From: Candidatus Sumerlaeaceae bacterium
GTDB taxonomy: Bacteria > Sumerlaeota > Sumerlaeia > Sumerlaeales > Sumerlaeaceae
DNA length: 64,000 nt
Assembly (NCBI GenBank): GCA_019695055.1
Contig: JAIBAT010000074.1
Coordinates: forward strand, 1 to 64,000
Direction of reading: 5' to 3'
A model generated the notes under the pieces. The model worked only from the letters and a program-made list of their open reading frames with translations. It ran no database searches and was not told the origin of the DNA. The position numbers were made by a program, and so were the translations under genes. Of this stretch, positions 1 through 64,000 are shown piece by piece. The stretch's first letter is position 1. Every line of letters starts with the position of its first letter.

Positions 1-26
1 AGAGTGGGGCGCGATGCGCTCCACTC

Positions 27-809
27 CTAAAACATATCCATTTCCGTCAGTTCCGTGGGCAGACGCCCGGCCGCCGGTTGATCGAGGAACCAGTCCACGC
101 GCCCGCTCGAGGGAGCCACAAGCTGCGCGGGCAAGGCTTCCGTCCCCGACGACGGGGCCAGAACTTCCTTAACAATCTCGGCCTTCTCCGAACCAAGAGC
201 CAGCAGCAGGATCCTCTCGGCATTATTGATAAGCGGCAGGGTCATGGTAAGGCGTCGACTCGCAAGTTTCTCTACCATGGGCGCGGCCACCAACGCTGTT
301 TTCTCCTCCAACACATCTGTCTTGGGAAACAGCGAAGCCGTGTGGCCATCCGTCCCCAGGCCAAGAAGAATCAAATCAAACCGTGGCAGGTTGTTCTCTA
401 TGGTCCCAAAATCACCGAAAAAAGTCTTTATTTCCGCCTCGTAGGCGGCAGCAGCCGCGTCCGGGTCCGGATCCTCTCCCCGCATGCGATGGAGTTGCTT
501 CATCGCCACACGCACCTTTGACAGCATGGATTCGTGGGCCATCCTGTAGTTGCTCGCCTCGTGGTCCGGCGGAACGGGCCGTTCATCGCTCCAGAAAAAC
601 TGCGTCGAGGCCCATGGCATGCCGCCCCGATATCGAAAATTGTCCGCCAGCAGCGAGTAAAGCGCCCGCGGTGTCGCCCCGCCGGCCAGTGCAACTGTAA
701 ACAGCCCTCGCTGGGCAACGGCATTGCTGGCTATGCGCAACACAAGGGCCGCCGCCGACTGCACCGTCTCCTCCGCAGTCGGGTAAACGTGAATCTCGCG
801 AATTGTCAC
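27..809 (-). CDS. pgl: 6-phosphogluconolactonase
   Basis: 260-aa ORF with Pgl/DevB-type motifs (VALAGGATP, GLGTDGHTASLFP); distal gene of a gnd-zwf-pgl cluster. Confidence 0.75.
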   Translation of the reverse strand: MTIREIHVYPTAEETVQSAAALVLRIASNAVAQRGLFTVALAGGATPRALYSLLADNFRYRGGMPWASTQFFWSDERPVPPDHEASNYRMAHESMLSKVRVAMKQLHRMRGEDPDPDAAAAAYEAEIKTFFGDFGTIENNLPRFDLILLGLGTDGHTASLFPKTDVLEEKTALVAAPMVEKLASRRLTMTLPLINNAERILLLALGSEKAEIVKEVLAPSSGTEALPAQLVAPSSGRVDWFLDQPAAGRLPTELTEMDMF

Positions 810-821
810 TTCACCCCCTGC

Positions 822-2369
822 CTACCCGTTCCACCATTTGCGTCCATCCTTGTCGAGAAGCTGGTCGGCCGCTGCAGGCCCCCACGAACCCGCCGGGTAA
901 TTGGGAAACTCCCGGGGGGGTAGTGATTTCCACACATCCAAAATCGGGGTCGCAATCTTCCACGAGGCCATCACCATGTCGGCCCTGTGGAACAGCGTCG
1001 TGTCGCCCGTCATGCAATCGTACAGCAGGCGCTCGTACCCAGTGGCAGTGCTGCTGGAACCGAAGTCCCGGTAGTTAAATTCCAGCTTGACGTTTTGCAA
1101 CTTGATCACCGGCCCGGGCGTTTTTGCCTTGATCTGCATGGTGATCCCCTCCGTCGGCTGGATGTGCATGATCAACCGGTTGGGTTCAAGCTGCTGGACC
1201 GGAGTTTCATTGAACAGCATCAGGGGTGCACGCCGGAACTGGATCATGATTTCGGTCTTTCGCGTGGGCAGACGCTTCCCGGCCCGCAGATAAAAAGGGA
1301 CTCCCGCCCAGCGCCAGTTGTCTACAAACAGTTTAATGGCCGCGAAGGTCTCCGTGGCGGATGTCGGCGAAACGCGCGACTCGCTGCGGTAGCCGGAAAC
1401 AGGCTCCTCGCGGGATCGACCCGGTCCATACTGACCACGCACCGTCCGCTGCAGAACCTCCTCAGGGAGAAGCGGACGCACCGCCTGTAATACCTTTACC
1501 TTCTCGTTTCGCACCGACTCGGCCTCGAACGAAGCTGGTGGCTCCGCCGCAATCAGGGCCAGCAACATTAACATGTGGTTTTGCATCACATCCCGCAACA
1601 TACCGGCTTCCTCAAAATAGGGGCCCCTGTCCTCCACGCCAATGTTCTCCGCAACAGTGATCTGGACATGATCTATGTACCGGCGATTCCACACCGGCTC
1701 GAAGACGCCGTTCGCAAACCGAAACACAAAAAGATTCTGGACCGTCTCCTTCCCCAGGTAATGGTCAATGCGGTATATCTGACTTTCTTCCAACACCCCC
1801 GTGACGCGCCGATTGAGTTCCAGGGCCGATTCTGTGTCGTGGCCGAAGGGCTTTTCGATGATAACCCTGCGCCATGCTCCGTTTTCCTGTGTGGCAAGGC
1901 CGGCAGCGCCCAGGCGCTCCACGATGCTCCCAAAAAAGGACGGCGGTGTGGCAAGGTAAAACAGACAATTGCCGCGTGTATTGTGCCTTGGGGCCACCTC
2001 GTCAAGGCGCGCCTTCAGCTTGTCATAAGTGGCCGGATCGTCAAACTCGCCTGCACAGTAATACGTGCGTCTCGCAAAGTCCGCCCATATACCGGGATCA
2101 AGGTCTTGCGTGGCAAATTTTTGCATGTCCTCGCCAAGTTGGTTTCGGAATGCGTCGTCCGTAAGGTCGCGACGAGCCACGCCAACAATCGCAAAATCCG
2201 ATGGCAACAAACCGTAACACCGCAAGTTGTAAAGCGCCGGCAGCAGCTTGCGTTTCGTCAGGTCGCCCGATGCGCCAAAAATGACAATGGTGCAGGGATC
2301 GCCGGGGCACTCATCGCAATCATTACCGGAAGGCACCGGGGGCAGGGGATTGTCGGGGGGAAGGCTCAC
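822..2369 (-). CDS. zwf: glucose-6-phosphate 1-dehydrogenase
   Basis: 515 aa; G6PD signatures [15 protein letters not shown] (NADP site) and RIDHYLGKE (active site); start overlaps the gnd stop by 4 nt. Confidence 0.9.
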
Positions 2370-3352
2370 TTCTTCGCTCCAGGTTCAACATGTCCCCCAA
2401 ATTTCGACCGCATGGCGGAAAGCAATTTCTCGGCAAAGGTGTGCTCCTGTCGCGAGCGAAAGCGCGTGAAGAGCGCTGCGGACAACACCTCCGCCGGCAC
2501 CGCCTCTTCCAGTGCGGTCTGGATCGTCCAGCGCCCCTCGCCCGAATCCGCAACGGTTCCCGTGAAGTTCGACAGATCCGCATTCTCGGCGAGCGCCATG
2601 GCCGTCAGGTCCAGCAGCCACGAGCTTACCACGCTTCCGCGCCGCCACAGCTCCGCAATATCTGCCAGGTTAAGGTTGTAACGCTGGCTCGCCGGCAGCG
2701 ATTCCTGCGCGGCGCACTTCATAATGTCGAATCCCTCGGCATAGGCCTGCATCAGCCCGTACTCGATCCCGTTATGGATCATTTTGACGAAATGTCCGGC
2801 GCCGCTGGGTCCGCAGTATAAATAGCCCTCTTCCGCCGTGCCTGCCCTGCCGGCACGTTCCTTCGACGGCTCAATGCCGCTGCGCCCGGGTGCCAGTGTC
2901 CGAAAAATCGGGTCCAGGTGTTTGGCCGCCGATTCCGGCCCGCCGATCATGAGGCAATACCCCCGATCCGCACCCCAGACTCCGCCGCTTGTCCCCACGT
3001 CGAGGTAATGAATCCCGCTCTGTGCCAGCATTTCAGACCGCCGGATGTCGTCCTTGAAGAAGCTGTTTCCCCCGTCAATGAGCATGTCTCCGCGTTCAAG
3101 CAGATTGCCAAGATCCGCAACAACCGTCTCCGTAATGGGCCCCGCCGGCACCATCACCCAGACCGCACGGGGCGCGGACAACTGCGTCACAAGGGCCGCC
3201 AGCGAGTCCGAGCCAGTCGCGCCCAACAGGGCGAATTGCTTTATCGTTTCCGGATTATTATCAAACACCACGCACTGGTGGCCACCCGCCATGAGCCTCC
3301 GCACCATGTTGCCGCCCATGCGGCCCAATCCCACCATGCCTAGCTGCATCAA
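2366..3352 (-). CDS. gnd: 6-phosphogluconate dehydrogenase (decarboxylating), short ~300-aa form
   Basis: N-terminal Rossmann motif [19 protein letters not shown]; 6PGDH-like fold; proximal gene of the PPP cluster. Confidence 0.75.
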
Positions 3353-3424
3353 GAATTCTCCCGTTGCGTTACATCATGAAAGCGAAGCGCCGAATGAAAC
3401 GATTGCACATCGGCCTGTCGTACA

Positions 3425-4216
3425 TCAAGCCGCGGGCGGTGTCTTCTTCGCACCCGGGGTGCCGATCATCGCGTTCATCATTTCCAGCGGGAACGGAAAG
3501 ATGATCGTCGAACTCTTTTCCGCGGAAATCTCGGTGAGCGTCTGCAGGTATCGCATCTGCATCGACATCGGGTGTGCTGCCATCATGTCAGCTGCCATGA
3601 CCAGCTTCTCAGCGGCCTGATACTCGCCCTCGGCCCCGATGACTTTTGCCCGGCGCTCGCGCTCCGCCTCGGCCTGGCGGGCCATGGCGCGCTGCATCTC
3701 CTGCGGCAGGTCAACCTTCTTGATTTCCACAGCGGTCACCTTGATGCCCCAACTGTCGGTCTGCTTGTCGAGGATGGACTGGAGTTCCATGTTCAGCTTC
3801 TCCCGCTCCGATAGCAGGTCGTCCATTTCCTGCTGTCCCAACACGCTCCGCAATGTGGTCTGTGCCATTTGTGACGTGGCAAAGAAGTAATCCTCCACCA
3901 CCACAATAGCCTTCGCGGGCTCCAGCACCTGGAAATAAACGACAGCATTGACGTGAACCGACACGTTGTCGCGCGTGATGATGTCCTGGGGGGGCACGTC
4001 CAGCGTCACGATCCGCAGCGAAACCCGCCTCATTTCATCAATGGGCTTCCACACAATGATCAGTCCCGGCCCCTTCGGCTCCGGCAGCAGTCGACCGAGG
4101 CGGAAAATGACGCCGCGCTCGTACTCCTTCAATATCTTGATGCACGACAACATGTAAAAGACGACGATGATGATGGGTGTGAGCCACCAGTTTTCCATGA
4201 GAAGTCTGAAAATCAT
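3425..4216 (-). CDS. SPFH/band-7 (stomatin/prohibitin-like) membrane protein
   Basis: N-terminal TM helix, then SPFH core and a coiled-coil Ala/Glu/Arg-rich region ([21 protein letters not shown]). Confidence 0.65.
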
Positions 4217-4305
4217 AGCGCGGTCTCCCTGATTTTTAGTTTCATCGGAACCGTCCGACAGCCACCGGCCTTATGCCAGAAAATTCCGCGCCGGAATTGG
4301 GCGCA

Positions 4306-7300
4306 TTAGTCGTCCACCAAATCCTGCACGAACACCTCGATGCGATCCACGGTGAAATTTCCGCCTTCCAATGGCGCATTCACGCCAACACTGAGCGTGT
4401 CCAGCAGGTCGCAGGCAATCCGCAGATCTCGCCGCGATGTGCCGCTGTCTCCCGGCCCCGGATCGCCGTAGATCTTCGGCATCTTGCTGGTCAGGGTTCC
4501 GCCTATCTCGGGCCGGATGTCTGGGTTCAGCGGTGTGTGGAAAATGTGGGTATACCAGCCACCGGCTTCCAGTGCGGTCCGTTCCGGGTTCAGGCACCCA
4601 ATTCCCGGCAGCAACTGCTGCGCAATGGTCGCGTTGGCGCCCGGCGTCGAGCCACCGGTACTCCAAGCCCCGCCGATCTCGAATTTGTTTCCCCAGCTAA
4701 ACCTCACCGTCCGCGACCGCATCCGGAATTGTGCGTTCATGTTGCTCGCCTGGGTCGAGGTGATGTGCCAGCGCACCTTGTACTGCTTCCCCTCCTCGAC
4801 GCGCAGGTAATCTGCGGCCGTTACGTCGCTACCCGGATTCAGCTCCCGCGTCACCACCGCCAGTCGGTTCGCCGGCACCAGCGTCGAGTCCATCGTAAAC
4901 CCGAAGTTCCCCTCGCTGTAAGTCGGCAACGGCGTGTTGGGATCGCTATCCACGGTCGCCGGCAGCGTGGGATCAGCATTCAGGATGAGATTCTGGATTT
5001 GCGGATCACCGCCCCCATTCGCAGCCAGGTTGCCCGGGGTTAGCAACGTCGGGGCAAACACCTTGTCCGGCGTGTTGTCATCGAGTGCGGACTTGGGATA
5101 AGTTCCAATCCAGGATTCCGCCATCGCAATGTAACCATTGTCCTGCGGATCGATGGCATAGGCCTCAAACCCTCGCTGAATGCCCTCGAAACTGGCGTTC
5201 GAAGCAAGGTATGGCACGTCCACCGGGTCAAAATCCACACGGTAAAGCGAAGGCCGCGCGGACTGGTTTGTGGGCCGAAGCTCCAAGGACCACTGCTGCG
5301 TGGTGCTGTCGGCGTTCACATGGCTGAAGACCTCCAGGATGGACGCCTGCGCGAATCGCGTGCTCAGCCGGCACCGGAAACTCGGGATCGTGTTGAGCAG
5401 GGCGGGATTTGTCTGCCCCCCCGTAAAGATATAGTATTTCCCGCGGACATAGTTGGCCACCCCAACCGCCGAGTATGGCAACCACTCTGTCTGCGCGGCC
5501 AGCACCCCGGTGACACGAAGCCGCGAGGCACTGGCACTTACATTTCCGCGATAGGAGGTCGTGCCAGAATCGTAACTGGGATTGGCCAACCCCACCTGAT
5601 TGGTCCCAAACGCCACCCATCCAGTATCGGCCCCCGGCGCCTGCACCGCCCCGGTCTCGAACTTGTCCCTGCGCGCGAAATCCACCGTCGACGCCAGCCG
5701 GGCAAGGAAACCGTCCGTGTCACCCCCACCAAAGGTACCCTGAAACGGAGTTCCGCCAGTCGGGAAAAGTCCCGTCGTCATTCCCCCCACATAGGCGTTG
5801 AAATTCGCATCCACCAGGATGGCCATCGGCGTGTCGTCACCCGCGCCCCCGAAGTAAGTGGAGTAGCGCAGGTTTTTCATCGTGGAATCGAAACTCGCCA
5901 CAAACCCGTCCACACCCGCGGCCCGCGAACCCTGGAAAGCATTCTCCGTGGGCAGGTTGTTCGAGCTCGTGGTCCCCGCAAAATACACACTATTGTCCGA
6001 GCCGATAGTCACACACTGGGCCGCGTCGCTGTTGTTTCCACCAAAGTACGTGGAGGCTATCAGGTCATCGCCCGCTGGCAGAAACCGCGAAACAAACGCA
6101 TCGTAAGTACCGCCAGCCTTGTTGGTTTGAAATTCATTGGTAACAGGATAATCCGACGAGGCAGTATACCCCACAACCACGGGCGCAGAAAACTGCGCGT
6201 CCACCGCCACCCCGGTACCTACGTCCTCGCCCGTCCCACCCAGATAGGTGGAATAGGTGAAATTGCTGCTTGGCGATGACGGAATTTTCGTCAGAAACGC
6301 ATCCGTCCCTCCATTCGCGAAGGAATCATACGCGTTGCGCGTTGGGAACAGCGTCGACTTGGTGAATCCCGTCACGTACGCACTGCCGCCCGTATCCAGC
6401 GCAATGCCAAGCCCGGCATCCTCGCCATCCCCGCCAATAAACGTCGAGTAGGAAAGGCTGCTGTCCGAGGCCTTGATGCGTAGCGCAAAGGCATCGCCAT
6501 TGGTTCCATAGAAACCCTGAGGGGCATTCTTGGTCGGCCAATCCAGAGAGAAGGTTTCACCCGTGATGTAGGGATTGTTTAAGCTGTCGAGCACCAGCCC
6601 ATTCGCCACATCGTTGCTGCCGCCGCCGATGCGATGCGAGTACAGGCCGGACGAACCAGCCGCATTCAGCTTGGCAATGAAGCAATCCATGCCCCCAAGG
6701 GGGCCGAACGTCTTTGAAACCGGAAAATTGGCGGACGCCGTCGAACCGCAGATATAGGCATTGCCACTCGAATCAATGGCGATGCCGTTGCCCTCGTCCG
6801 CGAGGCTGCCACCCACATAGGTCGAGTAAACCAACGCTGCTGCGCCAGCCACACCAGGCGTCAGCTTCGTCACGAACGCGTCGCCACCCGTGTTATAGGT
6901 GGTATCGTAGCTGCCCGCCTTCGTGGGGAAGGCCGTTCCCGCGGCGCCGGTGGCATAAATGGCCCCAGTCGAGTCCACGGCAATCGCATGGACCTCGTCG
7001 TTCCCCGTCCCGCCAATATAGGTGGAGTAAGCCAGCACCGGGTCAATGACCAGCGGTCGGGTCCGGTCGTAGTCCCCGACCCGCAGCCCAACGCAGCCCC
7101 CCTCCCCAAGGTCATAGCGGGCCTCCACCATGGTTCGCCCGGCCACGCCAGTCTGGTAGGCAACGGGCTTGTGCATCACAAGATCCCGTCCGCCCAAGGC
7201 GACAACAAGGTTTCCCCCGCTGTCGAGAGACAACCCACGTGCCCCGTCGATCGCCAGCGCGATGGCCGCCGGATCAGCATTCGGCGACACTTCAAAATCA

Positions 7301-7830
7301 TATTCCATCTGCCGGTTCAGCCCATACGCGACCAGACTAATGCCTGGGTAGAGGCCGTCATAGCGAACCTTGGCAAACATCGGAGCTTCCTGCACCCACT
7401 TCGTCTTGTCGTTCCCAATCAGGTAATTGGCGCGAGCCGCGAGAGGCTCCGCCGCCTTGGGCCAAACCCCATCCCGGGCCCCGACAAACCGAATCTCGAT
7501 GGCCGTGCCCGTCGTCGGCGCGGAATCCGCGGCCATACGCCCCGGCGAGAACCTCCGATCCGCCCCTGGGCGCGCACCCGGAAACCCCAACACAATGCCC
7601 CCCGATTTGAGGGCCACATTGTAGTTCTGGCCGTGCCCCACATAGTGCGCCTCGGGCCCGGCCTGCCCGCGGTTTTCCTCAAAAACCAGCGGCAGGTTCA
7701 AGTAGTCGGCATTAGCCGGACCTGCAACCTGTGAAGCAGACGATGGAAATGCGGGGTGCGGAACGGAAACAATAGCGGCCAGAACGGCCGCCAAGACTGA
7801 CTGGCGAAACAGCATGGTGCGATATACCAA
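4306..7830 (-). CDS. large secreted SBBP (beta-propeller) repeat surface protein
   Basis: 1174 aa; signal peptide; ~12 tandem copies of the YSTYxGGxGxDxGxxIAxDxxGNAYVTG motif typical of SBBP repeats; unknown C-terminal ~300-aa domain. Confidence 0.6.
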   Translation of the reverse strand: MVYRTMLFRQSVLAAVLAAIVSVPHPAFPSSASQVAGPANADYLNLPLVFEENRGQAGPEAHYVGHGQNYNVALKSGGIVLGFPGARPGADRRFSPGRMAADSAPTTGTAIEIRFVGARDGVWPKAAEPLAARANYLIGNDKTKWVQEAPMFAKVRYDGLYPGISLVAYGLNRQMEYDFEVSPNADPAAIALAIDGARGLSLDSGGNLVVALGGRDLVMHKPVAYQTGVAGRTMVEARYDLGEGGCVGLRVGDYDRTRPLVIDPVLAYSTYIGGTGNDEVHAIAVDSTGAIYATGAAGTAFPTKAGSYDTTYNTGGDAFVTKLTPGVAGAAALVYSTYVGGSLADEGNGIAIDSSGNAYICGSTASANFPVSKTFGPLGGMDCFIAKLNAAGSSGLYSHRIGGGSNDVANGLVLDSLNNPYITGETFSLDWPTKNAPQGFYGTNGDAFALRIKASDSSLSYSTFIGGDGEDAGLGIALDTGGSAYVTGFTKSTLFPTRNAYDSFANGGTDAFLTKIPSSPSSNFTYSTYLGGTGEDVGTGVAVDAQFSAPVVVGYTASSDYPVTNEFQTNKAGGTYDAFVSRFLPAGDDLIASTYFGGNNSDAAQCVTIGSDNSVYFAGTTSSNNLPTENAFQGSRAAGVDGFVASFDSTMKNLRYSTYFGGAGDDTPMAILVDANFNAYVGGMTTGLFPTGGTPFQGTFGGGDTDGFLARLASTVDFARRDKFETGAVQAPGADTGWVAFGTNQVGLANPSYDSGTTSYRGNVSASASRLRVTGVLAAQTEWLPYSAVGVANYVRGKYYIFTGGQTNPALLNTIPSFRCRLSTRFAQASILEVFSHVNADSTTQQWSLELRPTNQSARPSLYRVDFDPVDVPYLASNASFEGIQRGFEAYAIDPQDNGYIAMAESWIGTYPKSALDDNTPDKVFAPTLLTPGNLAANGGGDPQIQNLILNADPTLPATVDSDPNTPLPTYSEGNFGFTMDSTLVPANRLAVVTRELNPGSDVTAADYLRVEEGKQYKVRWHITSTQASNMNAQFRMRSRTVRFSWGNKFEIGGAWSTGGSTPGANATIAQQLLPGIGCLNPERTALEAGGWYTHIFHTPLNPDIRPEIGGTLTSKMPKIYGDPGPGDSGTSRRDLRIACDLLDTLSVGVNAPLEGGNFTVDRIEVFVQDLVDD

Positions 7831-8105
7831 CCCTTCCTGATATTAACGGCACTTCAGCAAGTGCCGCCGCCGCGCGACCAAAACAAACGGCCCGCAGCTC
7901 TGCTTGAATCTGCATATAAACGGGTACGGCAGTACCGCGCCATCGGCCCGAACCAGCCTGAGAGGCCTTTTCAGGACGCTGGCGCAATACTGTTGCGTTC
8001 CCTTCGTTTAGCACTACAGCTTTCACTCAGAGTTTCTTGAGGGTGTTGCCGAAATATGGCACCCCCCGCCAAACTCCATATGTTCTTAACAGGAGGGTCT
8101 CAATT

Positions 8106-8720
8106 ATGCCTGTTCGAATCACTGGTCGTCACCTCGAAGTCACCCCCGACATCCGCGAATACCTCGAAAGGAAATTGCCACGCATCGAGAAGTACTCCGA
8201 TCGCTCCCAGAGCATGGAGTTTGTGCTGACAAAGGACCGCTACCAGCACAAGGTGGACCTGCACCTGAAGGACGGCCCCATTTCCGTTAAGGCCGGTACG
8301 CAGGATCCTGTGTTGCTGCGTGCCATTGACAGCCTCATCGACAAGGTGGAGCGCCTGCTGAAAAGCAAGTGGGCCAAGCTCCGTGGCGACACCAAGCGCA
8401 AAGGTCCACCCCGCCGCTCCGCCACTCCCATAGCCGAGCTGGCGGAGATTGTCGCCTCGGCCAAGCCCGGAAAAAAGAAGTCAAAATCTGCCGCCAAACC
8501 ATCCAAACGCCGCGAAGCCCCCGAGGAGGTGGGCAAGCTTGGCGTGCTGGTGTTTCACCCCGAGCCCACTGAAACGGAAAAAATGAGCGTGGAGGAAGCC
8601 GCCGAGGCGCTCTTCTTTCGCGACGAGAATTTCCTCTGCTTTTCCGAGAAACCCTCCGGGCGCCTCCTCGTGATCTACCGCCGCAAGGACGGCAATTTCG
8701 GACTCATTGAGCCACGGTAG
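8106..8720 (+). CDS. hpf: ribosome hibernation promoting factor (long-form HPF/RaiA)
   Basis: MPVRITGRHLEVTPDIREYLERKL... S30AE/sigma-54 modulation protein fold plus a C-terminal dimerisation domain; AGGAGG Shine-Dalgarno 8 nt upstream of ATG 8106. Confidence 0.8.
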   Translation: MPVRITGRHLEVTPDIREYLERKLPRIEKYSDRSQSMEFVLTKDRYQHKVDLHLKDGPISVKAGTQDPVLLRAIDSLIDKVERLLKSKWAKLRGDTKRKGPPRRSATPIAELAEIVASAKPGKKKSKSAAKPSKRREAPEEVGKLGVLVFHPEPTETEKMSVEEAAEALFFRDENFLCFSEKPSGRLLVIYRRKDGNFGLIEPR

Positions 8721-8748
8721 TCCGGCGCCACCTGCTGAATGGTGATTA

Positions 8749-10689
8749 TTGAGCACTGACGCGTCGCCGGCCACGGCATCTCCCCCCGCGCCCGCGTTGT
8801 CGTGGCGGGCATGGTGTGTCATCGTTTTTACCGTCGCATTTGCCGTGCGTCTTGTCTGCCTCTTGAATTTCCGGTCATTGCCGTTCTTCGAGAACCTGAT
8901 CGTGGACTCGTACCAGTACGACGCCTGGGCGCGACGCATCGCGGCTGGCGATTGGCTGGGAAACGGTGTGTTTTTTCAGGCGCCCCTTTACCCCTATTCC
9001 CTTGGCGCCATCTACGCCGTTCTTGGGAGAGATCTCTTCTGGCTGCGCTTCGGCCAGATCATCCTTGGCGCCACAGCCTGCGTGGCTTTGATGCACGCCG
9101 GCCGCGGCTGGTTCAATCGCACCACTGGTATTGCAGCAGGGCTCATGCTGGCACTGTACGCCCCTGCCGTATTCTTTGACACCCTGATCCAGAAAGCCGT
9201 CCTCGACGGGTTCTTCATGGCCCTGATCCTGGCCCTGTTGCCATGGGCGTGGACCCGCCCTGCATGGTTTCGTTTTGTGGTGGTAGGCACCGTCCTGGGT
9301 CTCTTCTGCCTGTCGCGCGAAAACGCGCTTCTCTTGTTGCCCTGCGTCGCGGGGGTGGCGCTGCTTGATCCCACCCTCGGGCCAGCTGCCCGCCGCGCCG
9401 GTCTTGGCGCGCTGATCCTTACCGGCGCCGCCCTGCCCATCCTTCCCGTTTACGCGAGAAACGTCCACTTCGGTTCGCGCACCGCCATCACCACCTACCA
9501 GATGGGCTTCAATTTCTACCTCGGCAACACCCGCGGTGCCCAGGGGATTTATGGCCCGCTGAAAGCGGGCCGTGGGGACACGCGCCATGAGGAGGCCGAT
9601 TCCCGCGACGTGGCGGAAAAGGCCGCCGGACGGAAACTTACGGCCGACGGAATCTCCTCCTTTCACTTTCGCCGCGCCCTCGACGAGATCGCCGCCGCAC
9701 CCGGGGAGTGGCTGCAATTGCTTGGTCGCAAGGCGCTCCTCACCGTGAACCGCATCGAAATCATGGATGGCGATGACATCTATTTCTATGAACAATCCTC
9801 GCTGTTGCTGCGGCTCCTCAACTCCGTCTGGAATTTCGGCCTTCTGTTTCCCCTTGGCATGGCGGGAATCTATTTGGCGCGGGCACAATGGCGGCACCAC
9901 GGGATTCTGCTCCTCCTGCTTGCGGTGCTGTGGGTCGGGACGGCCCTGTTCTTCATTGCCGGTCGCTACCGCCACCCCATGGCCCCCATCCTGATGATCT
10001 ACGCCGCATACGCCGTGGTCGCACTGGCAAGGGCCCTGCGCGAACGCGATTTGCGCAGGCTAGCCATGCCGGCGCTTGTGGCCATTGTCGCCGCGGGAAT
10101 TGGCTCTCTACCTCTTGTCTCAAAGCGCGACCAGCTTGCCACCTCTTACTTCAATGCCGCCGGTGCATGGCGGGAAAGAGGGAAACTCGCCGAGGCCATC
10201 GACTGCTACGAGAAGAGTCTCGAACTCGGCCGCATTCAAACACCCACCTACGCCAACTACGCCACGGCTCTCATGGACGCCGGAAAATTGGACGAAGCCC
10301 GTACGTTATTGAATGAAGGTCTGTCGATTGTGAGCCCCAAGGCGCCGCTTTTCGTAAACCTTGGCAACATTGAATTGCGGCAGGAGAATCTGCCCGCCGC
10401 GGAGAAACAGTATCGCGCCGCTCTCGACGAAGACCCGGATTCAGCCCCCGCCCTCAACGGCCTCGGGCTAATACTAACGCGCACAAATCGCCACACCGAC
10501 GGAGTAGCAAAGCTGCGCCGGGCATTCGATCTGGATAAGAATCTGCCGTCAGTTTACGCGAATCTAGGCAGTGCTCTGGCCGCTGACGGACAGACTACCG
10601 AGGCGATTCAAATCCTCGATTCCGGGATCAAGAAGTTCCCGCAGAACCCAGCCATTCGGGCAGAGCGATCGAAGGTTGGGCAGCCCTAA
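8749..10689 (+). CDS. GT-C family (ArnT/PMT/TMTC-like) membrane glycosyltransferase fused to C-terminal TPR repeats
   Basis: N-terminal multi-TM region with a VDSYQYDAW...GDWLGNGVFFQAPLYPY loop typical of GT39/GT83 enzymes; C-terminal ~250 aa of TPR-like repeats (AIDCYEKSLEL..., YRAALDEDPDSAPALNGLG...). Confidence 0.5.
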   Translation: MSTDASPATASPPAPALSWRAWCVIVFTVAFAVRLVCLLNFRSLPFFENLIVDSYQYDAWARRIAAGDWLGNGVFFQAPLYPYSLGAIYAVLGRDLFWLRFGQIILGATACVALMHAGRGWFNRTTGIAAGLMLALYAPAVFFDTLIQKAVLDGFFMALILALLPWAWTRPAWFRFVVVGTVLGLFCLSRENALLLLPCVAGVALLDPTLGPAARRAGLGALILTGAALPILPVYARNVHFGSRTAITTYQMGFNFYLGNTRGAQGIYGPLKAGRGDTRHEEADSRDVAEKAAGRKLTADGISSFHFRRALDEIAAAPGEWLQLLGRKALLTVNRIEIMDGDDIYFYEQSSLLLRLLNSVWNFGLLFPLGMAGIYLARAQWRHHGILLLLLAVLWVGTALFFIAGRYRHPMAPILMIYAAYAVVALARALRERDLRRLAMPALVAIVAAGIGSLPLVSKRDQLATSYFNAAGAWRERGKLAEAIDCYEKSLELGRIQTPTYANYATALMDAGKLDEARTLLNEGLSIVSPKAPLFVNLGNIELRQENLPAAEKQYRAALDEDPDSAPALNGLGLILTRTNRHTDGVAKLRRAFDLDKNLPSVYANLGSALAADGQTTEAIQILDSGIKKFPQNPAIRAERSKVGQP

Positions 10690-10738
10690 CAGAAGGGTAG
10701 TCTACTTAGATCACGTAAAAGCTTCGACCACAGACGAA

Positions 10739-11938
10739 TTACTCATACACCTGCCAGGTGTCGTCGGCGTCTGCACTGGTTACAAACCCCTGAAATTTGT
10801 ACACCCGGCCAATCTGTTCGTCACGACCTATGGATGGAACCCAAACCTTATAGCTGGGATCAGACACAAAGACGGTCCCATTTATGGCCCGAACACACAA
10901 GCCAAACTGAGATTCTACCACTAAATTAGGGTTATTCACGCTTCCCATCAATGCCCCTGTCTTTGAATTGAAAGCGTAAAGCCAGGCGTTCCCTGGAATG
11001 TGCCCGTGTGGAAACGAAGTCACATAAACCGTGGCCCCCTCCACGGCGACATCGTGTCCAAACGTGGAGTCGAGACTTGGATTCGATTCGGAGAAATAAC
11101 GCACCACAGCACCAGTCTGTCCATCCAGCAAGCAGACCTTTTCAGACCATGAAGCCACAATGTTACCGTTGCAGGCAAAAATCCGATCACCGAACTTCAA
11201 TGTCCCGGGCACAGGGTTCTCAATCGTTCGCAGCAACGCCCCACTATACACATTGAACACATAGATCCGCCCGGTGTTTGACGAATACCCGGGATCGCCA
11301 ACCCAAACTTCCGCACCCAGCAGTACATACTTCTGTCTCAGGACAATGTCACGGGTAGTCGGAGCAACGGGGATGGACAACGTTTGGACAAGAGATCCCG
11401 TATTACGATCGTAGACTCTGACTGCGGAGCTAGTGTAGCTCCGAATTACATGGGCGTCGGTCAGAAGGTTGCTTACATTCCCCGAAAACGGGCGGGAAAT
11501 CCATGTTCCGGTATTCAAACTGCATAGGTTGTAATCGTTCCCGGAAGGGGTAAACAACTCATTTTGCGAAACCCAAAGGCCTAATGGCCACTGATCACTA
11601 CCAACATACGGAGGTTCCGCCCCTGGGGCGGGATTTTCTATCCTGCGAACTAAGGAGCCATTACTCGCATTTAGAACATAAATAGCCCCTGCGCGCGGGT
11701 ATCCAATGGGACTTGTTGGAGAGGGCCGCCGGGCGGAAACCAAAAGATTTCCGTTCCAAGTGGCCATTTCCTCGCCAAAGAAGGAATCGTAATAATCCGT
11801 CCTCGGCGTCTCCGGACAATCAATATACCCCAACAAATCCCCCGGCGCGGCTGGCACGTTGGAATACCCCAAGCCAACAATCATGGCTGCCAGAATGGCG
11901 ATCCCAAAAGAACGAACGGTGTGTTTTGCAACCATCAT
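10739..11938 (-). CDS. secreted repeat (beta-propeller-like) protein, function unknown
   Basis: Signal peptide; internal repeats GxIYVxNxxxGxLxRxIENPxPG x3-4; a G11 homopolymer lies in its upstream region. Confidence 0.45.
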   Translation of the reverse strand: MMVAKHTVRSFGIAILAAMIVGLGYSNVPAAPGDLLGYIDCPETPRTDYYDSFFGEEMATWNGNLLVSARRPSPTSPIGYPRAGAIYVLNASNGSLVRRIENPAPGAEPPYVGSDQWPLGLWVSQNELFTPSGNDYNLCSLNTGTWISRPFSGNVSNLLTDAHVIRSYTSSAVRVYDRNTGSLVQTLSIPVAPTTRDIVLRQKYVLLGAEVWVGDPGYSSNTGRIYVFNVYSGALLRTIENPVPGTLKFGDRIFACNGNIVASWSEKVCLLDGQTGAVVRYFSESNPSLDSTFGHDVAVEGATVYVTSFPHGHIPGNAWLYAFNSKTGALMGSVNNPNLVVESQFGLCVRAINGTVFVSDPSYKVWVPSIGRDEQIGRVYKFQGFVTSADADDTWQVYE

Positions 11939-12011
11939 ACCAGAACCCCTGATTTATGGTTGGACCATGCCATTTGACCAAAGGAATTGTCCAGACAATT
12001 TGCATTGAGCT

Positions 12012-12022
12012 GGGGGGGGGGG
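12012..12022. repeat. G11/C11 homopolymeric tract in an intergenic/promoter region
   Basis: tggggggggggg at 12011-12022, ~75 nt upstream of the ATG of the 10739-11938 gene. Confidence 0.9.
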
Positions 12023-12091
12023 CAAACGCTTGAAATGTATTGGGTTGGCGCTCGCTTGTCTCGCCACAAGCGAACAGATGGCGGCTTTTTT

Positions 12092-13102
12092 TTACCGGCC
12101 GCCGTACATCCGCTCGTAGTACTGCCGATACTCACCGGAGACGATCTTCTCCCACCACGCGCGATTGTCGAGATACCAGCGAATGGTTTCCTCCAGCCCC
12201 TCTTCGAATCCGACCCGGGCTTTCCAGCCCAGCTCACGCTGGATCTTGTCCGCGTTGATGGCGTAACGCCGGTCATGTCCTGGCCGGTCCTTCACGTGCT
12301 TGATGAGCGATGCCGGCTTGCCGAGAATCTCCAGCAAACGCGTGATGACCTCCATGTTGGTCTTTTCGTTCACGCCGCCCACATTGTAAACTTGGCCCGG
12401 CACACCCTTCTGCAACACCAACTCTATGGCCGAGCAATGGTCGCTGACATGCAGCCACTCGCGCCGCTGAAGGCCGTCGCCGTAAACGGGGAGTTCCTTG
12501 TCCGCCAGCGCATTGATCGTCATCAATGGCAGCACCTTCTCCGGAAACTGGTAGGGACCGTAGTTGTTGGAACACCTCGTGATCAGGACCGGCAGGTTAT
12601 ATGTTGTAAAATAAGACATCACCAGCAAATCCGCCGAGGCCTTGCTGGCGCTGTATGGGCTGCGCGGCGCCAGGGGCGTGGTTTCGAAGAATTCCCCTTC
12701 AGGGCCCAGCGTACCGTAGACCTCATCCGTCGAAATTTGCACGTAGCGCTTCACGCCATGCTTGTGCGCAGCCAGCAGCAGCGACTGTGTCCCCAGGACG
12801 TTTGTCCGCAGGAACACCTGCGGATTCTCAATCGAGCGGTCCACATGGCTTTCCGCGGCAAAATGCACCACGGCATCAAACTTCTCGTCGGCGAAGAGCT
12901 TCTCGACGAGGTCAAAGTCTGCGACGTCGCCCTTCACAAACCTGTAGTTACGGTTGTCCTCCACATCGGCAAGATTCTCCGGGTTCCCGGCATAGGTCAG
13001 CGCATCAAGATTCACGACCGTGTCGCCGGGAAATTCCCGCAGGTGGTCGCGCACGAAGTTGCAGCCGATAAATCCGCAGCCGCCCGTCACAAGCAGTTTC
13101 AT
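12092..13102 (-). CDS. rfbB: dTDP-glucose 4,6-dehydratase
   Basis: MKLLVTGGCGFIGCNFV...; extended-SDR YxxxK; strong RmlB-family similarity across the whole length; the ORF-track N-terminal extension is ignored. Confidence 0.85.
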   Translation of the reverse strand: MKLLVTGGCGFIGCNFVRDHLREFPGDTVVNLDALTYAGNPENLADVEDNRNYRFVKGDVADFDLVEKLFADEKFDAVVHFAAESHVDRSIENPQVFLRTNVLGTQSLLLAAHKHGVKRYVQISTDEVYGTLGPEGEFFETTPLAPRSPYSASKASADLLVMSYFTTYNLPVLITRCSNNYGPYQFPEKVLPLMTINALADKELPVYGDGLQRREWLHVSDHCSAIELVLQKGVPGQVYNVGGVNEKTNMEVITRLLEILGKPASLIKHVKDRPGHDRRYAINADKIQRELGWKARVGFEEGLEETIRWYLDNRAWWEKIVSGEYRQYYERMYGGR

Positions 13103-13208
13103 GTTTGTTCGCCCGTCATTTTTGATGCAACAATCCTTGCGGTTAACGCCGGAACGTGGCACCCACGTCAACAGCAGACTAAGGGATGACATTCAGGCTG
13201 AGGATACC

Positions 13209-13736
13209 GTGAGCACCGATACACTCCCCCAAACCCGCAACGACGCGGAAACATGGACCGGTGTCTTCCAAATCGGCACCACGCCCATGCCCCTCCGCCT
13301 AACAGGCACCGGCGAAGCCCTCACCGGTGTCCATATCTTCGCGCCAAGTGAAGCTGTCTCAGTTAGCGATGCGCCACCGGCTTCGGGAGCCCTTCGCGAA
13401 ACCATCAACCAGCTAAAAGCCTACTTTGCAGGCGATTTGCAGAAGTTCGATCTTCCCCTCCGCGCCGACGGCACTCCGTTTCAGCAGAAAGTCTGGAAAG
13501 CCAATCGCCAGATCCCCTACGGCCAGACGCGCAGCTACTGGTGGGTGGCCGTTCGCATCGGCGATCCCCATTCCGTCCGTGCGGTCGGCGGGGCGCTGGG
13601 GGCAAACCCAATTCCCATCATCATTCCCTGCCACCGCGTGGTCCGCAGCGACGGCGCCCTCGGCGGCTTCAGCAGCGGCCTCGAATGGAAGAAGGTGCTT
13701 CTATCCCATGAGGCCGGGGCGTCGCTGTTCAAATAG
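13209..13736 (+). CDS. ogt: methylated-DNA--protein-cysteine methyltransferase
   Basis: C-terminal PCHRVV active site and IPYGQTRSYWWVA; N-terminal MGMT domain; putative GTG start, uncertain. Confidence 0.65.
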   Translation: MSTDTLPQTRNDAETWTGVFQIGTTPMPLRLTGTGEALTGVHIFAPSEAVSVSDAPPASGALRETINQLKAYFAGDLQKFDLPLRADGTPFQQKVWKANRQIPYGQTRSYWWVAVRIGDPHSVRAVGGALGANPIPIIIPCHRVVRSDGALGGFSSGLEWKKVLLSHEAGASLFK

Positions 13737-13744
13737 CCCCGGAT

Positions 13745-14632
13745 CTACATCGCCGCGACAACCCGCCGGATTCCCTCTTCCAGCGTCACCTCGACTTCGC
13801 CGAAATCGGCCTTCATTCGCGTGAGCTCCGCGACGTGCGACACAAACGGGATCTCGCCTTCCTTGATGGCCGGCTCTTTGCCCATGGCCTGCGCGATGCG
13901 GTGAATGAGCGCCTCGCGCTCCATCACTTCGTCGCCCGCCATGTTCACGATATATGGCGCACTCGATGCCTTCTCCACCGCCGCAAGCGTCATCCGCACC
14001 GTATCGCCGATCCACATCGGGTGCACCACGCTGCGGATGCGAGTGTTCACCTCGATGGGCTCGCGCCGCGCAATCATCCCGGCCCACATTGGCACGATGC
14101 CCCGCGTCAGCGAGAACGGCCAATGGTACCGCAACAACGCCAATGGCCGCCTGTGCTGCTGGCACAGGAACGTGGCCAATGCCTCCATGGCGATCTTCGA
14201 CGCTCCATAGGTTCCGCCCGCGCCGAGCGGATCGGTTTCCTTCGCTGGGTTGTCGCTCGCCGGATAAACACCGCCCGTTGAGGCAATCACAAATACACCC
14301 GAATCCGCGCAATGCTCGATCATGCGCCCCACGGAGAACGCGTTCGACTCGAACGTGTAATTCCGGTCCACCTCAGCCTCCAACATGATGGCCAACTCGT
14401 GGAATACGATGTCGAACTTCTTCGGCAGTCCTGGAATCTTCGCGAAATCCGTCGTTGCCACATCCGCGGCGTAGGTTTTGACGCCCTGCTCTTCCAACCG
14501 CGTCTGGATCGCCTTGTCGCGAAACCGCGCCACTCCATGGATTTCGTTCTTCCCCGGCAGCAGCGCCTCGATGAGCGCCGAGCCGATGAGTCCGCTGGCG
14601 CCTGCCACAAGAATCTTCTGTCCACTGATCAT
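13745..14632 (-). CDS. NAD-dependent epimerase/dehydratase (extended SDR)
   Basis: MISGQKILVAGASGLIGSAL... Rossmann fold; YGASK catalytic motif. Confidence 0.7.
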   Translation of the reverse strand: MISGQKILVAGASGLIGSALIEALLPGKNEIHGVARFRDKAIQTRLEEQGVKTYAADVATTDFAKIPGLPKKFDIVFHELAIMLEAEVDRNYTFESNAFSVGRMIEHCADSGVFVIASTGGVYPASDNPAKETDPLGAGGTYGASKIAMEALATFLCQQHRRPLALLRYHWPFSLTRGIVPMWAGMIARREPIEVNTRIRSVVHPMWIGDTVRMTLAAVEKASSAPYIVNMAGDEVMEREALIHRIAQAMGKEPAIKEGEIPFVSHVAELTRMKADFGEVEVTLEEGIRRVVAAM

Positions 14633-14721
14633 GAAGCCATTTCGCCGCCTGCCTTTCGCATTGCAATCGCCAAAGCGCGCCCCTTGAATTCGCATCGAGT
14701 TTGGCCGGAACCCGAGGATTA

Positions 14722-16188
14722 ATGGAACTTCACACCAAAACCGCCCATGAACTGCGCGATATGCTGCGTCGCCGCGAGGTGTCGAGCGTTGAGCTGACAC
14801 GCGACGTCATGGCGCGCATCAATGCCGCCGAGCCTGCGGTGCAGGCTTATGTCACCGTCATGGGCGACGAAGCCCTGCGCATGGCGGCCAATGCCGACAA
14901 GGCGCTGGCTTCCGGCGAACCGCAGGCCGATTTGGCCGGCATTCCGCTGGCCATCAAGGACAACATGTGCACCCGCGGCACGCTCACGACTTGCTCGTCC
15001 AAGATACTCAGCAACTTCGTTCCACCGTATGACGCGACCGTTGTGTCGCGGCTTCGTGCCTCTAAAGTGGTCTTCACCGGCAAGACGAACCTCGACGAAT
15101 TCGCCATGGGTTCCTCGACCGAGAATTCCGGGATCAAGAAAACCCGCAACCCTTGGGACACGTCGCGCGTGCCCGGCGGTTCCAGCGGTGGCAGCGCCGC
15201 AGCCGTCGCCGCGGGCATGGCCATCGCCGCAACCGGCAGCGACACGGGCGGCTCCATTCGCCAGCCGGCGTCGCTGTGCGGCATCGTGGGCGTCAAAGCG
15301 ACTTATGGCCTCGTGTCGCGTTACGGCCTGGTGGCCTTTGCGTCCTCGTTGGACCAAATTGGGCCGATGACGCGCGACGTTGAGGATGCAGCCATCCTGC
15401 TCAATGCGCTGGCCGGCCACGATCCCATGGATTCGACGAGCGCGAAGTACACGCCGCCGGACTACACAAGCTTCCTCAACAAGCCCATCAAGGGCCTGCG
15501 CGTCGGCCTGCCGAAGGAATTCTTCGCCGATGGTCTCGACCCCGAAGTCCGCGCGGCCATTGATGCGGCCATCAAGAAACTGGAGGAGCTGGGCGCGATT
15601 CCCGTCGAGGTCGAACTTCCCCACAGCAAGTACGCGGTTGCCACTTATTATCTGTGCGCCACCGCCGAGGCGAGCTCGAACCTCGGTCGCTACGACGGTG
15701 CGCAGTATGGCCATCGCGCCGAAGCGGACAATGTCGTGGACATGTACTGCCGCACCCGCGCCGAAGGCTTTGGCCCGGAAGTGAAGCGTCGCATCATGTT
15801 GGGCACGTACGCGCTCAGCGCTGGTTACTATGATGCCTTTTACATCAAGGCGATGAAGGTTCGCACCCTCATCAAGGGCGATTTCGAGAAGGCCTTCGCC
15901 AAGTGCGACGTTATCGCCGGCGCGACGGCGCCGACGGCGGCGTTCAAGTTTGGCGAGAAGACCGACAATCCGCTCGAAATGTACCTGAGCGACATCTTCA
16001 CGATCTCCGTGAACCTGGCCGGAATCTGCGGCGTTTCCATTCCCTGCGGCTTTACCAGCGGTGGACTGCCGATTGGCCTCCAACTTCTGGCCGGACCCTT
16101 CGAAGAAGGAAAACTCTTTACCGCCGCCCACGCCTTTGAGCAGGCGACGGAATGGCACACGAAACGCCCGCCGGCAATCTCAGCGTAG
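14722..16188 (+). CDS. gatA: Asp-tRNA(Asn)/Glu-tRNA(Gln) amidotransferase subunit A
   Basis: Amidase signature ([16 protein letters not shown]...[12 protein letters not shown]); GatA-length; standalone, with no gatC or gatB adjacent. Confidence 0.85.
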
Positions 16189-17493
16189 AGCCGCCGCCCG
16201 TAACAGCATTGCGGCGGCCTTCAATTCGCCAACTACTCCACCATCTGACAGATTGCCTGCCTCCAACTCCATCTGCCGGGCAACGTCCTCCTGCATCAGG
16301 TCGTCCACCTGCGTGCCATGAACCATGGCCTTCCAATTCTCAATGCGCTCCTTCAATCCGGCTGCTGTATCGCTCCTCGCGGCGAGGATATCCAAGTGGC
16401 GCATCGCGGCGGCCGCGGGGTCCAGTTCGATTGGAACCGTGTCTGGCCCGATGGCCGAGGCCATGGCGCGCAACCACGATTCCTCCGGCAGGCGCTGGCA
16501 GCGGACGATAAATCCCGCATTACCGCGGCCACGGGTCGCAGCCAGTCGCGGAAGCATCTCTGCGGGCTGGCCTTCCTCCAGAATCTCCAACGCCAGTCCG
16601 TCCTTCTGCGGTATGTCTCCGGCGAGCCGCGTCAACCGCACATGGGCAAGGCCATCGGCAAGAACCTGCTCCGCAAAGCCGGGTGCCAGATCGGCAACAC
16701 CGCGCGGCGCGGGCACTTTTACGGCAAGGCAAACCTTGCGACGCGTGACACGGATGCGCGAAGCGGCGCCGGCAAACAATTCCATGGCCTGCTCCGAATA
16801 CCATTCGCGCCATTTCGGATAATGGTGAGCCCCGCCTTCAGCTGCGACCTCCGCCACGCTGAAGAACAATTCGTGGTCGACCCGCTCGCGGCATACGGCG
16901 CACTGGCAAATTGCCGAGGCTGCGCCGAAACCCGGTGGCAGGATGTTCGAGATCATCAGGCCGTCCACCGCGTATCGCTGTGCAATCTCGGCAAGCAACT
17001 CACCGGCATAGCGCCGCGCGTCGGGGTTTGCCGCGCACAGGAACAGCGACTGCGGTTCCGGTGCCTCGAACTCCATGGGCAGCATCTTCTCGTTACGAAT
17101 CAGCCAGCGTCGCCGTTTGTGCCACAAACGGCTGGCTGGAAAATAAGTCCGTGCACCGGCCAACATCAAGTCCACCGTGGCGTAAACCGCAAGTCCGGCA
17201 TCCACGGCAGCGGCGCAGGCCTGTGCGAGCGGCTCGGCGCCGCGCAGCTTCGGGTACTCGCTCAGTACGCCATACTTCGCCGCGGTCTCGCTGGTGAAAC
17301 TTGTCAGGCCGCGATAGACTGCCTCCAGCGCCACGGTGTTGAAGCCACAATCGGCGACAGTCTCAAAGTTGGACTTCAGTTGGTCCGCGTCCGCCAGCGT
17401 CCACGCAGGCAGCCACAGGGCGCGCGTTTCCGGCGCGGCGAGCGGCCTGGGGCGCAGGGCGCTGAGTTTCTGCGTATCTGACGGCGCGGCCAT
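16180..17493 (-). CDS. hypothetical glycoside-hydrolase-like TIM-barrel protein (GHL10/DUF187-like)
   Basis: Weak resemblance to family-10-like glycosyl hydrolase proteins; sits downstream of two sugar ABC permeases. Confidence 0.35.
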
Positions 17494-17497
17494 GGGC

Positions 17498-18340
17498 CTA
17501 TTTGACTCCGCCGGCAGTCAGGCCGCTCACGATGTGCTTCTCCGCCACCCAGAACAAAACAATCATGGGCAGCACGGCCAACAGCGCGCCGCCCATCACG
17601 AAGTTCCACTTCACCTCGTACATTCCGATTAGGGAAAAGAGCCCCACGATCACCGGCCGCTTCTCGGGCGATGCGAGAAGCGTGAGGGCGAAGATGAACT
17701 CGTTCCATGACGCGATGAATACGAAGATCGTGGCCGTCACGATTCCCGGCGCTGCGAGCGGAATGAGAATCCGCACAATCATCTGAACCCACGTGCAGCC
17801 ATCCACCATGGCCGCCTCCTCGATCTCGGCGGGCACGGTGTTGAAGTAGCCCGAAAGCATCCAGATGGCAAACGCGAGGTTGAAGGCCGCGTTGGCAAGG
17901 ATCAATCCCCACAAACTATTTGTCAGCGGGATGGGCAGGCCCGCGAACAGCTTGAACAGCCCGATGATGATGACGATGGGCGAAAACATCTGTGTGACCA
18001 GCACCGCATACAGAAACGCCCGGCGCCCGGCGAAGCGCAACCGTGACAACGCATAGGCCGCGGGCAACGCCACGATCACGGCGAGCAGCGTGGCGCCCGT
18101 CGCGATGGCCGCAGAGTTCAGGAAGTAGCGCCCGAACAGCGGCAACTGCTTTGGCAGTTCGAGGAAGTTTCCCCACTGCGGTGAGGCAGAGACAAAACGA
18201 AACTCCTCCGCCGTGACGAAAATCTCCGCGTCCTTCTTCAGCGCACTGCTCAGCATCACCGCGAAGGGAAACAGGATCGCGAGGCAGAACGGAATGACAA
18301 ACGCGTACGTCTCGGCGGTGCGAAGGCGATGGCGCGACAT
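17498..18340 (-). CDS. carbohydrate ABC transporter permease (MalG-like)
   Basis: 6-TM permease with the EAA-type loop (AEIEEAAMVDGC); ATG at 18340; the 583-aa ORF in the track is a frame artefact. Confidence 0.8.
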   Translation of the reverse strand: MSRHRLRTAETYAFVIPFCLAILFPFAVMLSSALKKDAEIFVTAEEFRFVSASPQWGNFLELPKQLPLFGRYFLNSAAIATGATLLAVIVALPAAYALSRLRFAGRRAFLYAVLVTQMFSPIVIIIGLFKLFAGLPIPLTNSLWGLILANAAFNLAFAIWMLSGYFNTVPAEIEEAAMVDGCTWVQMIVRILIPLAAPGIVTATIFVFIASWNEFIFALTLLASPEKRPVIVGLFSLIGMYEVKWNFVMGGALLAVLPMIVLFWVAEKHIVSGLTAGGVK

Positions 18341-18345
18341 GGGCG

Positions 18346-19239
18346 TCAGTCCTCCTTCCGCCGCGCCAGCGCGCCGTAAAGCATGCTGAAGCAGATCAAG
18401 ATCAGGAACACGATGACGGCCTGTGCGCTGGCGACGCCGAACTGCTTGTCGGTGAACGCCTTCTTGTAGAGGAACGTCATCATGATGTCCGTCGTGTTGG
18501 CCGGCCCGCCGCCTGTCATGGTCCAGACGATGGGGAACGAGTTGAACACATAAATCACATTGATAATCGTCGCGATGGCAAACACCTCGCGCAGGTGCGG
18601 CATGGTGACGCTCCAGAAGGAGCGGAGCGCCGAAGCGCCGTCCACCCGTGCCGCCTCGTAGAGCTCGGCGGGCACCGACTGCAGCCCGGCGAGGAAAACC
18701 GTGGTCGTGAACGGAATCGAGACAAACACGGCGACGGCAATCATGGCCGGGAAGCTGGTGGCCCGGGTCGAGAGCCAGAACACCGGCTCCTGGATCAGGT
18801 GCAGCTTCAGCAGCATGGCGTTGAACGGCCCGACCTCGCCGTCGAAGATGTAGCGCCACACGATGGCGCTGATGACGAGCGACGAGGCCCAGGGCAGAAT
18901 CAGAATCGCCCGGGCCAGAGGCCGCAGCGCGAACCGGCGGTTCAGGTGCAGGCTCGCCACGAGCGAGATCAGCAGCGTCAGCCCGACAACGGCCACTGTC
19001 CACGTCACGGTGCTCCAGAGTGCGCGGCGGAAGTCCTGGTCGGCGAAGGTCAGTTCGAAATTTCGCCACCCAGCCCAGGCCAACCGGTTGCCGTAGGGAT
19101 CCATTTCGTGGAACGCATTGAGGAACGTCGCCCCGATGGGCACGAACAGCACCGCGCCCAGCAGCGCGACGGCCGGCAGCAGGCACAGGTAGGGCAGCGC
19201 CCGGCGGCGCAGCGACATCGTCGTATCTCCACGGGTCAT
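18346..19239 (-). CDS. carbohydrate ABC transporter permease (MalF-like)
   Basis: 6-TM permease; ELYEAARVDGAS EAA loop. Confidence 0.8.
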   Translation of the reverse strand: MTRGDTTMSLRRRALPYLCLLPAVALLGAVLFVPIGATFLNAFHEMDPYGNRLAWAGWRNFELTFADQDFRRALWSTVTWTVAVVGLTLLISLVASLHLNRRFALRPLARAILILPWASSLVISAIVWRYIFDGEVGPFNAMLLKLHLIQEPVFWLSTRATSFPAMIAVAVFVSIPFTTTVFLAGLQSVPAELYEAARVDGASALRSFWSVTMPHLREVFAIATIINVIYVFNSFPIVWTMTGGGPANTTDIMMTFLYKKAFTDKQFGVASAQAVIVFLILICFSMLYGALARRKED

Positions 19240-19310
19240 GAAGGTGCAAACGTTCCCTTGCCTGATTCGAATTTCAACACAGGTGTTGCCCAGATGAGAA
19301 ATAATGTCCC

Positions 19311-19901
19311 ATGGCCTTCTCCGGCAATCCCATGACTACGCCTGCCGCCACCGCCTATCTTGGACTCGGCTCAAACATCGGCACCGAGGCCGCGAAGTTG
19401 GTTGCCCTGCGCGGGGCCATCGCGGAACTGGAAAAGCATCCGGGGATCAAGGTCACGGGCAAGTCCTCCGTTTACCGGAGCAGCGCCTGGGGTTATACTC
19501 AGCAGGATGACTTCCTGAATGCGGTGATCCGCATTGAGACGTCGCTGGCGCCGCTGGAACTGCTCCGGGTTGTCAAAGATGCCGAGACTGCGGTTGGGCG
19601 CTACCCCACCTTTCGGTGGGGACCCCGGGTCATTGATGTGGATATCCTCCTCCTGGGTGATCTGGACCTGAAATCCGATGCCCTGACCATTCCGCATAAG
19701 TTTCTGCTGGAGCGGGATTTTGCGTATGTGCCGCTGCTGGAGTTGGAGCCGGACGTTTGCCTGCCGACGGGGAAGCGCGTTGCAGAGGCGGTCCCAGCGA
19801 GTAGTCAATCCGGTGAGTCACTGACCAAAGCGGCGGACCTGGTGCTGGGGGATTCCCGCCTTCCGCCGGAAGAGGGGGGGGGAGGGGGGAGGGGGGGGTA
19901 A
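19311..19901 (+). CDS. folK: 2-amino-4-hydroxy-6-hydroxymethyldihydropteridine pyrophosphokinase (HPPK)
   Basis: AYLGLGSNIG...FLNAVIRIETSL...RWGPRVIDVDILL HPPK motifs; the 3' end runs through a G-rich tract giving a GGGGGRGG tail. Confidence 0.8.
   Translation: MAFSGNPMTTPAATAYLGLGSNIGTEAAKLVALRGAIAELEKHPGIKVTGKSSVYRSSAWGYTQQDDFLNAVIRIETSLAPLELLRVVKDAETAVGRYPTFRWGPRVIDVDILLLGDLDLKSDALTIPHKFLLERDFAYVPLLELEPDVCLPTGKRVAEAVPASSQSGESLTKAADLVLGDSRLPPEEGGGGGRGG
19874..19898. repeat. G-rich homopolymeric tract G9-A-G6-A-G8
   Basis: ggggggggg a gggggg a gggggggg at the folK 3' end, directly followed by an AT-rich ~400-bp spacer. Confidence 0.9.
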
Positions 19902-20309
19902 TTGCATATTTGGCATGGCAATTTATGTTAAGCGCTGTTATTACAATGGTGTACGACGCGAAAAAATGGGCGTTTAATTTGCTTCTATTTGCATTTAATT
20001 GATGTTTGGACCGGTCCAGACGCGCGCTTTTTGCGTCTGAATTTCGCGTTCTTGAGGCTGTGTGCGCGGGGGGCGCGCTTGGGGTTTGTTTGATCATGAT
20101 GATTGGACCATGGCACAGGAAAAAGGCTTTGCCTATTCCCTTGTGGACGCTTGTGGCCCCTTCGAGACCCATAAAATCCAACCACCAAAACACCAAAGCA
20201 CCAAAAGCTTTAAACCGCAGGGGTCGCAGAGGGCGCTGAGGGGGGACATTCCATCATGATTGAATGTAATGGAATTGACTGACCTTATAATGAGCACGAC
20301 AGATTTACG

Positions 20310-20513
20310 ATGACCCTGCATCCGCAATATATTGTTGATGAGAATCAACAGCCGAAATCCGTGGTTCTCCCGGTGAGCGAATGGGATGCGGTCCTCGAAG
20401 AGCTGGAAGAGCTCGATGACATCCGCGCCTACGACAAGGCCAAGGCTGGCGCGCAGGACGTTGTTTCATTTGATCAGGCCGTGCGGGAAATCGGGGACTC
20501 GCACAGCGGGTGA
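20310..20513 (+). CDS. type II antitoxin, Phd/YefM-RelB type
   Basis: 67 aa; MTLHPQYIVDENQQPKSVVLPVSEWDAVLEELEELDD; stop overlaps the GTG of the downstream RelE-like ORF. Confidence 0.65.
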   Translation: MTLHPQYIVDENQQPKSVVLPVSEWDAVLEELEELDDIRAYDKAKAGAQDVVSFDQAVREIGDSHSG

Positions 20514-20763
20514 CCTACGCGGTTGAAATCCTGCGCTCTGCGCAGAAAGAACTCGCCGCCATCGAACCCGTGCAACGGGATCGGATTATCGAAGCCATCA
20601 GGGCACTCTCCGAGAACCCGCGTCCACCTGGCTGCAAAAAGCTGTCTGGACGGAATGCCTGGCGAATTCGAACAGGGCGTATCGGGTGATTTACGAAATT
20701 CATGACGGGAAGCTGTTCGTTCTCGTTGTTGCCATCGGCCATCGCCGGGAGATTTATCGCTAA
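20510..20763 (+). pseudogene. RelE/ParE-family toxin, disrupted by a -1 frameshift
   Basis: N-terminal part (...LSGRNAWRIRTGR, stop at 20687) and C-terminal part (YRVIYEIHDGKLFVLVVAIGHRREIYR, stop 20761-63) lie in different frames; joined they give the RelE motif RIRxGxYRVIY. Confidence 0.6.
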
Positions 20764-20813
20764 ACCCCACTACTTGGGAGATGCCTCCGCTCCGCCATAG
20801 TCCTCTGAATAAT

Positions 20814-21022
20814 GAACATTGCCTGCGACGCGGGTTGCCGCTGGCTACGCTGGATGAGAAGCTGCGCGCGGCGGCGGGGAGGTTGGGGGTGGTGGTGTTT
20901 GAGGGGTAGCGGGGGAAGGCTAAGGGTTTGTTTGAACGTTCAAGCGTGCTGGCCCTTTAGTTACTATTGGATAGTCGGTGCCAGAAAAGTTGGCTGTCCC
21001 CTTAATTCTGTCCCCTTAATTC
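20814..21022 (+). repeat. direct repeat copy 1 (vapC 3'-end remnant plus downstream non-coding), ~90% identical to 24395-24599
   Basis: Encodes ...RRGLPLATLDEKLRAAAGRLG (PIN C-terminus) in one frame; ends with a tandem gtccccttaattc duplication. Confidence 0.8.
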
Positions 21023-21100
21023 TTGCGATTACGGTTGCTTCTACGAGCTGAGAATGCTTCATGGGGAACCTTCCCTAAATCGGAGGAAGAAAGTCGAGTT

Positions 21101-24076
21101 GTGAACCGATTGTTTTTTGTCGGGGCTGCGATTGCTGGAATGACTTTTTTAGGTCTTCCAGTGCCCGCTATCGCATGCTGGGATGGAGTTTCTTTGGACG
21201 GCTCCTGCCCCATTGAGCGTGCCCGCCTCGCACTTGCCGGCAAGTCCAGGTCCGAAAAAATTACAGGCCTATCCACCGCCGTGATGGCTCGCGCCGGCCT
21301 GAAATTTGAGGGCCGCTCGATTTCCGCCATCCCTAACGGCGCAATCCTCACCGAAGTCCGTTCCCTCAAGACGGACAAAACCGGCGAACCCACCGACCTC
21401 GCAATCTACCTCGACCTCGGCGACGATTTCGTCTACAGCCCGCAGCTGACTCCATACAGGCTTTCCCGAATCGGCGGTGAATTTGTCCACGCCTTCACCG
21501 AGGAAGGCATCAGCGGTTATTTCCTTTACATATACGACCCCCTCACGGGTGAGTTCCTGGAGCCCGACCAGCTTTTGCCCCCGGAAGAGCCGCCCAAATA
21601 CGTCCCGGAAACCGACCAGGCCACCGTGGACATGGCCAAGGCCGCCGGAAAAACCATTAACCCGGATGTCAGGGTTGTTCCCGTGATCAATCCCGGCCAA
21701 CCCCAGGGCTCACTTTCCGGCCGCACCGTGTTTATCAATCAATCCCACGGCTGGTTTGACGACGTGGACTTTGGCCGATGGCGCGTCCAGAGGGGAAACA
21801 CTTGCTCCGGCATGGAGGACCTCAGCAGCGCCGAGTTCATCAACGAGTACGTCATGCCGATGCTCCGCAACACCGGCGCCAAGGTCATGACCGTCCGCGA
21901 GCCGGACACCCAGACAGCCATGCTTATTGTGGACAACAGCGACACCGGCGCCGGTCGTGCCGACGGACGCTACTTCGAAACAGGAACCTGGTCCAACAGC
22001 AGCATCGAGGGCTTCAAGCAAAAGACCACCGCCTCCTGGACCGGCACCTCCATCAACCCCTTCAGCCAGGGCACCGGCCAGAACCGCCTTTCTCCCGCGC
22101 TGACCGCCGGCACACCTACTGGAACTGCCAATTGGGTCGCAAACATCCCAGCCGACGGCTATTATAACGTCTACGCCAGTTGGTCCCCCTTCAGCGGACG
22201 CGCCAACGACGCCCAGTATCTCGTCTACCACAGCGGTGGCGTCAGCGAGGTCCGCATGAATCAGAAGATAGATGGCTACACCTGGGTGTTGCTTGGAAAT
22301 TGGTACTTCGAGGCCAGCGCCCCCGAGAGCGAACGCAAGGTCGTCCTGACCAACAAGAGCAGCGACGGCACTGGGGTGAACGTCTCCGCCGACGCAATAC
22401 GGTGGGGCGGCGGCCTCGGCGATATGGCGCGCCAGACCCACGGCGTTAGCGGCCGGCCGCGATGGGAGGAGGAGGCCGTCAATTACCTCCAATTCACCGG
22501 CTTCGGACGCAGCGGCGACCTCTACACCGGCACCGACGACGAATCCGGAGGCTGGGCCGACCGCCCCCAGTATGCGCGGTGGGAACACTCGGGCAAGGAT
22601 GGGGGCGTCGAGGACGCCGTTTACGTGGCCTGGCACACCAACGCCTTCAACGGAACATCGGGCAATTGCGACGGCACCGCCCAGGGTCTCTCATCCTTCC
22701 GCCACAGCACAGCCACCACCGACTCCACCACTTTGCAAACCATCATGCATGACAAGCTTTACAATCACATCGATACCCTTTGGTTCACGGCTTCCACGTG
22801 GCAGGTTCGCAGCAAGAACGTGACCAATTTTGGCGAAAACAATCAGTCCAGCCTTGGCAGCAACCTCCCGGGATTCCTCCTTGAGGGCCTTTTTCACGAC
22901 AACACCGACGACACCAATGCCTATCAGGACCCCCGCTTTCGCAAACTGGCCGCCCGTGCCTTTGCGCACGGCCTGATAGACTACTTTAACCAGCGCGACA
23001 GCACCACCCGGCCCTACCCGCCCGAGCCACCCCTCAACTTCCGGGTGGAAGCTCTCGGCGGCACCAGCGTCCGACTCTCCTGGACCGCCGGCGCCAGCGG
23101 CGGATTCAACGGCGCCGCCGCCACAAGCTACAAGGTATTCCGCAGCCGCAACGGATTCGGGTTTGACGACGGCACGGTGGTCAACGGCCTCACCGTCACC
23201 CTGACCGACGCCCCCACCGACCGCGTCGAGTACTACCGCATCTGCGCGGTCAACACCGGCGGCCAGAGCTTCCCCACCGAAACCCTTTGCGCCATGAACG
23301 GCGCCGGCAGCCAGGTCCTGATCGTGAACGGATTCGACCGCAACCAGACCAGCCTCGCCCCAACCCAGACCATCACAAATCTCGGAACCGTCCGCCGCTT
23401 CGACGAGCGGCTCTTCCAGGGCTACAACTACATCATCGAGCACGCCGAAGCCCTTGAACCCCTCGGCCTGCGCATCAGCAGCTCGTGCAACGAGCGCGTC
23501 GCCGACGGCACCACCGCCCTCGGCGGGTTTGCCGCCGTGTTTTGGATCTGCGGCCAGGAGTCCACCAGCGACGACGCCTTCAACAGCTCTGAAATCTCCC
23601 GCGTGACCACCTATCTCTCCGGCGGAGGCCGCTTCTTCGTCAGCGGCTCGGAAATCGGCTGGGATCTCGGCCGAAGCGGCGTCAGCAGCGCCGCCGACGT
23701 CACCTTTTACAACACCGTCCTGCGGACCGCCTACTCCAGCGACAGCGCCGGCACCTACAATCTCTCCAGCACCGGCATCTTCTCCGGCCTCGGCTCCTTC
23801 AACTTCAGCCCCGCCTCCGGCGCCCGCTATGCCACACCCACCCCCGACGTAATTTCCCCATCCAACGGTTCGACAACCATCCTGAGCTACTCCGGAGGCG
23901 TCGGCGGAACCGCCGCCGTCGCCTACAACGGAACCTCCCGAGTCATCTCCCTCGGATTTCCCTTCGAAACCATCAGCAGCAAACTCACTCGCGAAGCCAT
24001 GATGCAGTCCACCGCCACCTTCTTCGGCCTAACCTCCGGCCCACCGGCCTCCGTCCAGGATTGGAAAAAGTTCTAA
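21101..24076 (+). CDS. secreted N-acetylmuramoyl-L-alanine amidase (Amidase_3)-like protein with an inserted beta-sandwich domain and an FN3 domain
   Basis: Signal peptide; Amidase_3-like blocks (TVFINQSHGW, AVYVAWHTNAFNG...GLSSF, PGFLLEGLFHDNTDDTNAYQDPRF...AHGLIDYF) split by a ~250-aa insert (GYYNVYASWSP...YLVYHSGG...GYTWVLLGNWYF, golvesin-like); FN3 (PPEPPLNFRVEALGGTSVRLSW); start taken at GTG 21101 (ORF-track TTG 21023 lies inside the repeat). Confidence 0.5.
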   Translation: MNRLFFVGAAIAGMTFLGLPVPAIACWDGVSLDGSCPIERARLALAGKSRSEKITGLSTAVMARAGLKFEGRSISAIPNGAILTEVRSLKTDKTGEPTDLAIYLDLGDDFVYSPQLTPYRLSRIGGEFVHAFTEEGISGYFLYIYDPLTGEFLEPDQLLPPEEPPKYVPETDQATVDMAKAAGKTINPDVRVVPVINPGQPQGSLSGRTVFINQSHGWFDDVDFGRWRVQRGNTCSGMEDLSSAEFINEYVMPMLRNTGAKVMTVREPDTQTAMLIVDNSDTGAGRADGRYFETGTWSNSSIEGFKQKTTASWTGTSINPFSQGTGQNRLSPALTAGTPTGTANWVANIPADGYYNVYASWSPFSGRANDAQYLVYHSGGVSEVRMNQKIDGYTWVLLGNWYFEASAPESERKVVLTNKSSDGTGVNVSADAIRWGGGLGDMARQTHGVSGRPRWEEEAVNYLQFTGFGRSGDLYTGTDDESGGWADRPQYARWEHSGKDGGVEDAVYVAWHTNAFNGTSGNCDGTAQGLSSFRHSTATTDSTTLQTIMHDKLYNHIDTLWFTASTWQVRSKNVTNFGENNQSSLGSNLPGFLLEGLFHDNTDDTNAYQDPRFRKLAARAFAHGLIDYFNQRDSTTRPYPPEPPLNFRVEALGGTSVRLSWTAGASGGFNGAAATSYKVFRSRNGFGFDDGTVVNGLTVTLTDAPTDRVEYYRICAVNTGGQSFPTETLCAMNGAGSQVLIVNGFDRNQTSLAPTQTITNLGTVRRFDERLFQGYNYIIEHAEALEPLGLRISSSCNERVADGTTALGGFAAVFWICGQESTSDDAFNSSEISRVTTYLSGGGRFFVSGSEIGWDLGRSGVSSAADVTFYNTVLRTAYSSDSAGTYNLSSTGIFSGLGSFNFSPASGARYATPTPDVISPSNGSTTILSYSGGVGGTAAVAYNGTSRVISLGFPFETISSKLTREAMMQSTATFFGLTSGPPASVQDWKKF

Positions 24077-24098
24077 CCCGACAGAGCCCCCCCGGGAA

Positions 24099-24118
24099 CG
24101 CCAATCTCCCGATTGGCG
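24099..24118 (+). terminator. hairpin downstream of the amidase-like gene
   Basis: cgccaatc-tccc-gattggcg perfect 8-bp stem followed by CTCTTTCCC; weak U-tract. Confidence 0.35.
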
Positions 24119-24175
24119 CTCTTTCCCAACCACACATCCAAGCGTCGAAGCCACGGACCCACCCCCCCACAATTC

Positions 24176-24508
24176 GGGCGCATCGTGCCGTCGCTGTGGA
24201 TGTTGGAGGTGGCGAGCGTCCTGCTCGTGGCCGAGCGTCGCGGGCGGCTCACGGCGGAGCAATCGCTGCGATGCGTGGAGCTGCTGGGTGCTCTTCCGGT
24301 ATTCATCCAGCCCGCAGATGCGACGGACGTGTTTGCCACGACGATCCCGCTGGCGCGGGATTGCGGGCTGACGCTGTACGACGCGACTTACCTGGAACTT
24401 TGCCTGCGGCGCGGGCTGCCGCTGGCTACGCTGGATGAAAAATTACGCGCGGCGGCGGGGAGGTTGGGGAGTGGTGGTGTTTGGGGGGGGGTAGCAGGGG
24501 AAGGCTAA
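24176..24508 (+). pseudogene. 5'-truncated PIN-domain toxin (vapC remnant)
   Basis: ...LYDATYLELCLRRGLPLATLDEKLRAAAG matches a PIN C-terminal half; the N-terminal ~35 residues including the first catalytic Asp are absent; no vapB upstream. Confidence 0.5.
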
Positions 24509-24599
24509 GGGTTTGTTTGAGCTTTCAAATGTGCTGGCCCTTCGGTTCCTATCGGATAGTCGGTGCTAAGAGTTGGCTGTCCCCTTAATTCGTTAATTC
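24395..24599 (+). repeat. direct repeat copy 2 (vapC 3' end plus downstream)
   Basis: Aligns with 20814-21022 with ~10% divergence and a few indels. Confidence 0.8.
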
Positions 24600-24613
24600 A
24601 GTTGTGAGCGTTG

Positions 24614-25072
24614 CTAATCCCGCGGAAAGAGATGTGCCCTGCAGGTTGTTGCACCCAGGAAAATCGGAGTGGCGGTCAGAAACACAATCTTCTCAAGCAT
24701 TACATATCCGTCGTAATTCAAATCCCAATAGATTGGGGCGTAAGCACAGACGACTGAAACAGCAAAGAGAATCAGGATCCCAATAGCGACGGAGTTTCGG
24801 GTAATGTGCAGGGGGGTGATCTGAAGATTAGATCTTAAAAGCAACTTCGAAACCGCCAGCATAACCAGAGACAGGCAGATTATCCCAAACCCCACTGCAA
24901 TTGCTGTCCACACGATGAACAACGAATTGCCGTAGTAGTGTTCCCCGCCGTCGGAAATGAAACCGGCAAGCCCGTAGACCAGAAACATGATCACAAGAAT
25001 CGCCCATGCAAGCGCAAGCCCAGCAAGATTCTCAGCCAATGCGCGGGAAAACCTGATTAGCCAATTGGACAT
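24614..25072 (-). CDS. hypothetical 4-TM membrane protein (low G+C)
   Basis: 152 aa; hydrophobic helices; A/T-rich codon usage unlike its neighbours. Confidence 0.4.
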   Translation of the reverse strand: MSNWLIRFSRALAENLAGLALAWAILVIMFLVYGLAGFISDGGEHYYGNSLFIVWTAIAVGFGIICLSLVMLAVSKLLLRSNLQITPLHITRNSVAIGILILFAVSVVCAYAPIYWDLNYDGYVMLEKIVFLTATPIFLGATTCRAHLFPRD

Positions 25073-25342
25073 TCATTTCTCCGTCGAAAACCCATGGTAT
25101 GGCAGCTACTGCCCATTGCGCCTGATCATCAAGTTTAAAGAGGATAGTGCGCGGCGGCTGTGGGCGGGTTTGAGGGGGGTGTCGGGCGCGCCTGAGTCGC
25201 AAGCCGATAAGTATTTACTGTCTCTTGACCCCCAAGCTCGAAAGCCAATTCGCTGTTCGTCAATCGTTGCCGTTAAGGACTTTGCTTTTACTCTTTCACG
25301 ATCGGTATCTACCGCGCATCACACTAAATGGGTTCCATAAGC

Positions 25343-25843
25343 ATGCAAAGGACTGTGACAATCAATCGTGAGGGCTTTGCCGAATTCGCAAAGTTCATTT
25401 ATGACACCGGGGAGCCAAAGGTTTCCGAAAGGTACTCAGATCTTGAGAAGCACATTCGTCGGTTTGGCAGCGCGCCCGAGTTGATCGCTGACCTGGAGCG
25501 CGTGAATGCCATAAACGAGAAATACCCTTCCTACGTGCTCCATTATCCAGACTGCAAAGGTTTGGTTGAAGAGGAGAGGATCGCGCTCAAACCAGAGTCT
25601 TGCAATGGCTATAAATGGCGTTATACAATGAACGGGTGGGGACTTATCCAAGTGCTTCTCTATTTGGATAGTCCACCAACCATAAAGTGCAATGTCGGCG
25701 TAAATTCCCAAAAGCGCGCGGAGGCGTGGGCCCCGTTTGCCCCGAAACTCGGACCGACGGATCTTTGGGACTGGCGGATGGTCGAAAGGCATGTGCGGCA
25801 GATCATCCGGCGGATGAACAAGATTAGCGAGAAGTGCCGTTAG
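25343..25843 (+). CDS. hypothetical protein (low G+C), no recognisable domain
   Basis: 166 aa, soluble, Cys/Trp-containing (YPDCKG, SCNGYKWRY); start ambiguous between 25328 and 25343. Confidence 0.4.
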   Translation: MQRTVTINREGFAEFAKFIYDTGEPKVSERYSDLEKHIRRFGSAPELIADLERVNAINEKYPSYVLHYPDCKGLVEEERIALKPESCNGYKWRYTMNGWGLIQVLLYLDSPPTIKCNVGVNSQKRAEAWAPFAPKLGPTDLWDWRMVERHVRQIIRRMNKISEKCR

Positions 25844-25971
25844 GGTCAGGGCCGGACCCGACCGGAGACTGCTATATAATGCGTCCCTTCGGGACAGGCG
25901 ACATGTTCTTGTCTCTGGCGAGCCAAAAGGGAAACTTGATGGATATTATCTACTCAAGGGAATCACAATTT

Positions 25972-26535
25972 CTAAACATCCATCCCTGCCTTATGACCAA
26001 GGACTTCGGCCAGGCCCTTCTCGTCTATCCTCCACACGACGTAAAGCGTCATTGAGGCAAACACCAAGCTTAGCATCAACATACCGGAGAAGCCCCTGAC
26101 AAATCGGGCCTGGCCTGCCCAATATTCCGTTTCGGTAATCTCGCGCACAATCCGACCGTGGTCTGACAAGACGGTTTTTCCGGCAATTACGGTCGGCATA
26201 CCTTCACCGAATGACGATAGAAAAAACATCGCTATTGCGTAGATGCCTGCGGTTGAAAACACGGCAAACAGCCAACCGGGCACCACCTTCTCAACAATCA
26301 GCCATGCATCATTTATGCCAGCCGCCTTGGCAATCCGCTGCCCCATAATCACCGCCCGGCCGAAAACAAGGAAGGCAATGGGCGGCATGACAAAGAAAAG
26401 CGGATATATAATCCGCACAATGTCAGGGAAGTATGCGGATACATTAACCGTTACCATCGCACTTAACGCAAGAATTGCCGCGACAAACCATCTTCTGTTT
26501 CTCACCGAAGACTTGGATGGCTCGTCCAAAGCCAA
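25972..26535 (-). CDS. hypothetical 4-TM membrane protein (low G+C)
   Basis: 187 aa; four hydrophobic helices. Confidence 0.4.
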   Translation of the reverse strand: MALDEPSKSSVRNRRWFVAAILALSAMVTVNVSAYFPDIVRIIYPLFFVMPPIAFLVFGRAVIMGQRIAKAAGINDAWLIVEKVVPGWLFAVFSTAGIYAIAMFFLSSFGEGMPTVIAGKTVLSDHGRIVREITETEYWAGQARFVRGFSGMLMLSLVFASMTLYVVWRIDEKGLAEVLGHKAGMDV

Positions 26536-26538
26536 AAG

Positions 26539-27504
26539 CTACATTTCCTTCTTCACCAACGCAAATCTCCGCGTCAGTTTAAAGCCGAGGCGGCCGTAGA
26601 CGCCTTTCAGTGCCCGCTCGCCGGTCCACAGGACCCAGGCGCAGTGGTAGCCGGTTAGGCGCATCTGGTAGAGGGTGCGGGCGAGGAGGACGGTGCCGAT
26701 GCCTTTGCCCTGGTAGTCGTCGCTGACGCCGAAGGGGCCGAAGTGGTCGCGGTCGTTCTGGCAGAAGCCTATGATTTTTCCTTCTCCGGGGGGGCCGGCG
26801 TTCATGTCGATGGCGAGCCAGATGGCTTCGAGGGGGAAGCGGCCGTGGGTCATCTCGAGGAGGTATTTGCGGGCGTCCTCGACCCAGGGGCCGGGCATGA
26901 GGTCGCGCTGGAACTGGATGTAGTTGACGAGGTCGCGGCGCTCGAAGTGGCGGATGACGATTCCCTCGTCGGCGAGCTTGCGTTCGCGGTCGTGGACCTC
27001 GGGGGAAAGCTCGAAGGTGGAGATGAGGGCGTCGGCAGCGATGCCCTCGCTGTACTCGGCGAAGCCGTGGCGCTGGAGGAAGGCGAGGCCGTCGGCATAG
27101 CGCTCCTTGTCCACGCCGGGCACGAAATAGTTGGGCGTGTAGGGGGCCAGGCAGATGATCTTGCGCCCGCGGTCGGCGAAGAACTTCTCGGCGGCCGCCA
27201 GCAGGGCGCGGCCGACGCCTTTGCCGCGCCACTCGGGGGAGACGCCAAAGGCGGTGATGAAGCCGGTGTCCTCGCGATGGCCGACCTTTTCGATGGGTTT
27301 GTTCAGGACGAAGGCCGTGATGAACCCGGCGACCACGCCATTCGCCTCGGCCACCATGAGGCTTTCGCGCTCGAAGTTTTCATCGAGGAGCACCTTGCGC
27401 TCGAGTTGCTCGAGGGTGATGGCATCGAGGGGCAGGGCGCGTTCCCAGCAATCGAGCAGAGCCTGGGTGTCGCGGCCCTCGAAGGGGCGGATGGTGAGGT
27501 TCAT
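26539..27504 (-). CDS. GNAT family N-acetyltransferase (tandem GNAT domains)
   Basis: Two acetyl-CoA-binding motifs (WRGKGVGRALL and YQGKGIGTVLL). Confidence 0.7.
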   Translation of the reverse strand: MNLTIRPFEGRDTQALLDCWERALPLDAITLEQLERKVLLDENFERESLMVAEANGVVAGFITAFVLNKPIEKVGHREDTGFITAFGVSPEWRGKGVGRALLAAAEKFFADRGRKIICLAPYTPNYFVPGVDKERYADGLAFLQRHGFAEYSEGIAADALISTFELSPEVHDRERKLADEGIVIRHFERRDLVNYIQFQRDLMPGPWVEDARKYLLEMTHGRFPLEAIWLAIDMNAGPPGEGKIIGFCQNDRDHFGPFGVSDDYQGKGIGTVLLARTLYQMRLTGYHCAWVLWTGERALKGVYGRLGFKLTRRFALVKKEM

Positions 27505-27506
27505 CC

Positions 27507-27540
27507 GAGTTCTGAGTTCTGAGTTCTGAGTTCTGAGTTC
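27507..27540. repeat. heptanucleotide microsatellite (GAGTTCT)x4.9
   Basis: Fills the 45-nt spacer between the pta stop (27550) and the GNAT start (27504). Confidence 0.9.
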
Positions 27541-27549
27541 ATCGGCACG

Positions 27550-28572
27550 CTACCGCAGCAGGTTTGCCTTTGCGGCGGTGATGGCGGTTACGTCGATGAT
27601 GTCCTGGACGCTGCAGCCGCGGGAGAGGTCGTTGACGGATTTGGCGAGGCCCTGGAGGACCGGGCCGATGGCCTCCGCCTTGCCGAGGCGCTGGACGAGC
27701 TTGTAGCCGATGTTGCCGGAGTCGAGGTCGGGGAAGATGAGGATGTTGGCCTTGCCGGCGATGGGGGAATCGGGGGCCTTGCGCTGGCCGATGGATTCGA
27801 TGAGGGCTGCGTCGGCCTGGAGTTCGCCGTCCACCTTGAGGTCGGGGCGCTGCTTGCGGACGATCTCGGTGGCCTGGCGGACCTTGTCCACGCGGGCGTG
27901 CTGGGCGCTGCCGCGGGTGCTGAAGCTGAGCATGGCGATGCGGGGCTCCATGCCGAGGAGCTTGCCGGCGGTGTCGGCGGTGGCGATGGCGATGTCTGCC
28001 ATCTGCTCGGCGTTGGGGTCGATCATGACGGCGCAGTCGGCGAAGATGATGACGCCGTTCTCGCCGAGGGGGCTGTCGGGGACGACCATGACGAAATGGC
28101 TGGAGACGGTCTTGATGCCCGGCTGGAGGCCGATGCACTTGATGGAGGCGCGGAGGACGTCGCCGGTGGTGGTGACGGCGCCGGCGGTCATGCCGTCGGC
28201 CTGGCCATCGGCCACGAGCATCGAGGCGAAGTAGAGCGGGTCGCTGACGGTGGCGCGGGCCTGATCGGGGGTCAGGTTTTCCTTGGCGCGCTTGGCGCGG
28301 TAGCTGTTGGCGAGCGCGCTGAGCGTGGAGGCGTCGGCGGCGGGGTCGCTGATGATGAGGCCGGTCATGTCGGCCTTTTCGGCGGAGGCGAGGGCCTCGA
28401 TTTTGGCGCGTTCGCCAATGAGAATCGGCTCGGCGATGCCCTGGTCCTTGATGCCACGCGCGGCGTGGAGTGTGCGGGCATCCGTGCCCGCCTCCGGCAG
28501 CACGATGCGACAGCGATTTTTTGCCGCCACCGCCAGGATCTTCTGCCGGACCAACTCTGATTGATTAGCCAT
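27550..28572 (-). CDS. pta: phosphate acetyltransferase (short PTA_PTB form)
   Basis: MANQSELVRQKILAVAAK...; PTA_PTB domain across the whole length; ATG at 28572. Confidence 0.8.
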   Translation of the reverse strand: MANQSELVRQKILAVAAKNRCRIVLPEAGTDARTLHAARGIKDQGIAEPILIGERAKIEALASAEKADMTGLIISDPAADASTLSALANSYRAKRAKENLTPDQARATVSDPLYFASMLVADGQADGMTAGAVTTTGDVLRASIKCIGLQPGIKTVSSHFVMVVPDSPLGENGVIIFADCAVMIDPNAEQMADIAIATADTAGKLLGMEPRIAMLSFSTRGSAQHARVDKVRQATEIVRKQRPDLKVDGELQADAALIESIGQRKAPDSPIAGKANILIFPDLDSGNIGYKLVQRLGKAEAIGPVLQGLAKSVNDLSRGCSVQDIIDVTAITAAKANLLR

Positions 28573-28780
28573 GTTCAACGTTCCCCTTCCCCCTTGAATC
28601 GGGTTCCCAAATTTTGTTGCACCGAATACATGGGTGGCGGCGGCGGATGGGGAAGGCAATCGGAAAAGCAAAAACGGTGGGGGGTGGGGAAGAGATTAGG
28701 AATCCGTTGCTATTTCAAAACAGAAGGCTACTTCTTTACACATGATTCGACGAGCAAAAGCCAAGGCACGGGATGGCAGG

Positions 28781-28990
28781 ATGAAACGAGAGTTTAGCGT
28801 CGTTATTGAGAAGGATCCGACCGGCTATTTTGTCGCGTCGGTTCCCGCCCTTCGTGGCTGCCACACCCAGGCCAAATCGCTGGACGTTTTGATGACCCGC
28901 ATCCGCGAGGCCATTGAGCTTTGCCTGGAGGTCGAAGACCCCGTCAAAAGCGAGTTTATTGGGGTCCAGCGGATAGCCATCTCGGCATGA
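28781..28990 (+). CDS. hicB: HicB-family antitoxin
   Basis: MKREFSVVIEKDPTGYFVASVPALRGCHTQAKSLDVLMTRIREAIELCLE (UPF0150/HicB fold); start could be 28742. Confidence 0.6.
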   Translation: MKREFSVVIEKDPTGYFVASVPALRGCHTQAKSLDVLMTRIREAIELCLEVEDPVKSEFIGVQRIAISA

Positions 28991-29208
28991 GCGAGTTCCC
29001 CGCTCTTTCCGGTTCTGCGCTTATCAAGGCACTGCGAAAGTTCGGTTTCGAGGTCGTCCGCGTTCGGGGCAGCCATCATTTTCTGCGCCATTCGGACGGT
29101 AGATGTACCGTTGTTCCTGTTCACCGCGGCGAAACCATTGGCCCCGGTTTGATGGCCCAAATCCTTCGCGACTGCGAGATTGATCGGAAGCAATTGCACC
29201 GGAAGTGA
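28987..29208 (+). CDS. hicA: HicA-family toxin (mRNA interferase)
   Basis: 73 aa; ALRKFGFEVVRVRGSHHFLRH...VVPVHRGETIGPGLMAQILRD; ATGA overlap with the hicB stop. Confidence 0.6.
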   Translation: MSEFPALSGSALIKALRKFGFEVVRVRGSHHFLRHSDGRCTVVPVHRGETIGPGLMAQILRDCEIDRKQLHRK

Positions 29209-29353
29209 CAGGCTTTTGCCGCCGCCAACCAGGTTTTGGGGTCTGAACATCGAATAACGCCCCATACTTCCCCTAAGAATTACAAGAAGTCAGCTTTACC
29301 AGTTTCTCGACGAGCGGCGGGCGTGGTGCCCTGAAGGCCGCGAAGGGGGAGAG

Positions 29354-30349
29354 GTGCACGAGTCGGAAGTCCCTTCGGTTTCAATAGTGGTCCTGACCCT
29401 GAACGGGTCGGATGTCATTCGCGACTGTCTGCGCTCCACTTTCCAGAACGATTACCCGGATTTTGAGGTCATTGTCGTCAACAATGGCTCCACGGATAGC
29501 GTGGAGGAGATCGTGGCGACGGAGTTTCCCGAGGTGCGCATCGTCAGCAATTGCGAGAACCTTGGCTATGCGGGGGGCATCAACGAGGGTATCAAGATCG
29601 CCCGCGGCGACATCATCATTCCGCTGAACGACGATACGATACTGACACCGACGGTGATCAGCGAAATGGTCCAGCCATTCCTTTCGCGGCGAAAAGTTGG
29701 GATCGTCGGGTGCAAGATCCTCTACCCCGACAAAAAGACCATCCAGCACGCCGGCGGCGCGATCCGGCAGAACGGCTCCACGTTTCACTTCGGTTACGGG
29801 GAAGTGGACGATGGGCGCTTCGACAAAATGGACGACGTGGACTATGTCACCGGCTGCATGATCGCCCTGCGGCGCGAGGTGTTCGAGGAACTGGGCCTCT
29901 ACGACGACCGGTATTTTCCCACGTACTACGAGGAGGTGGAGTATTGCGTGCGGGCGCGCAAGGCGGGCTGGCGCGTGATCTATGCGCCGCGGGCCGTGCT
30001 TTACCACCTTGAGTCGAAAACCGAGGTGGCCTTCAGCCCGAAGTTTCTGTTCCGGTTTCACCGGTCGCGGCTGCGGTTTGTGTTGAAGAATTTCAGTTTC
30101 TATGAAATCCTGCGCGCGGTGAAATGGGAGCTGAAGTACATCCTCGGCGGGCAATCTCGCGACGACCGTCGCGCGCTCTTTCGCGCCTACGGCTATGTGC
30201 TCCTGCGCCTGCCGTGGATCCTGTATGATCGCGGGCATCGCTTCCTGCCGATGCCGCCGAGGCCGGAGCGGGCAACCCGGGCCGACGCCAATTCCGTTTT
30301 TGAGCAGGACCAATCCCCCGACCGGAGCCCCACGCATGCTGGAGCATGA
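29354..30349 (+). CDS. glycosyltransferase family 2 (WbbL-like C-terminal extension)
   Basis: SIVVLTLNGSDV...VVNNGSTD...NLGYAGGINEGI...LNDDT DxD GT-A motifs; paralog of 31719-32651. Confidence 0.8.
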   Translation: MHESEVPSVSIVVLTLNGSDVIRDCLRSTFQNDYPDFEVIVVNNGSTDSVEEIVATEFPEVRIVSNCENLGYAGGINEGIKIARGDIIIPLNDDTILTPTVISEMVQPFLSRRKVGIVGCKILYPDKKTIQHAGGAIRQNGSTFHFGYGEVDDGRFDKMDDVDYVTGCMIALRREVFEELGLYDDRYFPTYYEEVEYCVRARKAGWRVIYAPRAVLYHLESKTEVAFSPKFLFRFHRSRLRFVLKNFSFYEILRAVKWELKYILGGQSRDDRRALFRAYGYVLLRLPWILYDRGHRFLPMPPRPERATRADANSVFEQDQSPDRSPTHAGA

Positions 30350-31397
30350 TGTCAAACAGTTCAGTTCCGACAAGATCCTGAAGCACCTGGACCGCGTCAA
30401 TGAGTGGCTCGCGGGCGGGAACCCGTTTCCCATCACCGTGGAAATGGACATGACCAACGTCTGCAGCCACAAGTGCCCCGAGTGCGTGGTGAACTACTTT
30501 CGCGAGGATAACGCCGACCGCCTGCCGCGGGCCCTGGCGGAGCGCATCATCACGGAGCTGGCCGAGGGCGGCGTGCGCGGGCTCATCTTCACGGGCGGGG
30601 GCGACCCGCTGTGCCACCGGGACACGCCGGACATGATGGCGCTGGCGGCGAGCAAGGGGATCGACGTGGCGCTCATTACGAACGGGTCGCTGCTGACGGA
30701 GCCCATCATGGAGGTGGCGCTTCGCCACTGCATGTGGATCCGCGTTTCGCTGGATTGCATCACGCCGGCAACCTTCAAACTTATGCATGGACTGCCCGAA
30801 GAGGATTTTCGGAAGGTTATTGCGAATATCAAAACCCTCGCCGCCATGAAGCGCCACCTCGGCAGCCGCGCCACGGTGGGGGTCGGCTTCCTGACCTGCG
30901 CCGCCACGGAGAACGAGATGGTCGAGGCCGCACGCCAGGCAAAGGATTGGGGCGTGGATTACCTGCAATATCGGCCGCTCCAGATCCACCGCGGTGGGAA
31001 GTTCGAGTACGACTGGTTCGAGGTCGAGGACCTCATCAACCAGGCCGTCCAGTATTCCGGCGACGGCTATGAGGTGCTCTACTCCAAGCACAAGTATGAA
31101 TCCATCAAGCGCCAGGACTACGGCCGCGACTACCCGGAGTGCCTCGGCCACCAGTTTGCCTCCACGATTGCCGCGGACGGCAAGGTCTATATCTGTTGCC
31201 ACACGCGCGGGTATGAGAAGTATTGCCTTGGGAACCTCCACGAGCACAGCTTTCACGAAATCTGGAACGGCGAGGAGCGCCGCAAGGCCATCGGCCGGAT
31301 TGATTTTAAGGATTGCATTCCTCTCTGCCGGGACAACACCTTTAACCAGATTTTGTGGAAAATCAAGCAGCCGCGCGAACACGAGAACTTTCTGTAG
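30336..31397 (+). CDS. radical SAM enzyme with C-terminal SPASM/twitch-like auxiliary-cluster domain
   Basis: CSHKCPEC (CxxxCxxC), GGGDP glycine motif, C-terminal Cys pattern C..x..GKVYICC..x..YC..GNL..IW..x..DCIPLC; start overlaps the upstream GT2 stop by 14 nt. Confidence 0.75.
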   Translation: MLEHDVKQFSSDKILKHLDRVNEWLAGGNPFPITVEMDMTNVCSHKCPECVVNYFREDNADRLPRALAERIITELAEGGVRGLIFTGGGDPLCHRDTPDMMALAASKGIDVALITNGSLLTEPIMEVALRHCMWIRVSLDCITPATFKLMHGLPEEDFRKVIANIKTLAAMKRHLGSRATVGVGFLTCAATENEMVEAARQAKDWGVDYLQYRPLQIHRGGKFEYDWFEVEDLINQAVQYSGDGYEVLYSKHKYESIKRQDYGRDYPECLGHQFASTIAADGKVYICCHTRGYEKYCLGNLHEHSFHEIWNGEERRKAIGRIDFKDCIPLCRDNTFNQILWKIKQPREHENFL

Positions 31398-31435
31398 GGT
31401 GGCGGCTCCAAAAGCTTCCGAAGGAGGAGCAGTCG

Positions 31436-31663
31436 GTGAAAGCGAGTGATAAGATCAAGGGTGCAAGATTCGCCGCGCTGCAAAAAAAGATCAAGGCAGA
31501 CGAGCGCAAGTGCTTCGCCATCTGCTGCCGCGATTCAGAAACGGGAGCATACCACAGGTGCGCTTTCGAGACATTTCCGACACCGGAACTGGCAAGGGCG
31601 GAAATCAAACGGCGCGGCCTTAAGGGTGAAATCGCCGTATGGGGCGAGTGGGGTCCCGAGTAG
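31436..31663 (+). CDS. small Lys-rich, 4-Cys hypothetical protein (candidate rSAM substrate or partner)
   Basis: 75 codons; AAGGAGG Shine-Dalgarno 8 nt before GTG 31436; G/C-rich third positions; CFAICC...YHRC; 38 nt after the rSAM stop. Confidence 0.3.
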   Translation: MKASDKIKGARFAALQKKIKADERKCFAICCRDSETGAYHRCAFETFPTPELARAEIKRRGLKGEIAVWGEWGPE

Positions 31664-31718
31664 GTGGCGCTTCGCGGCGATCCCTCCGAAACCGCTTGAA
31701 TCGCCGGGGTAACGGCCA

Positions 31719-32651
31719 ATGATGGCCTCCGGTATGGAACAACCAGCGCACCCCCTCGCCTCGGTCGTCGTCATTACGCTGAATGGCTCCGACGTCATCC
31801 GGAACTGCCTCGATTCGTTGTTGCCCAGCGATTATCCGAATTTTGAGGTGCTGCTGGTTAATAACGGGTCCACAGACGGCGTCGAGCAGATCGTAAGGAC
31901 GGAGTATCCGTCCGTGCGCATTGTCAGCCTGGGGAAGAACCTGGGTTATGCGGGCGGTAACAACGAGGGCATCAAGGCGTCGCGGGGCGAAATCGTTGTG
32001 CTGCTAAATGATGACACGGTCTTGCAGCCGACAGCGCTGGGCGAGGTGGTGCGGCCCTTTGTTGAGAATCCCCAAGTGGGCATCGTGGGGTGCAAAATCC
32101 TTTACCCCGACGGAAAGACCATCCAGCACGCGGGCGCGCGCATCCTGAGCAATGGCGCCAGCGAGCACATCGGCAACCACGAGGAGGACCGCGGCCAGTA
32201 CGACGAGCCACGCGACGTGGACTATGTCATCGGCTGCATGATGGGCATCCGTCGCGCGGTTTTCCATGATATTGGTTTGTTCGACGACCGCTACTTTCCG
32301 ATCTATTTTGACGAACAGGAATTTGCTGTCCGGGCACGCCGCAAGGGATGGCGCGTCGTCTATAATCCGAAGGCTGTGCTCTGCCACATCGAGGCCAAGA
32401 CCCAGGCCATGAACAGCGAGCGTTACCTGTTCCGCTACCATCGGTCGCGATTGCGCTACGTCCTGAAGAATTTTCCCGCCCGTGCGCTCTGGGGTTTTCT
32501 CCGCGGTGAGTGGCACAACATCGCGCATACGCCGGACGCGGTCAACCGGCGGGTGCATTTGAAGGCCTGGGGTTACACGCTGCCGCGGTTGCCGATGATA
32601 CTTATTGATCGGAAGTGGCGGTTTTTGAAGTTGCCTGCGTCGCACACGTAA
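31719..32651 (+). CDS. glycosyltransferase family 2 (paralog of 29354-30349)
   Basis: SVVVITLNGSDV...LVNNGSTD...NLGYAGGNNEGI...LNDDT; same C-terminal extension. Confidence 0.8.
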   Translation: MMASGMEQPAHPLASVVVITLNGSDVIRNCLDSLLPSDYPNFEVLLVNNGSTDGVEQIVRTEYPSVRIVSLGKNLGYAGGNNEGIKASRGEIVVLLNDDTVLQPTALGEVVRPFVENPQVGIVGCKILYPDGKTIQHAGARILSNGASEHIGNHEEDRGQYDEPRDVDYVIGCMMGIRRAVFHDIGLFDDRYFPIYFDEQEFAVRARRKGWRVVYNPKAVLCHIEAKTQAMNSERYLFRYHRSRLRYVLKNFPARALWGFLRGEWHNIAHTPDAVNRRVHLKAWGYTLPRLPMILIDRKWRFLKLPASHT

Positions 32652-32713
32652 TTTAATTCACAAAACTCCATTGGGACTTTACTGCTTGAAGATCGACTCA
32701 ATCGTGATGTTGA

Positions 32714-32929
32714 TTGGCGGAAGGTGAAGGAGGGCTGCGCATGGCAACAGTAATGAAGAAAGAGGACGCACACCGGATTGTCGACAATTTGCCAGCGGAT
32801 GCGACCTGGGATGATTTGATGCATCAGATTTATGTCCGGGAAGCTGTTGAGCGGGGGTTGTCCGACAGCCGCGAAGACCGCGCCAGTGAAGTTGCGGAGG
32901 TGCGGGCAAAGTACGGACTTGAGAAGTGA
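32714..32929 (+). CDS. putative ParD-like/addiction-module antitoxin component
   Basis: 71 aa; ...LPADATWDDLMHQIYVREAVERGL; stop overlaps the ParE-like start. Confidence 0.5.
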   Translation: MAEGEGGLRMATVMKKEDAHRIVDNLPADATWDDLMHQIYVREAVERGLSDSREDRASEVAEVRAKYGLEK

Positions 32930-33222
32930 GAGTACGGTGGACTGAAACAGCCCAGGCCCACCTTGCCAGCATTCATTCCTACGTTGCGCTGGATTCTCCT
33001 GCTTATGCAATTCGACTAGTTGACTGCCTGACACGCAGGTCACAGCAAATCGCAAGTTATCCGCACTCGGGACGCCGGGTCCCCGAATACGACATGGAGA
33101 TGATCCGCGAAGTCATCGAAGGGTCGTACAGAATCATTTACTTAATTGGGGCGGATCGAATTGATGTCCTTGCCGTAATTCACGGTGCACAGGAATTGGA
33201 TTCGGAGTTGCCGAACAATTAA
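32926..33222 (+). CDS. ParE/RelE-family toxin
   Basis: 98 aa; WTETAQAHLASIHSYVA...YPHSGRRVPEY...REVIEGSYRIIYLIGADRIDVLAVIHGAQEL. Confidence 0.65.
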   Translation: MRVRWTETAQAHLASIHSYVALDSPAYAIRLVDCLTRRSQQIASYPHSGRRVPEYDMEMIREVIEGSYRIIYLIGADRIDVLAVIHGAQELDSELPNN

Positions 33223-33266
33223 GGCCAGTATGCATCACACCGCCGAGTGCCGTTTTGCCGATGAGG

Positions 33267-34016
33267 CTATTCGAAGATTAAAGACCCAATATTTGATGGG
33301 TCGCCGAGATCCAGATAACTCCCCGACTCGAAGAAGTTTGCGCGCACCTTCAGCCCGGCTGTGATTGCTTCGTTGAAGAGCAGGCCGATGGACAGGCTTT
33401 TCATCTCGGGCCGGGCCGCCAGCGTTTCGTGCACAAACTTGCTGAACCGCGGCGACCACGCCGCAATGCCCCAGATGCCGCGCAGATCCGTCCTTGCGGG
33501 CTTGTCGATGACCTCGATCACCTGCCCGGCCGCGTCGTGGCGCACGGGTCCAAATCGCTCGGGGGTGTCCGTCGGGAAAACCCCCAACTGAACGTCGGAA
33601 TCCAACTGGCTGCAGCTTTCGCACACCTGCTTGAACGCGTCGCCCGGATTAATGATCGTGTCGGGCAGGGCCAGGCATACATGGTTATCCTTTGTCCACT
33701 CGTAGCAGCGATCCACGGCGTCTGCCAGCCCCTCGGCGCTCTCCTGGTGGATGTAGCACAGGTCCATGCCGTGGCGCGCGCCGTTCCCAAGGCAGCGCAT
33801 GATCTCGACCTTGCGGTCGGAAATCACAACAATCGCCTTCTTCACGGTTGCGGCTTTCAACGCCTCGATGGAAAACTCGATGGCCAGTCGTGGATGCGCG
33901 CCCTTGTCCTCCCCCTTCACCCGGAACGCGATGGGCATCAGTTCCTTCGGATAGGAAAAAGGCGCGAGGCGCGAGCCCATCCCCGCCGCGGGCAACAGAC
34001 CTATAAATTCCGGCAT
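33267..34016 (-). CDS. sugar-phosphate nucleotidyltransferase (NTP_transferase fold)
   Basis: N-terminal GLLPAAGMGSRLAPFSYPKELMPI (G-x-G-x-R-L motif). Confidence 0.6.
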   Translation of the reverse strand: MPEFIGLLPAAGMGSRLAPFSYPKELMPIAFRVKGEDKGAHPRLAIEFSIEALKAATVKKAIVVISDRKVEIMRCLGNGARHGMDLCYIHQESAEGLADAVDRCYEWTKDNHVCLALPDTIINPGDAFKQVCESCSQLDSDVQLGVFPTDTPERFGPVRHDAAGQVIEVIDKPARTDLRGIWGIAAWSPRFSKFVHETLAARPEMKSLSIGLLFNEAITAGLKVRANFFESGSYLDLGDPSNIGSLIFE

Positions 34017-34035
34017 GTGTGCACCTCGCTCATCC

Positions 34036-34834
34036 TCAAGCCTGCAACAGCACCCGCTCGATACCGCGGGCTTTTCCAGTTGTCGGATCCACCGTTACCA
34101 GCGCGCCCGAAAGTTTCACGTTCTTCTCCGCCACTTCGCCGCGTGTTGGCAAATTGTAGAGGAAGCGGTCCATCACTGATTCCAGTTTCATCCCGATAAC
34201 GCTGTCGAAGGCGCCTGTCATTCCTATGTCCGTAATATAGGCTGTTCCCTTGGGCAGCAGCCGCTCGTCCGCCGTCGGGACGTGGGTGTGCGTCCCAAAC
34301 ACGCAACTCACATCGCCATCCAGATACCATCCCATGGCCACCTTCTCGCTGGTCGCCTCGGCGTGGAAATCCACGAAGATGATCGGCGTTTCCTTTCGCA
34401 ATTCGTCCACAATCCCCCGCACTGCCCGAAACGGGCAATCAATGGGCGCCATCATAACGCGGCCCATCACATTCACCACCCCGACGCGAAACGGAGTGTT
34501 GGGAATCGAAAAAATGGCGGATCCCTTTCCCGGCACCACGGGGTCTGGAGGGAAATTTGCCGGCCTAATGACGCGAGGCTCATCTTTGATAAAATTGAAG
34601 ATGTCCTTGTTGTCCCATACGTGGTTGCCTGTGGTGATGGCATCCACGGTCGCCTTCAACATGTCGTCGGCAGTGGAGCGGGTGATGCCTTTGCCCGCCG
34701 CCGAGTTCTCGCCGTTGGCAATGATGAAGTGGATGTCGCGCTCCTTGCGCAGGTCTGGCAGGACGTGCTTCAGCGCGTCGCGACCGGGTCGGCCTACGGC
34801 GTCTCCCACGATGAGTATGCGCAGGTCACCGCTC
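34036..34834 (-). CDS. YmdB-family metallophosphoesterase (2',3'-cyclic-nucleotide 2'-phosphodiesterase)
   Basis: ILIVGDAVGRPGRDAL...IANGENSAAGKGIT...TTGNHVWD signature of the TIGR00282 family. Confidence 0.75.
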
Positions 34835-35334
34835 ATGGCGGCCACCATGGGGCAATTGAGAGTGAATTCGAAAAAGCATAGGGGCAGGAACACAATCCAG
34901 CGGGGTTATGCAAACGCTAAAACCGGGTATCTTTGGTGGCTGATGGGGGGTTTCTGAAAGTAGTCGTAATTGAAATACGGGCCGCAAACCACCGCCGGTA
35001 GATGGCATACTTCCAATAAAATCAGTGGTTAAGCTCCATATAGAAGACCGCCCAGCGCACTGGCACTGGGCGGCAAAGCTCGGTCGGGCCGTACGTCTTG
35101 CCACAGACCCTGATCATCTTGACCAGTCCTCTTGGGAGTTCGATCCTCCCGCGGTCCGGCCGCATTAATAAATACAGATTGCGTCCGGCCAAATTTCGAA
35201 TATTCGCACGAAATCCGCATCGCAAGCCCCCTTAATCGCAATGGCTCTTGAGTTGCCGCGACGGATGACTGCACAACCATGGAAACAGCAGGAAAACAAA
35301 CATCCTGCAAGTCGCGAAAACGGGGATCGTCTCG

Positions 35335-35889
35335 ATGAAAAATCTATTTATGGCCGGGAGCAACATCTACCTGAGGGCTGTCGAGCCTGCGGATGCCCCC
35401 ATCCTGGCAGCCTGCAACAATGACCCCGACGTGCGCATTTCGTTCTTCACCCACACCCCCACCAATGTCGCCACACAGGCGAAGCGTATTGAATCCTTTT
35501 ACCAGCCCGGCGCGGACTACATACCCTTTGTCATCTGTCTCAAGGATTCCGGGCAGGGGATTGGGGTCACCGCGTTGCACCGCGTCGACCTGGTCAGCCG
35601 CGCGGCCGTCTTCTCCGTCTGCATCAGCGACCCTGCCCACTGGGGCAAGGGTCATGGTGGCGAGGCCACCAGCCTTATGCTCAAGTATTCCTTCGAGATC
35701 CTCAACCTGCACCGGGTCCAGCTCCACGTCTGGGCCGGCAACTCCGCAGGCATAAAAGCCTATGAGAGGGCTGGCTTTGTCCGCGAGGGCCTTCTGCGCG
35801 AGGCCATGGTCCACAATGGCGAGTATTGCGACTTTCTCGTCATGGGAATCCTGGAAGCGGAGTGGCGCGCCGCCCACGCCGCGCGCTAA
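35335..35889 (+). CDS. GNAT family N-acetyltransferase (RimJ/RimL-like)
   Basis: HWGKGHGGEA acetyl-CoA motif; ~180 aa. Confidence 0.7.
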   Translation: MKNLFMAGSNIYLRAVEPADAPILAACNNDPDVRISFFTHTPTNVATQAKRIESFYQPGADYIPFVICLKDSGQGIGVTALHRVDLVSRAAVFSVCISDPAHWGKGHGGEATSLMLKYSFEILNLHRVQLHVWAGNSAGIKAYERAGFVREGLLREAMVHNGEYCDFLVMGILEAEWRAAHAAR

Positions 35890-37407
35890 TCAGTTGAACT
35901 GCGATTCCCGGGCCACCGTCTCCGCCGCCGACTGCGCCACGATGCCCTCCAGAAAGATATCCGCCACGTCAGGATCAAACTGCTGGCCGGACTTGTTCCG
36001 GATTTCCTCGATGGCTGCCTCGAAGGGAATCGCCTTTCGGTAGGGCCGGTTGCTGCGCATCGCGTCGAAGGAATCCACCACCGCCATGATGCGCGACCCC
36101 AGGGGAATGTCCGATCCCTTCAGTTTGTCGGGATAACCGGTGCCGTCAAAATTCTCGTGATGATGGCGCACCAACACCGCCACCTCGCTGAGCATGCCGT
36201 CTGAGTTCAGGATGTCGTAACCCCAGACCGGGTGCATGCGCATGATTTCCCATTCCTCGCGTGTTAGCGGGCCGGGCTTGTTCAGGATGCTATTCGGCAC
36301 GCGGATTTTGCCGATGTCGTGAAGCCGCATGGCAAAGCTGACGAGGTCCGCCTCCTTCTTTGGCAGGTTGAGGCCAGAGATGGTGCGATTCAGGTAAATC
36401 TGTGTGCGGCGCGAATGGTCGCCAGTGCTATTGTCCTTTGAGCGCAGCGCGTTCGCGAGGCTTGTAATGGCACCAATGGTCATGCGCTCGTAGTTCTCAT
36501 AGAGCCGTGCATTGGAATGTAACACGGACACCTCGGCGCACAGCAGCTCAAGCAGTTCCAGTTCCGACTCGGTGAACTGAGTCGCCGTGTTACCCCGGCT
36601 GATTTGCAGCGCGCCAAAGGAATCCTTGTCGCCGCGGATGGGGAGGAACACCGAGCGGTCAAACGCCGCAAAGTCGTCGTTGACCAGCCCCTCCTTCGTC
36701 GCGGCGCCCTTGCCATGAATCACCGGGTTGCCCGTTTGCATGACCCACGATAGGGCGTTTTGCAGGAGTTCCGCGTTTCCTCCTGCTTCGGAAAGCGCCG
36801 GGACGTGGTAAGTGATGGGTTTTCGGTTTACGCAAAGCGAGATGGAGCTCAACTCCGACCCGAACAGTTCATGCGTGAGCCGCAAAATCTCGAGTGTTGT
36901 CTGTGGAAATTCCTCGGGCATGGATTGCAACCGCAGAATCTCCGCGAGTTTTTTGAGCGCCGCCTGGTTGCGTCGGAACTCCGTGGCGCTGTCCTCGAGG
37001 CGCTGAGACAATTCGCTGTTTGTGGCGGCCAGTGCATCGCGCTCGCGCACGCGCTCAAGCGTCACCGTCAGCAAGTCCATGTCCAAGGGCTTGGTGATGT
37101 AATCGCGCGCACCCAGCTTCAGGCATTCAATCGCCGTCTGCACGCTGGCGTGGGCTGTCATCACCACGATGGAGGGCCGCCTTCCCGCCGCGTCAATCCG
37201 TCGCATCACCTCCACGCCGTTCATCAGCGGCATGTTAACATCCAGCAGGATCAGCGTATTGTCGGGAACGGAATCCAGCTTCTCCAGCAGTTCAATTCCC
37301 GACTCCATCGCTTCCGGGGCATAGCCCTGCTCCGACAGAATGTCGGACAATTGAAAGCCGACCAACGGATCATCATCCACAATCAAGAGCCTGCGCTCGT
37401 CACTCAT
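35890..37407 (-). CDS. response regulator with GAF-like middle domain and HD-GYP c-di-GMP phosphodiesterase domain
   Basis: REC (LLIVDDDP...LLDVNMPLMNG); HDIGKIRVP...HHENFDGTGYP HD-GYP motifs. Confidence 0.8.
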   Translation of the reverse strand: MSDERRLLIVDDDPLVGFQLSDILSEQGYAPEAMESGIELLEKLDSVPDNTLILLDVNMPLMNGVEVMRRIDAAGRRPSIVVMTAHASVQTAIECLKLGARDYITKPLDMDLLTVTLERVRERDALAATNSELSQRLEDSATEFRRNQAALKKLAEILRLQSMPEEFPQTTLEILRLTHELFGSELSSISLCVNRKPITYHVPALSEAGGNAELLQNALSWVMQTGNPVIHGKGAATKEGLVNDDFAAFDRSVFLPIRGDKDSFGALQISRGNTATQFTESELELLELLCAEVSVLHSNARLYENYERMTIGAITSLANALRSKDNSTGDHSRRTQIYLNRTISGLNLPKKEADLVSFAMRLHDIGKIRVPNSILNKPGPLTREEWEIMRMHPVWGYDILNSDGMLSEVAVLVRHHHENFDGTGYPDKLKGSDIPLGSRIMAVVDSFDAMRSNRPYRKAIPFEAAIEEIRNKSGQQFDPDVADIFLEGIVAQSAAETVARESQFN

Positions 37408-37449
37408 CGTCCTCGTCCTCAACAGGTACAGTTAATCAACAGCTACAAA

Positions 37450-38730
37450 TTACGGGGAACTTTTCACAGCCTGCTTTACGGGCTGGTCTTTCATTGAACC
37501 ACGGGCTTCATCGGATGCAAGCCGCAAAATCTGTTCGCGCCGGTTCTCCGGCCGCTCTCCCACCGGGATACTCAGCAGGAAATGGGCGCCCGGCTGAAGC
37601 CCCGGCAGGGCTGAGAGGCTTGCGCCAAAGGATTCCGCAAGTCCGCGGGCGATACTAAGGCCGATTCCCGTCGAACTGGAGCTTTTTTTCGTCGAGTAAA
37701 AGGGTTCAAATACCCGCTCGACCGCCTCGTCCGGGATTCCCGGGCCATTGTCCTCCACCAGGATCTCAATTTTCGGCGACTGGCGCGGCTCGGCGGCCGG
37801 GGCCAGCCTGCTGCGCAATGTCAGGTTGCCGCCTTCGGGCATGGCGTCGCGCGAATTCAGGATCAGGTTGATGAGCACCGTACGCAGCGCCGACTCCTGC
37901 AGCATGACCGATGGCAGATCCGCCTGCAAATCTGTGCGCACCGCGATATTGTGCGACTCCAGCAGATACTGAAGCAGAGTCAGCAGATCCGTGATCACCG
38001 TGTTCACGCTGCAGATCTGCTCGCTGACTTCCTCCCCGTGCGAGTAGCTGGAGAACCGCAGGATCTGTTCCTGCGACCGATCCACCTGCTGGCTGATGAT
38101 TTCGAGGTGCTTCATCATCTTGGAATCCAGCTCGACGTCGCGCCCTTTTTTCAGCAGGAAGTGGGCCGACACCTTGATACTGGAAAAGAGATTTTTCAGC
38201 TCGTGCGTCAGGCTCTGGGCCAGGTCCGCGCCGTAGCTCTTCGCCTGCAGACGGCTCAGGCGGTCGCGAAGCCCCTCGATCTTTGAATTGATCTGGGCCT
38301 CCTGCGTCTTCAGCCGAGTGTTCTCGCGCTCAAATCCCGCGGTTTCGCAGGCATGCTGGATGGACCGGATCAGCCAAGCCGGGTCAAAGGGCTTAAGCAT
38401 ATAGTTGTGGATCCGCAGTGTCGGCGCCACCACCTCCGGTGGCGGAGCCAGGGCGCCCAGCAAAATGATTTGAAGCAGCGGATTGGCCGCGGTGGATTCC
38501 TGCAACATGTCCAGGATCGCCCCCGACCGGCATTCCGGAAAATCCATGTCAAGCACGAGCACGTCGAAATGTACCAGCTTGATGAACTCCGGCGCCTTGT
38601 AGGGGTTGGCTGTCACTGAAACGCGGAACGAGGCCGTCTCAAGCAGGTCCTCAAGCGCATCCAGCAACTTCTGGTCGCGCAATACCAGCAGCACCGTGGG
38701 CTTTCGCGTCAACTGGGCAGTGTTCATCAT
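37450..38730 (-). CDS. hybrid sensor histidine kinase (N-terminal REC, HisKA, HATPase_c)
   Basis: SLTHELKNLFSSI H-box; DNGPGIPDEAVERVFEPFYSTK...GIGLSIARG G-boxes. Confidence 0.75.
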   Translation of the reverse strand: MMNTAQLTRKPTVLLVLRDQKLLDALEDLLETASFRVSVTANPYKAPEFIKLVHFDVLVLDMDFPECRSGAILDMLQESTAANPLLQIILLGALAPPPEVVAPTLRIHNYMLKPFDPAWLIRSIQHACETAGFERENTRLKTQEAQINSKIEGLRDRLSRLQAKSYGADLAQSLTHELKNLFSSIKVSAHFLLKKGRDVELDSKMMKHLEIISQQVDRSQEQILRFSSYSHGEEVSEQICSVNTVITDLLTLLQYLLESHNIAVRTDLQADLPSVMLQESALRTVLINLILNSRDAMPEGGNLTLRSRLAPAAEPRQSPKIEILVEDNGPGIPDEAVERVFEPFYSTKKSSSSTGIGLSIARGLAESFGASLSALPGLQPGAHFLLSIPVGERPENRREQILRLASDEARGSMKDQPVKQAVKSSP

Positions 38731-40163
38731 GGGGCGTCGAGCTTCTCGAGCTTGTTCCGACCGGGCATGTTGTCGTCAAGATAGTTCGGGCGCGCCCGCC
38801 TCTTCATTAATAGGAGCGCGCGATCGGCCGCCTCGAAAAGGTTTTCCGGCGTCCGGGTTTCCTCCGCCATTTCCGCCAGCCCAAACCCAAACGAAAAGGG
38901 CAGCCCGAGCCGCCGACCCTTTGCGCGAAAACTCCCCAGCACCCGACGCATCAGCACCTGGGCGCGCTGCGCCGCTGTCTCCGGCATAATGATTCCAAAC
39001 TCATCACCGCCCAGGCGCGCCGCGCAATCCGACTGCCGGATCCCCTCTGTCAGCGCCTCCGCCAGCGCGTTCAGCATCCGATCCCCCGCCGGGTGGCCGT
39101 AGCGGTCGTTTACGAGTTTCAGGTTGTCCGCGTCCAGCACGGCAAGCGACAAAGGCGCGCTTTGACGGCGGCTGCGCGAAATCTCGCGGTCCAGCGTCAG
39201 TGTGAAAAATCGCCGGTTGTACAACCCCGTCAACTCATCGCGATAAACCAGATCCTGAGTGCGCCACGCCGCTTCGGCATCGTGGATTGAGTTCATCGCC
39301 ATGATTCCCAGAAAATCCAGGACCTCCACGGGATTGCTGGTGGAGTTCGTCGGCGCCTCCTGCGGCGCCCGCACCCCGATCATTCCGCAGATGGAACTAC
39401 GTTCAAAAAACGTGCACATACCGTTCTCGAACATCCCACCCTCAACACCGTTGATGAGGCCCAGATCAGCAAGGTGCTCGAGCATTAAAGCCCGCACACC
39501 GTCCGCGGTCAGAAACTCCGCACGGTTGCTGCCTCGTCGTAATTCGCTCACCTGCGGAGCGTCGCGCCCCGCCTGGTACGCCGTGATGAAACTCCCGGGA
39601 TGACTCTCCGATACATAGGAGATCACCGCGAAGGAGGGTTGGAACAGATCGTTCAAGAAAGTTAATATGGTTTCGCACACATCCCGCGCCGCCATCCGCC
39701 CCAGTCCCACCTCGTGCTGAAGTTTCGTAAGTCGAGGAATCAGGCCCCCGGAGAACTTAAGACCTTCCGGATCCTTGCCCGCCCGCGGCGTTTCAAAGAT
39801 CACGGCTGACCGGTCCGCCGGTACGTTGGCCCCCGCCCGCGCCAGGAAATCGTCAATCGCGTCCAGCGACAGGGGGGCCTCGAATACCGCGCAGCCCGGC
39901 ACATGGATGTTAACCTCGGTATCGGGAGTCTGTAGAACCGCCTTCAACGGCTCCTGGCACGCCGCAAGGAACTCCTCAATTCGCCGGTTGTTACCCCGCT
40001 GGCCTGCCAGACAATAAAACACCACGTCGCCTGCGGCCCGGTTAGTTTGGGGCGGCTCGGCATCGCGCAAATCCTCGACCCGGAACCCCTTGCCCTCTAT
40101 ATATTCCTTCACGGGGCCAAAGGTTTCCGACCAGTCGTTGACAAATATGGCTCGCTTGGTCAT
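38727..40163 (-). CDS. diguanylate cyclase (GGDEF) with N-terminal sensory domains
   Basis: LTGLYNRRFF...VNDRYGHPAGD...RLGGDEFGIIM GGDEF signature. Confidence 0.75.
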   Translation of the reverse strand: MTKRAIFVNDWSETFGPVKEYIEGKGFRVEDLRDAEPPQTNRAAGDVVFYCLAGQRGNNRRIEEFLAACQEPLKAVLQTPDTEVNIHVPGCAVFEAPLSLDAIDDFLARAGANVPADRSAVIFETPRAGKDPEGLKFSGGLIPRLTKLQHEVGLGRMAARDVCETILTFLNDLFQPSFAVISYVSESHPGSFITAYQAGRDAPQVSELRRGSNRAEFLTADGVRALMLEHLADLGLINGVEGGMFENGMCTFFERSSICGMIGVRAPQEAPTNSTSNPVEVLDFLGIMAMNSIHDAEAAWRTQDLVYRDELTGLYNRRFFTLTLDREISRSRRQSAPLSLAVLDADNLKLVNDRYGHPAGDRMLNALAEALTEGIRQSDCAARLGGDEFGIIMPETAAQRAQVLMRRVLGSFRAKGRRLGLPFSFGFGLAEMAEETRTPENLFEAADRALLLMKRRARPNYLDDNMPGRNKLEKLDAP

Positions 40164-40485
40164 TACCTGTTTCCCCTAAAAACGGCACGGAATGCTCCCT
40201 CGCCGTTTTTAGGTGAATGCCATCCCCCGAGCGCACGGTTATTGTGCGATTTTGGCACCACGCGTGCCCTAAACCGGTGTAATATGTGTTCCTTAAATGC
40301 CACGGGTCAATCAATTTATCACCGCTTCTGCCCTCCAATCGAAATTGCAAAATGAGGGCGCAAAATTGCGGTACCTTAAGCCGAATCCCGCGCCAGCTGA
40401 CGGCTGACCCCCAAGCCAGGGCGCACGAAAGGCCGCTGTCCTGAGTCCGAATACGAAGTTCCGCTCGCCCACAACCCTCGACGAC

Positions 40486-41028
40486 GTGTTTGACCTTCTC
40501 AACTTCCTTAAGGTTCAGGGCGTCAATTGTTGTTTGCACGGTGGTTGGGGCGTCGAGGCCCTAACGGGCGTTTCCCGCCCCCACGGCGACATCGACCTTC
40601 TTGTCCCTGTTGCGGAGCGCCCCAAGGCCACGGAGATTTTTGCCGGGAACATCATCAAGAAGTCGAAGCACAAGATCAAGGTTCGCTACAAGGACGTCAA
40701 AGTTGAGGTTAGCTTCTTCGAGCGACGACCCGACGGCAGCCTGACCATCGACATGCCCTTTTACATGATTTTCGTACCCAAGGGTTACAACGACGAGCAA
40801 ATCGGGAAACTGGGCGGAGTCGAAGTGGCAACGGCCTCCCGGTTCATACTCTACGGCGAAGTCATGCTCAAGGGCCAGAAGACCACCGTCACTCAGGCCT
40901 CAAATGTCGAAGATGCGAGCCCCGTGGCCACTCTCCTGAACGACGAGGAAAAGCAGTGGGCGAAGAAGTATTTTCCCGAGAATATCACCCTTTGGAAAGC
41001 ACTCCTTCACCGCTTCGGTTTGGGTTGA
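40486..41028 (+). CDS. nucleotidyltransferase, aminoglycoside 2''-adenylyltransferase (ANT(2''))-like
   Basis: LHGGWGVEALTGVSRPHGDIDLLV matches the N-terminus of the ANT(2'')-Ia/LinB-type family; slightly lower G+C. Confidence 0.45.
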   Translation: MFDLLNFLKVQGVNCCLHGGWGVEALTGVSRPHGDIDLLVPVAERPKATEIFAGNIIKKSKHKIKVRYKDVKVEVSFFERRPDGSLTIDMPFYMIFVPKGYNDEQIGKLGGVEVATASRFILYGEVMLKGQKTTVTQASNVEDASPVATLLNDEEKQWAKKYFPENITLWKALLHRFGLG

Positions 41029-41097
41029 AAAACCCAAACGCACCCTCAAGCCTGCCTCTCATGATTACGTTACAGTCCAACAGGTGGGTTGCCGCGC

Positions 41098-42105
41098 ATG
41101 GCCGTTGATAGCCAGCCCGTCTTCATTGTCGGTGTCGCACGCTCGGGCACGACACTGCTCCAACAGATGCTGGACCACCACCCGGCGTTTGCTTTTCCAT
41201 GGGAAAGTCATTTCATCCCGGTGTTCCATAGGCACCTGGCCGTCTTTGGCGACCTGAAGGTAGCCGCGAACCGGCAGCGCCTTATCGAGGCCATCGTTGA
41301 ATATGTCCCGGTCTCTTTCGGAGAGAAACTTCCCGGCGAATGGATCCCGGGGCTCTCCGCCGCGGCCCCCGAGATTGCCGCGTCGGCCCCTGCCGACTAT
41401 GCCGGCATCGTGGACGCCGTCTACCAATTCATGGTTCGTCAGCGCGGTCGCCGCCGTTGGGGCGACAAGACCCCTGGTTATATTAACAGCATGCCCCTGC
41501 TGCTGGAGCTGTTCCCCGGCGCGCGCTTCATCCACATGGTCCGCGACGGCCGCGACGTCGCCGCGTCCGTGGGCCCACTCAGTTTCGGCCCCAGCACCGC
41601 CCATCTCGGCGCGCGCAAATGGGTTTCCTTCATTCGCCACGGTCTCAACTTCCAGAAGGCCCACCCCGACCGCGTTATGCTGTTGAAATACGAAGACCTC
41701 GCCGCCGACCCGGAGACACACTGCCGCAAGGTCTGCGAATTCCTCGGCGAGGAATTCGACCCTGCGATGCTCAGTTTTCATGAAGACGGCTCCCAGCGCA
41801 TCCCCGGCCAGGGAATCCACGAGATGATCTCCCAGCCTCCCAGCCTGAAGCGCGTCGGGCGCTGGAAAAAAGATTTAACCCCCGGCCAGGTCCGCGTCTT
41901 CGAGGCCATCGCCGGCCCCATGCTCCAGCAGTTCGGCTACGAACTCAGCCAGCCCCGCCCAAAGGTGCGTTTTTACGACAAGCCTCTCAGCGTCATCGGT
42001 GAAAAGGTCCTGTGGATGCGTCCCAACACAAAGCCCCTCTCACTCGCCGAGCGCCTCGATCTCGGCAAGCGGCGCAAGGCCTTCCGCGCGAAGTACGGAT
42101 TCTGA
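41098..42105 (+). CDS. sulfotransferase family protein
   Basis: PVFIVGVARSGTTLLQQML (PAPS 5'-PSB loop); RxxS 3'-PB region. Confidence 0.65.
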   Translation: MAVDSQPVFIVGVARSGTTLLQQMLDHHPAFAFPWESHFIPVFHRHLAVFGDLKVAANRQRLIEAIVEYVPVSFGEKLPGEWIPGLSAAAPEIAASAPADYAGIVDAVYQFMVRQRGRRRWGDKTPGYINSMPLLLELFPGARFIHMVRDGRDVAASVGPLSFGPSTAHLGARKWVSFIRHGLNFQKAHPDRVMLLKYEDLAADPETHCRKVCEFLGEEFDPAMLSFHEDGSQRIPGQGIHEMISQPPSLKRVGRWKKDLTPGQVRVFEAIAGPMLQQFGYELSQPRPKVRFYDKPLSVIGEKVLWMRPNTKPLSLAERLDLGKRRKAFRAKYGF

Positions 42106-42255
42106 CCGTCCTATTCCACCTTCACCCTGGCGACCACCCACCAGAATGAGAATTGCCAGAGTTTCCCTTCGACGCGGCGTCTTCTGCCATTTCACTTGTT
42201 ATTGCACGCAGGCATGTGGATGAAGAGGGGTGACTCACCTGTTGGTCTGCTGTAG

Positions 42256-44322
42256 ATGGCAATAATTTCAGGTCTTTTGAGGATTTCGATGAATCGGGCT
42301 TTGATGCGGTGTTGTGCTGTCTTGCGTATATTTCCCGCTGTAGGAATAATTATTTGTCTCGGTGGCAATGCCAAGGCGCAATCAGGCGCCGCGGGACCCG
42401 ACTCAAAGCCGGGGATAATGCGGAACGGGAATACAGGAGTATCCGAATCCGTTCGCGAAATTATGGACCGCGAAATCAAAGCCCGGCCGACCCGCAGCAA
42501 GCGTTTCAAGCTTATGCGCGAGCATGAGGTGGAACGCGAGGGCCTGAAAAACAATCCGGAGTCGTCGCGCGAGGCGGAGTGGCCACCTCGTGGCGTCAAA
42601 GCGCGCACCGCGGTTCAGGGCGCCGGCCCATTTGTCGCGCAAACCCTTGGAACCACGGTCACGGGCGCAACGCTGAATGACACCCTTGCCTTCCCACCAG
42701 ACACCATGGGGGCGGTCGGCCCGACCCAGTTCATCGTTGCCGTCAATGGGCGCATCCGCTCCTTCAATAAATCCACCGGCGCGGCGGACGGGATCCTTAA
42801 CGCGGATACTGATGTATTTTTCAACAGTGTGCGCAACGGCTCGGGCACCAGCGATCCACGCATTCGCTACGACCGCATTACAGGGCGCTGGTTTATCATC
42901 ATTATCAACGTCAGCACCCCCAACCGCGTCCTTATTGCCGTAAGCAGCGAGAGCACCATCACGAGCAGCTCTAATTTCACCTTTTTCTACTTTGACGATA
43001 CATATCTAAGCAGCGGAAGCCCATGTCTGGGCGATTATCCGACACTGGGTGTTGACGTGAATGCCCTATATATTGGCATTAATCAATTTGCCAATGGCAG
43101 CACCTTTGCCGGCATGTCGGTTTATGTGGTGCGCAAGAGCAGCGTGCTGGGCGCGGGGCCCATCGTGGTAACGGCATTTGACAACATCACCGGCACCACG
43201 ACTGGCGCCGGCCCCTACACGCCACAAGGTGTCGATAATTTTGACCCAACGGCGACGGAGGGTTATTTCATCGGCGTGGATAACGCGACCTTCGGCACGC
43301 TAATGGTGCGGCGCGTTAGCACGCCCGGTGGCACGCCAACGCTCTCCGGCAACATCAGTATCACTGTTTCTACCACGGCCTATCCCATCACGGTGCGGCA
43401 CAAAGGAAACTCATCCACGAATGGTCGTCTCGATGCCCTGGACGACCGCCTCTTTGCGGCGCACATCCGCAACGGACGGTTGTGGACCGCCCACAACATC
43501 GGTGTCATCGACACCGGCGTGGCAAGCGGGTCGGCAAACCGAAACGGCTGCCGATGGTACGAAATCCAGAATCTTTCCGGTACGCCCTCCCTGGTGCAAT
43601 CAGGAACGCTTTATACGTCGGGGAGTTCGGGCAGCACGGCGCAAAGGAATTACTGGATTCCGTCCATCATGGTCTCCGGTCAGGGCCACGCGGCCTTGGG
43701 ATGCAGCACGGCAGGCACCAATGAGTATATCAACGGCGCCTTTGCCGGACGCCTCGTGAATGACACGCTCGGCACGTTGCAGACGCCCTCCCTGATCACG
43801 AACAGCACCACAGATTACACACCATCCAGTGATCCCGGCGGCACGGGCGGGCGCCGTTGGGGCGACTACTCATACACCTGTGTGGATCCAAGCGACGACA
43901 TGACGATGTGGACCATCCAGGAGTTCTGCAGCGCAACGGACCTTTACGGCGTAAGTTTTGTGAAGCTAATCGCGCCTCCACCGGCAACGCCATCCACGTG
44001 CAGTCCGTCTTCGGCACCCGCCGGGCAAACATCCGTGACCCTCACCATCACCGGCACCCAGGTCTCGGGCAGTGGATTCTTTGATCCCGGAGCGGGCTTT
44101 ACTGGTCGCCTCGCGGCGTCGCTCAATGGCGGCGTCACCGTGAACAGCGTGGTCTACACCAGCCCCACTTCCATGAAAATCGTGGTCAGCACGGTCGGCG
44201 CCACCGCCAGCGGCAAGACCATCACCATAACGAACCCGGACGGGCAATCCATAAGCAGCGCACCGGGACTGTTCACGGTGACAGGTGTTCCGGTGGGGCA
44301 AAGTGCATTTGATGTGGAATAG
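42256..44322 (+). CDS. secreted hypothetical protein with C-terminal Ig/IPT-like domain
   Basis: Signal peptide (AVGIIICLGGNAKAQS); no catalytic motifs; C-terminal beta-sandwich-like TVTLTITGTQVSG...TITITNPDGQSIS. Confidence 0.45.
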   Translation: MAIISGLLRISMNRALMRCCAVLRIFPAVGIIICLGGNAKAQSGAAGPDSKPGIMRNGNTGVSESVREIMDREIKARPTRSKRFKLMREHEVEREGLKNNPESSREAEWPPRGVKARTAVQGAGPFVAQTLGTTVTGATLNDTLAFPPDTMGAVGPTQFIVAVNGRIRSFNKSTGAADGILNADTDVFFNSVRNGSGTSDPRIRYDRITGRWFIIIINVSTPNRVLIAVSSESTITSSSNFTFFYFDDTYLSSGSPCLGDYPTLGVDVNALYIGINQFANGSTFAGMSVYVVRKSSVLGAGPIVVTAFDNITGTTTGAGPYTPQGVDNFDPTATEGYFIGVDNATFGTLMVRRVSTPGGTPTLSGNISITVSTTAYPITVRHKGNSSTNGRLDALDDRLFAAHIRNGRLWTAHNIGVIDTGVASGSANRNGCRWYEIQNLSGTPSLVQSGTLYTSGSSGSTAQRNYWIPSIMVSGQGHAALGCSTAGTNEYINGAFAGRLVNDTLGTLQTPSLITNSTTDYTPSSDPGGTGGRRWGDYSYTCVDPSDDMTMWTIQEFCSATDLYGVSFVKLIAPPPATPSTCSPSSAPAGQTSVTLTITGTQVSGSGFFDPGAGFTGRLAASLNGGVTVNSVVYTSPTSMKIVVSTVGATASGKTITITNPDGQSISSAPGLFTVTGVPVGQSAFDVE

Positions 44323-44361
44323 CTCCAATAGGCCTTATGGGACGAATAGGACTTATATAAG

Positions 44362-44386
44362 GAGCCGGCTATTTTGCCAGCCGGAG
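44362..44386 (-). terminator. hairpin downstream of the four-helix-bundle gene
   Basis: ccggct-attttgcc-agccgg stem-loop followed on the minus strand by TTATATAAG. Confidence 0.3.
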
Positions 44387-44396
44387 TCTTGCAGTC

Positions 44397-44978
44397 TTAT
44401 GACTGGGGTTTCTCCCTGATATTGCGACGCACACGGGATGGTTTCCCGCGGACGCCGCCGCTTTCCGAAAAATCTTTTTCGAGCCTGCGGATTTGGCGAT
44501 CTAATAGATAATTGGCTTGATGAATGAGGCAAATGGCAATGTTTGCCACCACCTCGGCCGGTCGGGTCTCGATGAATTCCCGGTAGGTTTCGTAGGTTTC
44601 AGCGCGTTCGGTTCCCAGTTTTCTGGCAAAAAGAGCTTCTTTGGAATCCTTCGGCCAGAGGACACAATTCCGCGTCCGATGAAAGTCCCGGTAGTCCTCC
44701 AAAAGTTCCTCCAAGCTGGCCCGCGCGACATTAGTAAGCCGAATCTCACCCCCGGCAGAGGTGACTGAGGCCTTGCTTCCTTCAATGATATTCTGTTTCC
44801 CCGAGCGCGCAGCTTGAACCATCTGATCCACAGTCCGGTCCCGCTTATCCAGAAACCGCTCGCAGAATCGCCAGGTCAGGTCATAAATGATCATGGCCTT
44901 CCGGTAAGAAAGAAGGTCAGCGTAGTTCCCTTGTCGGGGCAGGAATTGACCCCCCTTACGCGACGCCACACCCCACAA
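44397..44978 (-). CDS. four-helix-bundle protein (23S rRNA IVS protein / Avd-like family)
   Basis: YRKAMIIYDLTWRF...QMVQAARSGKQNIIEGSKAS...ASLEELLEDY family pattern; true start probably internal. Confidence 0.5.
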   Translation of the reverse strand: MWGVASRKGGQFLPRQGNYADLLSYRKAMIIYDLTWRFCERFLDKRDRTVDQMVQAARSGKQNIIEGSKASVTSAGGEIRLTNVARASLEELLEDYRDFHRTRNCVLWPKDSKEALFARKLGTERAETYETYREFIETRPAEVVANIAICLIHQANYLLDRQIRRLEKDFSESGGVRGKPSRVRRNIREKPQS

Positions 44979-45069
44979 CCTCCTGCTTAATGGAATCTAA
45001 CTCCCAACAGAATCCCCCAAGCCCCGCCGTTGCCTATAAGTCCCATAGGTCCTATAAGCCCTATGCGTC

Positions 45070-46275
45070 CTATTTCCCCGCGTGAATGACAACCTTCTGC
45101 GTCTGCAGGACCTGCTTGCCCACCAGTGGTTCCTGGCCGGTCACCTGGCCGGCGGCATCTGCCGGGTTCACCTCGATATCGGTTATGCCAACCTTTGCCA
45201 GTGCGGCCTTGGCCTCGGCCACTGTTTTTCCGGTTAGCTCGGGCATCAGGAAGCTTGTCCCTTTCGGACCACTGCTTACCAGTAAGTTCACCGGCGCCGC
45301 GGCCTCCAAACCCTTGTTGGGCTCGGGATTCTGGTTAATCACAATGTCCTTCGCCACGCTCGCATTTTCAATGTAGGTAATGTTGCCTTCCTGCAAGCCC
45401 GCACCCTTGATCTTGTTGAGCGCGTTTTCGCGCGTCTCGTTGATCACGTCGGGCACCATAAAGTTTGCCTTGCCGCTGCTGATGACCACCCGCACCGTCG
45501 CGCCTTCTTTCGTCGTGTCGCCCGGCTGGGGTTTCTGCTCGATGATTTCGCCCGGCGCCACCAGCGTTGTCGGCTCGGCACGGTCGCGGATCAGGTTCAG
45601 CTTCTTCGCCGACAAGATCTCCAGTGCGTTCTCCGCCTTCATGCCGCGCACATTCGGCACCACGACCTGCTCGGTGCTGATATACATGCGGATCGCCTCG
45701 TAGCCGATGCCCGCTGTCAGCCCCAGCACCAGCACCGTCAGCAAAAGCATTCGAAAAAGCAGCCCCCAGAAACCAAAGACCCAGGAAAAGAAGCCGAATC
45801 GCGAACGCGGACTTCGCCGCGGCAATCGCGCCACGCGTGTCTTCACCGCCCGGGGGATTCCCTGCCGCTCTCGCGCGCCCTCCCAGTTCTCCGGCGTGGC
45901 ACCTTTCATCGGGCCCCAGTCGGCCTTCGGCCTAACGTCGGACTTCTTAATGGCTGGCATCTTCAAGGTGTCGCCGCCACCGCCGGGGTTTGCGGATGCG
46001 CCGCGTTGCTTCAGTGCCGCCTGGATCTGCGCCTTGTTCAGCGTCGCCGGCGTCAGTGTATCGTCGGGGTTTGAGCCACTCGTGGGTGCCGGGTCTGCCG
46101 CGACGTCCGGGTCGCGGTCTACGTAGGCCGCGCTGAATCCGCTGGTCTCGCCCAATCGCCGCGGTGGAGGCGGCGCCGACGGCGCGCCATCAAAATCCAG
46201 CGACGATTGCCGCCCCGTTTCCGAACCCTCGGAATCGGCGCCCTCGGGCGAACGATGTCTTTTCTTTTTCTGCAT
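45070..46275 (-). CDS. PASTA-domain protein (3 PASTA repeats, single TM, disordered N-terminal region)
   Basis: Three ~65-aa repeats (PNVRGMKAENALEIL..., PDVINETRENALNKIK..., PELTGKTVAEAKAALAKVG...). Confidence 0.65.
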   Translation of the reverse strand: MQKKKRHRSPEGADSEGSETGRQSSLDFDGAPSAPPPPRRLGETSGFSAAYVDRDPDVAADPAPTSGSNPDDTLTPATLNKAQIQAALKQRGASANPGGGGDTLKMPAIKKSDVRPKADWGPMKGATPENWEGARERQGIPRAVKTRVARLPRRSPRSRFGFFSWVFGFWGLLFRMLLLTVLVLGLTAGIGYEAIRMYISTEQVVVPNVRGMKAENALEILSAKKLNLIRDRAEPTTLVAPGEIIEQKPQPGDTTKEGATVRVVISSGKANFMVPDVINETRENALNKIKGAGLQEGNITYIENASVAKDIVINQNPEPNKGLEAAAPVNLLVSSGPKGTSFLMPELTGKTVAEAKAALAKVGITDIEVNPADAAGQVTGQEPLVGKQVLQTQKVVIHAGK

Positions 46276-46317
46276 GAAATACTTGTGTGCTGCCTTGCAG
46301 CCCCGATTGGAATCGGT

Positions 46318-47397
46318 TTATCCCTTTACCGCGCCGACCGTGAGACCCTTCGTAAGATGTTTCTGGAACGCAAAGAAAATCACGACCATCGGCACACTCG
46401 CCAGCAGCGCCGCGCTCATCACCACCCCGATGTTCCGGGGCCCGGCGTTGAATTGCAGCGTCTTAAGCCCCACTTCCAGCAGGTACATATTCTGGTCGTC
46501 CGTGATGATCAATGGCCACAGGAAGGCCTTCCACGCCCCGATGAACGTGAAAATCGCCCAAACCGCGAGGATCGGCTTCGACAGCGGCACGATCACCTTG
46601 GCAAAGATCCCAATCTCGCTGCAACCGTCGATGCGCGCCGCGTCCTCCAGCGTACTCGGCAGACTTTGGATGTACTGCCGCATCAGGAAAATCCCCACAG
46701 GTGCGGCAATCTGCGGCAGAATCACCGTCCAGAAGCTGTTGTACCACCCCAGCCCCTGCGTAAACAGCAGAAATAGCGGGATCACCGTCACCTGCCCCGG
46801 GATCATGATCGTCGCAATGATCACCCAGAACAGCACCTTGTGCCCCGGGAAGGGAATCTTCGCAAAGGCGTAACCCGCCATCGCGTTCAGTAGTACGCTC
46901 AACGCCGTCACGGCCACCGCAACGAAAAGCGTGTTTTCGAACCATAGCATCAGGCGCCCCGCAAGAATAGGCTGTCCGTCCCGCGCCGCCCGTGCCACCG
47001 GGTCTGCCACTGGTGGCGCCACAAGGTGCAACCCCGAGAAGAACCACGAATGCACCGGCGCCGACTCAAAATCGCCGCGCTTCATGGACGTGATGTCAAA
47101 CAGCCCTGTCTTCTTCGACTCGCTGTGAAAGTTCTCCAGCGTGAAATACGTCCGCGCCCACCCGCCCAGTTTTTCCGTGCTGGCAATTGTATCCCAATTC
47201 AGGCTCGCAAACGTCCGCTTCATCGGGATTGCAGTTTGCAGCTCCGACTGCGGCGTGAAGGCGCACAGCACCATCCAGACCATCGGCACAAACAACACCA
47301 GGGCCAGCAGCGTCAGCGCAACATAGCAGGCCCCATGTCCCACCCTGGCAATCCCGCGATTCATGCCCCACATCCGACCCCCGAAAATCCAGCGCAT
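46318..47397 (-). CDS. carbohydrate ABC transporter permease with a large periplasmic loop
   Basis: LEDAARIDGCS EAA loop; 6 TM; no substrate-binding protein, ATPase or partner permease adjacent. Confidence 0.7.
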   Translation of the reverse strand: MRWIFGGRMWGMNRGIARVGHGACYVALTLLALVLFVPMVWMVLCAFTPQSELQTAIPMKRTFASLNWDTIASTEKLGGWARTYFTLENFHSESKKTGLFDITSMKRGDFESAPVHSWFFSGLHLVAPPVADPVARAARDGQPILAGRLMLWFENTLFVAVAVTALSVLLNAMAGYAFAKIPFPGHKVLFWVIIATIMIPGQVTVIPLFLLFTQGLGWYNSFWTVILPQIAAPVGIFLMRQYIQSLPSTLEDAARIDGCSEIGIFAKVIVPLSKPILAVWAIFTFIGAWKAFLWPLIITDDQNMYLLEVGLKTLQFNAGPRNIGVVMSAALLASVPMVVIFFAFQKHLTKGLTVGAVKG

Positions 47398-47466
47398 GCA
47401 AGGAAATCAATGGCCGCAAGTCTTCGCTGCGGGCGGGGGCGGCTCATGGCCCCCAGGCAAGAGTTC

Positions 47467-50304
47467 TTACCCGTTGCTCTCCAGGGTCACTTCGAGCTGC
47501 TCCATCATGTAGGCCTCGACCACATCGCCAACTTTGATGTCGTTGTAGTTCGTAATGCTGAGACCGCACTCCTGGCTTTCGGTCACCTTCTTGGCGTCGT
47601 CCTTGAAGCGCTTGAGGCTCGACAGCGTTCCGTCGTAAATCACGGCGTTGTCTCGCAGCAGGCGGATCTTACTGTCGCGGTTGATTTCGCCGTCCGTTAC
47701 GTAACACCCGGCAATGGTGCCGAGTTTCGAGATTTTGAAGAGCTGGCGGATCTCCACGTGGCCGGTGACCTTCTCCTGGAACTTCGGTTCCAGCATGCCG
47801 ACCATGGCCTTGCGCAGGTCCTCGATGAGGTCGTAGATGATGCGGTAGAGTTTGATGTCCACGCCCGTGCGCGCCGCCATTTCGGTGGCAGATTGCTCCG
47901 GACGCACGTTGAAGCCAATGATGATCGCGTCGGACGCGTCGGCCAGGTTCACATCGCTGTCGTTGATACCGCCGACGCCGCTGTGCAGTATGCGGATACG
48001 CACTTCATTGGAGTTAAGCTTTTCGAGGGATCCCGCAACAGCTTCGATGGAGCCCTGAACGTCGCCCTTGAGGATGATGTTCAGGTCCTTCATTTTACCC
48101 TCGGCGATAAAGTCGTGCAGGCCCTCGAGAGTGACGTGCTGCTTTTGCGGTGTGAGGCCAGCGGCACGGCGACGGAACTCGCGCTTCTCCGCAATTTCGC
48201 GCGCGAGCTGCTCGTTCTCGACGACGACGAACTGTTCGCCGGCACCGGGGCTGCCGCTGAGACCGATAATCTCGGCGGGGAAGCTGGGTCCGGCCTCCTC
48301 GATGGGGCGGCCGTGGTCGTCGTTCATGGCGCGAACGCGACCGCTGATGTCGCCGACGACAAACTCGTCGCCGACGCGCAGCGTACCGCGCTGGACAAGG
48401 ATGGTGGCAACCGCGCCGCGAGCCGGGTCGACGTGGGATTCCACAACGATACCGACAGCGCGGTGGCTGGGGTCGGCCTTGAGTTCAAGAACCTCGGCCT
48501 GCAGGCCCACCATTTCGAGCAACTGCTCGATACCGGTGGCCTTCTTGGCGCTGATCTCCACAAAAATGGTTTCGCCGCCGAACTCCTCGCTGACGAGGCC
48601 GTGTTGCAAGGCTTCCTGCTTCACACGGGCCGGGTCGGCGCCGGGGAGGTCAACCTTGTTGACCGCGACCACGATTGGCACTTTCGCCGCCTGGGCGTGG
48701 TGGATGGCCTCAATGGTTTGTGGCATAAAGCCGTCGTTGGCCGCCACGACAAGGATGACAATGTCCGTGACGCTGGCACCACGGGCGCGCATGGCCGTAA
48801 AGGCCTCGTGGCCCGGGGTGTCAAGGAATACGATGTTACCGCGTGACGTCGGCACGTGGTACGCGCCGATGTGCTGCGTAATGCCGCCGAACTCGCCCTC
48901 GACGACGTTCGACTTGCGAATACGGTCGAGCAGAGTCGTCTTTCCATGGTCGACATGGCCCATGATGGTGACCACGGGCGGACGACGAATCTGGGATTCG
49001 GCGGTGCTGACGGGCATAAACTTCTCGATGTCGCCCTCGTCGGTCTCCTTGATGATTTCGAGATCAACATTGAACTCGCCAGCCAGCAATTCCATGTGCT
49101 CGGGCGAGATAACCTGGTTCACAGTGACCATTTCACCAAGCATGAAAAGCTTTTTAATGACCTCGGTGGACGGCACCTGGATTTTTTCGGCAAACAGGCC
49201 GAGAGTGACCTCGCCGGTGATGGAGACACTGCGTCTGGGCAGCTCAAGGGTCCCGCCCTCCGGCGTCGGCTCATAGCCCACGGACGAACCACCACCACGG
49301 CGACCATCGCGACGACCACCTCGGCCAAAGGCACCACCCTGGTGGGCTCCGGGCCCGGGTTTGCCCGTACGCGGGCGTGACGTTTGCCGCATATCCTCAT
49401 CGAGTTCGAAAATGCGGGTTGGCGTGGGCTTGCGCCGGTCCTTCGAGGCTCCGCCCTTCTTTTTGTCGGGCTTGCGAGCGCTGGGCTTGTCGGCGCGCAT
49501 CACGCCGATGGTGGGCAGATTGGCCTCGGTCAACTGGACTGGGCGCCCTCCGGATTCACCGCGGCGCGGCGGACCACCGGCACCCTGGGGCCGCGGCGGA
49601 CGCTGGGCCCCCGGACCGCCCGGACGTTGAAAACCGCCCTGGCCTGGCGGGCGCTGGAACCCACCCTGGCCACCACCGGGACGCGGACCTGAACCCTGTG
49701 GACGTGGGCCGCCACCGGGTGCTCCACCCTGACGGGGCGGGCCAAAGGACGGGCGCGGACCTGTGCCTGGTGGGCGCGGGCCGGCTGGACGCTGCTGGGG
49801 TTGGCCCGTTGGGGCATCAGAACTTGTTTGGGGGGCGCGGGGCGGCGCACCCGGAATGGGCCGGAATCCAAGCGAACGTAAGCGCTCGGCTTCTTCGGCG
49901 GCGTGCTTGCGGGCCTTTTCTTCCTCTTCGCGGCGCTTGCGGTCTTCCTCGGCGCGCTGGCGGCGCTCTTCCTCGGCTTTGCGGCGGGCCTCCTCTTCGG
50001 CCTTACGGCGCTCTTCCTCTTCGGCCTTGCGCTTTTCTTCGAGCTGGCGGCGGCGCTCCTCCTCCTTGCGGCGGCGCTCCTCCTCCTTCTTGAGGCGCTC
50101 TTCCTCCTTCTTGCGCTCTTCCTCAAGCTCCTTGGCCTTCAGGTCGGCCTTATACTTGTCGATATGGGGCATCAGCTTGCGAACATCCTTGTCCTCGATG
50201 TTCGCGCTGGCGCTGGCCTTGATGGCAACGCGGTGCTTCTTGGCGATGGCTAATACGTCCTTGCTTTCAAGGCCGGTGGCCTTCGCTAGCTCAAAAACCC
50301 TCAT
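47467..50304 (-). CDS. infB: translation initiation factor IF-2
   Basis: 945 aa; charged Glu/Arg/Lys-rich N-terminal region; G-domain [12 protein letters not shown]...DTPGH...NKVD. Confidence 0.95.
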
Positions 50305-50721
50305 TCAGTGATCCTGTCGATCCGGCGGCGCGCACAGGCGCGCCATAATATGTTAACTCACGACAATGAAGCATTGGGGTGGTACACAGGCCGGTCGGTG
50401 ATTCGCGCGGCTGACTCCCGGGGAGAAGGTGGGAGAACGCCAAGGCGCGGAAATCGGAAGGGATGACGCAGGGAAGGAAGCGGGTGGGCTGGGTGCGTAT
50501 TTCGTGCGGTCGCCGTTCAGCTTTCCATGTGTCGTCCCTCGACCTTACAAGTCTTTGTAGCCATTTCCATGTCTCATGCCGAGTGAGACATACCGCGCGA
50601 GCCGCCAATTCCTTCAATGGCAATGATTTGTCGCGGTTTCGGGGGCAAAATTCCGTTTGCGGGGCGGGGGTGGGGACGTTCTAAGCAGGTCAGGATTTTT
50701 CACCGACGGAGACACTGGGCC

Positions 50722-51684
50722 ATGCCACTGCTGTTTGACCTGCCACTGAAGGAACTTCACAAGTATGGGGGGAGAAACCCCAAACCCGCGGACCACGAGG
50801 AGTATTGGGAGCGGGGACTGACCGAGATGCGGGCCACGGACCCGGCACCCGAGTTGATGCCGGCGGAGTTTCAGGTGCCGTTTGCGGATTGCTTCCACCT
50901 CTATTTCACAGGGGTCGGCGGAGCGCGGATCCACGCCATGTTTCTGCGCCCCAAGGCCCCCACCCAGCCACACCCAGCGGTTCTAATGTTCCACGGCTAC
51001 ACAGGTCGGGCCGGCGAATGGCACGACAAGCTGGGGTATGCGGCCATGGGTTATACCGTTGCTGCCATGGATTGCCGCGGGCAGGGGGGAAAATCGGAGG
51101 ATGTTGGCGGCGTAAAGGGCACGACCCACAAAGGGCACATCATTCGTGGCTTGGATGGGCCACCTGACCAGATGTTGTTCCGGCAGGTTTTCCTGGATAC
51201 GGCGCAGCTGGCGCGGGTTGTGATGGATATGGAGGATGTGGACGCGGCCCGGGTAGGGGCGCTCGGCAGCAGTCAGGGAGGAGGCTTGACGTTGGCCTGC
51301 GCGGCGTTGGAGCCGCGGATCAAACTGGCCGCGCCGGTCTTCCCCTTTCTATGTGATTACCAGAGGGTTTGGGAAATGGATCTGGCCAAGGAAGCCTATG
51401 AGGAGTTGCGTTACTACTTTCGGATGTTCGACCCCCTCCACGCGAGAGAGGACGAGGTTTTTTGCAAATTAGGTTATATTGACGTTCAACACCTTTGTCC
51501 TCGAATCAAAGCCAAGGTAAGAATGGCCGTTGGACTTCAGGACCAGATTTGCCCGCCATCGTCCCAGTTTGCAGCCTACAATAAGATCAAGTCTGATAAG
51601 AGCCTGATTCTTTACCCCGATTTTGGGCATGAGAACCTGCCGGGGTGCGTGGACGGGATTATGCAGTTCATGCAGGAGTTGTAA
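50722..51684 (+). CDS. acetylxylan esterase / cephalosporin-C deacetylase (CE7)
   Basis: AXE1 family; GSSQGGGL nucleophile elbow; C-terminal HE pair (PDFGHENLPG). Confidence 0.75.
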   Translation: MPLLFDLPLKELHKYGGRNPKPADHEEYWERGLTEMRATDPAPELMPAEFQVPFADCFHLYFTGVGGARIHAMFLRPKAPTQPHPAVLMFHGYTGRAGEWHDKLGYAAMGYTVAAMDCRGQGGKSEDVGGVKGTTHKGHIIRGLDGPPDQMLFRQVFLDTAQLARVVMDMEDVDAARVGALGSSQGGGLTLACAALEPRIKLAAPVFPFLCDYQRVWEMDLAKEAYEELRYYFRMFDPLHAREDEVFCKLGYIDVQHLCPRIKAKVRMAVGLQDQICPPSSQFAAYNKIKSDKSLILYPDFGHENLPGCVDGIMQFMQEL

Positions 51685-51734
51685 TTCTTAACGTAGTCAC
51701 GCCGGAGGGGCAGCGTGACAATAAAAGACTATTG

Positions 51735-52601
51735 TCAAAGCCCGGCGTAATAGTCGTAACCGCGCATGGCCCAGTAGTCGGGCGGGCGCTGGTTTGTGAA
51801 CCGGAGGGCTCCGACACATTTGAGACTCTTGATGCCGTATTTGACCGGCACGGTGAGGCGAAGAGGAGCGCCGTGGATGGGTTCGAGGGGCTGGCCATTC
51901 ATCTCGTAGCACAGAAGCGTCTGGGGGTGGAGGGCGCTCTTCATGTCCAGGCCGACGAAGTACTCGCCATCAGGGGTCATGGCTGACAGATAAGCAGCCG
52001 TATTGATGTTGGGATGGGGTGAAGAGAGGAGTCGGGCGTCCGCGGTGGCCAGGGGGAATCTGGCAGCCAGGTCGGAGACGCGAGCTCCAGCCCAATGGAC
52101 GACTTCGCTCCACCCTTCGATGCAACAGAGCCGGGTGACCATCTCGACGCGGGGCAATGCCTGAATGTCGGAGAGAGAAAGAGTGATGGGCTTGGCCGGA
52201 TCTGTGAGGCCAAAGACGTTTAGGGCCCAATCGATGCCCAGTTCGTTCTCCAGACCGATGGTTCCATTGGCCCGGGGCATCCTTGCCTGAGACTTTGAAT
52301 ACTCGGGGGACAGCCGGGAAAGCGGGGAGAGGGCGCCGGCCACGTTTCCGTTAAGGTTAAGCACTTTACGCAGGGGCCACGGAATGCCATCGTCGTTGGG
52401 GCGCGTGCGCAACCACTGCCATCCAGAGACGGCTGCGATACCCGCGCCGGCGGCAATCAGGAATCCACGGCGGGATGTTCGGCTTGTGAGGCGCTTTGCA
52501 TCCTCTTCGGGCAACCAATCGTCAGGGTTTAATACTTGATTGCTTTGATAGCTCTCCTCTGGATCAAGCTTTTTGTTTTCAGCTGTTCGTGGATCAGTCA
52601 T
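51735..52601 (-). CDS. sulfite-oxidase-family molybdopterin oxidoreductase (MsrP/YedY-like), Tat-exported
   Basis: Twin-arginine leader SRRGFLIAAGAGIAAVSGW; Mo-pterin oxidoreductase domain. Confidence 0.65.
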   Translation of the reverse strand: MTDPRTAENKKLDPEESYQSNQVLNPDDWLPEEDAKRLTSRTSRRGFLIAAGAGIAAVSGWQWLRTRPNDDGIPWPLRKVLNLNGNVAGALSPLSRLSPEYSKSQARMPRANGTIGLENELGIDWALNVFGLTDPAKPITLSLSDIQALPRVEMVTRLCCIEGWSEVVHWAGARVSDLAARFPLATADARLLSSPHPNINTAAYLSAMTPDGEYFVGLDMKSALHPQTLLCYEMNGQPLEPIHGAPLRLTVPVKYGIKSLKCVGALRFTNQRPPDYWAMRGYDYYAGL

Positions 52602-53298
52602 GGCTGGCCTCTGGTACGGCAGGTTGATTCCAGTTAGGTTCCGACTCTCGAATGAACTCTCGACCGATGATCATCGCGCGGAAGTTGTTCCAGCCAGCCT
52701 TGACGACTTGGGCCAGGTGGATCAGAATGAATAGAACGTAACCAATCGTGAGCGCGAAGTGCTCGAGGCGGGCAGCCTCGTAGCCGCCAAGGAGATTTGT
52801 CAACCAAGAAACCTGGACTGGCTTGTAAATGGCGAGACCGGTCACGAGGGATCCGAGGCCCATAAGGATAACGCCGGTATAAGCGAGGCGCTGAGCGCCG
52901 TTGAACTTGCGGGGGGGCAGGGGTTTCTTCGTGAGGTGTAGGTCGTGGAGGACAACATGGAAGGCCTCGGCAAGGGTTTGGCGATTGGGCAGGAGGTAAC
53001 GCCATTCTCCGGAGACAAGTGTGTAGCCGACATAGACGAGGCCGTTCAGGGCGAACAGCCACATAAAGGCGAAGTGCCACGCCATCCCTTCGGCGAGGCG
53101 ATGGTCAAGGTGGAGGAGGTCGTAGAACTTCTCGGGGAAGAACTTGAAAAGGACGACGCTGCCGAACTGGATTCGGTACACGTCGTTGGCCCAGTAGATG
53201 AGGAGCCCGCTCCAGATCATAATGGCGAGCACGGGGACGTTGAGCCAGTGGGAGAGCCGGACGATGAGGGGGTGCTTGCGTTGGAGGCGTGCTTTCAT
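52594..53298 (-). CDS. b-type cytochrome membrane subunit (Ni_hydr_CYTB/PhsC-like)
   Basis: 4-5 TM helices with conserved His (RLSHWLN, HFAFMW, HLAQ); stop overlaps the MsrP-like start. Confidence 0.6.
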   Translation of the reverse strand: MKARLQRKHPLIVRLSHWLNVPVLAIMIWSGLLIYWANDVYRIQFGSVVLFKFFPEKFYDLLHLDHRLAEGMAWHFAFMWLFALNGLVYVGYTLVSGEWRYLLPNRQTLAEAFHVVLHDLHLTKKPLPPRKFNGAQRLAYTGVILMGLGSLVTGLAIYKPVQVSWLTNLLGGYEAARLEHFALTIGYVLFILIHLAQVVKAGWNNFRAMIIGREFIRESEPNWNQPAVPEASHD

Positions 53299-53395
53299 GG
53301 GTTTGGCCTTTTGGGGATTCGGGGATAAGACAAGACGGGAGAGTCGGGAGTGCCCGGACAAGAGTGTCCGGGCCACAACCATAGCTTCCCTCTTG

Positions 53396-53812
53396 TTACA
53401 TCTTGCCTTTCGGGTCCATTTTTTCAGCGTCCTTTGACATCTTGTCGCCAGACATCTTGTCGCCAGACATCTTGTCGCCAGACATCTTGTCGCCAGACAT
53501 CTTGTCGCCAGACATCTTGTCAGCCGGGATGGGGGCGCCTCCCATGCGGGCTCCGCCCATGCGTCCGCCGCGAGCTTCCATCTGCTGCTTCATTTTGAAG
53601 AGCGCGGCCTTCATCTGCGAGGCGTCGTTGCTGGCGATGGCCTCATCGATCATCTTCATGGTTTCCTCGCGGCCCATGAAGGGGGTCGATGTCGTGGGGG
53701 TGTCCTTCATGGCGGCCTGGGGCTGTTCCTCTTTCGAGTCATCCGCGAGACAGGACGTGGTCGTCAGGCAGGTCGCGGCAATGACGGCCGCGGTCAGGCA
53801 TTTGGCAAACAT
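53396..53812 (-). CDS. Met-rich periplasmic repeat protein (MrpX-like)
   Basis: GGAGGA Shine-Dalgarno 7 nt upstream; signal/lipobox-like N-terminus; (DKMSG)x6 plus RMGGARMGG; about 17% Met. Confidence 0.5.
   Translation of the reverse strand: MFAKCLTAAVIAATCLTTTSCLADDSKEEQPQAAMKDTPTTSTPFMGREETMKMIDEAIASNDASQMKAALFKMKQQMEARGGRMGGARMGGAPIPADKMSGDKMSGDKMSGDKMSGDKMSGDKMSKDAEKMDPKGKM
53436..53525. repeat. 15-bp tandem repeat x6 (gacatcttgtcgcca)
   Basis: Perfect copies 1-5, variant copy 6; encode DKMSG repeats on the minus strand. Confidence 0.95.
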
Positions 53813-54041
53813 CAGTAAATCCTCCGTGGTGTTCCAGTGGTGTGGAACGGTTTGGTGTGTCGGTGTGGCCATGGTGTCACGGACCGCGGGGCCTCCGGCG
53901 CATGCTCCGGCGCCCCTGAGTATCCGTCATTCATGCGCCGGGATTTGGTCGGGATACAAGGCGAATCCCTTACAGGAGAAATTCGCTCGACCAGTCCCGG
54001 AGGCGGCAAACCCTTGCAAAATGTGAGGCTGCCGGTGAATA

Positions 54042-54617
54042 ATGGCCTACACTAATCATTGTCTGGTTCGAGGTTTTTGCATTCTCTGGTGTGCAAGAGG
54101 CATTGGGAGGCTTCGGGTCGTGAGCAGGTTGAGGTTAATATTGATTGCGGCGGCACTCGGAAGTTTTACAGCGGGCGCCTGTGCGGCGCCGACGGTGACT
54201 GAGGCAATGGCAGTGTCGACTGTTTCGGCGCCAAAGGAAACCCCCACAAAACCAGCCGAAATAGCAAAACCCCAGAAACCAAAACCCGAGCCGGTGACAA
54301 TGACGCCAGACATTGAAATCTGGCTGGGCGAAAAAGTGGGTCGCTACGGCGACATGGAATTCGAGATTCAGGGCGGCATGCCGGAATTCCCGACGCCGAC
54401 CGGCGCTTTCCAGATCGAGTGGAAGAATCGCGACCACTTCTCAAAGCAGTGGCAGGCGCCGATGCCCTATGCGATGTTTTTCCACAACGGCGCGGCGATC
54501 CACGTCGGCCCCTTATATGGCGGCAGCCACGGCTGCGTGCGCGTAAGTGAGTCCACGGCGCGATATTTGTTTGGTCAAACAAAGGAGCAGGTAACGCGGG
54601 TTTTTGTGTACCCGTAA
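54042..54617 (+). CDS. L,D-transpeptidase (YkuD domain)
   Basis: C-terminal catalytic motif GGSHGCVRV; start uncertain. Confidence 0.7.
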   Translation: MAYTNHCLVRGFCILWCARGIGRLRVVSRLRLILIAAALGSFTAGACAAPTVTEAMAVSTVSAPKETPTKPAEIAKPQKPKPEPVTMTPDIEIWLGEKVGRYGDMEFEIQGGMPEFPTPTGAFQIEWKNRDHFSKQWQAPMPYAMFFHNGAAIHVGPLYGGSHGCVRVSESTARYLFGQTKEQVTRVFVYP

Positions 54618-54654
54618 CGGCCTGTCCCAATTCCACTCCGACAATTTGCAGCGA

Positions 54655-56217
54655 CTAGGGCTTTGCGAGGCTGTTGCCGGTGGTGTTATCATTCCTCAGG
54701 GGGAGGGTCTCGGTGGTGTCGGCCGGGAGGTTGGCGAGAAGTTGGGTGATGGAGTCCTGGGCGTCGTTCGCGAATTTCGTTTCCACCGTGTAATTATTGG
54801 CCATGAGGCTGAAGGCGACGCGGTGCTGGTCGCGGGTGGTGACGTATCCGCTGAGACACCGCACACGGTTGATGTAGCCGGTCTTGGCATGAACGTTCCC
54901 GGCAATGGGGGTCCCCTTGCCGCGGGACTTCAAGGTTCCGTCGACACCCATAATGGGCAGCGAATCATAAAAAACCTGGAACTCCGGCGAGGCGGCGAGT
55001 AGTGCAAGGAGCGCGAGGGTCATGCGGGGTTGGACGAGGTTCTGGCGGGAAAGGCCCGAGCCGTCCACCATGGCCAGGGTGGAGGCGTCAGCGCCGGCGG
55101 TGGTGAGGACGTCCCTCACGGCAAGGCGTCCTTTCTCGACGCTCCCCTCCTTGTAGAATCTGGCGCCGAGGGTACGAATGAGCATGTCGGCGTAGAAATT
55201 CTGGGAGGGCTTGTTGATGATTGCAAGGATACGGGAAAGCGGCGGCGATATGTGGGTGTGGAGCAGCCGGTATTTGGGGGCGTTGAGGCGGTCGGCTTTG
55301 TTGGGAATATCATCGGCGTCCAGGGGCGGGCCGGCAACGCGAACGCCATGGCGCTGGAGTTCCTCGCGCACCATGGTGGCGCAGTAGAGGGTGCCGTTGT
55401 GGATGCTGCCCCAGACATTTTCGGGCGCGGCGCCAAGGGCAACCTCTCCCTTCAGGGTGATGACGTTTTCGTCCAGTTCGCGCGATGAACGGACGGTGGA
55501 GTCCTCGCTCTTACGCTTGGCGGCGCCGGTGGTGACGATTTCATTTTTAATGGTATAGTAGCGCGTTTTGAGCGGCAACTCGACTATGGCCGGGGCGCCG
55601 ATCTTTGCGCCCGGGCGAACCACGGCATCCCAGCAGTTATCGTTAATGGAGAGCCCGCTGCTCTCGGCGGCAAACCAGTCCTTATAGTAGTCGAGCTGCC
55701 AGGTTCCCTCGCGCTGGTCGTCAGTGTAAATGTCGTCGTCGCCGATGACAGAGCCCGTGATGCGGCGAATGCCCGCGGAGGTGATGGCATCGGCCCACTG
55801 GCGGAGAATGGCGGTGGTGGGGGTGTCCTTAAGGTACCGTCCGGAGATGCTGGGGTCGCCGCTGCCGACGATAACGAGATCACCGCGAAGGGTGCCGTCG
55901 CGAGTAATGGGGCCGTTTGCGTACAAGTGGGTTTCATATTTGAAGTCGGGGCCCAGAAGTTTGATGGCGGACGCTGTGGGATAGAGCTTCATGTTTGAGG
56001 CGGGCATGAAACTCTTGTCCGCGTCGCGCTCGTAGAGGATCTCGCTGGTGGTAAGGTCGGCGATAAGTACTCCCCAGCGTGCATTGCTCCAGCGGGGTGC
56101 GTCGAGGATGGAGTCGATGCGGGGTTTGAGAATGGCCTGGGGGGTCTGGGAGAGTGCGGCCGTGTGACAAGCAAGGAGAAAGGCGGAAAACAGGGTGAAA
56201 CGATTCAAAAGACGCAT
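54655..56217 (-). CDS. dacB: D-alanyl-D-alanine carboxypeptidase/endopeptidase (PBP4, S13)
   Basis: Signal peptide; SxxK (PASNMK); peptidase S13 family length and motifs. Confidence 0.8.
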   Translation of the reverse strand: MRLLNRFTLFSAFLLACHTAALSQTPQAILKPRIDSILDAPRWSNARWGVLIADLTTSEILYERDADKSFMPASNMKLYPTASAIKLLGPDFKYETHLYANGPITRDGTLRGDLVIVGSGDPSISGRYLKDTPTTAILRQWADAITSAGIRRITGSVIGDDDIYTDDQREGTWQLDYYKDWFAAESSGLSINDNCWDAVVRPGAKIGAPAIVELPLKTRYYTIKNEIVTTGAAKRKSEDSTVRSSRELDENVITLKGEVALGAAPENVWGSIHNGTLYCATMVREELQRHGVRVAGPPLDADDIPNKADRLNAPKYRLLHTHISPPLSRILAIINKPSQNFYADMLIRTLGARFYKEGSVEKGRLAVRDVLTTAGADASTLAMVDGSGLSRQNLVQPRMTLALLALLAASPEFQVFYDSLPIMGVDGTLKSRGKGTPIAGNVHAKTGYINRVRCLSGYVTTRDQHRVAFSLMANNYTVETKFANDAQDSITQLLANLPADTTETLPLRNDNTTGNSLAKP

Positions 56218-56333
56218 GGTGATCGAAACAGTCTCCTAAGAAATTCGGGAAGCATGGCAAAAGATTGGGGGAATTTAGCGGAGGTGGTTTGCGGGAGGCA
56301 AATGCTAATTCCGGGGGATTGGATCGGTAGGGG

Positions 56334-57803
56334 CTACGGCTGGCTGGTTCTGGGGACGATGCGGTAGCCGAGTGCAACCACCACGATGAGGTACACGGCG
56401 AAGGTGATGGCCCTTGTGGAGAGGGGGGCCGTGTCGTTAAGGAGAAGACTTGCGATTGCGGTGGCGTGTACAGCGGCAAGCAGCCCTAAAAGCGTTAGGT
56501 TGAAGATGTTGCCGAACTGGGAGAGAGTGAAGTAGAGGCAGAGGGCCAGGTTCAACGTTATCATGGCAACCATGGCGACGGCGGCGCCCCAGGCGCCGTG
56601 GGCGGGGATGAGCAGAAAACCGAGAATGATGAAGCAGGCGGCGTTGGTGAAGGACGCATAGGTGACATAGCGCTGCCGGTCGCTGGCGGCGAGGAGATTG
56701 CCGAGGGGAATGGCAAGGAACGTGAGGGGGATGGACCATGCGGAGATCTTCAGGATCGGGATGCTTTCGTCGTAACGGTTGCCGTAGATGGCGTGGATAA
56801 CCTCGCTGCGGAAGGAAAAGAGCAGAAGGCCGAGCGGGATGGCGGCGAGTGCGAAGACATTGAAGCTGCGTGCGAAGAGGGAATTCATGCGGTCGCGGTC
56901 CTCGTGGAAAGCCCGTGAGAGGGCGGGATAGAGGGCGCTGCAGACACTAATGGGAATGAACTGGAGTGTGACGACAATCTTGGCGACAGCGCCGTAGATT
57001 CCAATTTCGCGATCGACGGCTGCGGGGGTGGCGCCCCGAAAGATATAGTAAATCATGATGGAATCCGCAAAGAAATAGATTTGCGTGGCGACGAGCTGGA
57101 GCCCGAAGGGGGTGGCCAGACGGAAGAGCCGACGGAGGGCGGGAGCGTCCCACAGAAATCGGGGGCGGGCGATGGTGCGGAACGCGGCGGCGTTGGCCAC
57201 GAAGCAGACCACGGCGTCGGCGAAGAGGTTGGCACAGACGACAGCGCGCAATCCGCGGCCAGTGTAAATCGCCGTGAGGATCAGCGCTGTGGCGATAAGG
57301 CGATTCAGGACGAGGAACGCGGCATTGAACTGCATGCGCTCCTGAGACTGAAAGAGAATTTCTGAATTTCGGGTGAAAGCCTGAAACACCAGACTGAGGG
57401 CCCAAAGGAGGATGAGTTGCTGACGTTCGGCGGACATGCCGTGGCCGAGGGGCGTGAGGAGTGAGGCCGCAATCGCGATATAAGCAACTGCGCACATGAG
57501 GGTGCGCAGGATGTAGACGTTGCCGGCGGCGGCGGGTAGGGTGTCGCCGGGAAGGCGTGCCATGTCGCGAATGGCCGCACGGCTGAGGCCGAACTCAGTG
57601 GCGAGGCCCAACAGTACGCCGTAGTTCAGGACAAAGGTGTAGATACCGAGGCGCTCGGGGCCGAGGTGGCGGGCGAGAATGATGCTTACAATGAGGTTCA
57701 GAGTTCGGGCGAGGCCCTCTCCGCCAAGGAGAAAAATGGAATTGCGCGCGATTTTGGACTGAAAGCCGGCGCGGTTGAGAGCTTTGTTGGCCATGGTTTT
57801 CAT
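56334..57803 (-). CDS. polysaccharide flippase (MOP/Wzx-like)
   Basis: 489 aa; ~12-14 TM helices; oligosaccharide flippase family pattern. Confidence 0.65.
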   Translation of the reverse strand: MKTMANKALNRAGFQSKIARNSIFLLGGEGLARTLNLIVSIILARHLGPERLGIYTFVLNYGVLLGLATEFGLSRAAIRDMARLPGDTLPAAAGNVYILRTLMCAVAYIAIAASLLTPLGHGMSAERQQLILLWALSLVFQAFTRNSEILFQSQERMQFNAAFLVLNRLIATALILTAIYTGRGLRAVVCANLFADAVVCFVANAAAFRTIARPRFLWDAPALRRLFRLATPFGLQLVATQIYFFADSIMIYYIFRGATPAAVDREIGIYGAVAKIVVTLQFIPISVCSALYPALSRAFHEDRDRMNSLFARSFNVFALAAIPLGLLLFSFRSEVIHAIYGNRYDESIPILKISAWSIPLTFLAIPLGNLLAASDRQRYVTYASFTNAACFIILGFLLIPAHGAWGAAVAMVAMITLNLALCLYFTLSQFGNIFNLTLLGLLAAVHATAIASLLLNDTAPLSTRAITFAVYLIVVVALGYRIVPRTSQP

Positions 57804-57822
57804 GGATGATACGCCATTGCGA

Positions 57823-58989
57823 TCAGCCGACCCGACGGAGGAGGACGCATTTCAGGTATTGGGACTCCGGGAAGCCGAGAAGGGGCGGGTGGTCCGGCGG
57901 TTGGCCGCCACGGGCCACAATATGAAAATAGATGCGGGCGTTTCGTCCGGCGGTTTCCAGCATCGTCTCGAATTCCGCCTGGGAAAGTTGTTGGGAACAG
58001 GAGCAGGACACGAGGAGGCCGCCGGGGGCGAGGCGCTTCATGGCGCGATAGTTCAGGCTGAGGTATCCGCGGACGGCATCATTGACCATGGAATGGCTCT
58101 TCGCAAAGGCGGGTGGGTCGCAGATGATGACGTCATACTGTTCGCTGGCGCGCTTTTCATCGGTCAGGAAGTCAAAAACGTCCTCCTTCACAAATGCTTC
58201 CGCGGGGACACCGTTTTCCGGAGCGCCCATGGTGGCGAGGGCGAGGGCCTGGGCTGAACTGTCGACACCGACGACACTGCGGGCGCCGGCGCGTGCGGCG
58301 GCGAAGGCCCAACCTCCAACATGGCAGAAGAGATCGAGGACGCGGGCATTCTTGCAGTACGGGCTCATGAGGCGGCGATTGAAACGCTGGTCGAGAAAAA
58401 GTCCGGTCTTCTGGCCTTCGAGAGGATCCACAAAAACAGTATAACCGTCGAGATGGAGACGGAGGGGCTTGGAGACGTCTCCGATGACCTCGACTTTCCC
58501 CACGGAGAGGCCTTCCTTGGCGCGGACGGCGGCATCAAGCCGAAGGACGATGCCCAAGGGTGAGTAAATCTCGCGAAGCGTTTCGATGATCGCGTCGCGG
58601 TGGCGATCGGCGGCGAGGGTGAGGACCTGCAACACGAGCACGGGACCGAGTTTGTCCACAATGAGGCCGGGGAGGAAATCGGCGTCGCTGAAAACCACCC
58701 GAAAAGAATCCTGGGGCGGAAAATGAGTTTCCCGGCGAGCGGCCGCGGCGCGGACGGATTCGATGACATAGTTGTGGTCGAAGGATTCGTTCCCAAGGGA
58801 GAAGAAGCGGGCGCGGATCTTCGAGGCGCTGTTATAAATGGCGCTGCCGAGAAACTTGCCGGAAGGGTCGAGGATGGTGACGGCTTCGCCGTCCACGGGA
58901 TTTCCGGAAATGGAACCGACCATGTTGTCGAAAATCCACTGGGGGCGAAGCCGGGGTGTTTTGACGTTGGCGCCGGTGATGGTGATGGC
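57823..58989 (-). CDS. rlmI: 23S rRNA (cytosine1962-C5)-methyltransferase RlmI-like (PUA plus class I SAM methyltransferase)
   Basis: RLRPQWIFDNMV... (PUA, aligns with E. coli RlmI LRRHPWVFSG); DLFCHVGGWAF SAM motif I; DPPAF motif IV; 5' end uncertain (see finding). Confidence 0.65.
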   Translation of the reverse strand, partial: AITITGANVKTPRLRPQWIFDNMVGSISGNPVDGEAVTILDPSGKFLGSAIYNSASKIRARFFSLGNESFDHNYVIESVRAAAARRETHFPPQDSFRVVFSDADFLPGLIVDKLGPVLVLQVLTLAADRHRDAIIETLREIYSPLGIVLRLDAAVRAKEGLSVGKVEVIGDVSKPLRLHLDGYTVFVDPLEGQKTGLFLDQRFNRRLMSPYCKNARVLDLFCHVGGWAFAAARAGARSVVGVDSSAQALALATMGAPENGVPAEAFVKEDVFDFLTDEKRASEQYDVIICDPPAFAKSHSMVNDAVRGYLSLNYRAMKRLAPGGLLVSCSCSQQLSQAEFETMLETAGRNARIYFHIVARGGQPPDHPPLLGFPESQYLKCVLLRRVG

Positions 58990-59095
58990 CGGGCGGCCGG
59001 AATGGTGGTGCGGGGCACCGGAACGAGGGGTTCCAGATCGAGGTGCGGCCGGGCGGCGGTTGGGAGGGCCCTTTCGAAAGGGCGGCCTGCCGCGG

Positions 59096-61666
59096 TTATC
59101 TTGGGCCAAGGCCCATGTCCCAGATATACAGAGGTTCGTACGACACGCCGAAGAGGCAGGTGCGGGTGGTGCCAGGGTCGCCGGAAACGGTCTCGAAGTC
59201 GTGCTGGCCGCCAAGGAAATCCTGGGCAAGGACGGCGCCGGCGGTCATGGGGAGGGTGACGGTGGTTTCCTCACCCCTCTTCTCTGTCCACGCGAGGTGC
59301 AGCGTGCCGGGCCACTTGGTACTGTGCTGGCGGATTTCAAAGGAATAGATAGTCGCGGGTCCCTGGCGGGTGATTTCGCGGCCATCGAGATGGGTCATCA
59401 TGAAATCGAGAAACGCGTAGGCACCGAGGGAGGGCTTGGGACGGAAATTGGAATCCATGAGCCCTGTTCGCGAGGCGAGCGGACCGCGCCAGGGAAGCCG
59501 GCTGTCGTCCTGCAGGGTGTTCCAGAAAACCTTTGTTGCGCCGTGAAAGATGCCGGCGGTGTAAGCGCGGACAAGGTAGTTGGCCTGATCCAATTCAGAA
59601 ATGCCACCGGGCCCTGTGGGCCAGCCGGTCTCGGTGATCCACCATTCCTTGCCGCGGCGAATCATGTTCTGGGTGCGGAGGGTCTCGAGGAAATTCTTGC
59701 ACATATAGTCCAGGTTGTTGGCGGCGGGATTCTCAGAGGGACGACGGGGCCACGCGCGGGCGCCAACGATATCGAGGACTTCGCTGAAGTCGCCAGCAAG
59801 AAGAGCGGTCGCGCATGGGAGGTCGGAGATTTCGGGAAGGCTTGCAGCGATGCGGGGGATGGGGGAGCTTTGTCGGACGGCTTCCTGGGCATCGCGGAGG
59901 ATCTGGCGATAGGCTTCGAGGGAACCAAAAGGTCGGGGGGCGCTGGTGGAGCCGTCGGCGGCAACGGGCAGGATCTCGTAGGTCGTGATGCGGGTATCCA
60001 TGCGGCGGGCTATTTCAGAAACCCACGCGCGGAAGAGTTCGCTAGCTGGATAGGGGCTGGACTGCCGGTCGGCGGGGGCAGTCATGGCGAGCTGGGCGGA
60101 GAGGCGGATCTTTACATTTCGGTAGGCGGAGACAATATCTTCAAAGCGTGCCCAGTCGTACTCGCCGGTGGTGGTGAGGCCATCAAAGCTGAAGAGTTCG
60201 CGGCCCCAGAAGGACCCGATGCGTCGGTGCCAGTAGTTGCGCTTGTTGATGACGCCAAGGGCGTCACCTGCGGAAAGCCCGGCAGTGGGGCCGGCTGCAA
60301 TCCCAAACGGGGCGCCATAGAGGATATTCTCCCGTGGCGAGACCGGAACCGCCCAAACAGTGAAAGTATCATAAGCAAGGACAGTGGCAGTGGTGGGGAG
60401 TTGCTCGAACTTGAGAAGTGACCCTGCGACAAAAGCCGTGGTGACGCCATCTGGGAGAAAGGTTGCGGTAGTCGTGGTGAGCGCGCTGGGGGTAAAGCCG
60501 ACCGGCTCGGGGAGCGGGTCGGGGGCCCTGGGCAGGTCGGCAATAGGATCGGCCAGGACGCGCACCTCGGCGGTCAATTCACCTGGTGTGGAAAATGCGG
60601 TCTTTCCCGTAAAGGCGCTGAGTTCGGCAACGCTGAAGTTGCGCGAAAGGACAAGGCGCTTATTGTGATCGCGCACCTCAACGTGGCAGGAAAGGGGTGC
60701 CGAGGTGATCTCGCCTTCGAGCTTGATGGACGGGTGGGCGAGGTCGTTGACGAGGTAAACCGGGCTGGGACCCTTGTGGTCGAAGAGGAACTCAACTCGG
60801 AGGCCCCTCTGCTCCACGTCGATGTTGAGTGGTTGCTCGCGTTGGTTGGCCGGGTCGAAAAAGAAGATTGTCAGGGGCCCGGGCGCCCGGGGGAAAAATT
60901 CGAGGCGACCACGACCAGCCGCGAAGGTGACACGCTCCGGCAGGTTGATGGTGGCGCGGTCGAGAACATCAACGAAGATGTCGCCATTGTAAGGGACGGT
61001 CAGGCCGCTCGTGGTGGCGACGGTCTCAAGGTCAATGATGGTTTTTCTTTGGAGCGCACAGGTGGTAATGGGCGCCCACTTGATGGTGAAGTCAGGAACG
61101 ACGTCGGCGAGGCGGGGCGCGACCACATCCAGCGAAGCGTCGCCGATGGCGCCCCGGCGGATGCGGGGGGAAAGCGAGGTGATGCGCCCGGGGGTGATGA
61201 AGGGTTTGTCGCGTCGGGGTGAATCCCAAGGCAGGGCGAAGTTCACGAGAGGAATCGACACTGTGTTCCAACCGGGTTGGAGCGGTGCGTTTGCCACCCA
61301 TGTGTCGCCGTCGGCATCGGTAATCCCGACATCGAGGGAGGGGCCTCCGTCAATAGGGCGGGCCTGCAGAATAATGCTGTCGGCCCCCGCGGGAATGGAT
61401 GGAGCTGAAACCGGAAGAACGACACCCGCCCATTGGGCGTTGGGGCCGGAAAGGTTGGCGGAGAGCCGGATGGAGGGTTCGCCGCCGGGCGATTTCTCAC
61501 CCGTGGTGACTTGTGACTGGGTCACGCCTGCGTCACGACATTGAACAAGGTCCGCGGCGAAAAGTGGGGGATGGGAACAGGCGAAAATCGCCAAAATAAG
61601 AAAGGGGAAAGCCCGCAAAATTCCCTCAGGGCGAGAAGGCTTCGCCAAAGATACAGCCAATGTCAT
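59096..61666 (-). CDS. secreted glycoside-hydrolase-like protein (TIM-barrel, WITETGW catalytic-Glu motif) with N-terminal beta-sandwich domains
   Basis: Signal peptide; C-terminal domain with NVKIRLSAQLAM...EWWITETGWPTGPGG typical of clan GH-A nucleophile motifs. Confidence 0.45.
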   Translation of the reverse strand: MTLAVSLAKPSRPEGILRAFPFLILAIFACSHPPLFAADLVQCRDAGVTQSQVTTGEKSPGGEPSIRLSANLSGPNAQWAGVVLPVSAPSIPAGADSIILQARPIDGGPSLDVGITDADGDTWVANAPLQPGWNTVSIPLVNFALPWDSPRRDKPFITPGRITSLSPRIRRGAIGDASLDVVAPRLADVVPDFTIKWAPITTCALQRKTIIDLETVATTSGLTVPYNGDIFVDVLDRATINLPERVTFAAGRGRLEFFPRAPGPLTIFFFDPANQREQPLNIDVEQRGLRVEFLFDHKGPSPVYLVNDLAHPSIKLEGEITSAPLSCHVEVRDHNKRLVLSRNFSVAELSAFTGKTAFSTPGELTAEVRVLADPIADLPRAPDPLPEPVGFTPSALTTTTATFLPDGVTTAFVAGSLLKFEQLPTTATVLAYDTFTVWAVPVSPRENILYGAPFGIAAGPTAGLSAGDALGVINKRNYWHRRIGSFWGRELFSFDGLTTTGEYDWARFEDIVSAYRNVKIRLSAQLAMTAPADRQSSPYPASELFRAWVSEIARRMDTRITTYEILPVAADGSTSAPRPFGSLEAYRQILRDAQEAVRQSSPIPRIAASLPEISDLPCATALLAGDFSEVLDIVGARAWPRRPSENPAANNLDYMCKNFLETLRTQNMIRRGKEWWITETGWPTGPGGISELDQANYLVRAYTAGIFHGATKVFWNTLQDDSRLPWRGPLASRTGLMDSNFRPKPSLGAYAFLDFMMTHLDGREITRQGPATIYSFEIRQHSTKWPGTLHLAWTEKRGEETTVTLPMTAGAVLAQDFLGGQHDFETVSGDPGTTRTCLFGVSYEPLYIWDMGLGPR

Positions 61667-61683
61667 CAGAGCCGTGGTCAGTG

Positions 61684-61953
61684 TCAGTTGGCGTCTTGCG
61701 AGTAGGTTTTCTTGGCGGCCTTGGTCTTGCGGGGGGCCGGGGCGGCGGCGCAGTCACACGGCGTGGCGGTGGTGCCCACCCACTGCTTGCCGCAGGCGTC
61801 GCACCAGGTGGAGGGGTAATAGTAATAGCCGGTGATGCGATAGGTGCGGCCCATGTAGGTACGCTGGCATCCGGCGCAGGGCAGCGAATCGGCCATGGCC
61901 GGGACTGCGGCGCCGAGCGTCGCAAGGCAGAGTATCAGGGGTAGCAGGCGCAT
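61684..61953 (-). CDS. small secreted Cys-rich protein (8 Cys), Lys-rich C-terminus
   Basis: AAGGAGG Shine-Dalgarno 6-7 nt upstream of ATG 61953; signal peptide MRLLPLILCLATLGAAVPAMA; CAGCQ...WCDACGKQW...CDC. Confidence 0.4.
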   Translation of the reverse strand: MRLLPLILCLATLGAAVPAMADSLPCAGCQRTYMGRTYRITGYYYYPSTWCDACGKQWVGTTATPCDCAAAPAPRKTKAAKKTYSQDAN

Positions 61954-62049
61954 GTCGCACCCTCCTTGGTTCCTTGGGATTTCAAGCGTGCATTGTGGGG
62001 TGGCGGCGGGGGTGGTCAACAAAATACCAAGGGCAAGGGTGGCGACGGA

Positions 62050-63162
62050 CTATGATTTGGGCTGGCGGTGCTTTTGCCTGGGGCCGGGGGATGCGGCGGC
62101 GAGCTTCTCTTGGGTCAGGAGGGCTCGTTTGCGATCCGTTCCCCATCGGTAACCAGTGAGGGCGCCGTCAGCGGCGACGGCACGGTGGCAGGGAATGGCG
62201 AGGGCGGCAGGGTTGGAAGCGCAGGCGCGGCCGACGGCGCGAGAGGCAGAGGGTTTGCCGAGGGAGGAGGCTATCTGTGAATAGCTCTTGGTGGTACCGG
62301 GACGGATGGATTGGAGCGCCTTCCAAACGCGGATTTGGAACGCAGTGGCGCGGATGTCGAGAGGGAGATGGGCGGTGCCGGTGCCCTCGGAGAGGTTTTG
62401 AAGCAGGGCAAGCAACTCGGCTGTGAGGGAAACCGAATCGTGCTCGATGATAGCTTTGGAGAATTCCCGGCGAAGGGATTCTTCGAGGGGAGCGAAGGAA
62501 TCGCCGATTTTTACAGCGCAGATGCCTTTGTCGGTGGACGCGACGAGGAGAAATCCAAGCGGGCAGGGGACGGTGGCAAAGCGAATGCGGACCCCGGGGG
62601 CATGGCGGCCATAGGTGGCCGGGGTCATGCCAAGACGGTTGGTGGTGTTTGCGTGGAGGCGGCTGGAGGAACGGTATCCGGCGGTTCGGGCTGCTGCGGC
62701 GATGGTTGGGGCATTTCCAACTGCATTGCAAAAGGTTCCGTGGCGGAGAGCGGCGGAAAATTCGCGGGGGGAAATGCCCAAGACCTCCTTGAAGGTGCGC
62801 TGAACGTGGAACGGGCTGGCGCCGAGGCGACGGGAGAGGGCGGCAAGCTCCATGGGAGAATTGCGATATTGTGAGAGGACGCCGATCGCTCGATGTGCGA
62901 GGTCGAATTTTGCCTGCCAGGGTCCGGGCTGCGTGGGCTTGCAGCGTAGGCAGGCGCGGTAGCCTGCTATTTCGGCTGAATCGGGGTTTTCGAAAAACTC
63001 GGTCTGATCGCGACGCGGGCGCCGGCTGGGGCAGGATGGACGACAATAGACGCCGGTCGAGCGAACACCGTAGACGAACTTGCCGTCGCAAAGGCTGTCG
63101 CGATTTGTGACCGCAACAAAACGGGCCTCGTCAATGATGTCGGTTCTGTTTGCAGCGTTCAT
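62050..63162 (-). CDS. ada: bifunctional Ada: methylphosphotriester-DNA methyltransferase/AraC-type regulator plus O6-methylguanine-DNA methyltransferase
   Basis: N-terminal Ada Zn domain (CDGKFVYGVRSTGVYCRPSCPSR...CLRCKP), AraC HTH, C-terminal IPCHRAV MGMT site. Confidence 0.8.
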   Translation of the reverse strand: MNAANRTDIIDEARFVAVTNRDSLCDGKFVYGVRSTGVYCRPSCPSRRPRRDQTEFFENPDSAEIAGYRACLRCKPTQPGPWQAKFDLAHRAIGVLSQYRNSPMELAALSRRLGASPFHVQRTFKEVLGISPREFSAALRHGTFCNAVGNAPTIAAAARTAGYRSSSRLHANTTNRLGMTPATYGRHAPGVRIRFATVPCPLGFLLVASTDKGICAVKIGDSFAPLEESLRREFSKAIIEHDSVSLTAELLALLQNLSEGTGTAHLPLDIRATAFQIRVWKALQSIRPGTTKSYSQIASSLGKPSASRAVGRACASNPAALAIPCHRAVAADGALTGYRWGTDRKRALLTQEKLAAASPGPRQKHRQPKS

Positions 63163-63246
63163 GGAATGAGAGGACAAGTTTGGCGGACAGGGCTTTGTCC
63201 GATTCTTGCGGATGTGGTGGTTTTGTTAAGAATCAGAGGGGTGGGG

Positions 63247-64000
63247 TCAAACTCCGACGAGCCCGCCACGGTCGCCTTCGCTGTAAATGCCCTTCACGTT
63301 GCGGCGGTAGGCGCCCTCGTCCTCGCAGTACTTCAGGCCCTCCTCGAAATCTATGATGCGAGCCTTGGCCATTTCCACAAGGTGCTGGTTGAAGGTTATC
63401 ATTCCTTCTTCCTGATTTTTAATGGCCTGCTTGAGTTCGGTAATGCGACCTTCGCGGATAAGCTTTCTGACGATCGGCGTGCCGATCATGATTTCGAGGG
63501 CGGGGATGCGGGCCAGGCTGCCCGCAGCAAGGATAAGACGCTGGGAAACAACGGCGCGCAAGTTAAGAGAAAGCTGCTCAAGGATAAGCTTCTCCTCTTC
63601 GGCGGAGAAGAAGTGGAGGATGCGGTTGATGGTCTGGGTGGCGTCGCTGGTGTGGAGGGTGCCGAAGCACATGTGACCGGTTTCGGTCGCGGTGAGGGCG
63701 GTCTTCACGGTCTCAACATCGCGCATCTCGCCGATGAGAATGACGTCGGGATCCTGCCGGAGCACATATTTAAGGGCAATTTCAAATGTTGGTATATCGG
63801 TGCCCACCTCGATTTGGTTAATAATGCTTTTGTCGTCGCGATAGGCATACTCGATCGGGTCCTCGACCGTGATAATATGCTCGCGGCGAGTGCGGTTGAT
63901 GTAACTGATCATGGCGGCAAGGGTGGTGGATTTGCCGCTGCCGGTGACGCCGGTGACGAGGACCAGGCCGCGACGGGTATCGCAGATGCGCTCCATGGTA
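63247..64000 (-). CDS. pilT: type IV pilus retraction ATPase PilT/PilU (C-terminal part; N-terminus beyond the window)
   Basis: Walker A GVTGSGKSTT, Asp box, Walker B VILIGEMRD, His box GHMCFGTLHT. Confidence 0.85.
   Translation of the reverse strand, partial: TMERICDTRRGLVLVTGVTGSGKSTTLAAMISYINRTRREHIITVEDPIEYAYRDDKSIINQIEVGTDIPTFEIALKYVLRQDPDVILIGEMRDVETVKTALTATETGHMCFGTLHTSDATQTINRILHFFSAEEEKLILEQLSLNLRAVVSQRLILAAGSLARIPALEIMIGTPIVRKLIREGRITELKQAIKNQEEGMITFNQHLVEMAKARIIDFEEGLKYCEDEGAYRRNVKGIYSEGDRGGLVGV

What the first reader, a model, noticed from the sequence alone, without database searches (positions are those of the whole stretch)
28742..33222. Toxin-antitoxin-bracketed cassette: GT2 / radical-SAM-SPASM / 75-codon Cys ORF / GT2
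All eight ORFs are co-directional on the plus strand, in the order hicB-hicA, GT2, rSAM, small ORF, GT2, parD-like/parE. The two GT2 genes are clear paralogs (by eye ~55-60% identical) with WbbL-like C-terminal extensions. The rSAM start overlaps the first GT2 stop by 14 nt, which suggests translational coupling. The rSAM carries CSHKCPEC plus a 7-Cys C-terminal region whose spacing resembles SPASM/twitch auxiliary-cluster domains. Thirty-eight nt after the rSAM stop lies a 75-codon ORF with a near-perfect Shine-Dalgarno (AAGGAGG-8nt-GTG), a Lys-rich N-terminal half and CFAICC...YHRC. SPASM rSAMs are the maturases of many RiPPs, and glycocin S-glycosyltransferases are GT2 enzymes. The locus could therefore encode an undescribed glycosylated and/or cross-linked peptide. 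Alternatively the rSAM is a BtrN/anSME-like sugar- or protein-modifying enzyme inside a small glycan-modification module. The flanking type II toxin-antitoxin pairs suggest an accessory, mobilisable or stabilised cassette.
Basis: partly seen in the sequence, partly recalled or inferred. Interest (0 to 1): 0.72.

Follow-up and report, generated by a model that had tools for sequence, protein, structure and literature searches.

The report
Sugar-modifying radical-SAM / glycosyltransferase mini-module
The genes are really there, but the conserved unit is a glycosyltransferase paired with an uncharacterised radical-SAM enzyme that sits in sugar and cell-surface glycan loci in many bacteria, while the small cysteine ORF is a one-genome orphan, so this is most likely an ordinary glycan-modification module and not a new modified peptide.

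Summary
All eight plus-strand ORFs exist as described in a Candidatus Sumerlaeaceae MAG: hicB/hicA, GT2a, rSAM, a 75-codon ORF, GT2b, and an antitoxin with parE.

The RiPP reading meets its own first refutation criterion. The small ORF has no credible relative in 5.8 billion proteins, 1.8 billion HMMER-scanned representatives, 241 million metagenome records, or any of the related loci tested. In 24 of 25 related loci the gap after the rSAM is 80 nt or less, so no ORF fits there. The rSAM has no RRE/PqqD domain.

What is conserved is a GT2→rSAM pair, found in four independent relatives (68–76% rSAM identity) with different flanks. The wider rSAM family has more than 470 members in Omnitrophota, Planctomycetota, Nitrospirota and Elusimicrobia. 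It lies among GT2, GT9, GT4, carbamoyltransferase and O-antigen-ligase genes. Full-length homologs at 28–31% identity in cultured bacteria lie in nonulosonic-acid or nucleotide-sugar loci. The best structural matches are DesII and BlsE, both enzymes that act on nucleoside-linked sugars, but only narrowly ahead of RiPP maturases.

The toxin–antitoxin pairs and the small ORF have atypical codon composition and look like separate insertions.

Verdict: an uncharacterised but ordinary-looking sugar-modifying rSAM/GT2 module. Low to moderate interest.

The parts
28742..28990 (+). HicB-like antitoxin (82 aa). A neighbouring selfish module, not part of the conserved GT2-rSAM unit.
   Evidence: PF15919 scores 25.8 bits against a cutoff of 27. 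PHROG 497 'HicB-like' gives E 6e-9. GC3 is 0.65.
28987..29208 (+). HicA toxin (73 aa)
   Evidence: PF07927 scores 66.8 bits. It has a 4-nt ATGA overlap with the hicB stop. GC3 is 0.61.
29354..30349 (+). GT2a: family-2 glycosyltransferase (GT-A fold with a C-terminal helical domain). It is the ortholog of the GT2 that is coupled to the rSAM in relatives.
   Evidence: PF00535 scores 103 bits. It is 56-66% identical to the GT2 directly upstream of the rSAM in L001, L004, L037 and L038. The AF2 model has pLDDT 91, and its best full-length fold match is GlfT2 at TMq 0.69-0.71. The N92-D93-D94 motif is conserved.
30336..31397 (+). Radical SAM enzyme with a SPASM/twitch-type C-terminal domain (353 aa). 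It belongs to an uncharacterised family of more than 470 proteins.
31421..31427 (+). Shine-Dalgarno-like AAGGAGG, 8 nt before the GTG of the small ORF
   Evidence: Read from the sequence. The motif occurs 16 times in the window against 7.3 expected.
31436..31663 (+). Orphan 75-codon ORF (Lys-rich N-terminus; Cys26, Cys30, Cys31, His40, Cys41). Probably a real gene, but specific to this lineage and not part of the conserved module.
   Evidence: The only database matches are itself and its copy in L007, a second read set (SRR1027651), apart from two tandem-repeat artefacts. Its codon score of 0.088 is the best of the six frames and lies between real genes and spurious ORFs. GC3 is 0.64. ORF plus Shine-Dalgarno site arises by chance at about 1.4%.
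31719..32651 (+). GT2b: an old paralog from the same GT2 subfamily. The start may instead be ATG 31734, as in the 305-aa NCBI model.
   Evidence: It is 57% identical to GT2a and 55-60% identical to the rSAM-coupled GT2s of relatives. P0144 is the 305-aa NCBI version. PF00535 scores 109 bits.
32741..32929 (+). Putative antitoxin partner of ParE (62 aa from ATG 32741; the longest ORF starts at 32714). No family assignment.
   Evidence: AAGGAGG lies at 32727-32733, 7 nt before the ATG, and there is a 4-nt GTGA overlap with parE. No Pfam, NCBIfam or PADLOC family matches.
32926..33222 (+). ParE/RelE-family toxin (98 aa)
   Evidence: PF05016 scores 60.2 bits. GC3 is 0.54.
33267..34016 (-). RmlA-like sugar-1-phosphate nucleotidyltransferase, convergent neighbour. 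It is a possible donor-sugar supplier, but its membership of the module is not shown.
   Evidence: PF00483 scores 64 bits. TIGR01208 scores 73 bits, below its cutoff. No specific homolog occurs in the related loci.

Best explanation
**What it is.** The functional core is a two-gene module, GT2a followed by a translationally coupled radical-SAM enzyme, plus a paralogous GT2b.

**How it most likely works (inferred).**
- The rSAM uses its CX3CX2C [4Fe-4S] cluster and SAM to abstract a hydrogen atom from a sugar.
- That sugar is either a nucleotide-activated sugar or a sugar already attached to a lipid or glycan acceptor.
- The rSAM probably uses one twitch-type auxiliary cluster, ligated by the four superfamily-invariant Cys 269, 287, 327 and 331.
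- The reaction is probably an oxidation, elimination, epimerisation or decarboxylation of the kind DesII, BlsE and BtrN perform.
- The GT2 enzymes have a GT-A fold, an N-D-D metal/nucleotide motif and a GlfT2-like C-terminal helical domain. They transfer the sugar onto a membrane-associated glycoconjugate.

**What is not part of the system.** The hicBA and parE pairs are independent selfish modules that landed on either side. The 75-codon ORF is a lineage-specific orphan gene that is not needed by the conserved system.

**Shown:** domain content, the conserved GT2-rSAM pairing, the glycan and sugar context of the family, and the orphan status of the small ORF.

**Inferred:** that the substrate is a sugar, the reaction type, the number of auxiliary clusters, and the acceptor.
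For: 1. **Conserved GT2→rSAM pairing.** All four independent closest relatives (rSAM 68-76% identical) have a GT2 that is 56-66% identical to GT2a directly upstream, with a spacing from -29 to +95 nt. Their flanking genes are otherwise unrelated.
2. **Glycan context in wider relatives.** In 26 loci, GT2 lies within 5 kb in 22, and L004 makes 23. GT9 is present in 13 loci, GT4 in 11 and additional rSAMs in at least 10. Carbamoyltransferase, Wzy_C/O-antigen ligase, GDSL and GH5 genes are also present.
3. **Sugar context in cultured bacteria.** Full-length homologs at 28-31% identity keep the same Cys pattern and C-terminal tail. They lie beside nonulosonic-acid genes (Solidesulfovibrio), epimerase/carbamoyltransferase genes (Azospirillum), and UDP-Galp mutase, DegT aminotransferase and NTP-transferase genes (Streptomyces).
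5. **High cross-phylum conservation.** The rSAMs are 55-60% identical across phyla, with a mean column identity of 66%. This fits a conserved small-molecule substrate.
6. **No peptide-binding domain.** There is no RRE/PqqD domain, and only about 35 residues precede the cluster motif.
7. **Composition.** GT2a, rSAM and GT2b have GC3 of 0.77-0.84, close to or above the window's gene mean of 0.73. The TA genes and the small ORF have 0.54-0.65.
Against: - No member of this rSAM family has been characterised. No curated NCBIfam model reaches its cutoff, and no paper describing the family turned up in the library searched.
- The window locus itself is not inside a glycan island. Its flanks are Pta and GNAT on one side and NTP-transferase and YmdB on the other.
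- GT2a-like enzymes also occur alone, without the rSAM, so the coupling is not obligatory from the GT2 side.
- Genomic context cannot identify the substrate or the reaction.
Confidence: 0.68

Rival explanations
1. RiPP cassette. The 75-aa Cys-containing protein is a precursor peptide that the rSAM cross-links and the GT2s glycosylate, giving an undescribed glycosylated or thioether peptide.
For: - The small ORF directly follows the rSAM, has a near-perfect Shine-Dalgarno site, and has four Cys.
- ORF plus Shine-Dalgarno site is unlikely by chance, at about 1.4%.
- The rSAM has a SPASM-type domain.
- Fold matches to SkfB and SuiB are nearly as strong as the match to DesII.
Against: - No homolog of the small ORF was found in 5.8 billion proteins, 1.8 billion representatives or 241 million metagenome records, nor in any related locus.
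- No analogous small Cys ORF lies next to the pair in close relatives.
- The gap after the rSAM is 80 nt or less in 24 of 25 loci.
- There is no RRE/PqqD domain, protease or exporter.
- The rSAM is 55-76% conserved across phyla without the ORF.
- The GT2s are not SunS-like.
- The small ORF's GC3 differs from that of the enzymes.
Confidence: 0.05
2. The rSAM modifies a protein or peptide encoded elsewhere in the genome. This would be an anSME-like maturase of an enzyme, possibly of the partner glycosyltransferase or a surface protein, with the GT2 then glycosylating that protein.
For: - The SPASM/twitch domain and fold resemble anSME, SkfB, SuiB and PqqE.
- The top Foldseek hits for GT2a include the polypeptide GalNAc-transferases.
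- GT2a-like genes occur alone in non-glycan contexts.
Against: - No conserved candidate substrate gene lies next to the family.
- The contexts are dominated by nucleotide-sugar and glycan genes.
- The anSME equivalog models were not among the best hits.
- The ppGalNAc-T similarity is the generic GT-A fold at 15-17% identity.
Confidence: 0.12
3. The module makes a glycosylated small molecule or lipid (for example a cofactor-like or glycolipid head-group product, in the way mycofactocin MftF or the arsenosugar GT/rSAM pairs do) and not a cell-surface polysaccharide.
For: - The best NCBIfam hits of both GT2s are MftF, at 87.6 and 82.9 bits. The arsenosugar GT TIGR04283 also hits weakly.
- The module is only 2-3 genes and sits outside any glycan island in the window and in L037 and L038.
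Against: - All these hits are far below their cutoffs: MftF needs 280 bits and MftC scored 49 against 265.
- No MftA, B, D or E genes or arsenic genes are present.
- Most relatives sit with GT9, GT4 and O-antigen-ligase genes.
Confidence: 0.15

Closest known systems
DesII (TDP-4-amino-4,6-dideoxy-D-glucose deaminase) and BlsE (cytosylglucuronate decarboxylase): radical SAM enzymes acting on nucleoside-linked sugars
   Same: - They share the CX3CX2C radical SAM core.
- The family's genomic context is sugar biosynthesis.
   Different: - Identity is only 18-20%.
- The NCBIfam equivalog models score 30-32 bits against cutoffs of 400-450.
- This family has six conserved C-terminal Cys and a conserved C-terminal tail (consensus N-T-F-N-Q-I-L-W ... 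H-x-N-F-L) that the compared proteins were not seen to share.
- The substrate and reaction are unknown.
BtrN / anSME-type twitch and SPASM dehydrogenases
   Same: - The C-terminal Fe-S domain matches PF13186 (46.9 bits).
- Four invariant Cys are arranged as two around a beta-hairpin and two downstream, as in a twitch auxiliary cluster.
   Different: - BtrN's PDB profile E-value is 0.007, over the core only.
- There is no canonical 7-Cys CX2CX5CX3C motif.
RiPP rSAM/SPASM maturases (SkfB, SuiB, CteB, PqqE, MftC)
   Different: - There is no RRE domain.
- There is no conserved precursor gene.
- All equivalog models score far below their cutoffs.
- The family sits in glycan loci.
Radical-SAM-rich glycan/LOS loci, e.g. 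the Brachyspira hyodysenteriae ~36-kb plasmid block (PMC4267127)
   Same: Several radical SAM genes are interleaved with glycosyltransferases, epimerases and rfb genes, and are proposed to act in LOS or rhamnose glycosylation. This is the same architecture seen around distant members of the family.
   Different: Homology between those Brachyspira rSAMs and this family was not tested. The plasmid search at E<=1e-10 did not return that plasmid.
GlfT2-type GT2 glycosyltransferases acting on lipid-linked glycans
   Same: GlfT2 is the best full-length fold match of GT2a, at TMq 0.69-0.71 and rmsd about 4.5 A, and the match includes the C-terminal helical domain.
   Different: Identity is 17-18%. 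GT2a is half the size and lacks GlfT2's N-terminal domain. The donor and acceptor are unknown.

Membership tests
Radical SAM superfamily | CX3CX2C cluster motif and a PF04055 match above the gathering score | tested here: met
   C43-x3-C47-x2-C50 is invariant in 27 of 27 sequences. PF04055 scores 55.6 bits against a cutoff of 29.5.
SPASM/twitch subfamily | C-terminal auxiliary Fe-S domain; the full SPASM form has the 7-Cys motif including CX2CX5CX3C | tested here: inconclusive
   PF13186 scores 46.9 bits against a cutoff of 21.5. However, only six Cys are conserved, there is no CX2CX5CX3C, and only four Cys are invariant out to 28% homologs. The number of clusters is not testable here.
RiPP rSAM maturase systems (sactipeptide/ranthipeptide/streptide type) | Precursor peptide gene conserved next to the maturase | tested here: not met
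   The small ORF has no homolog anywhere. No small Cys ORF lies next to the pair in relatives.
RiPP rSAM maturase systems (sactipeptide/ranthipeptide/streptide type) | RRE/PqqD-like peptide-recognition domain, fused or encoded nearby | tested here: not met
   No PqqD hit appears in any of the eight proteins. Only about 35 residues (two short helices) precede the cluster motif.
RiPP rSAM maturase systems (sactipeptide/ranthipeptide/streptide type) | Match to a curated maturase equivalog (MftC, PqqE, PapB, StsB, WgkB, ScmE/F) | tested here: not met
   All score 28-49 bits against cutoffs of 265-650.
Glycocin systems (SunS/ThuS-type peptide S-glycosyltransferase) | GT2 reaching the SunS family model TIGR04195, or a specific fold match to SunS/ThuS | tested here: not met
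   The scores are 24.5 and 20.0 bits against a cutoff of 350, and cover the N-terminal 60 residues only. PDB profile E-values are about 1e-8 for the N-terminus only. Neither protein is in the Foldseek top 50.
Mycofactocin system | MftC and MftF equivalogs together with MftA/B/D/E genes | tested here: not met
   MftC scores 49.4 against 265. MftF scores 87.6 and 82.9 against 280. No other Mft genes are in the cassette.
Nucleotide-sugar radical SAM enzymes (DesII, BlsE) | Match to the equivalog models TIGR04426 / TIGR04466 | tested here: not met
   The scores are 30.2 against 450 and 31.8 against 400. The protein resembles these enzymes in fold and context but is not a member of either family.
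Nucleotide-sugar radical SAM enzymes (DesII, BlsE) | Activity on an NDP- or nucleoside-linked sugar | not testable with these tools
   Only fold rank and genomic context are available.
Glycosyltransferase family 2 (GT-A) | PF00535 above cutoff, a DxD-type motif and a GT-A fold | tested here: met
   The scores are 103 and 109 bits against a cutoff of 23.3. N92-D93-D94 is conserved. The AF2 model has pLDDT 91 and GT-A matches.
HicAB type II toxin-antitoxin | HicA toxin domain plus an adjacent HicB-like antitoxin in one operon | tested here: met
   HicA PF07927 scores 66.8 bits. HicB PF15919 scores 25.8 bits, just under 27, but PHROG 497 gives E 6e-9. The genes overlap by 4 nt. Toxicity was not tested.
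ParDE / RelBE type II toxin-antitoxin | ParE/RelE toxin with a cognate ParD/RelB antitoxin | tested here: inconclusive
   ParE PF05016 scores 60.2 bits. The upstream 62-71-aa ORF matches no antitoxin family; the best is RelB-like at E 0.025. Only its position, its Shine-Dalgarno site and the 4-nt overlap support it.
Anti-phage defence (prokaryotic viperin, pVip) | Full-length match to pVip models | tested here: not met
   The PADLOC pVip hits cover only the radical SAM core, residues 33-150, at 50-54 bits. NCBIfam viperin scores 49 against a cutoff of 180.

The most novel reading that the evidence does not exclude
A Sumerlaeaceae lineage has captured an ancestral glycan-type GT2/rSAM pair and combined it with a newly arisen 75-aa Cys protein. 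This would be the birth of a ribosomal peptide pathway: the orphan protein is cross-linked or glycosylated by enzymes whose relatives act on sugars. The evidence does not exclude this. The ORF has a strong, well-placed Shine-Dalgarno site and sits exactly between the rSAM and a second GT2 copy that relatives lack at that position.
Probability: 0.04. Interest if true: 0.8.

Novelty: new member of a known kind. Interest (0 to 1): 0.3.

Why it matters
If the main reading is right, the locus points to a large, uncharacterised radical SAM family. It has more than 470 sequences, mostly from uncultured Omnitrophota, Planctomycetota, Nitrospirota and Sumerlaeota, and it is wired into cell-surface glycan biosynthesis.

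The minimal two-gene GT2-rSAM form seen here and in four relatives is the simplest version to express for finding the sugar chemistry involved. That is useful for radical-enzyme and glycobiology specialists, but it is not a surprise.

The more exciting RiPP reading is very unlikely.

Tried and rejected
- **Homologs of the small ORF.** I ran a word-indexed search of 5.8 billion proteins, full phmmer on 1.8 billion representatives, tblastn on all fetched loci, and a back-translated pattern scan of metagenome contigs. I also ran Pfam, PHROGs, NCBIfam and PADLOC at loose thresholds. Only the ORF itself was found, including its copy in a second read set (L007). The two phmmer hits, P0122 and P0123, are tandem-repeat translations whose scores are inflated by repeats, and I rejected them.
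- **Spacer as a decayed gene or duplication scar.** Six-frame tblastn and blastn of the 321-nt spacer found nothing.
- **RNA element, promoter or terminator in the cassette.** None was found.
- **Cassette mobility signals.** No direct repeats bracket the cassette. The direct repeats found mostly reflect GT2a/GT2b paralogy. A weak inverted repeat flanks hicBA. The window has no tRNA genes.
- **Defence-system reading (viperin-like rSAM next to TA genes).** The PADLOC hits cover the core only. Rejected.
- **Mycofactocin, arsenosugar and hopanoid (HpnI/J/K) analogies.** All models score far below their cutoffs. Rejected as memberships.
- **The adjacent NTP-transferase as a conserved partner.** No homolog occurs in the related loci, so it remains a positional observation only.
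- **Literature.** Seven searches found no paper describing this family in the held library.
- **Exact look-up of the window's own rSAM.** This returned nothing.
- **First training set for the codon score.** It was contaminated by long antisense ORFs, so I rebuilt it using a GC3-GC2 criterion.

Full report
**Observation**

The window comes from a Candidatus Sumerlaeaceae metagenome-assembled genome. The rSAM, GT2a, GT2b and the small ORF all have 100% matches to NCBI records of that MAG.

- The HicB-like ORF (28742-28990) scores just under the Pfam cutoff but matches a HicB PHROG at E 6e-9.
- HicA (28987-29208) is clear and overlaps hicB by ATGA.
- GT2a (29354-30349) and GT2b (31719-32651) are family-2 glycosyltransferases that are 57% identical.
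- The rSAM (30336-31397) has C43-x3-C47-x2-C50, matches PF04055 and PF13186 (SPASM), and overlaps the GT2a stop by 14 nt.
- The 75-codon ORF starts at GTG 31436, 8 nt after AAGGAGG.
- ParE (32926-33222) is clear. Its upstream partner matches no antitoxin family, but it has its own AAGGAGG 7 nt before ATG 32741 and a 4-nt overlap with parE.

Small corrections are needed. The C-terminal domain has six conserved Cys, not seven. It has no canonical CX2CX5CX3C motif.

**Is the small ORF real, and is it conserved?**

A plus-strand ORF of at least 75 codons arises in 12% of random spacers of this length and composition. With a correctly placed Shine-Dalgarno core, the figure is 1.4%.

Its codon-usage score is 0.088, the best of the six frames. 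That lies between chunks of real genes (0.277 ± 0.128) and spurious ORFs (-0.213 ± 0.209), and resembles hicA and parE. It is therefore probably a genuine gene with atypical composition.

It is also an orphan.
- A search of 5.8 billion proteins finds only itself.
- Full phmmer on 1.8 billion representatives adds only two tandem-repeat artefacts.
- A pattern scan of 241 million metagenome records finds nothing.
- tblastn on the related loci fetched by then found it only in L007, the same locus from a second read set. Six-frame searches of the whole 321-nt spacer against all loci fetched found nothing.

**What is conserved**

The rSAM belongs to a family with 477 detectable members that are 45-76% identical. 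They come from Omnitrophota, Planctomycetota, Nitrospirota, Thermodesulfobacteriota and Elusimicrobia MAGs. Conservation is high, with a mean column identity of 66% across 27 sequences.

The four independent closest relatives are L001 (76%), L004 (69%), L037 (69%) and L038 (68%).
- Each has a GT2 that is 56-66% identical to GT2a immediately upstream of the rSAM.
- Their surrounding genes are otherwise unrelated: Mur ligase and polysaccharide deacetylase; DUF2161; an MmeI restriction enzyme with GH43 and sulfatase; and an ABC-2 permease.
- In all four, the gene after the rSAM is convergent or overlapping, so no small ORF fits.

GT2b is an old paralog of the same subfamily, 55-60% identical to all of these GT2s. 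GT2a-like enzymes also occur alone.

Among 26 loci with flanks:
- a GT2 lies within 5 kb in 22 (23 counting L004), GT9 in 13, GT4 in 11, and further rSAMs (B12-dependent or SPASM) in at least 10;
- carbamoyltransferase, O-antigen-ligase-type, GDSL and GH5 genes are also present;
- the gap after the rSAM is 80 nt or less in 24 of 25.

In 15 of these loci, a 350-aa protein of unknown family sits directly upstream. It has a weak profile match to the GT9 N-terminal domain.

Full-length homologs at 28-31% identity occur on plasmids of cultured bacteria. They keep C269, C287, C327, C331 and the C-terminal H-x-N-F tail.
- In Solidesulfovibrio carbinolicus they lie next to nonulosonic-acid biosynthesis genes.
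- In Azospirillum oryzae they lie next to epimerase, carbamoyltransferase and kinase genes.
- In Streptomyces vietnamensis they lie next to UDP-galactopyranose mutase, a DegT aminotransferase, an NTP-transferase and a MurG-like transferase.

**Structure and family comparisons**

No curated NCBIfam model reaches its cutoff. The best, the tungsten-cofactor maturase model, scores 88 bits against 380 and covers only the core.

A family profile against PDB sequences gives MoaA, DesII, the tetraether lipid synthase, BlsE and viperins ahead of peptide maturases.

The N-terminus is too short for an RRE, and no PqqD domain is present.

GT2a models well (pLDDT 91).
- It matches GlfT2 over its full length, including the C-terminal helical domain, and matches the generic GT-A core of the ppGalNAc-transferases.
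- Its profile matches chondroitin and heparosan synthases best.
- SunS and ThuS match only through the N-terminal Rossmann part.

**Toxin-antitoxin bracketing**

The two TA pairs are real but look unrelated to the module.
- Relatives of the module have none.
- Their GC3 is 0.54-0.65, against 0.77-0.84 for GT2a, rSAM and GT2b and a mean of about 0.73 for the window's genes.
- No direct repeats bracket the cassette. Only a weak inverted repeat flanks hicBA.
- No Rfam family, promoter-like site or terminator-like site explains the spacer.
- The window around the cassette is not a glycan island. It carries Pta, GNAT, an RmlA-like nucleotidyltransferase, YmdB and signalling genes.
- PADLOC shows only core-level viperin similarity.

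**Interpretation**

The best-supported explanation (confidence about 0.68) is a compact glycan or glycoconjugate modification module. In it, the rSAM performs a radical transformation on a sugar and the GT2s transfer that sugar. The TA pairs and the orphan ORF are later, independent additions.

The small ORF is absent from syntenic loci. The rSAM belongs to a clade that sits in polysaccharide-type loci, although that clade is not a characterised one.

The substrate, the reaction and the number of auxiliary clusters remain inferred.

**Novelty and score**

This is a new, uncharacterised member of a known kind: radical SAM enzymes in sugar pathways. No paper in the held library describes the family. 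A loose published parallel is the radical-SAM-rich LOS/rhamnose block on the Brachyspira hyodysenteriae plasmid (PMC4267127).

Interest is 0.3. The module is a reasonable enzymology target but not a surprising system.

The most novel reading still open is that the orphan protein is a newly recruited substrate. I put that at about 4%.

Noticed in passing
L005:4936-5991, L010:4998-6050, L012:2934-3980 and 12 further loci: A protein of about 350 aa with no Pfam or PDB match sits directly upstream (gap 36 nt or less) of the rSAM family member in 15 Omnitrophota/Planctomycetota loci. It has an internal tandem duplication and a C-terminal hydrophobic segment. A profile comparison links its first repeat to the N-terminal domain of GT9 heptosyltransferase-family enzymes (probability 78.6%, E 1.7e-5).
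   Followed up: partly
L005, L008, L009, L015, L016, L023, L026, L040 (around the rSAM match): Distant members of the family lie in loci that are unusually rich in radical SAM genes (B12-binding rSAMs, further SPASM rSAMs, a 983-aa double-rSAM fusion). These are interleaved with GT9, GT4, GT2, carbamoyltransferase and O-antigen-ligase-type genes.
   Followed up: partly
L046 (Solidesulfovibrio carbinolicus pDCAR1), L047 (Azospirillum oryzae plasmid), L048 (Streptomyces vietnamensis pSVL1): Full-length homologs at 28-31% identity in cultured bacteria sit beside nonulosonic-acid or nucleotide-sugar genes and further rSAMs. These organisms are culturable entry points for studying the superfamily.
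   Followed up: partly
window 28622-28644 and 29218-29240: A 23-nt imperfect inverted repeat (83% complementary, GC-rich) brackets the hicB-hicA pair. It could mark an insertion or be chance.
   Followed up: no
window 27507-27540: A perfect heptamer tandem repeat, (GAGTTCT) x 4.9, lies in the short spacer between the GNAT and phosphotransacetylase genes on the minus strand.
   Followed up: no
window 53436-53521: A perfect 15-nt tandem repeat (5.7 copies, GACATCTTGTCGCCA) lies inside the minus-strand ORF 53396-53872. It would encode a repeated pentapeptide.
   Followed up: no
window 49919-50124: Degenerate 21/24-nt tandem repeats lie inside the 945-aa minus-strand ORF 47467-50304. They account for three of the window's sixteen AAGGAGG matches.
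   Followed up: no
window 21023-24076: A 1017-aa ORF whose only Pfam match is a Golvesin C-terminal domain (72 bits). The rest is unassigned.
   Followed up: no
L042:5001-5912, L044:452-1363, L045:5001-5954: GT2a-like glycosyltransferases (54-61% identical) occur as solitary genes in non-glycan neighbourhoods with no rSAM nearby. The GT2 subfamily can therefore work without the rSAM.
   Followed up: partly
L037:3240-4328: The GT2 upstream of the rSAM in this long-read contig changes frame near position 4091: its homology to GT2a continues in another frame. This is either an assembly indel or a pseudogene.
   Followed up: no
window 31446-31712: A second 88-codon ORF overlaps the small ORF in another frame, with a poor codon score (-0.46). 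It is almost certainly not coding, but it shows how easily ORFs arise in this spacer.
   Followed up: partly

Follow-up and report, generated by a model that had tools for sequence, protein, structure and literature searches.

A methionine-rich repeat peptide encoded together with a cytochrome b and an MsrP-like molybdenum enzyme in a Candidatus Sumerlaeaceae bacterium

Analysis of a 64,000-nucleotide stretch of DNA from a Candidatus Sumerlaeaceae bacterium (GCA_019695055.1, JAIBAT010000074.1:1-64000; hereafter the window) confirmed three minus-strand genes at 51735-53812, which encode, in order of reading, a Met-rich exported peptide, a cytochrome b and a molybdenum (Mo) enzyme (Table 1). Their description in an earlier note on this sequence as co-directional genes with overlapping or adjacent ends holds: the start of the Mo enzyme gene overlaps the stop of the cytochrome b gene by 8 nt (52594-52601), and the gap between the peptide and cytochrome b genes amounts to 97 nt from the conserved ATG at 53298, or 13 nt from a non-conserved ATG at 53382. 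Oppositely oriented genes flank the set on both sides. Sigma/anti-sigma genes or other stress regulators, for which the earlier note had suggested a search nearby, do not occur within about 10 kb of the operon in the window, and the genes found there are of envelope and housekeeping type (YkuD, S13 peptidase, polysaccharide flippase, PASTA protein, IF-2, AXE1). An Ada-type regulator, a GGDEF protein and a hybrid kinase are located farther off in the window. Promoter and terminator scans revealed neither a minus-strand promoter nor a terminator for the operon, tRNA and Rfam scans of the window returned no matches, and a weak Pfam match to DUF1843 (18.2 bits, cut-off 23.3) was disregarded.

Table 1 Features of the three-gene locus, in window coordinates.
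Feature	Coordinates	Strand	Evidence
Met-rich exported repeat peptide gene (MrpX/BcrX-like)	53396..53812	-	ORF, Shine-Dalgarno (SD) sequence, composition, dN/dS
Cytochrome b gene, 234 aa, PF01292	52594..53298	-	Pfam, conserved start, invariant His
Tat-signalled YedY/MsrP-like molybdopterin enzyme gene, 288 aa	51735..52601	-	PF00174, Tat motif, PDB match
Perfect tandem repeat (15 bp x 5.7) coding for the DKMSG units	53436..53521	-	Tandem Repeats Finder, 100% matches, score 172
Degenerate repeat (15 bp x 2.9) coding for GGRMGGARMGGAP	53529..53571	-	Tandem Repeats Finder, 78% matches; translation
Inverted repeat GTTCCA-N6-TGGAAC, 5' leader directly upstream of SD	53831..53848	.	Sequence; stem-loop scan
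Intercistronic stem-loop, peptide gene / cytochrome b gene	53352..53373	-	Conserved in L081

The peptide gene is preceded by a GGAGG SD sequence at 53821-53825, 8 nt ahead of its ATG, and encodes a precursor of 138 aa with a Sec-like N-terminus, in which MFAK and a hydrophobic stretch are followed by CLA/DD (GLA/DD in the related locus L081). The mature form of about 115 aa is rich in Met, Lys, Asp and Gly and contains 17 Met (14.8%; 13% in the precursor), which is lower than the ~17% first reported, although the Met fraction of the ORF is the highest among all window ORFs of at least 60 aa. Charged residues (D/E/K/R) make up 34.8% of the mature peptide, which has two aromatic residues, no His and no Cys and is probably disordered. 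A homology search among 5.8 billion proteins yielded a single match with 72% identity, so that homology could not classify the peptide and composition and context were used instead. None of the Pfam or NCBIfam families passed its threshold on the peptide; TIGR02953 (penta_MxKDx) gave 13.3 bits (E = 0.061, cut-off 41) in the repeat region only.

Comparison of the peptide gene with its homologue in L081 revealed a dN/dS of 0.10 at a dS of 0.73 over 117 codons and conservation of every aligned Met, the pattern of a gene under purifying selection. The repeats themselves differ between the two, with six units in the window and two in L081 in the DNA alignment. Six in-frame units are present as described earlier, but their exact composition is DKMSG x5 plus DKMSK x1 rather than (DKMSG)x6, and the RMGGARMGG motif of the same description was recovered within the degenerate repeat. 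A perfect tandem repeat with different copy numbers in the two known alleles, in an ORF lacking a Pfam or NCBIfam family above threshold, could in principle represent a 15-bp microsatellite in an open intergenic leader and no gene at all. We consider this extremely improbable, as it is already contradicted by the substitution pattern, the length difference of 60 bp is in frame, the start codon, SD sequence and signal peptide are conserved in L081, and analogous genes occur at 22-24 other loci. The earlier concern that the repeat number might vary freely was thus justified with regard to the number, but not with regard to a microsatellite-like behaviour.

Two non-coding elements accompany the genes. 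The arms of the inverted repeat in the 5' leader are conserved in L081 while its spacer differs, and the element may act as an operator or a hairpin of the leader. The intercistronic stem-loop has a 9-bp GC-rich stem, a 4-nt loop and no U-tract, and the 106-nt spacer between the peptide and cytochrome b genes folds with -35.4 kcal/mol (z = -2.9); this structure may uncouple the abundance of the peptide from that of the enzyme.

The cytochrome b matched PF01292 as its sole family (59.5 bits, cut-off 30.1) and has four predicted helices. All homologues (47/47) carry His17, His75, His180 and His194, and the protein is presumably a di-haem cytochrome with these four residues as haem ligands. Its start MKARLQRK is kept in L081 and other homologues; the mechanically called ORF reaches the ATG at 53382, which is absent from L081.

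PF00174 (96.6 bits) is the only Pfam domain of the Mo enzyme, which ends right after it; the enzyme has the sulfite-oxidase fold but neither the dimerisation domain nor the C-terminal extension of MsrP. Its twin-arginine motif SRRGFL includes an invariant R44-R45-x-F47, and C160 and E162 align with Cys102, the Mo ligand of YedY, and Glu104 in 1xdq. The earlier note had named sulfite dehydrogenases as the competing assignment, yet among solved structures and curated models the enzyme is closest to YedY/MsrP: a PDB sequence search returned E. coli YedY (1xdq) with E = 2e-21 against 1.5e-7 for the runner-up, the best Foldseek matches were 1xdq/1xdy (AlphaFold model, pLDDT 81.5), and the sulfite dehydrogenase models scored far below their cut-offs (SorA 37.5/600, SorT 36.2/570, SoxC 22.2/420 bits). 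The NCBIfam MsrP model (NF003767) aligned at 93.1 bits over positions 100-266 of 320, short of its equivalog cut-off of 207. An E. coli MsrP sequence, of which precursor residues ~111-275 are verified against the 1xdq alignment, shared 38% identity with the enzyme over a 151-column core (hhalign), and the ~60 N-terminal residues of the mature window protein as well as the ~55 C-terminal residues of the E. coli sequence had no counterpart.

We compared 80 related loci from about eight phyla. The cytochrome b gene is positioned directly upstream of the Mo enzyme gene in all 78 loci with upstream DNA (78/78), making the pairing obligate; natural fusions of the two proteins also exist. At 22/80 loci (24/80 under relaxed criteria), a Met-rich repeat peptide with a signal peptide is encoded on the same strand within 350 nt, where 0.17 such peptides would be expected from the flanks (Poisson P about 1e-38, for loci that are not phylogenetically independent). 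These neighbour peptides belong to several unrelated sequence types from Planctomycetota, Abditibacteriota, Armatimonadota and Acidobacteriota and score 0-28 bits on TIGR02953, below the cut-off. Lys directly precedes 65% of the 405 Met in 26 peptides, the Armatimonadota peptides add His (HGKMMHGKM; 5-8 His each), and some are lipoprotein-tethered. Further recurring neighbours are genes for exported MsrB, MsrA, TlpA-like redoxins, ECF sigma factors and RsrA-like ZAS anti-sigma factors, the last two at loci such as L012 and L034, and the cultured Abditibacterium utsteinense LMG 29911 carries a full cluster of sigma, anti-sigma, MsrB, cytochrome b, Mo enzyme and peptide genes. Several hits were discarded: the Ffh (SRP54) M-domain beside many Hymenobacter modules and its antisense ORFs were false positives of the Met-rich screen, neighbour cluster 2 consisted of antisense ORFs produced by greedy longest-ORF calling, and the match of the L035 peptide to HvfA (RiPP metallophore precursor; 24/95 bits, NCBIfam) was judged a low-complexity artefact. 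The window-type Mo enzyme clade as a whole comprises about 300 clusters at 50% identity (E <= 1e-30) and spans Planctomycetota, Bacteroidota, Acidobacteriota, Armatimonadota, Abditibacteriota and Sumerlaeota.

An adjacent peptide gene is missing at the four closest Mo enzyme relatives with context (L001, L083, L084 and L085; 61-65% identity) and at all ~35 Hymenobacter loci, from which we conclude that the peptide is an optional accessory and that the enzyme must have other substrates. The worry that the Met-rich ORF might lack conservation next to the enzyme was warranted for these four relatives. The same peptide-less loci would suit a different explanation, in which the cytochrome b-Mo pair is a general envelope reductase, acting on methionine sulfoxide (MetO) in any protein or on small S-/N-oxides, or an oxidase of another substrate, with the Met-rich gene as a recent, lineage-specific neighbour without a dedicated partnership. 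The lone peptide homologue in the protein search is in line with this idea, as are the repeats, whose perfection at the DNA level indicates a recent expansion, and the first characterisation of E. coli YedY as a weak S-/N-oxide reductase (PMC13488963). However, unrelated Met-rich exported peptides directly adjoin the module in four other phyla and are always co-directional, in Brucella and in uropathogenic E. coli (UPEC) the corresponding three genes are transcribed together and functional, and the peptide gene is under purifying selection, which has kept all its Met. General MetO repair is, moreover, compatible with a redox cycle that includes the peptide. We regard this different explanation as unlikely.

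The closest functional precedents come from Proteobacteria. In Azospira suillum PS, YedY1-YedZ1-MrpX is under SigF/NrsF control (PMC4436054, PMC3884062), HOCl oxidises MrpX, which is then reduced again in vivo (PMC4436054), and the authors already noted such YedY genes linked to MrpX, sigma/anti-sigma, msrA and msrB genes (PMC4436054, PMC3884062). As in the window, an exported Met- and charge-rich peptide is combined with a Tat-exported PF00174 Mo enzyme and a membrane cytochrome b of the same di-haem class. The two differ in phylum, in gene order, with the peptide gene apparently last in Azospira (Dsui_0156-0158) but first in the window, in the composition of the peptide (20% Met and 44% charged residues in MrpX against 14.8% and 35%), and in regulation, where the NrsF-type anti-sigma factor (PF06532) of Azospira contrasts with the ZAS/RsrA-like proteins of the related loci and with a window operon devoid of an adjacent regulator.

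Compared by description, BcrXQP of Brucella melitensis matches the window in the same order of a Met-rich exported peptide, a membrane haem protein and a periplasmic Mo enzyme. The bcrXQP genes are co-transcribed and HOCl-induced, they add to HOCl resistance, and BcrS/AbcS, an ECF sigma/anti-sigma pair, controls them (PMC8315932). This pair is adjacent in Brucella, whereas the window has none, and the Brucella peptide carries the annotation MXKDX-repeat protein, while that of the window is built from DKMSG/RMGG repeats (TIGR02953, 13 bits). Proteins of the TIGR02953 family resemble the window peptide in being small, signal-peptide-bearing and composed of pentapeptide repeats with Met, Lys and Asp; their register is M-x-K-D-x, whereas in the peptides of related loci Lys stands directly before Met.

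A direct comparison was made with c3566-c3568 of UPEC CFT073, which is under OrhK/OrhR two-component control and co-transcribed with hlyCABD; there, c3566/c3567 confer protection from peroxide and from macrophages (PMC8550376). C3566, listed as a cytochrome b/b6 protein, belongs to PF01292 and is a homologue of the window cytochrome (E = 5e-10 and 6e-14 for its two halves), C3567, listed as a molybdopterin oxidoreductase, is a short PF00174 enzyme (247 aa) with 29% identity to the window enzyme over 252 aa (E = 1e-26), including the N-terminal region, and C3568 is an 80-aa exported Met-rich peptide and MrpX homologue, encoded last rather than first, which nearly reached the TIGR02953 cut-off (35.2 bits versus 41). 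Reciprocal HMM searches placed the UPEC and window enzymes in separate subfamilies, with 99-102 bits over nearly the full length between families and >400 bits within each; the E. coli MsrP sequence used above gave 62-89 bits in the family searches, over the core only.

Canonical MsrPQ (E. coli YedYZ) shares with the window a Tat-exported Mo enzyme of sulfite-oxidase fold with the same Mo-ligand Cys and Glu, and a membrane haem protein as electron supplier. MsrQ, however, has a ferric-reductase domain, six helices, one haem and FMN (PMC12525009), in contrast to the four-helix PF01292 partner with four invariant His found here, and the window Mo enzyme has a different N-terminal segment, lacks the C-terminal ~55 residues and scores 93 rather than 207 bits. 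The earlier note had taken the Ni_hydr_CYTB-type haem partner as the mark of a possible variant of the Azospira system. This idea of a new cytochrome-b-coupled variant was dropped because the CFT073 locus and the Azospira table show the same type of partner: Azospira 'YedZ' (Dsui_0156) is a PF00033 cytochrome b in the authors' own table (PMC3884062) and C3566 belongs to PF01292. Brucella bcrXQP, for its part, shares the peptide-first gene order (PMC8315932). Literature searches returned no explicit link of PF01292/cytochrome b561 to MsrP and Met-rich peptides. To our knowledge, the E. coli K-12 msrPQ operon includes no dedicated Met-rich peptide. We assign the window set to the known MrpX-YedY1Z1 / BcrXQP / C3566-C3568 type, of which it is a distant, non-proteobacterial member.

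Met-rich segments also serve copper handling, as in CueO, PcoA/CopA and CusF, and the peptide could primarily serve to buffer or chaperone Cu(I)/Ag(I) in the periplasm by thioether ligation, with the Mo enzyme and cytochrome keeping its Met reduced or being functionally unrelated. A flexible polar chain with Met at regular intervals is likewise typical of Cu(I)-binding Met-rich domains (PMC11494321, PMC12041951), and the His-containing Armatimonadota peptides resemble Met/His copper motifs. E. coli MsrPQ is reported to repair the copper chaperone CusF under copper stress (PMC9302797), so that metal binding and MetO cycling can coexist. A primary role in copper handling nevertheless appears very unlikely to us: copper-resistance genes (P-type ATPase, multicopper oxidase, CusCFBA, CopC/D) are absent from the window and from the recurrent neighbours of the 80 loci, where MsrA, MsrB, redoxins and sigma/anti-sigma factors recur instead, the mature window peptide is free of His and Cys, and the homologous systems respond to HOCl or peroxide. 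Binding of Cu(I)/Ag(I) as such, the alternative named in the earlier note, may occur but finds no support in the gene neighbourhoods, and the peptide matched no Pfam or NCBIfam copper-protein domain.

Taken together, we propose that the operon is an envelope (periplasmic/extracytoplasmic) methionine/methionine-sulfoxide redox-cycling module against oxidants, likely quinol-driven, at a probability of roughly 70%. The core of the earlier reading, an MrpX-like sacrificial peptide with an MsrP-like Mo enzyme and a b-type cytochrome, is thereby retained, given an enzyme nearest to MsrP, the recurrence of Met-rich peptides and the msr, redoxin and sigma neighbours. The Sec-exported peptide would display 17 solvent-exposed Met in a Lys/Asp/Gly/Ser context and would sacrificially consume strong oxidants, for example HOCl, chloramines or peroxides, and the Tat-exported Mo enzyme would turn its Met-sulfoxides back into Met. 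Electrons would be passed across the membrane to the Mo centre by the four-helix cytochrome b, presumably from quinol via two b haems, so that, in net terms, respiratory-chain electrons would detoxify oxidants outside the cytoplasm; repair of further oxidised proteins of the envelope is probably another task of this Mo enzyme. The substrate, oxidant, electron donor and regulation are inferred. The composition of the peptide agrees with the preference of RsMsrP for MetO that is clustered and surrounded by polar residues (Lys/Glu/Asp/Gln) in unfolded regions (bioRxiv 10.1101/243626), which we count in favour of MetO cycling. Counted against it are the sub-cut-off MsrP score with an alignment limited to the core, the low identity to C3567 (29%), a peptide poorer in Met and charge than MrpX and outside TIGR02953, the peptide-less relatives and the lack of a nearby regulator.

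A further, rather doubtful possibility is that the window-type clade forms a separate, uncharacterised MsrP-like branch that is coupled, as in the MrpX-linked systems of Proteobacteria, to a di-haem quinol-type cytochrome b in place of the FMN/haem protein MsrQ and that has repeatedly recruited 'Lys-Met' peptides, or generated them de novo by in-frame repeat expansion, as renewable extracellular antioxidants. The Lys-before-Met signature might then reflect chemistry, for example a Lys chloramine relayed to the adjacent Met, or steering into the Mo active site.

The locus thus represents no new principle and no new kind of system, but a distant and recognisable copy of the bleach defence of Azospira, Brucella and uropathogenic E. 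coli. In the MrpX-linked systems (UPEC checked here, Azospira by table), the membrane partner is a PF01292/PF00033 cytochrome b and not MsrQ, a distinction blurred in the literature, and electron entry probably differs from that of canonical MsrPQ. On the proposed reading, the combination of a sacrificial Met-rich peptide with a Mo-dependent sulfoxide reductase, known from a few Proteobacteria, also occurs in Sumerlaeota and in four or more further phyla that have been little studied, with a peptide component that has apparently been reinvented repeatedly, its composition being kept while its sequence was not.

The three-gene set described in the earlier note, comprising a Met-rich repeat peptide, a cytochrome b and a Tat-signalled Mo enzyme, was confirmed with small numerical corrections (Table), and the Mo enzyme of the window is 100% identical to an NCBI entry named Candidatus Sumerlaeaceae. 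Analysis of the peptide revealed an N-terminus resembling a Sec signal peptide and a mature part of 115 residues, of which 17 are Met (14.8%) and 34.8% are charged, with Cys and His absent; the Met-richness noted earlier thus stands, but the value of about 17% does not hold for the mature part. The repeats consist of five DKMSG units and one DKMSK unit, with a perfect 15-bp x 5.7 tandem repeat at the DNA level, and the peptide also contains an RMGGARMGG segment.

Among 5.8 billion proteins, a single sequence homologue of the peptide was found (72% identity); its gene lies on a 713-bp contig (L081) and, as in the window, is followed directly by that of a near-identical cytochrome b. Comparison of the two alleles yielded dS = 0.73, dN = 0.072 and dN/dS = 0.10, with all aligned Met kept and, as the sole length difference within the repeat array, an in-frame 60 bp (6 units in the window vs 2 in L081). 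Repeat number thus does vary, but this variation falls, as judged from the two alleles, within a protein-coding gene under purifying selection. The reading of the Met-rich ORF as a non-coding microsatellite is contradicted by the dN/dS value and is highly improbable.

Features of the window and of related loci (L-numbers); "pair" denotes the cytochrome b and Mo enzyme genes
Feature	Position	Strand	Remarks
Three-gene set	51735-53812	minus	co-directional
Inverted repeat GTTCCA-N6-TGGAAC	53831-53848		5' leader, just before the Shine-Dalgarno of the peptide gene; arms kept in L081, spacer differs
Shine-Dalgarno GGAGG	8 nt before ATG of Met-rich peptide gene
Met-rich peptide gene	53396-53812	minus	first gene, 138 aa
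Intercistronic hairpin	53352-53373	minus	in 97-nt peptide-cytochrome b spacer; GC-rich 9-bp stem, 4-nt loop, no U-tract; kept in L081
Cytochrome b gene	conserved start 53298	minus	second gene; PF01292
Mo enzyme gene		minus	third gene; PF00174; start overlaps cytochrome stop by 8 nt
Acetyl-xylan-esterase gene	50617-51684		convergent; bounds three-gene set
YkuD L,D-transpeptidase gene	54042-54617		divergent; bounds three-gene set
IF-2 gene	47467-50304	minus	long low-complexity N-terminal region
L012, Abditibacterium utsteinense LMG 29911 (cultured strain)	1173-5193		co-directional ECF sigma, RsrA-like zinc anti-sigma, exported MsrB, cytochrome b, Mo enzyme, Met-rich peptide
L021, Abditibacteriaceae MAG	5702-6748		348-aa exported protein, about 35% Met, 1 kb downstream of module
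L021	4922-5260		112-aa peptide beside the former, about 30% Met (41% in mature part)
L035, Hymenobacter	8075-8434		exported (KMxDG)n peptide
L068, Hymenobacter	113-436	minus	exported (KMxDG)n peptide
L082, E. coli CFT073 c3566 (C_RS16930)	20552-21150		frameshifted pseudogene in RefSeq
Planctomycetota peptides	upstream of pair		lipoproteins such as (GAMDKGKMDG)n
Abditibacteriota peptides	downstream of pair		CxxC core
Armatimonadota peptides	downstream of pair		(HGKMM)n-like
Blastocatellia (Acidobacteriota) peptides	downstream of pair		even contain DKMSG

By stabilising the mRNA or directing its processing, the intercistronic hairpin could raise peptide output above that of the enzymes and let the peptide accumulate in excess over them; the inverted repeat may be an operator or a leader hairpin. 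The mechanical start of the cytochrome ORF (ATG 53382) is preceded by a good Shine-Dalgarno sequence, but this ATG is deleted in L081; homologues begin at a position equivalent to the conserved start (MKARLQRK), and the start as annotated probably lies 28 codons too far upstream. Elsewhere in the window, the IF-2 gene carries an unusually long (~330 aa) N-terminal region rich in Glu/Arg/Lys and Pro/Gly, which gives several long spurious ORFs on both strands.

The Mo enzyme, a PF00174 molybdopterin enzyme with the twin-arginine motif SRRGFL, was proposed to be MsrP-like, and the data agree: MsrP is the closest curated model (93 bits, far under the equivalog cut-off of 207 bits), followed by SorA (37.5), SorT (36) and SoxC (22). 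The best sequence match among solved structures is E. coli YedY (1xdq, E = 2e-21; next best 1.5e-7), and a Foldseek search with the AlphaFold model (pLDDT 81.5) ranked YedY first and sulfite oxidases next. Cys160 and Glu162, which match YedY Cys102 and Glu104 in the alignment, do not vary among 60 homologues. When profiles were compared with E. coli MsrP, using a sequence verified in its core against 1xdq, the core alone aligned (38% identity over 151 columns); the N-terminal segment and the C-terminal ~55 residues of E. coli MsrP have no counterpart in the window enzyme.

The cytochrome b (PF01292, 59.5 bits) has four predicted helices, and H17, H75, H180 and H194, invariant in 47/47 homologues, correspond in sequence to the di-haem PF01292 pattern. 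Single-chain cytochrome b-Mo fusions also exist in nature (P0119 and P0085). Their two domains are joined by a hydrophobic helix, and an RR motif is kept internally; this suggests that a fifth membrane helix is present and that insertion combines the Sec and Tat routes, as is known for actinobacterial Rieske proteins.

The earlier note regarded the PF01292 partner as a departure from the Azospira mrpX-yedYZ arrangement, which was not borne out by comparison with E. coli CFT073. In that strain c3566-c3568 lie upstream of hlyCABD (PMC8550376); RefSeq calls c3566 a cytochrome b/b6 domain protein, c3567 a molybdopterin-dependent oxidoreductase (247 aa) and c3568 a hypothetical protein of 80 aa. 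Each half of c3566 belongs to PF01292 and shows homology to the cytochrome of the window (E = 5e-10 and 6e-14). RefSeq treats c3566 as a pseudogene, and two overlapping ORFs were confirmed; despite this label, deletion and complementation phenotypes were reported in a published study. Published descriptions name C3566 and BcrQ MsrQ homologues; c3566 encodes a PF01292 cytochrome b. The alignment of the c3567 product with the window enzyme spans 252 residues, the N-terminal region among them, at 29% identity (E = 1e-26), and reciprocal family HMMs score about 100 bits over nearly full length, compared with 62-89 bits, core only, for E. coli MsrP (sequence verified in its core). The Met-rich exported peptide c3568 reaches 35 bits on TIGR02953 ('pentapeptide MXKDX repeat protein'; cut-off 41) and the window peptide 13 bits. 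The HOCl-induced, protective Brucella bcrXQP shares the peptide-first gene order of the window (PMC8315932). In contrast to the four-helix partner with its four invariant His, canonical MsrQ has six helices, a ferric-reductase domain, one haem and FMN (PMC12525009). Cytochrome-b coupling is thus, at the level of sequence, the norm among the MrpX-linked systems checked and no novelty of the window.

A scan with one genome per species gave 80 loci (562 confirmed matches) in Sumerlaeota, Planctomycetota, Hymenobacter and other Bacteroidota, Acidobacteriota, Abditibacteriota, Armatimonadota, Chlorobiota and Actinomycetota, and a family profile search gave 308 clusters at 50% identity (E <= 1e-30). 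In 78/78 loci with upstream DNA, the Mo gene is directly preceded by the cytochrome gene. Genes for exported MsrB (in Abditibacteria directly upstream of the cytochrome), MsrA and TlpA-like redoxins recur nearby, as do ECF sigma genes with small RsrA-like zinc anti-sigma factors and, in Planctomycetota, sigma-54 activators. Melnyk et al. described such YedY genes as widespread and often adjoining MrpX, sigma/anti-sigma, msrA and msrB (PMC4436054). The sigma/anti-sigma genes that the earlier note suggested seeking are present at L012 and in the Chthonomonadaceae locus L034 (anti-sigma, sigma, anti-sigma, TlpA-like redoxin, cytochrome b, Mo enzyme, peptide), but no regulator was found near the three-gene set in the window.

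A signal-peptide-bearing Met-rich repeat peptide on the same strand and <=350 nt from the pair was detected at 22 loci (24 with relaxed criteria), compared with 0.17 expected from the flanks (Poisson, ignoring relatedness of the loci), covering at least 4 phyla and several unrelated sequence types. Pooled, the 26 peptides linked to the module (those of the window, L081 and 24 loci) contain 20% Lys, 20% Met, 15% Gly, 10.5% Asp and 9.5% Ser with almost no aromatics, and Lys directly precedes 264/405 Met (65%), with Asp, Ser or Gly usually following. All have in-frame DNA tandem repeats whose period (15-45 bp) is in every case divisible by three. These sequences are evidence that the peptide component was repeatedly reinvented with a Lys-Met signature; the two L021 proteins are extreme versions of the Met-rich theme.

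An adjacent peptide is absent in the closest relatives with context (L001, L083, L084 and L085; 61-65% identity) and at all Hymenobacter loci; two of the latter encode exported (KMxDG)n peptides 2.5-3.4 kb from the module, and none was found in the 4-kb flanks of the other ~33. These cases count against a strict peptide-module partnership, and the absence in near relatives would fit a general reductase to which the peptide is incidental, a reading we consider doubtful given that the peptide recurs across phyla.

The best-supported reading, to which we assign a probability of about 70%, is a cycle whose substrate, oxidant, electron donor and regulation we infer: the exported, probably disordered peptide would scavenge strong oxidants through Met oxidation, the Tat-exported Mo enzyme would reduce the Met sulfoxides, and the presumably di-haem cytochrome would pass electrons over the membrane, presumably from quinol. 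Measured substrate preferences of Rhodobacter MsrP match the polar, Met-clustered composition of the peptide (bioRxiv 10.1101/243626). Binding of Cu(I)/Ag(I) by the peptide, hinted at by the His-containing Armatimonadota variants, is unlikely, as copper genes do not recur near the module.

The MrpX-like interpretation of the earlier note is thus upheld in substance, but not in what was thought to make the locus special, the cytochrome b partner being usual in the MrpX-linked systems examined. By sequence comparison, the locus belongs to a known kind of system, as a distant member from outside the Proteobacteria, and the membrane partner of the MrpX-linked systems checked is not of the MsrQ type. 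For experiments, Abditibacterium utsteinense offers a cultured organism in which the genes for sigma, anti-sigma, MsrB, cytochrome b, Mo enzyme and peptide form a complete cluster. The contribution is incremental: the locus widens the phyletic range of MrpX-type systems.
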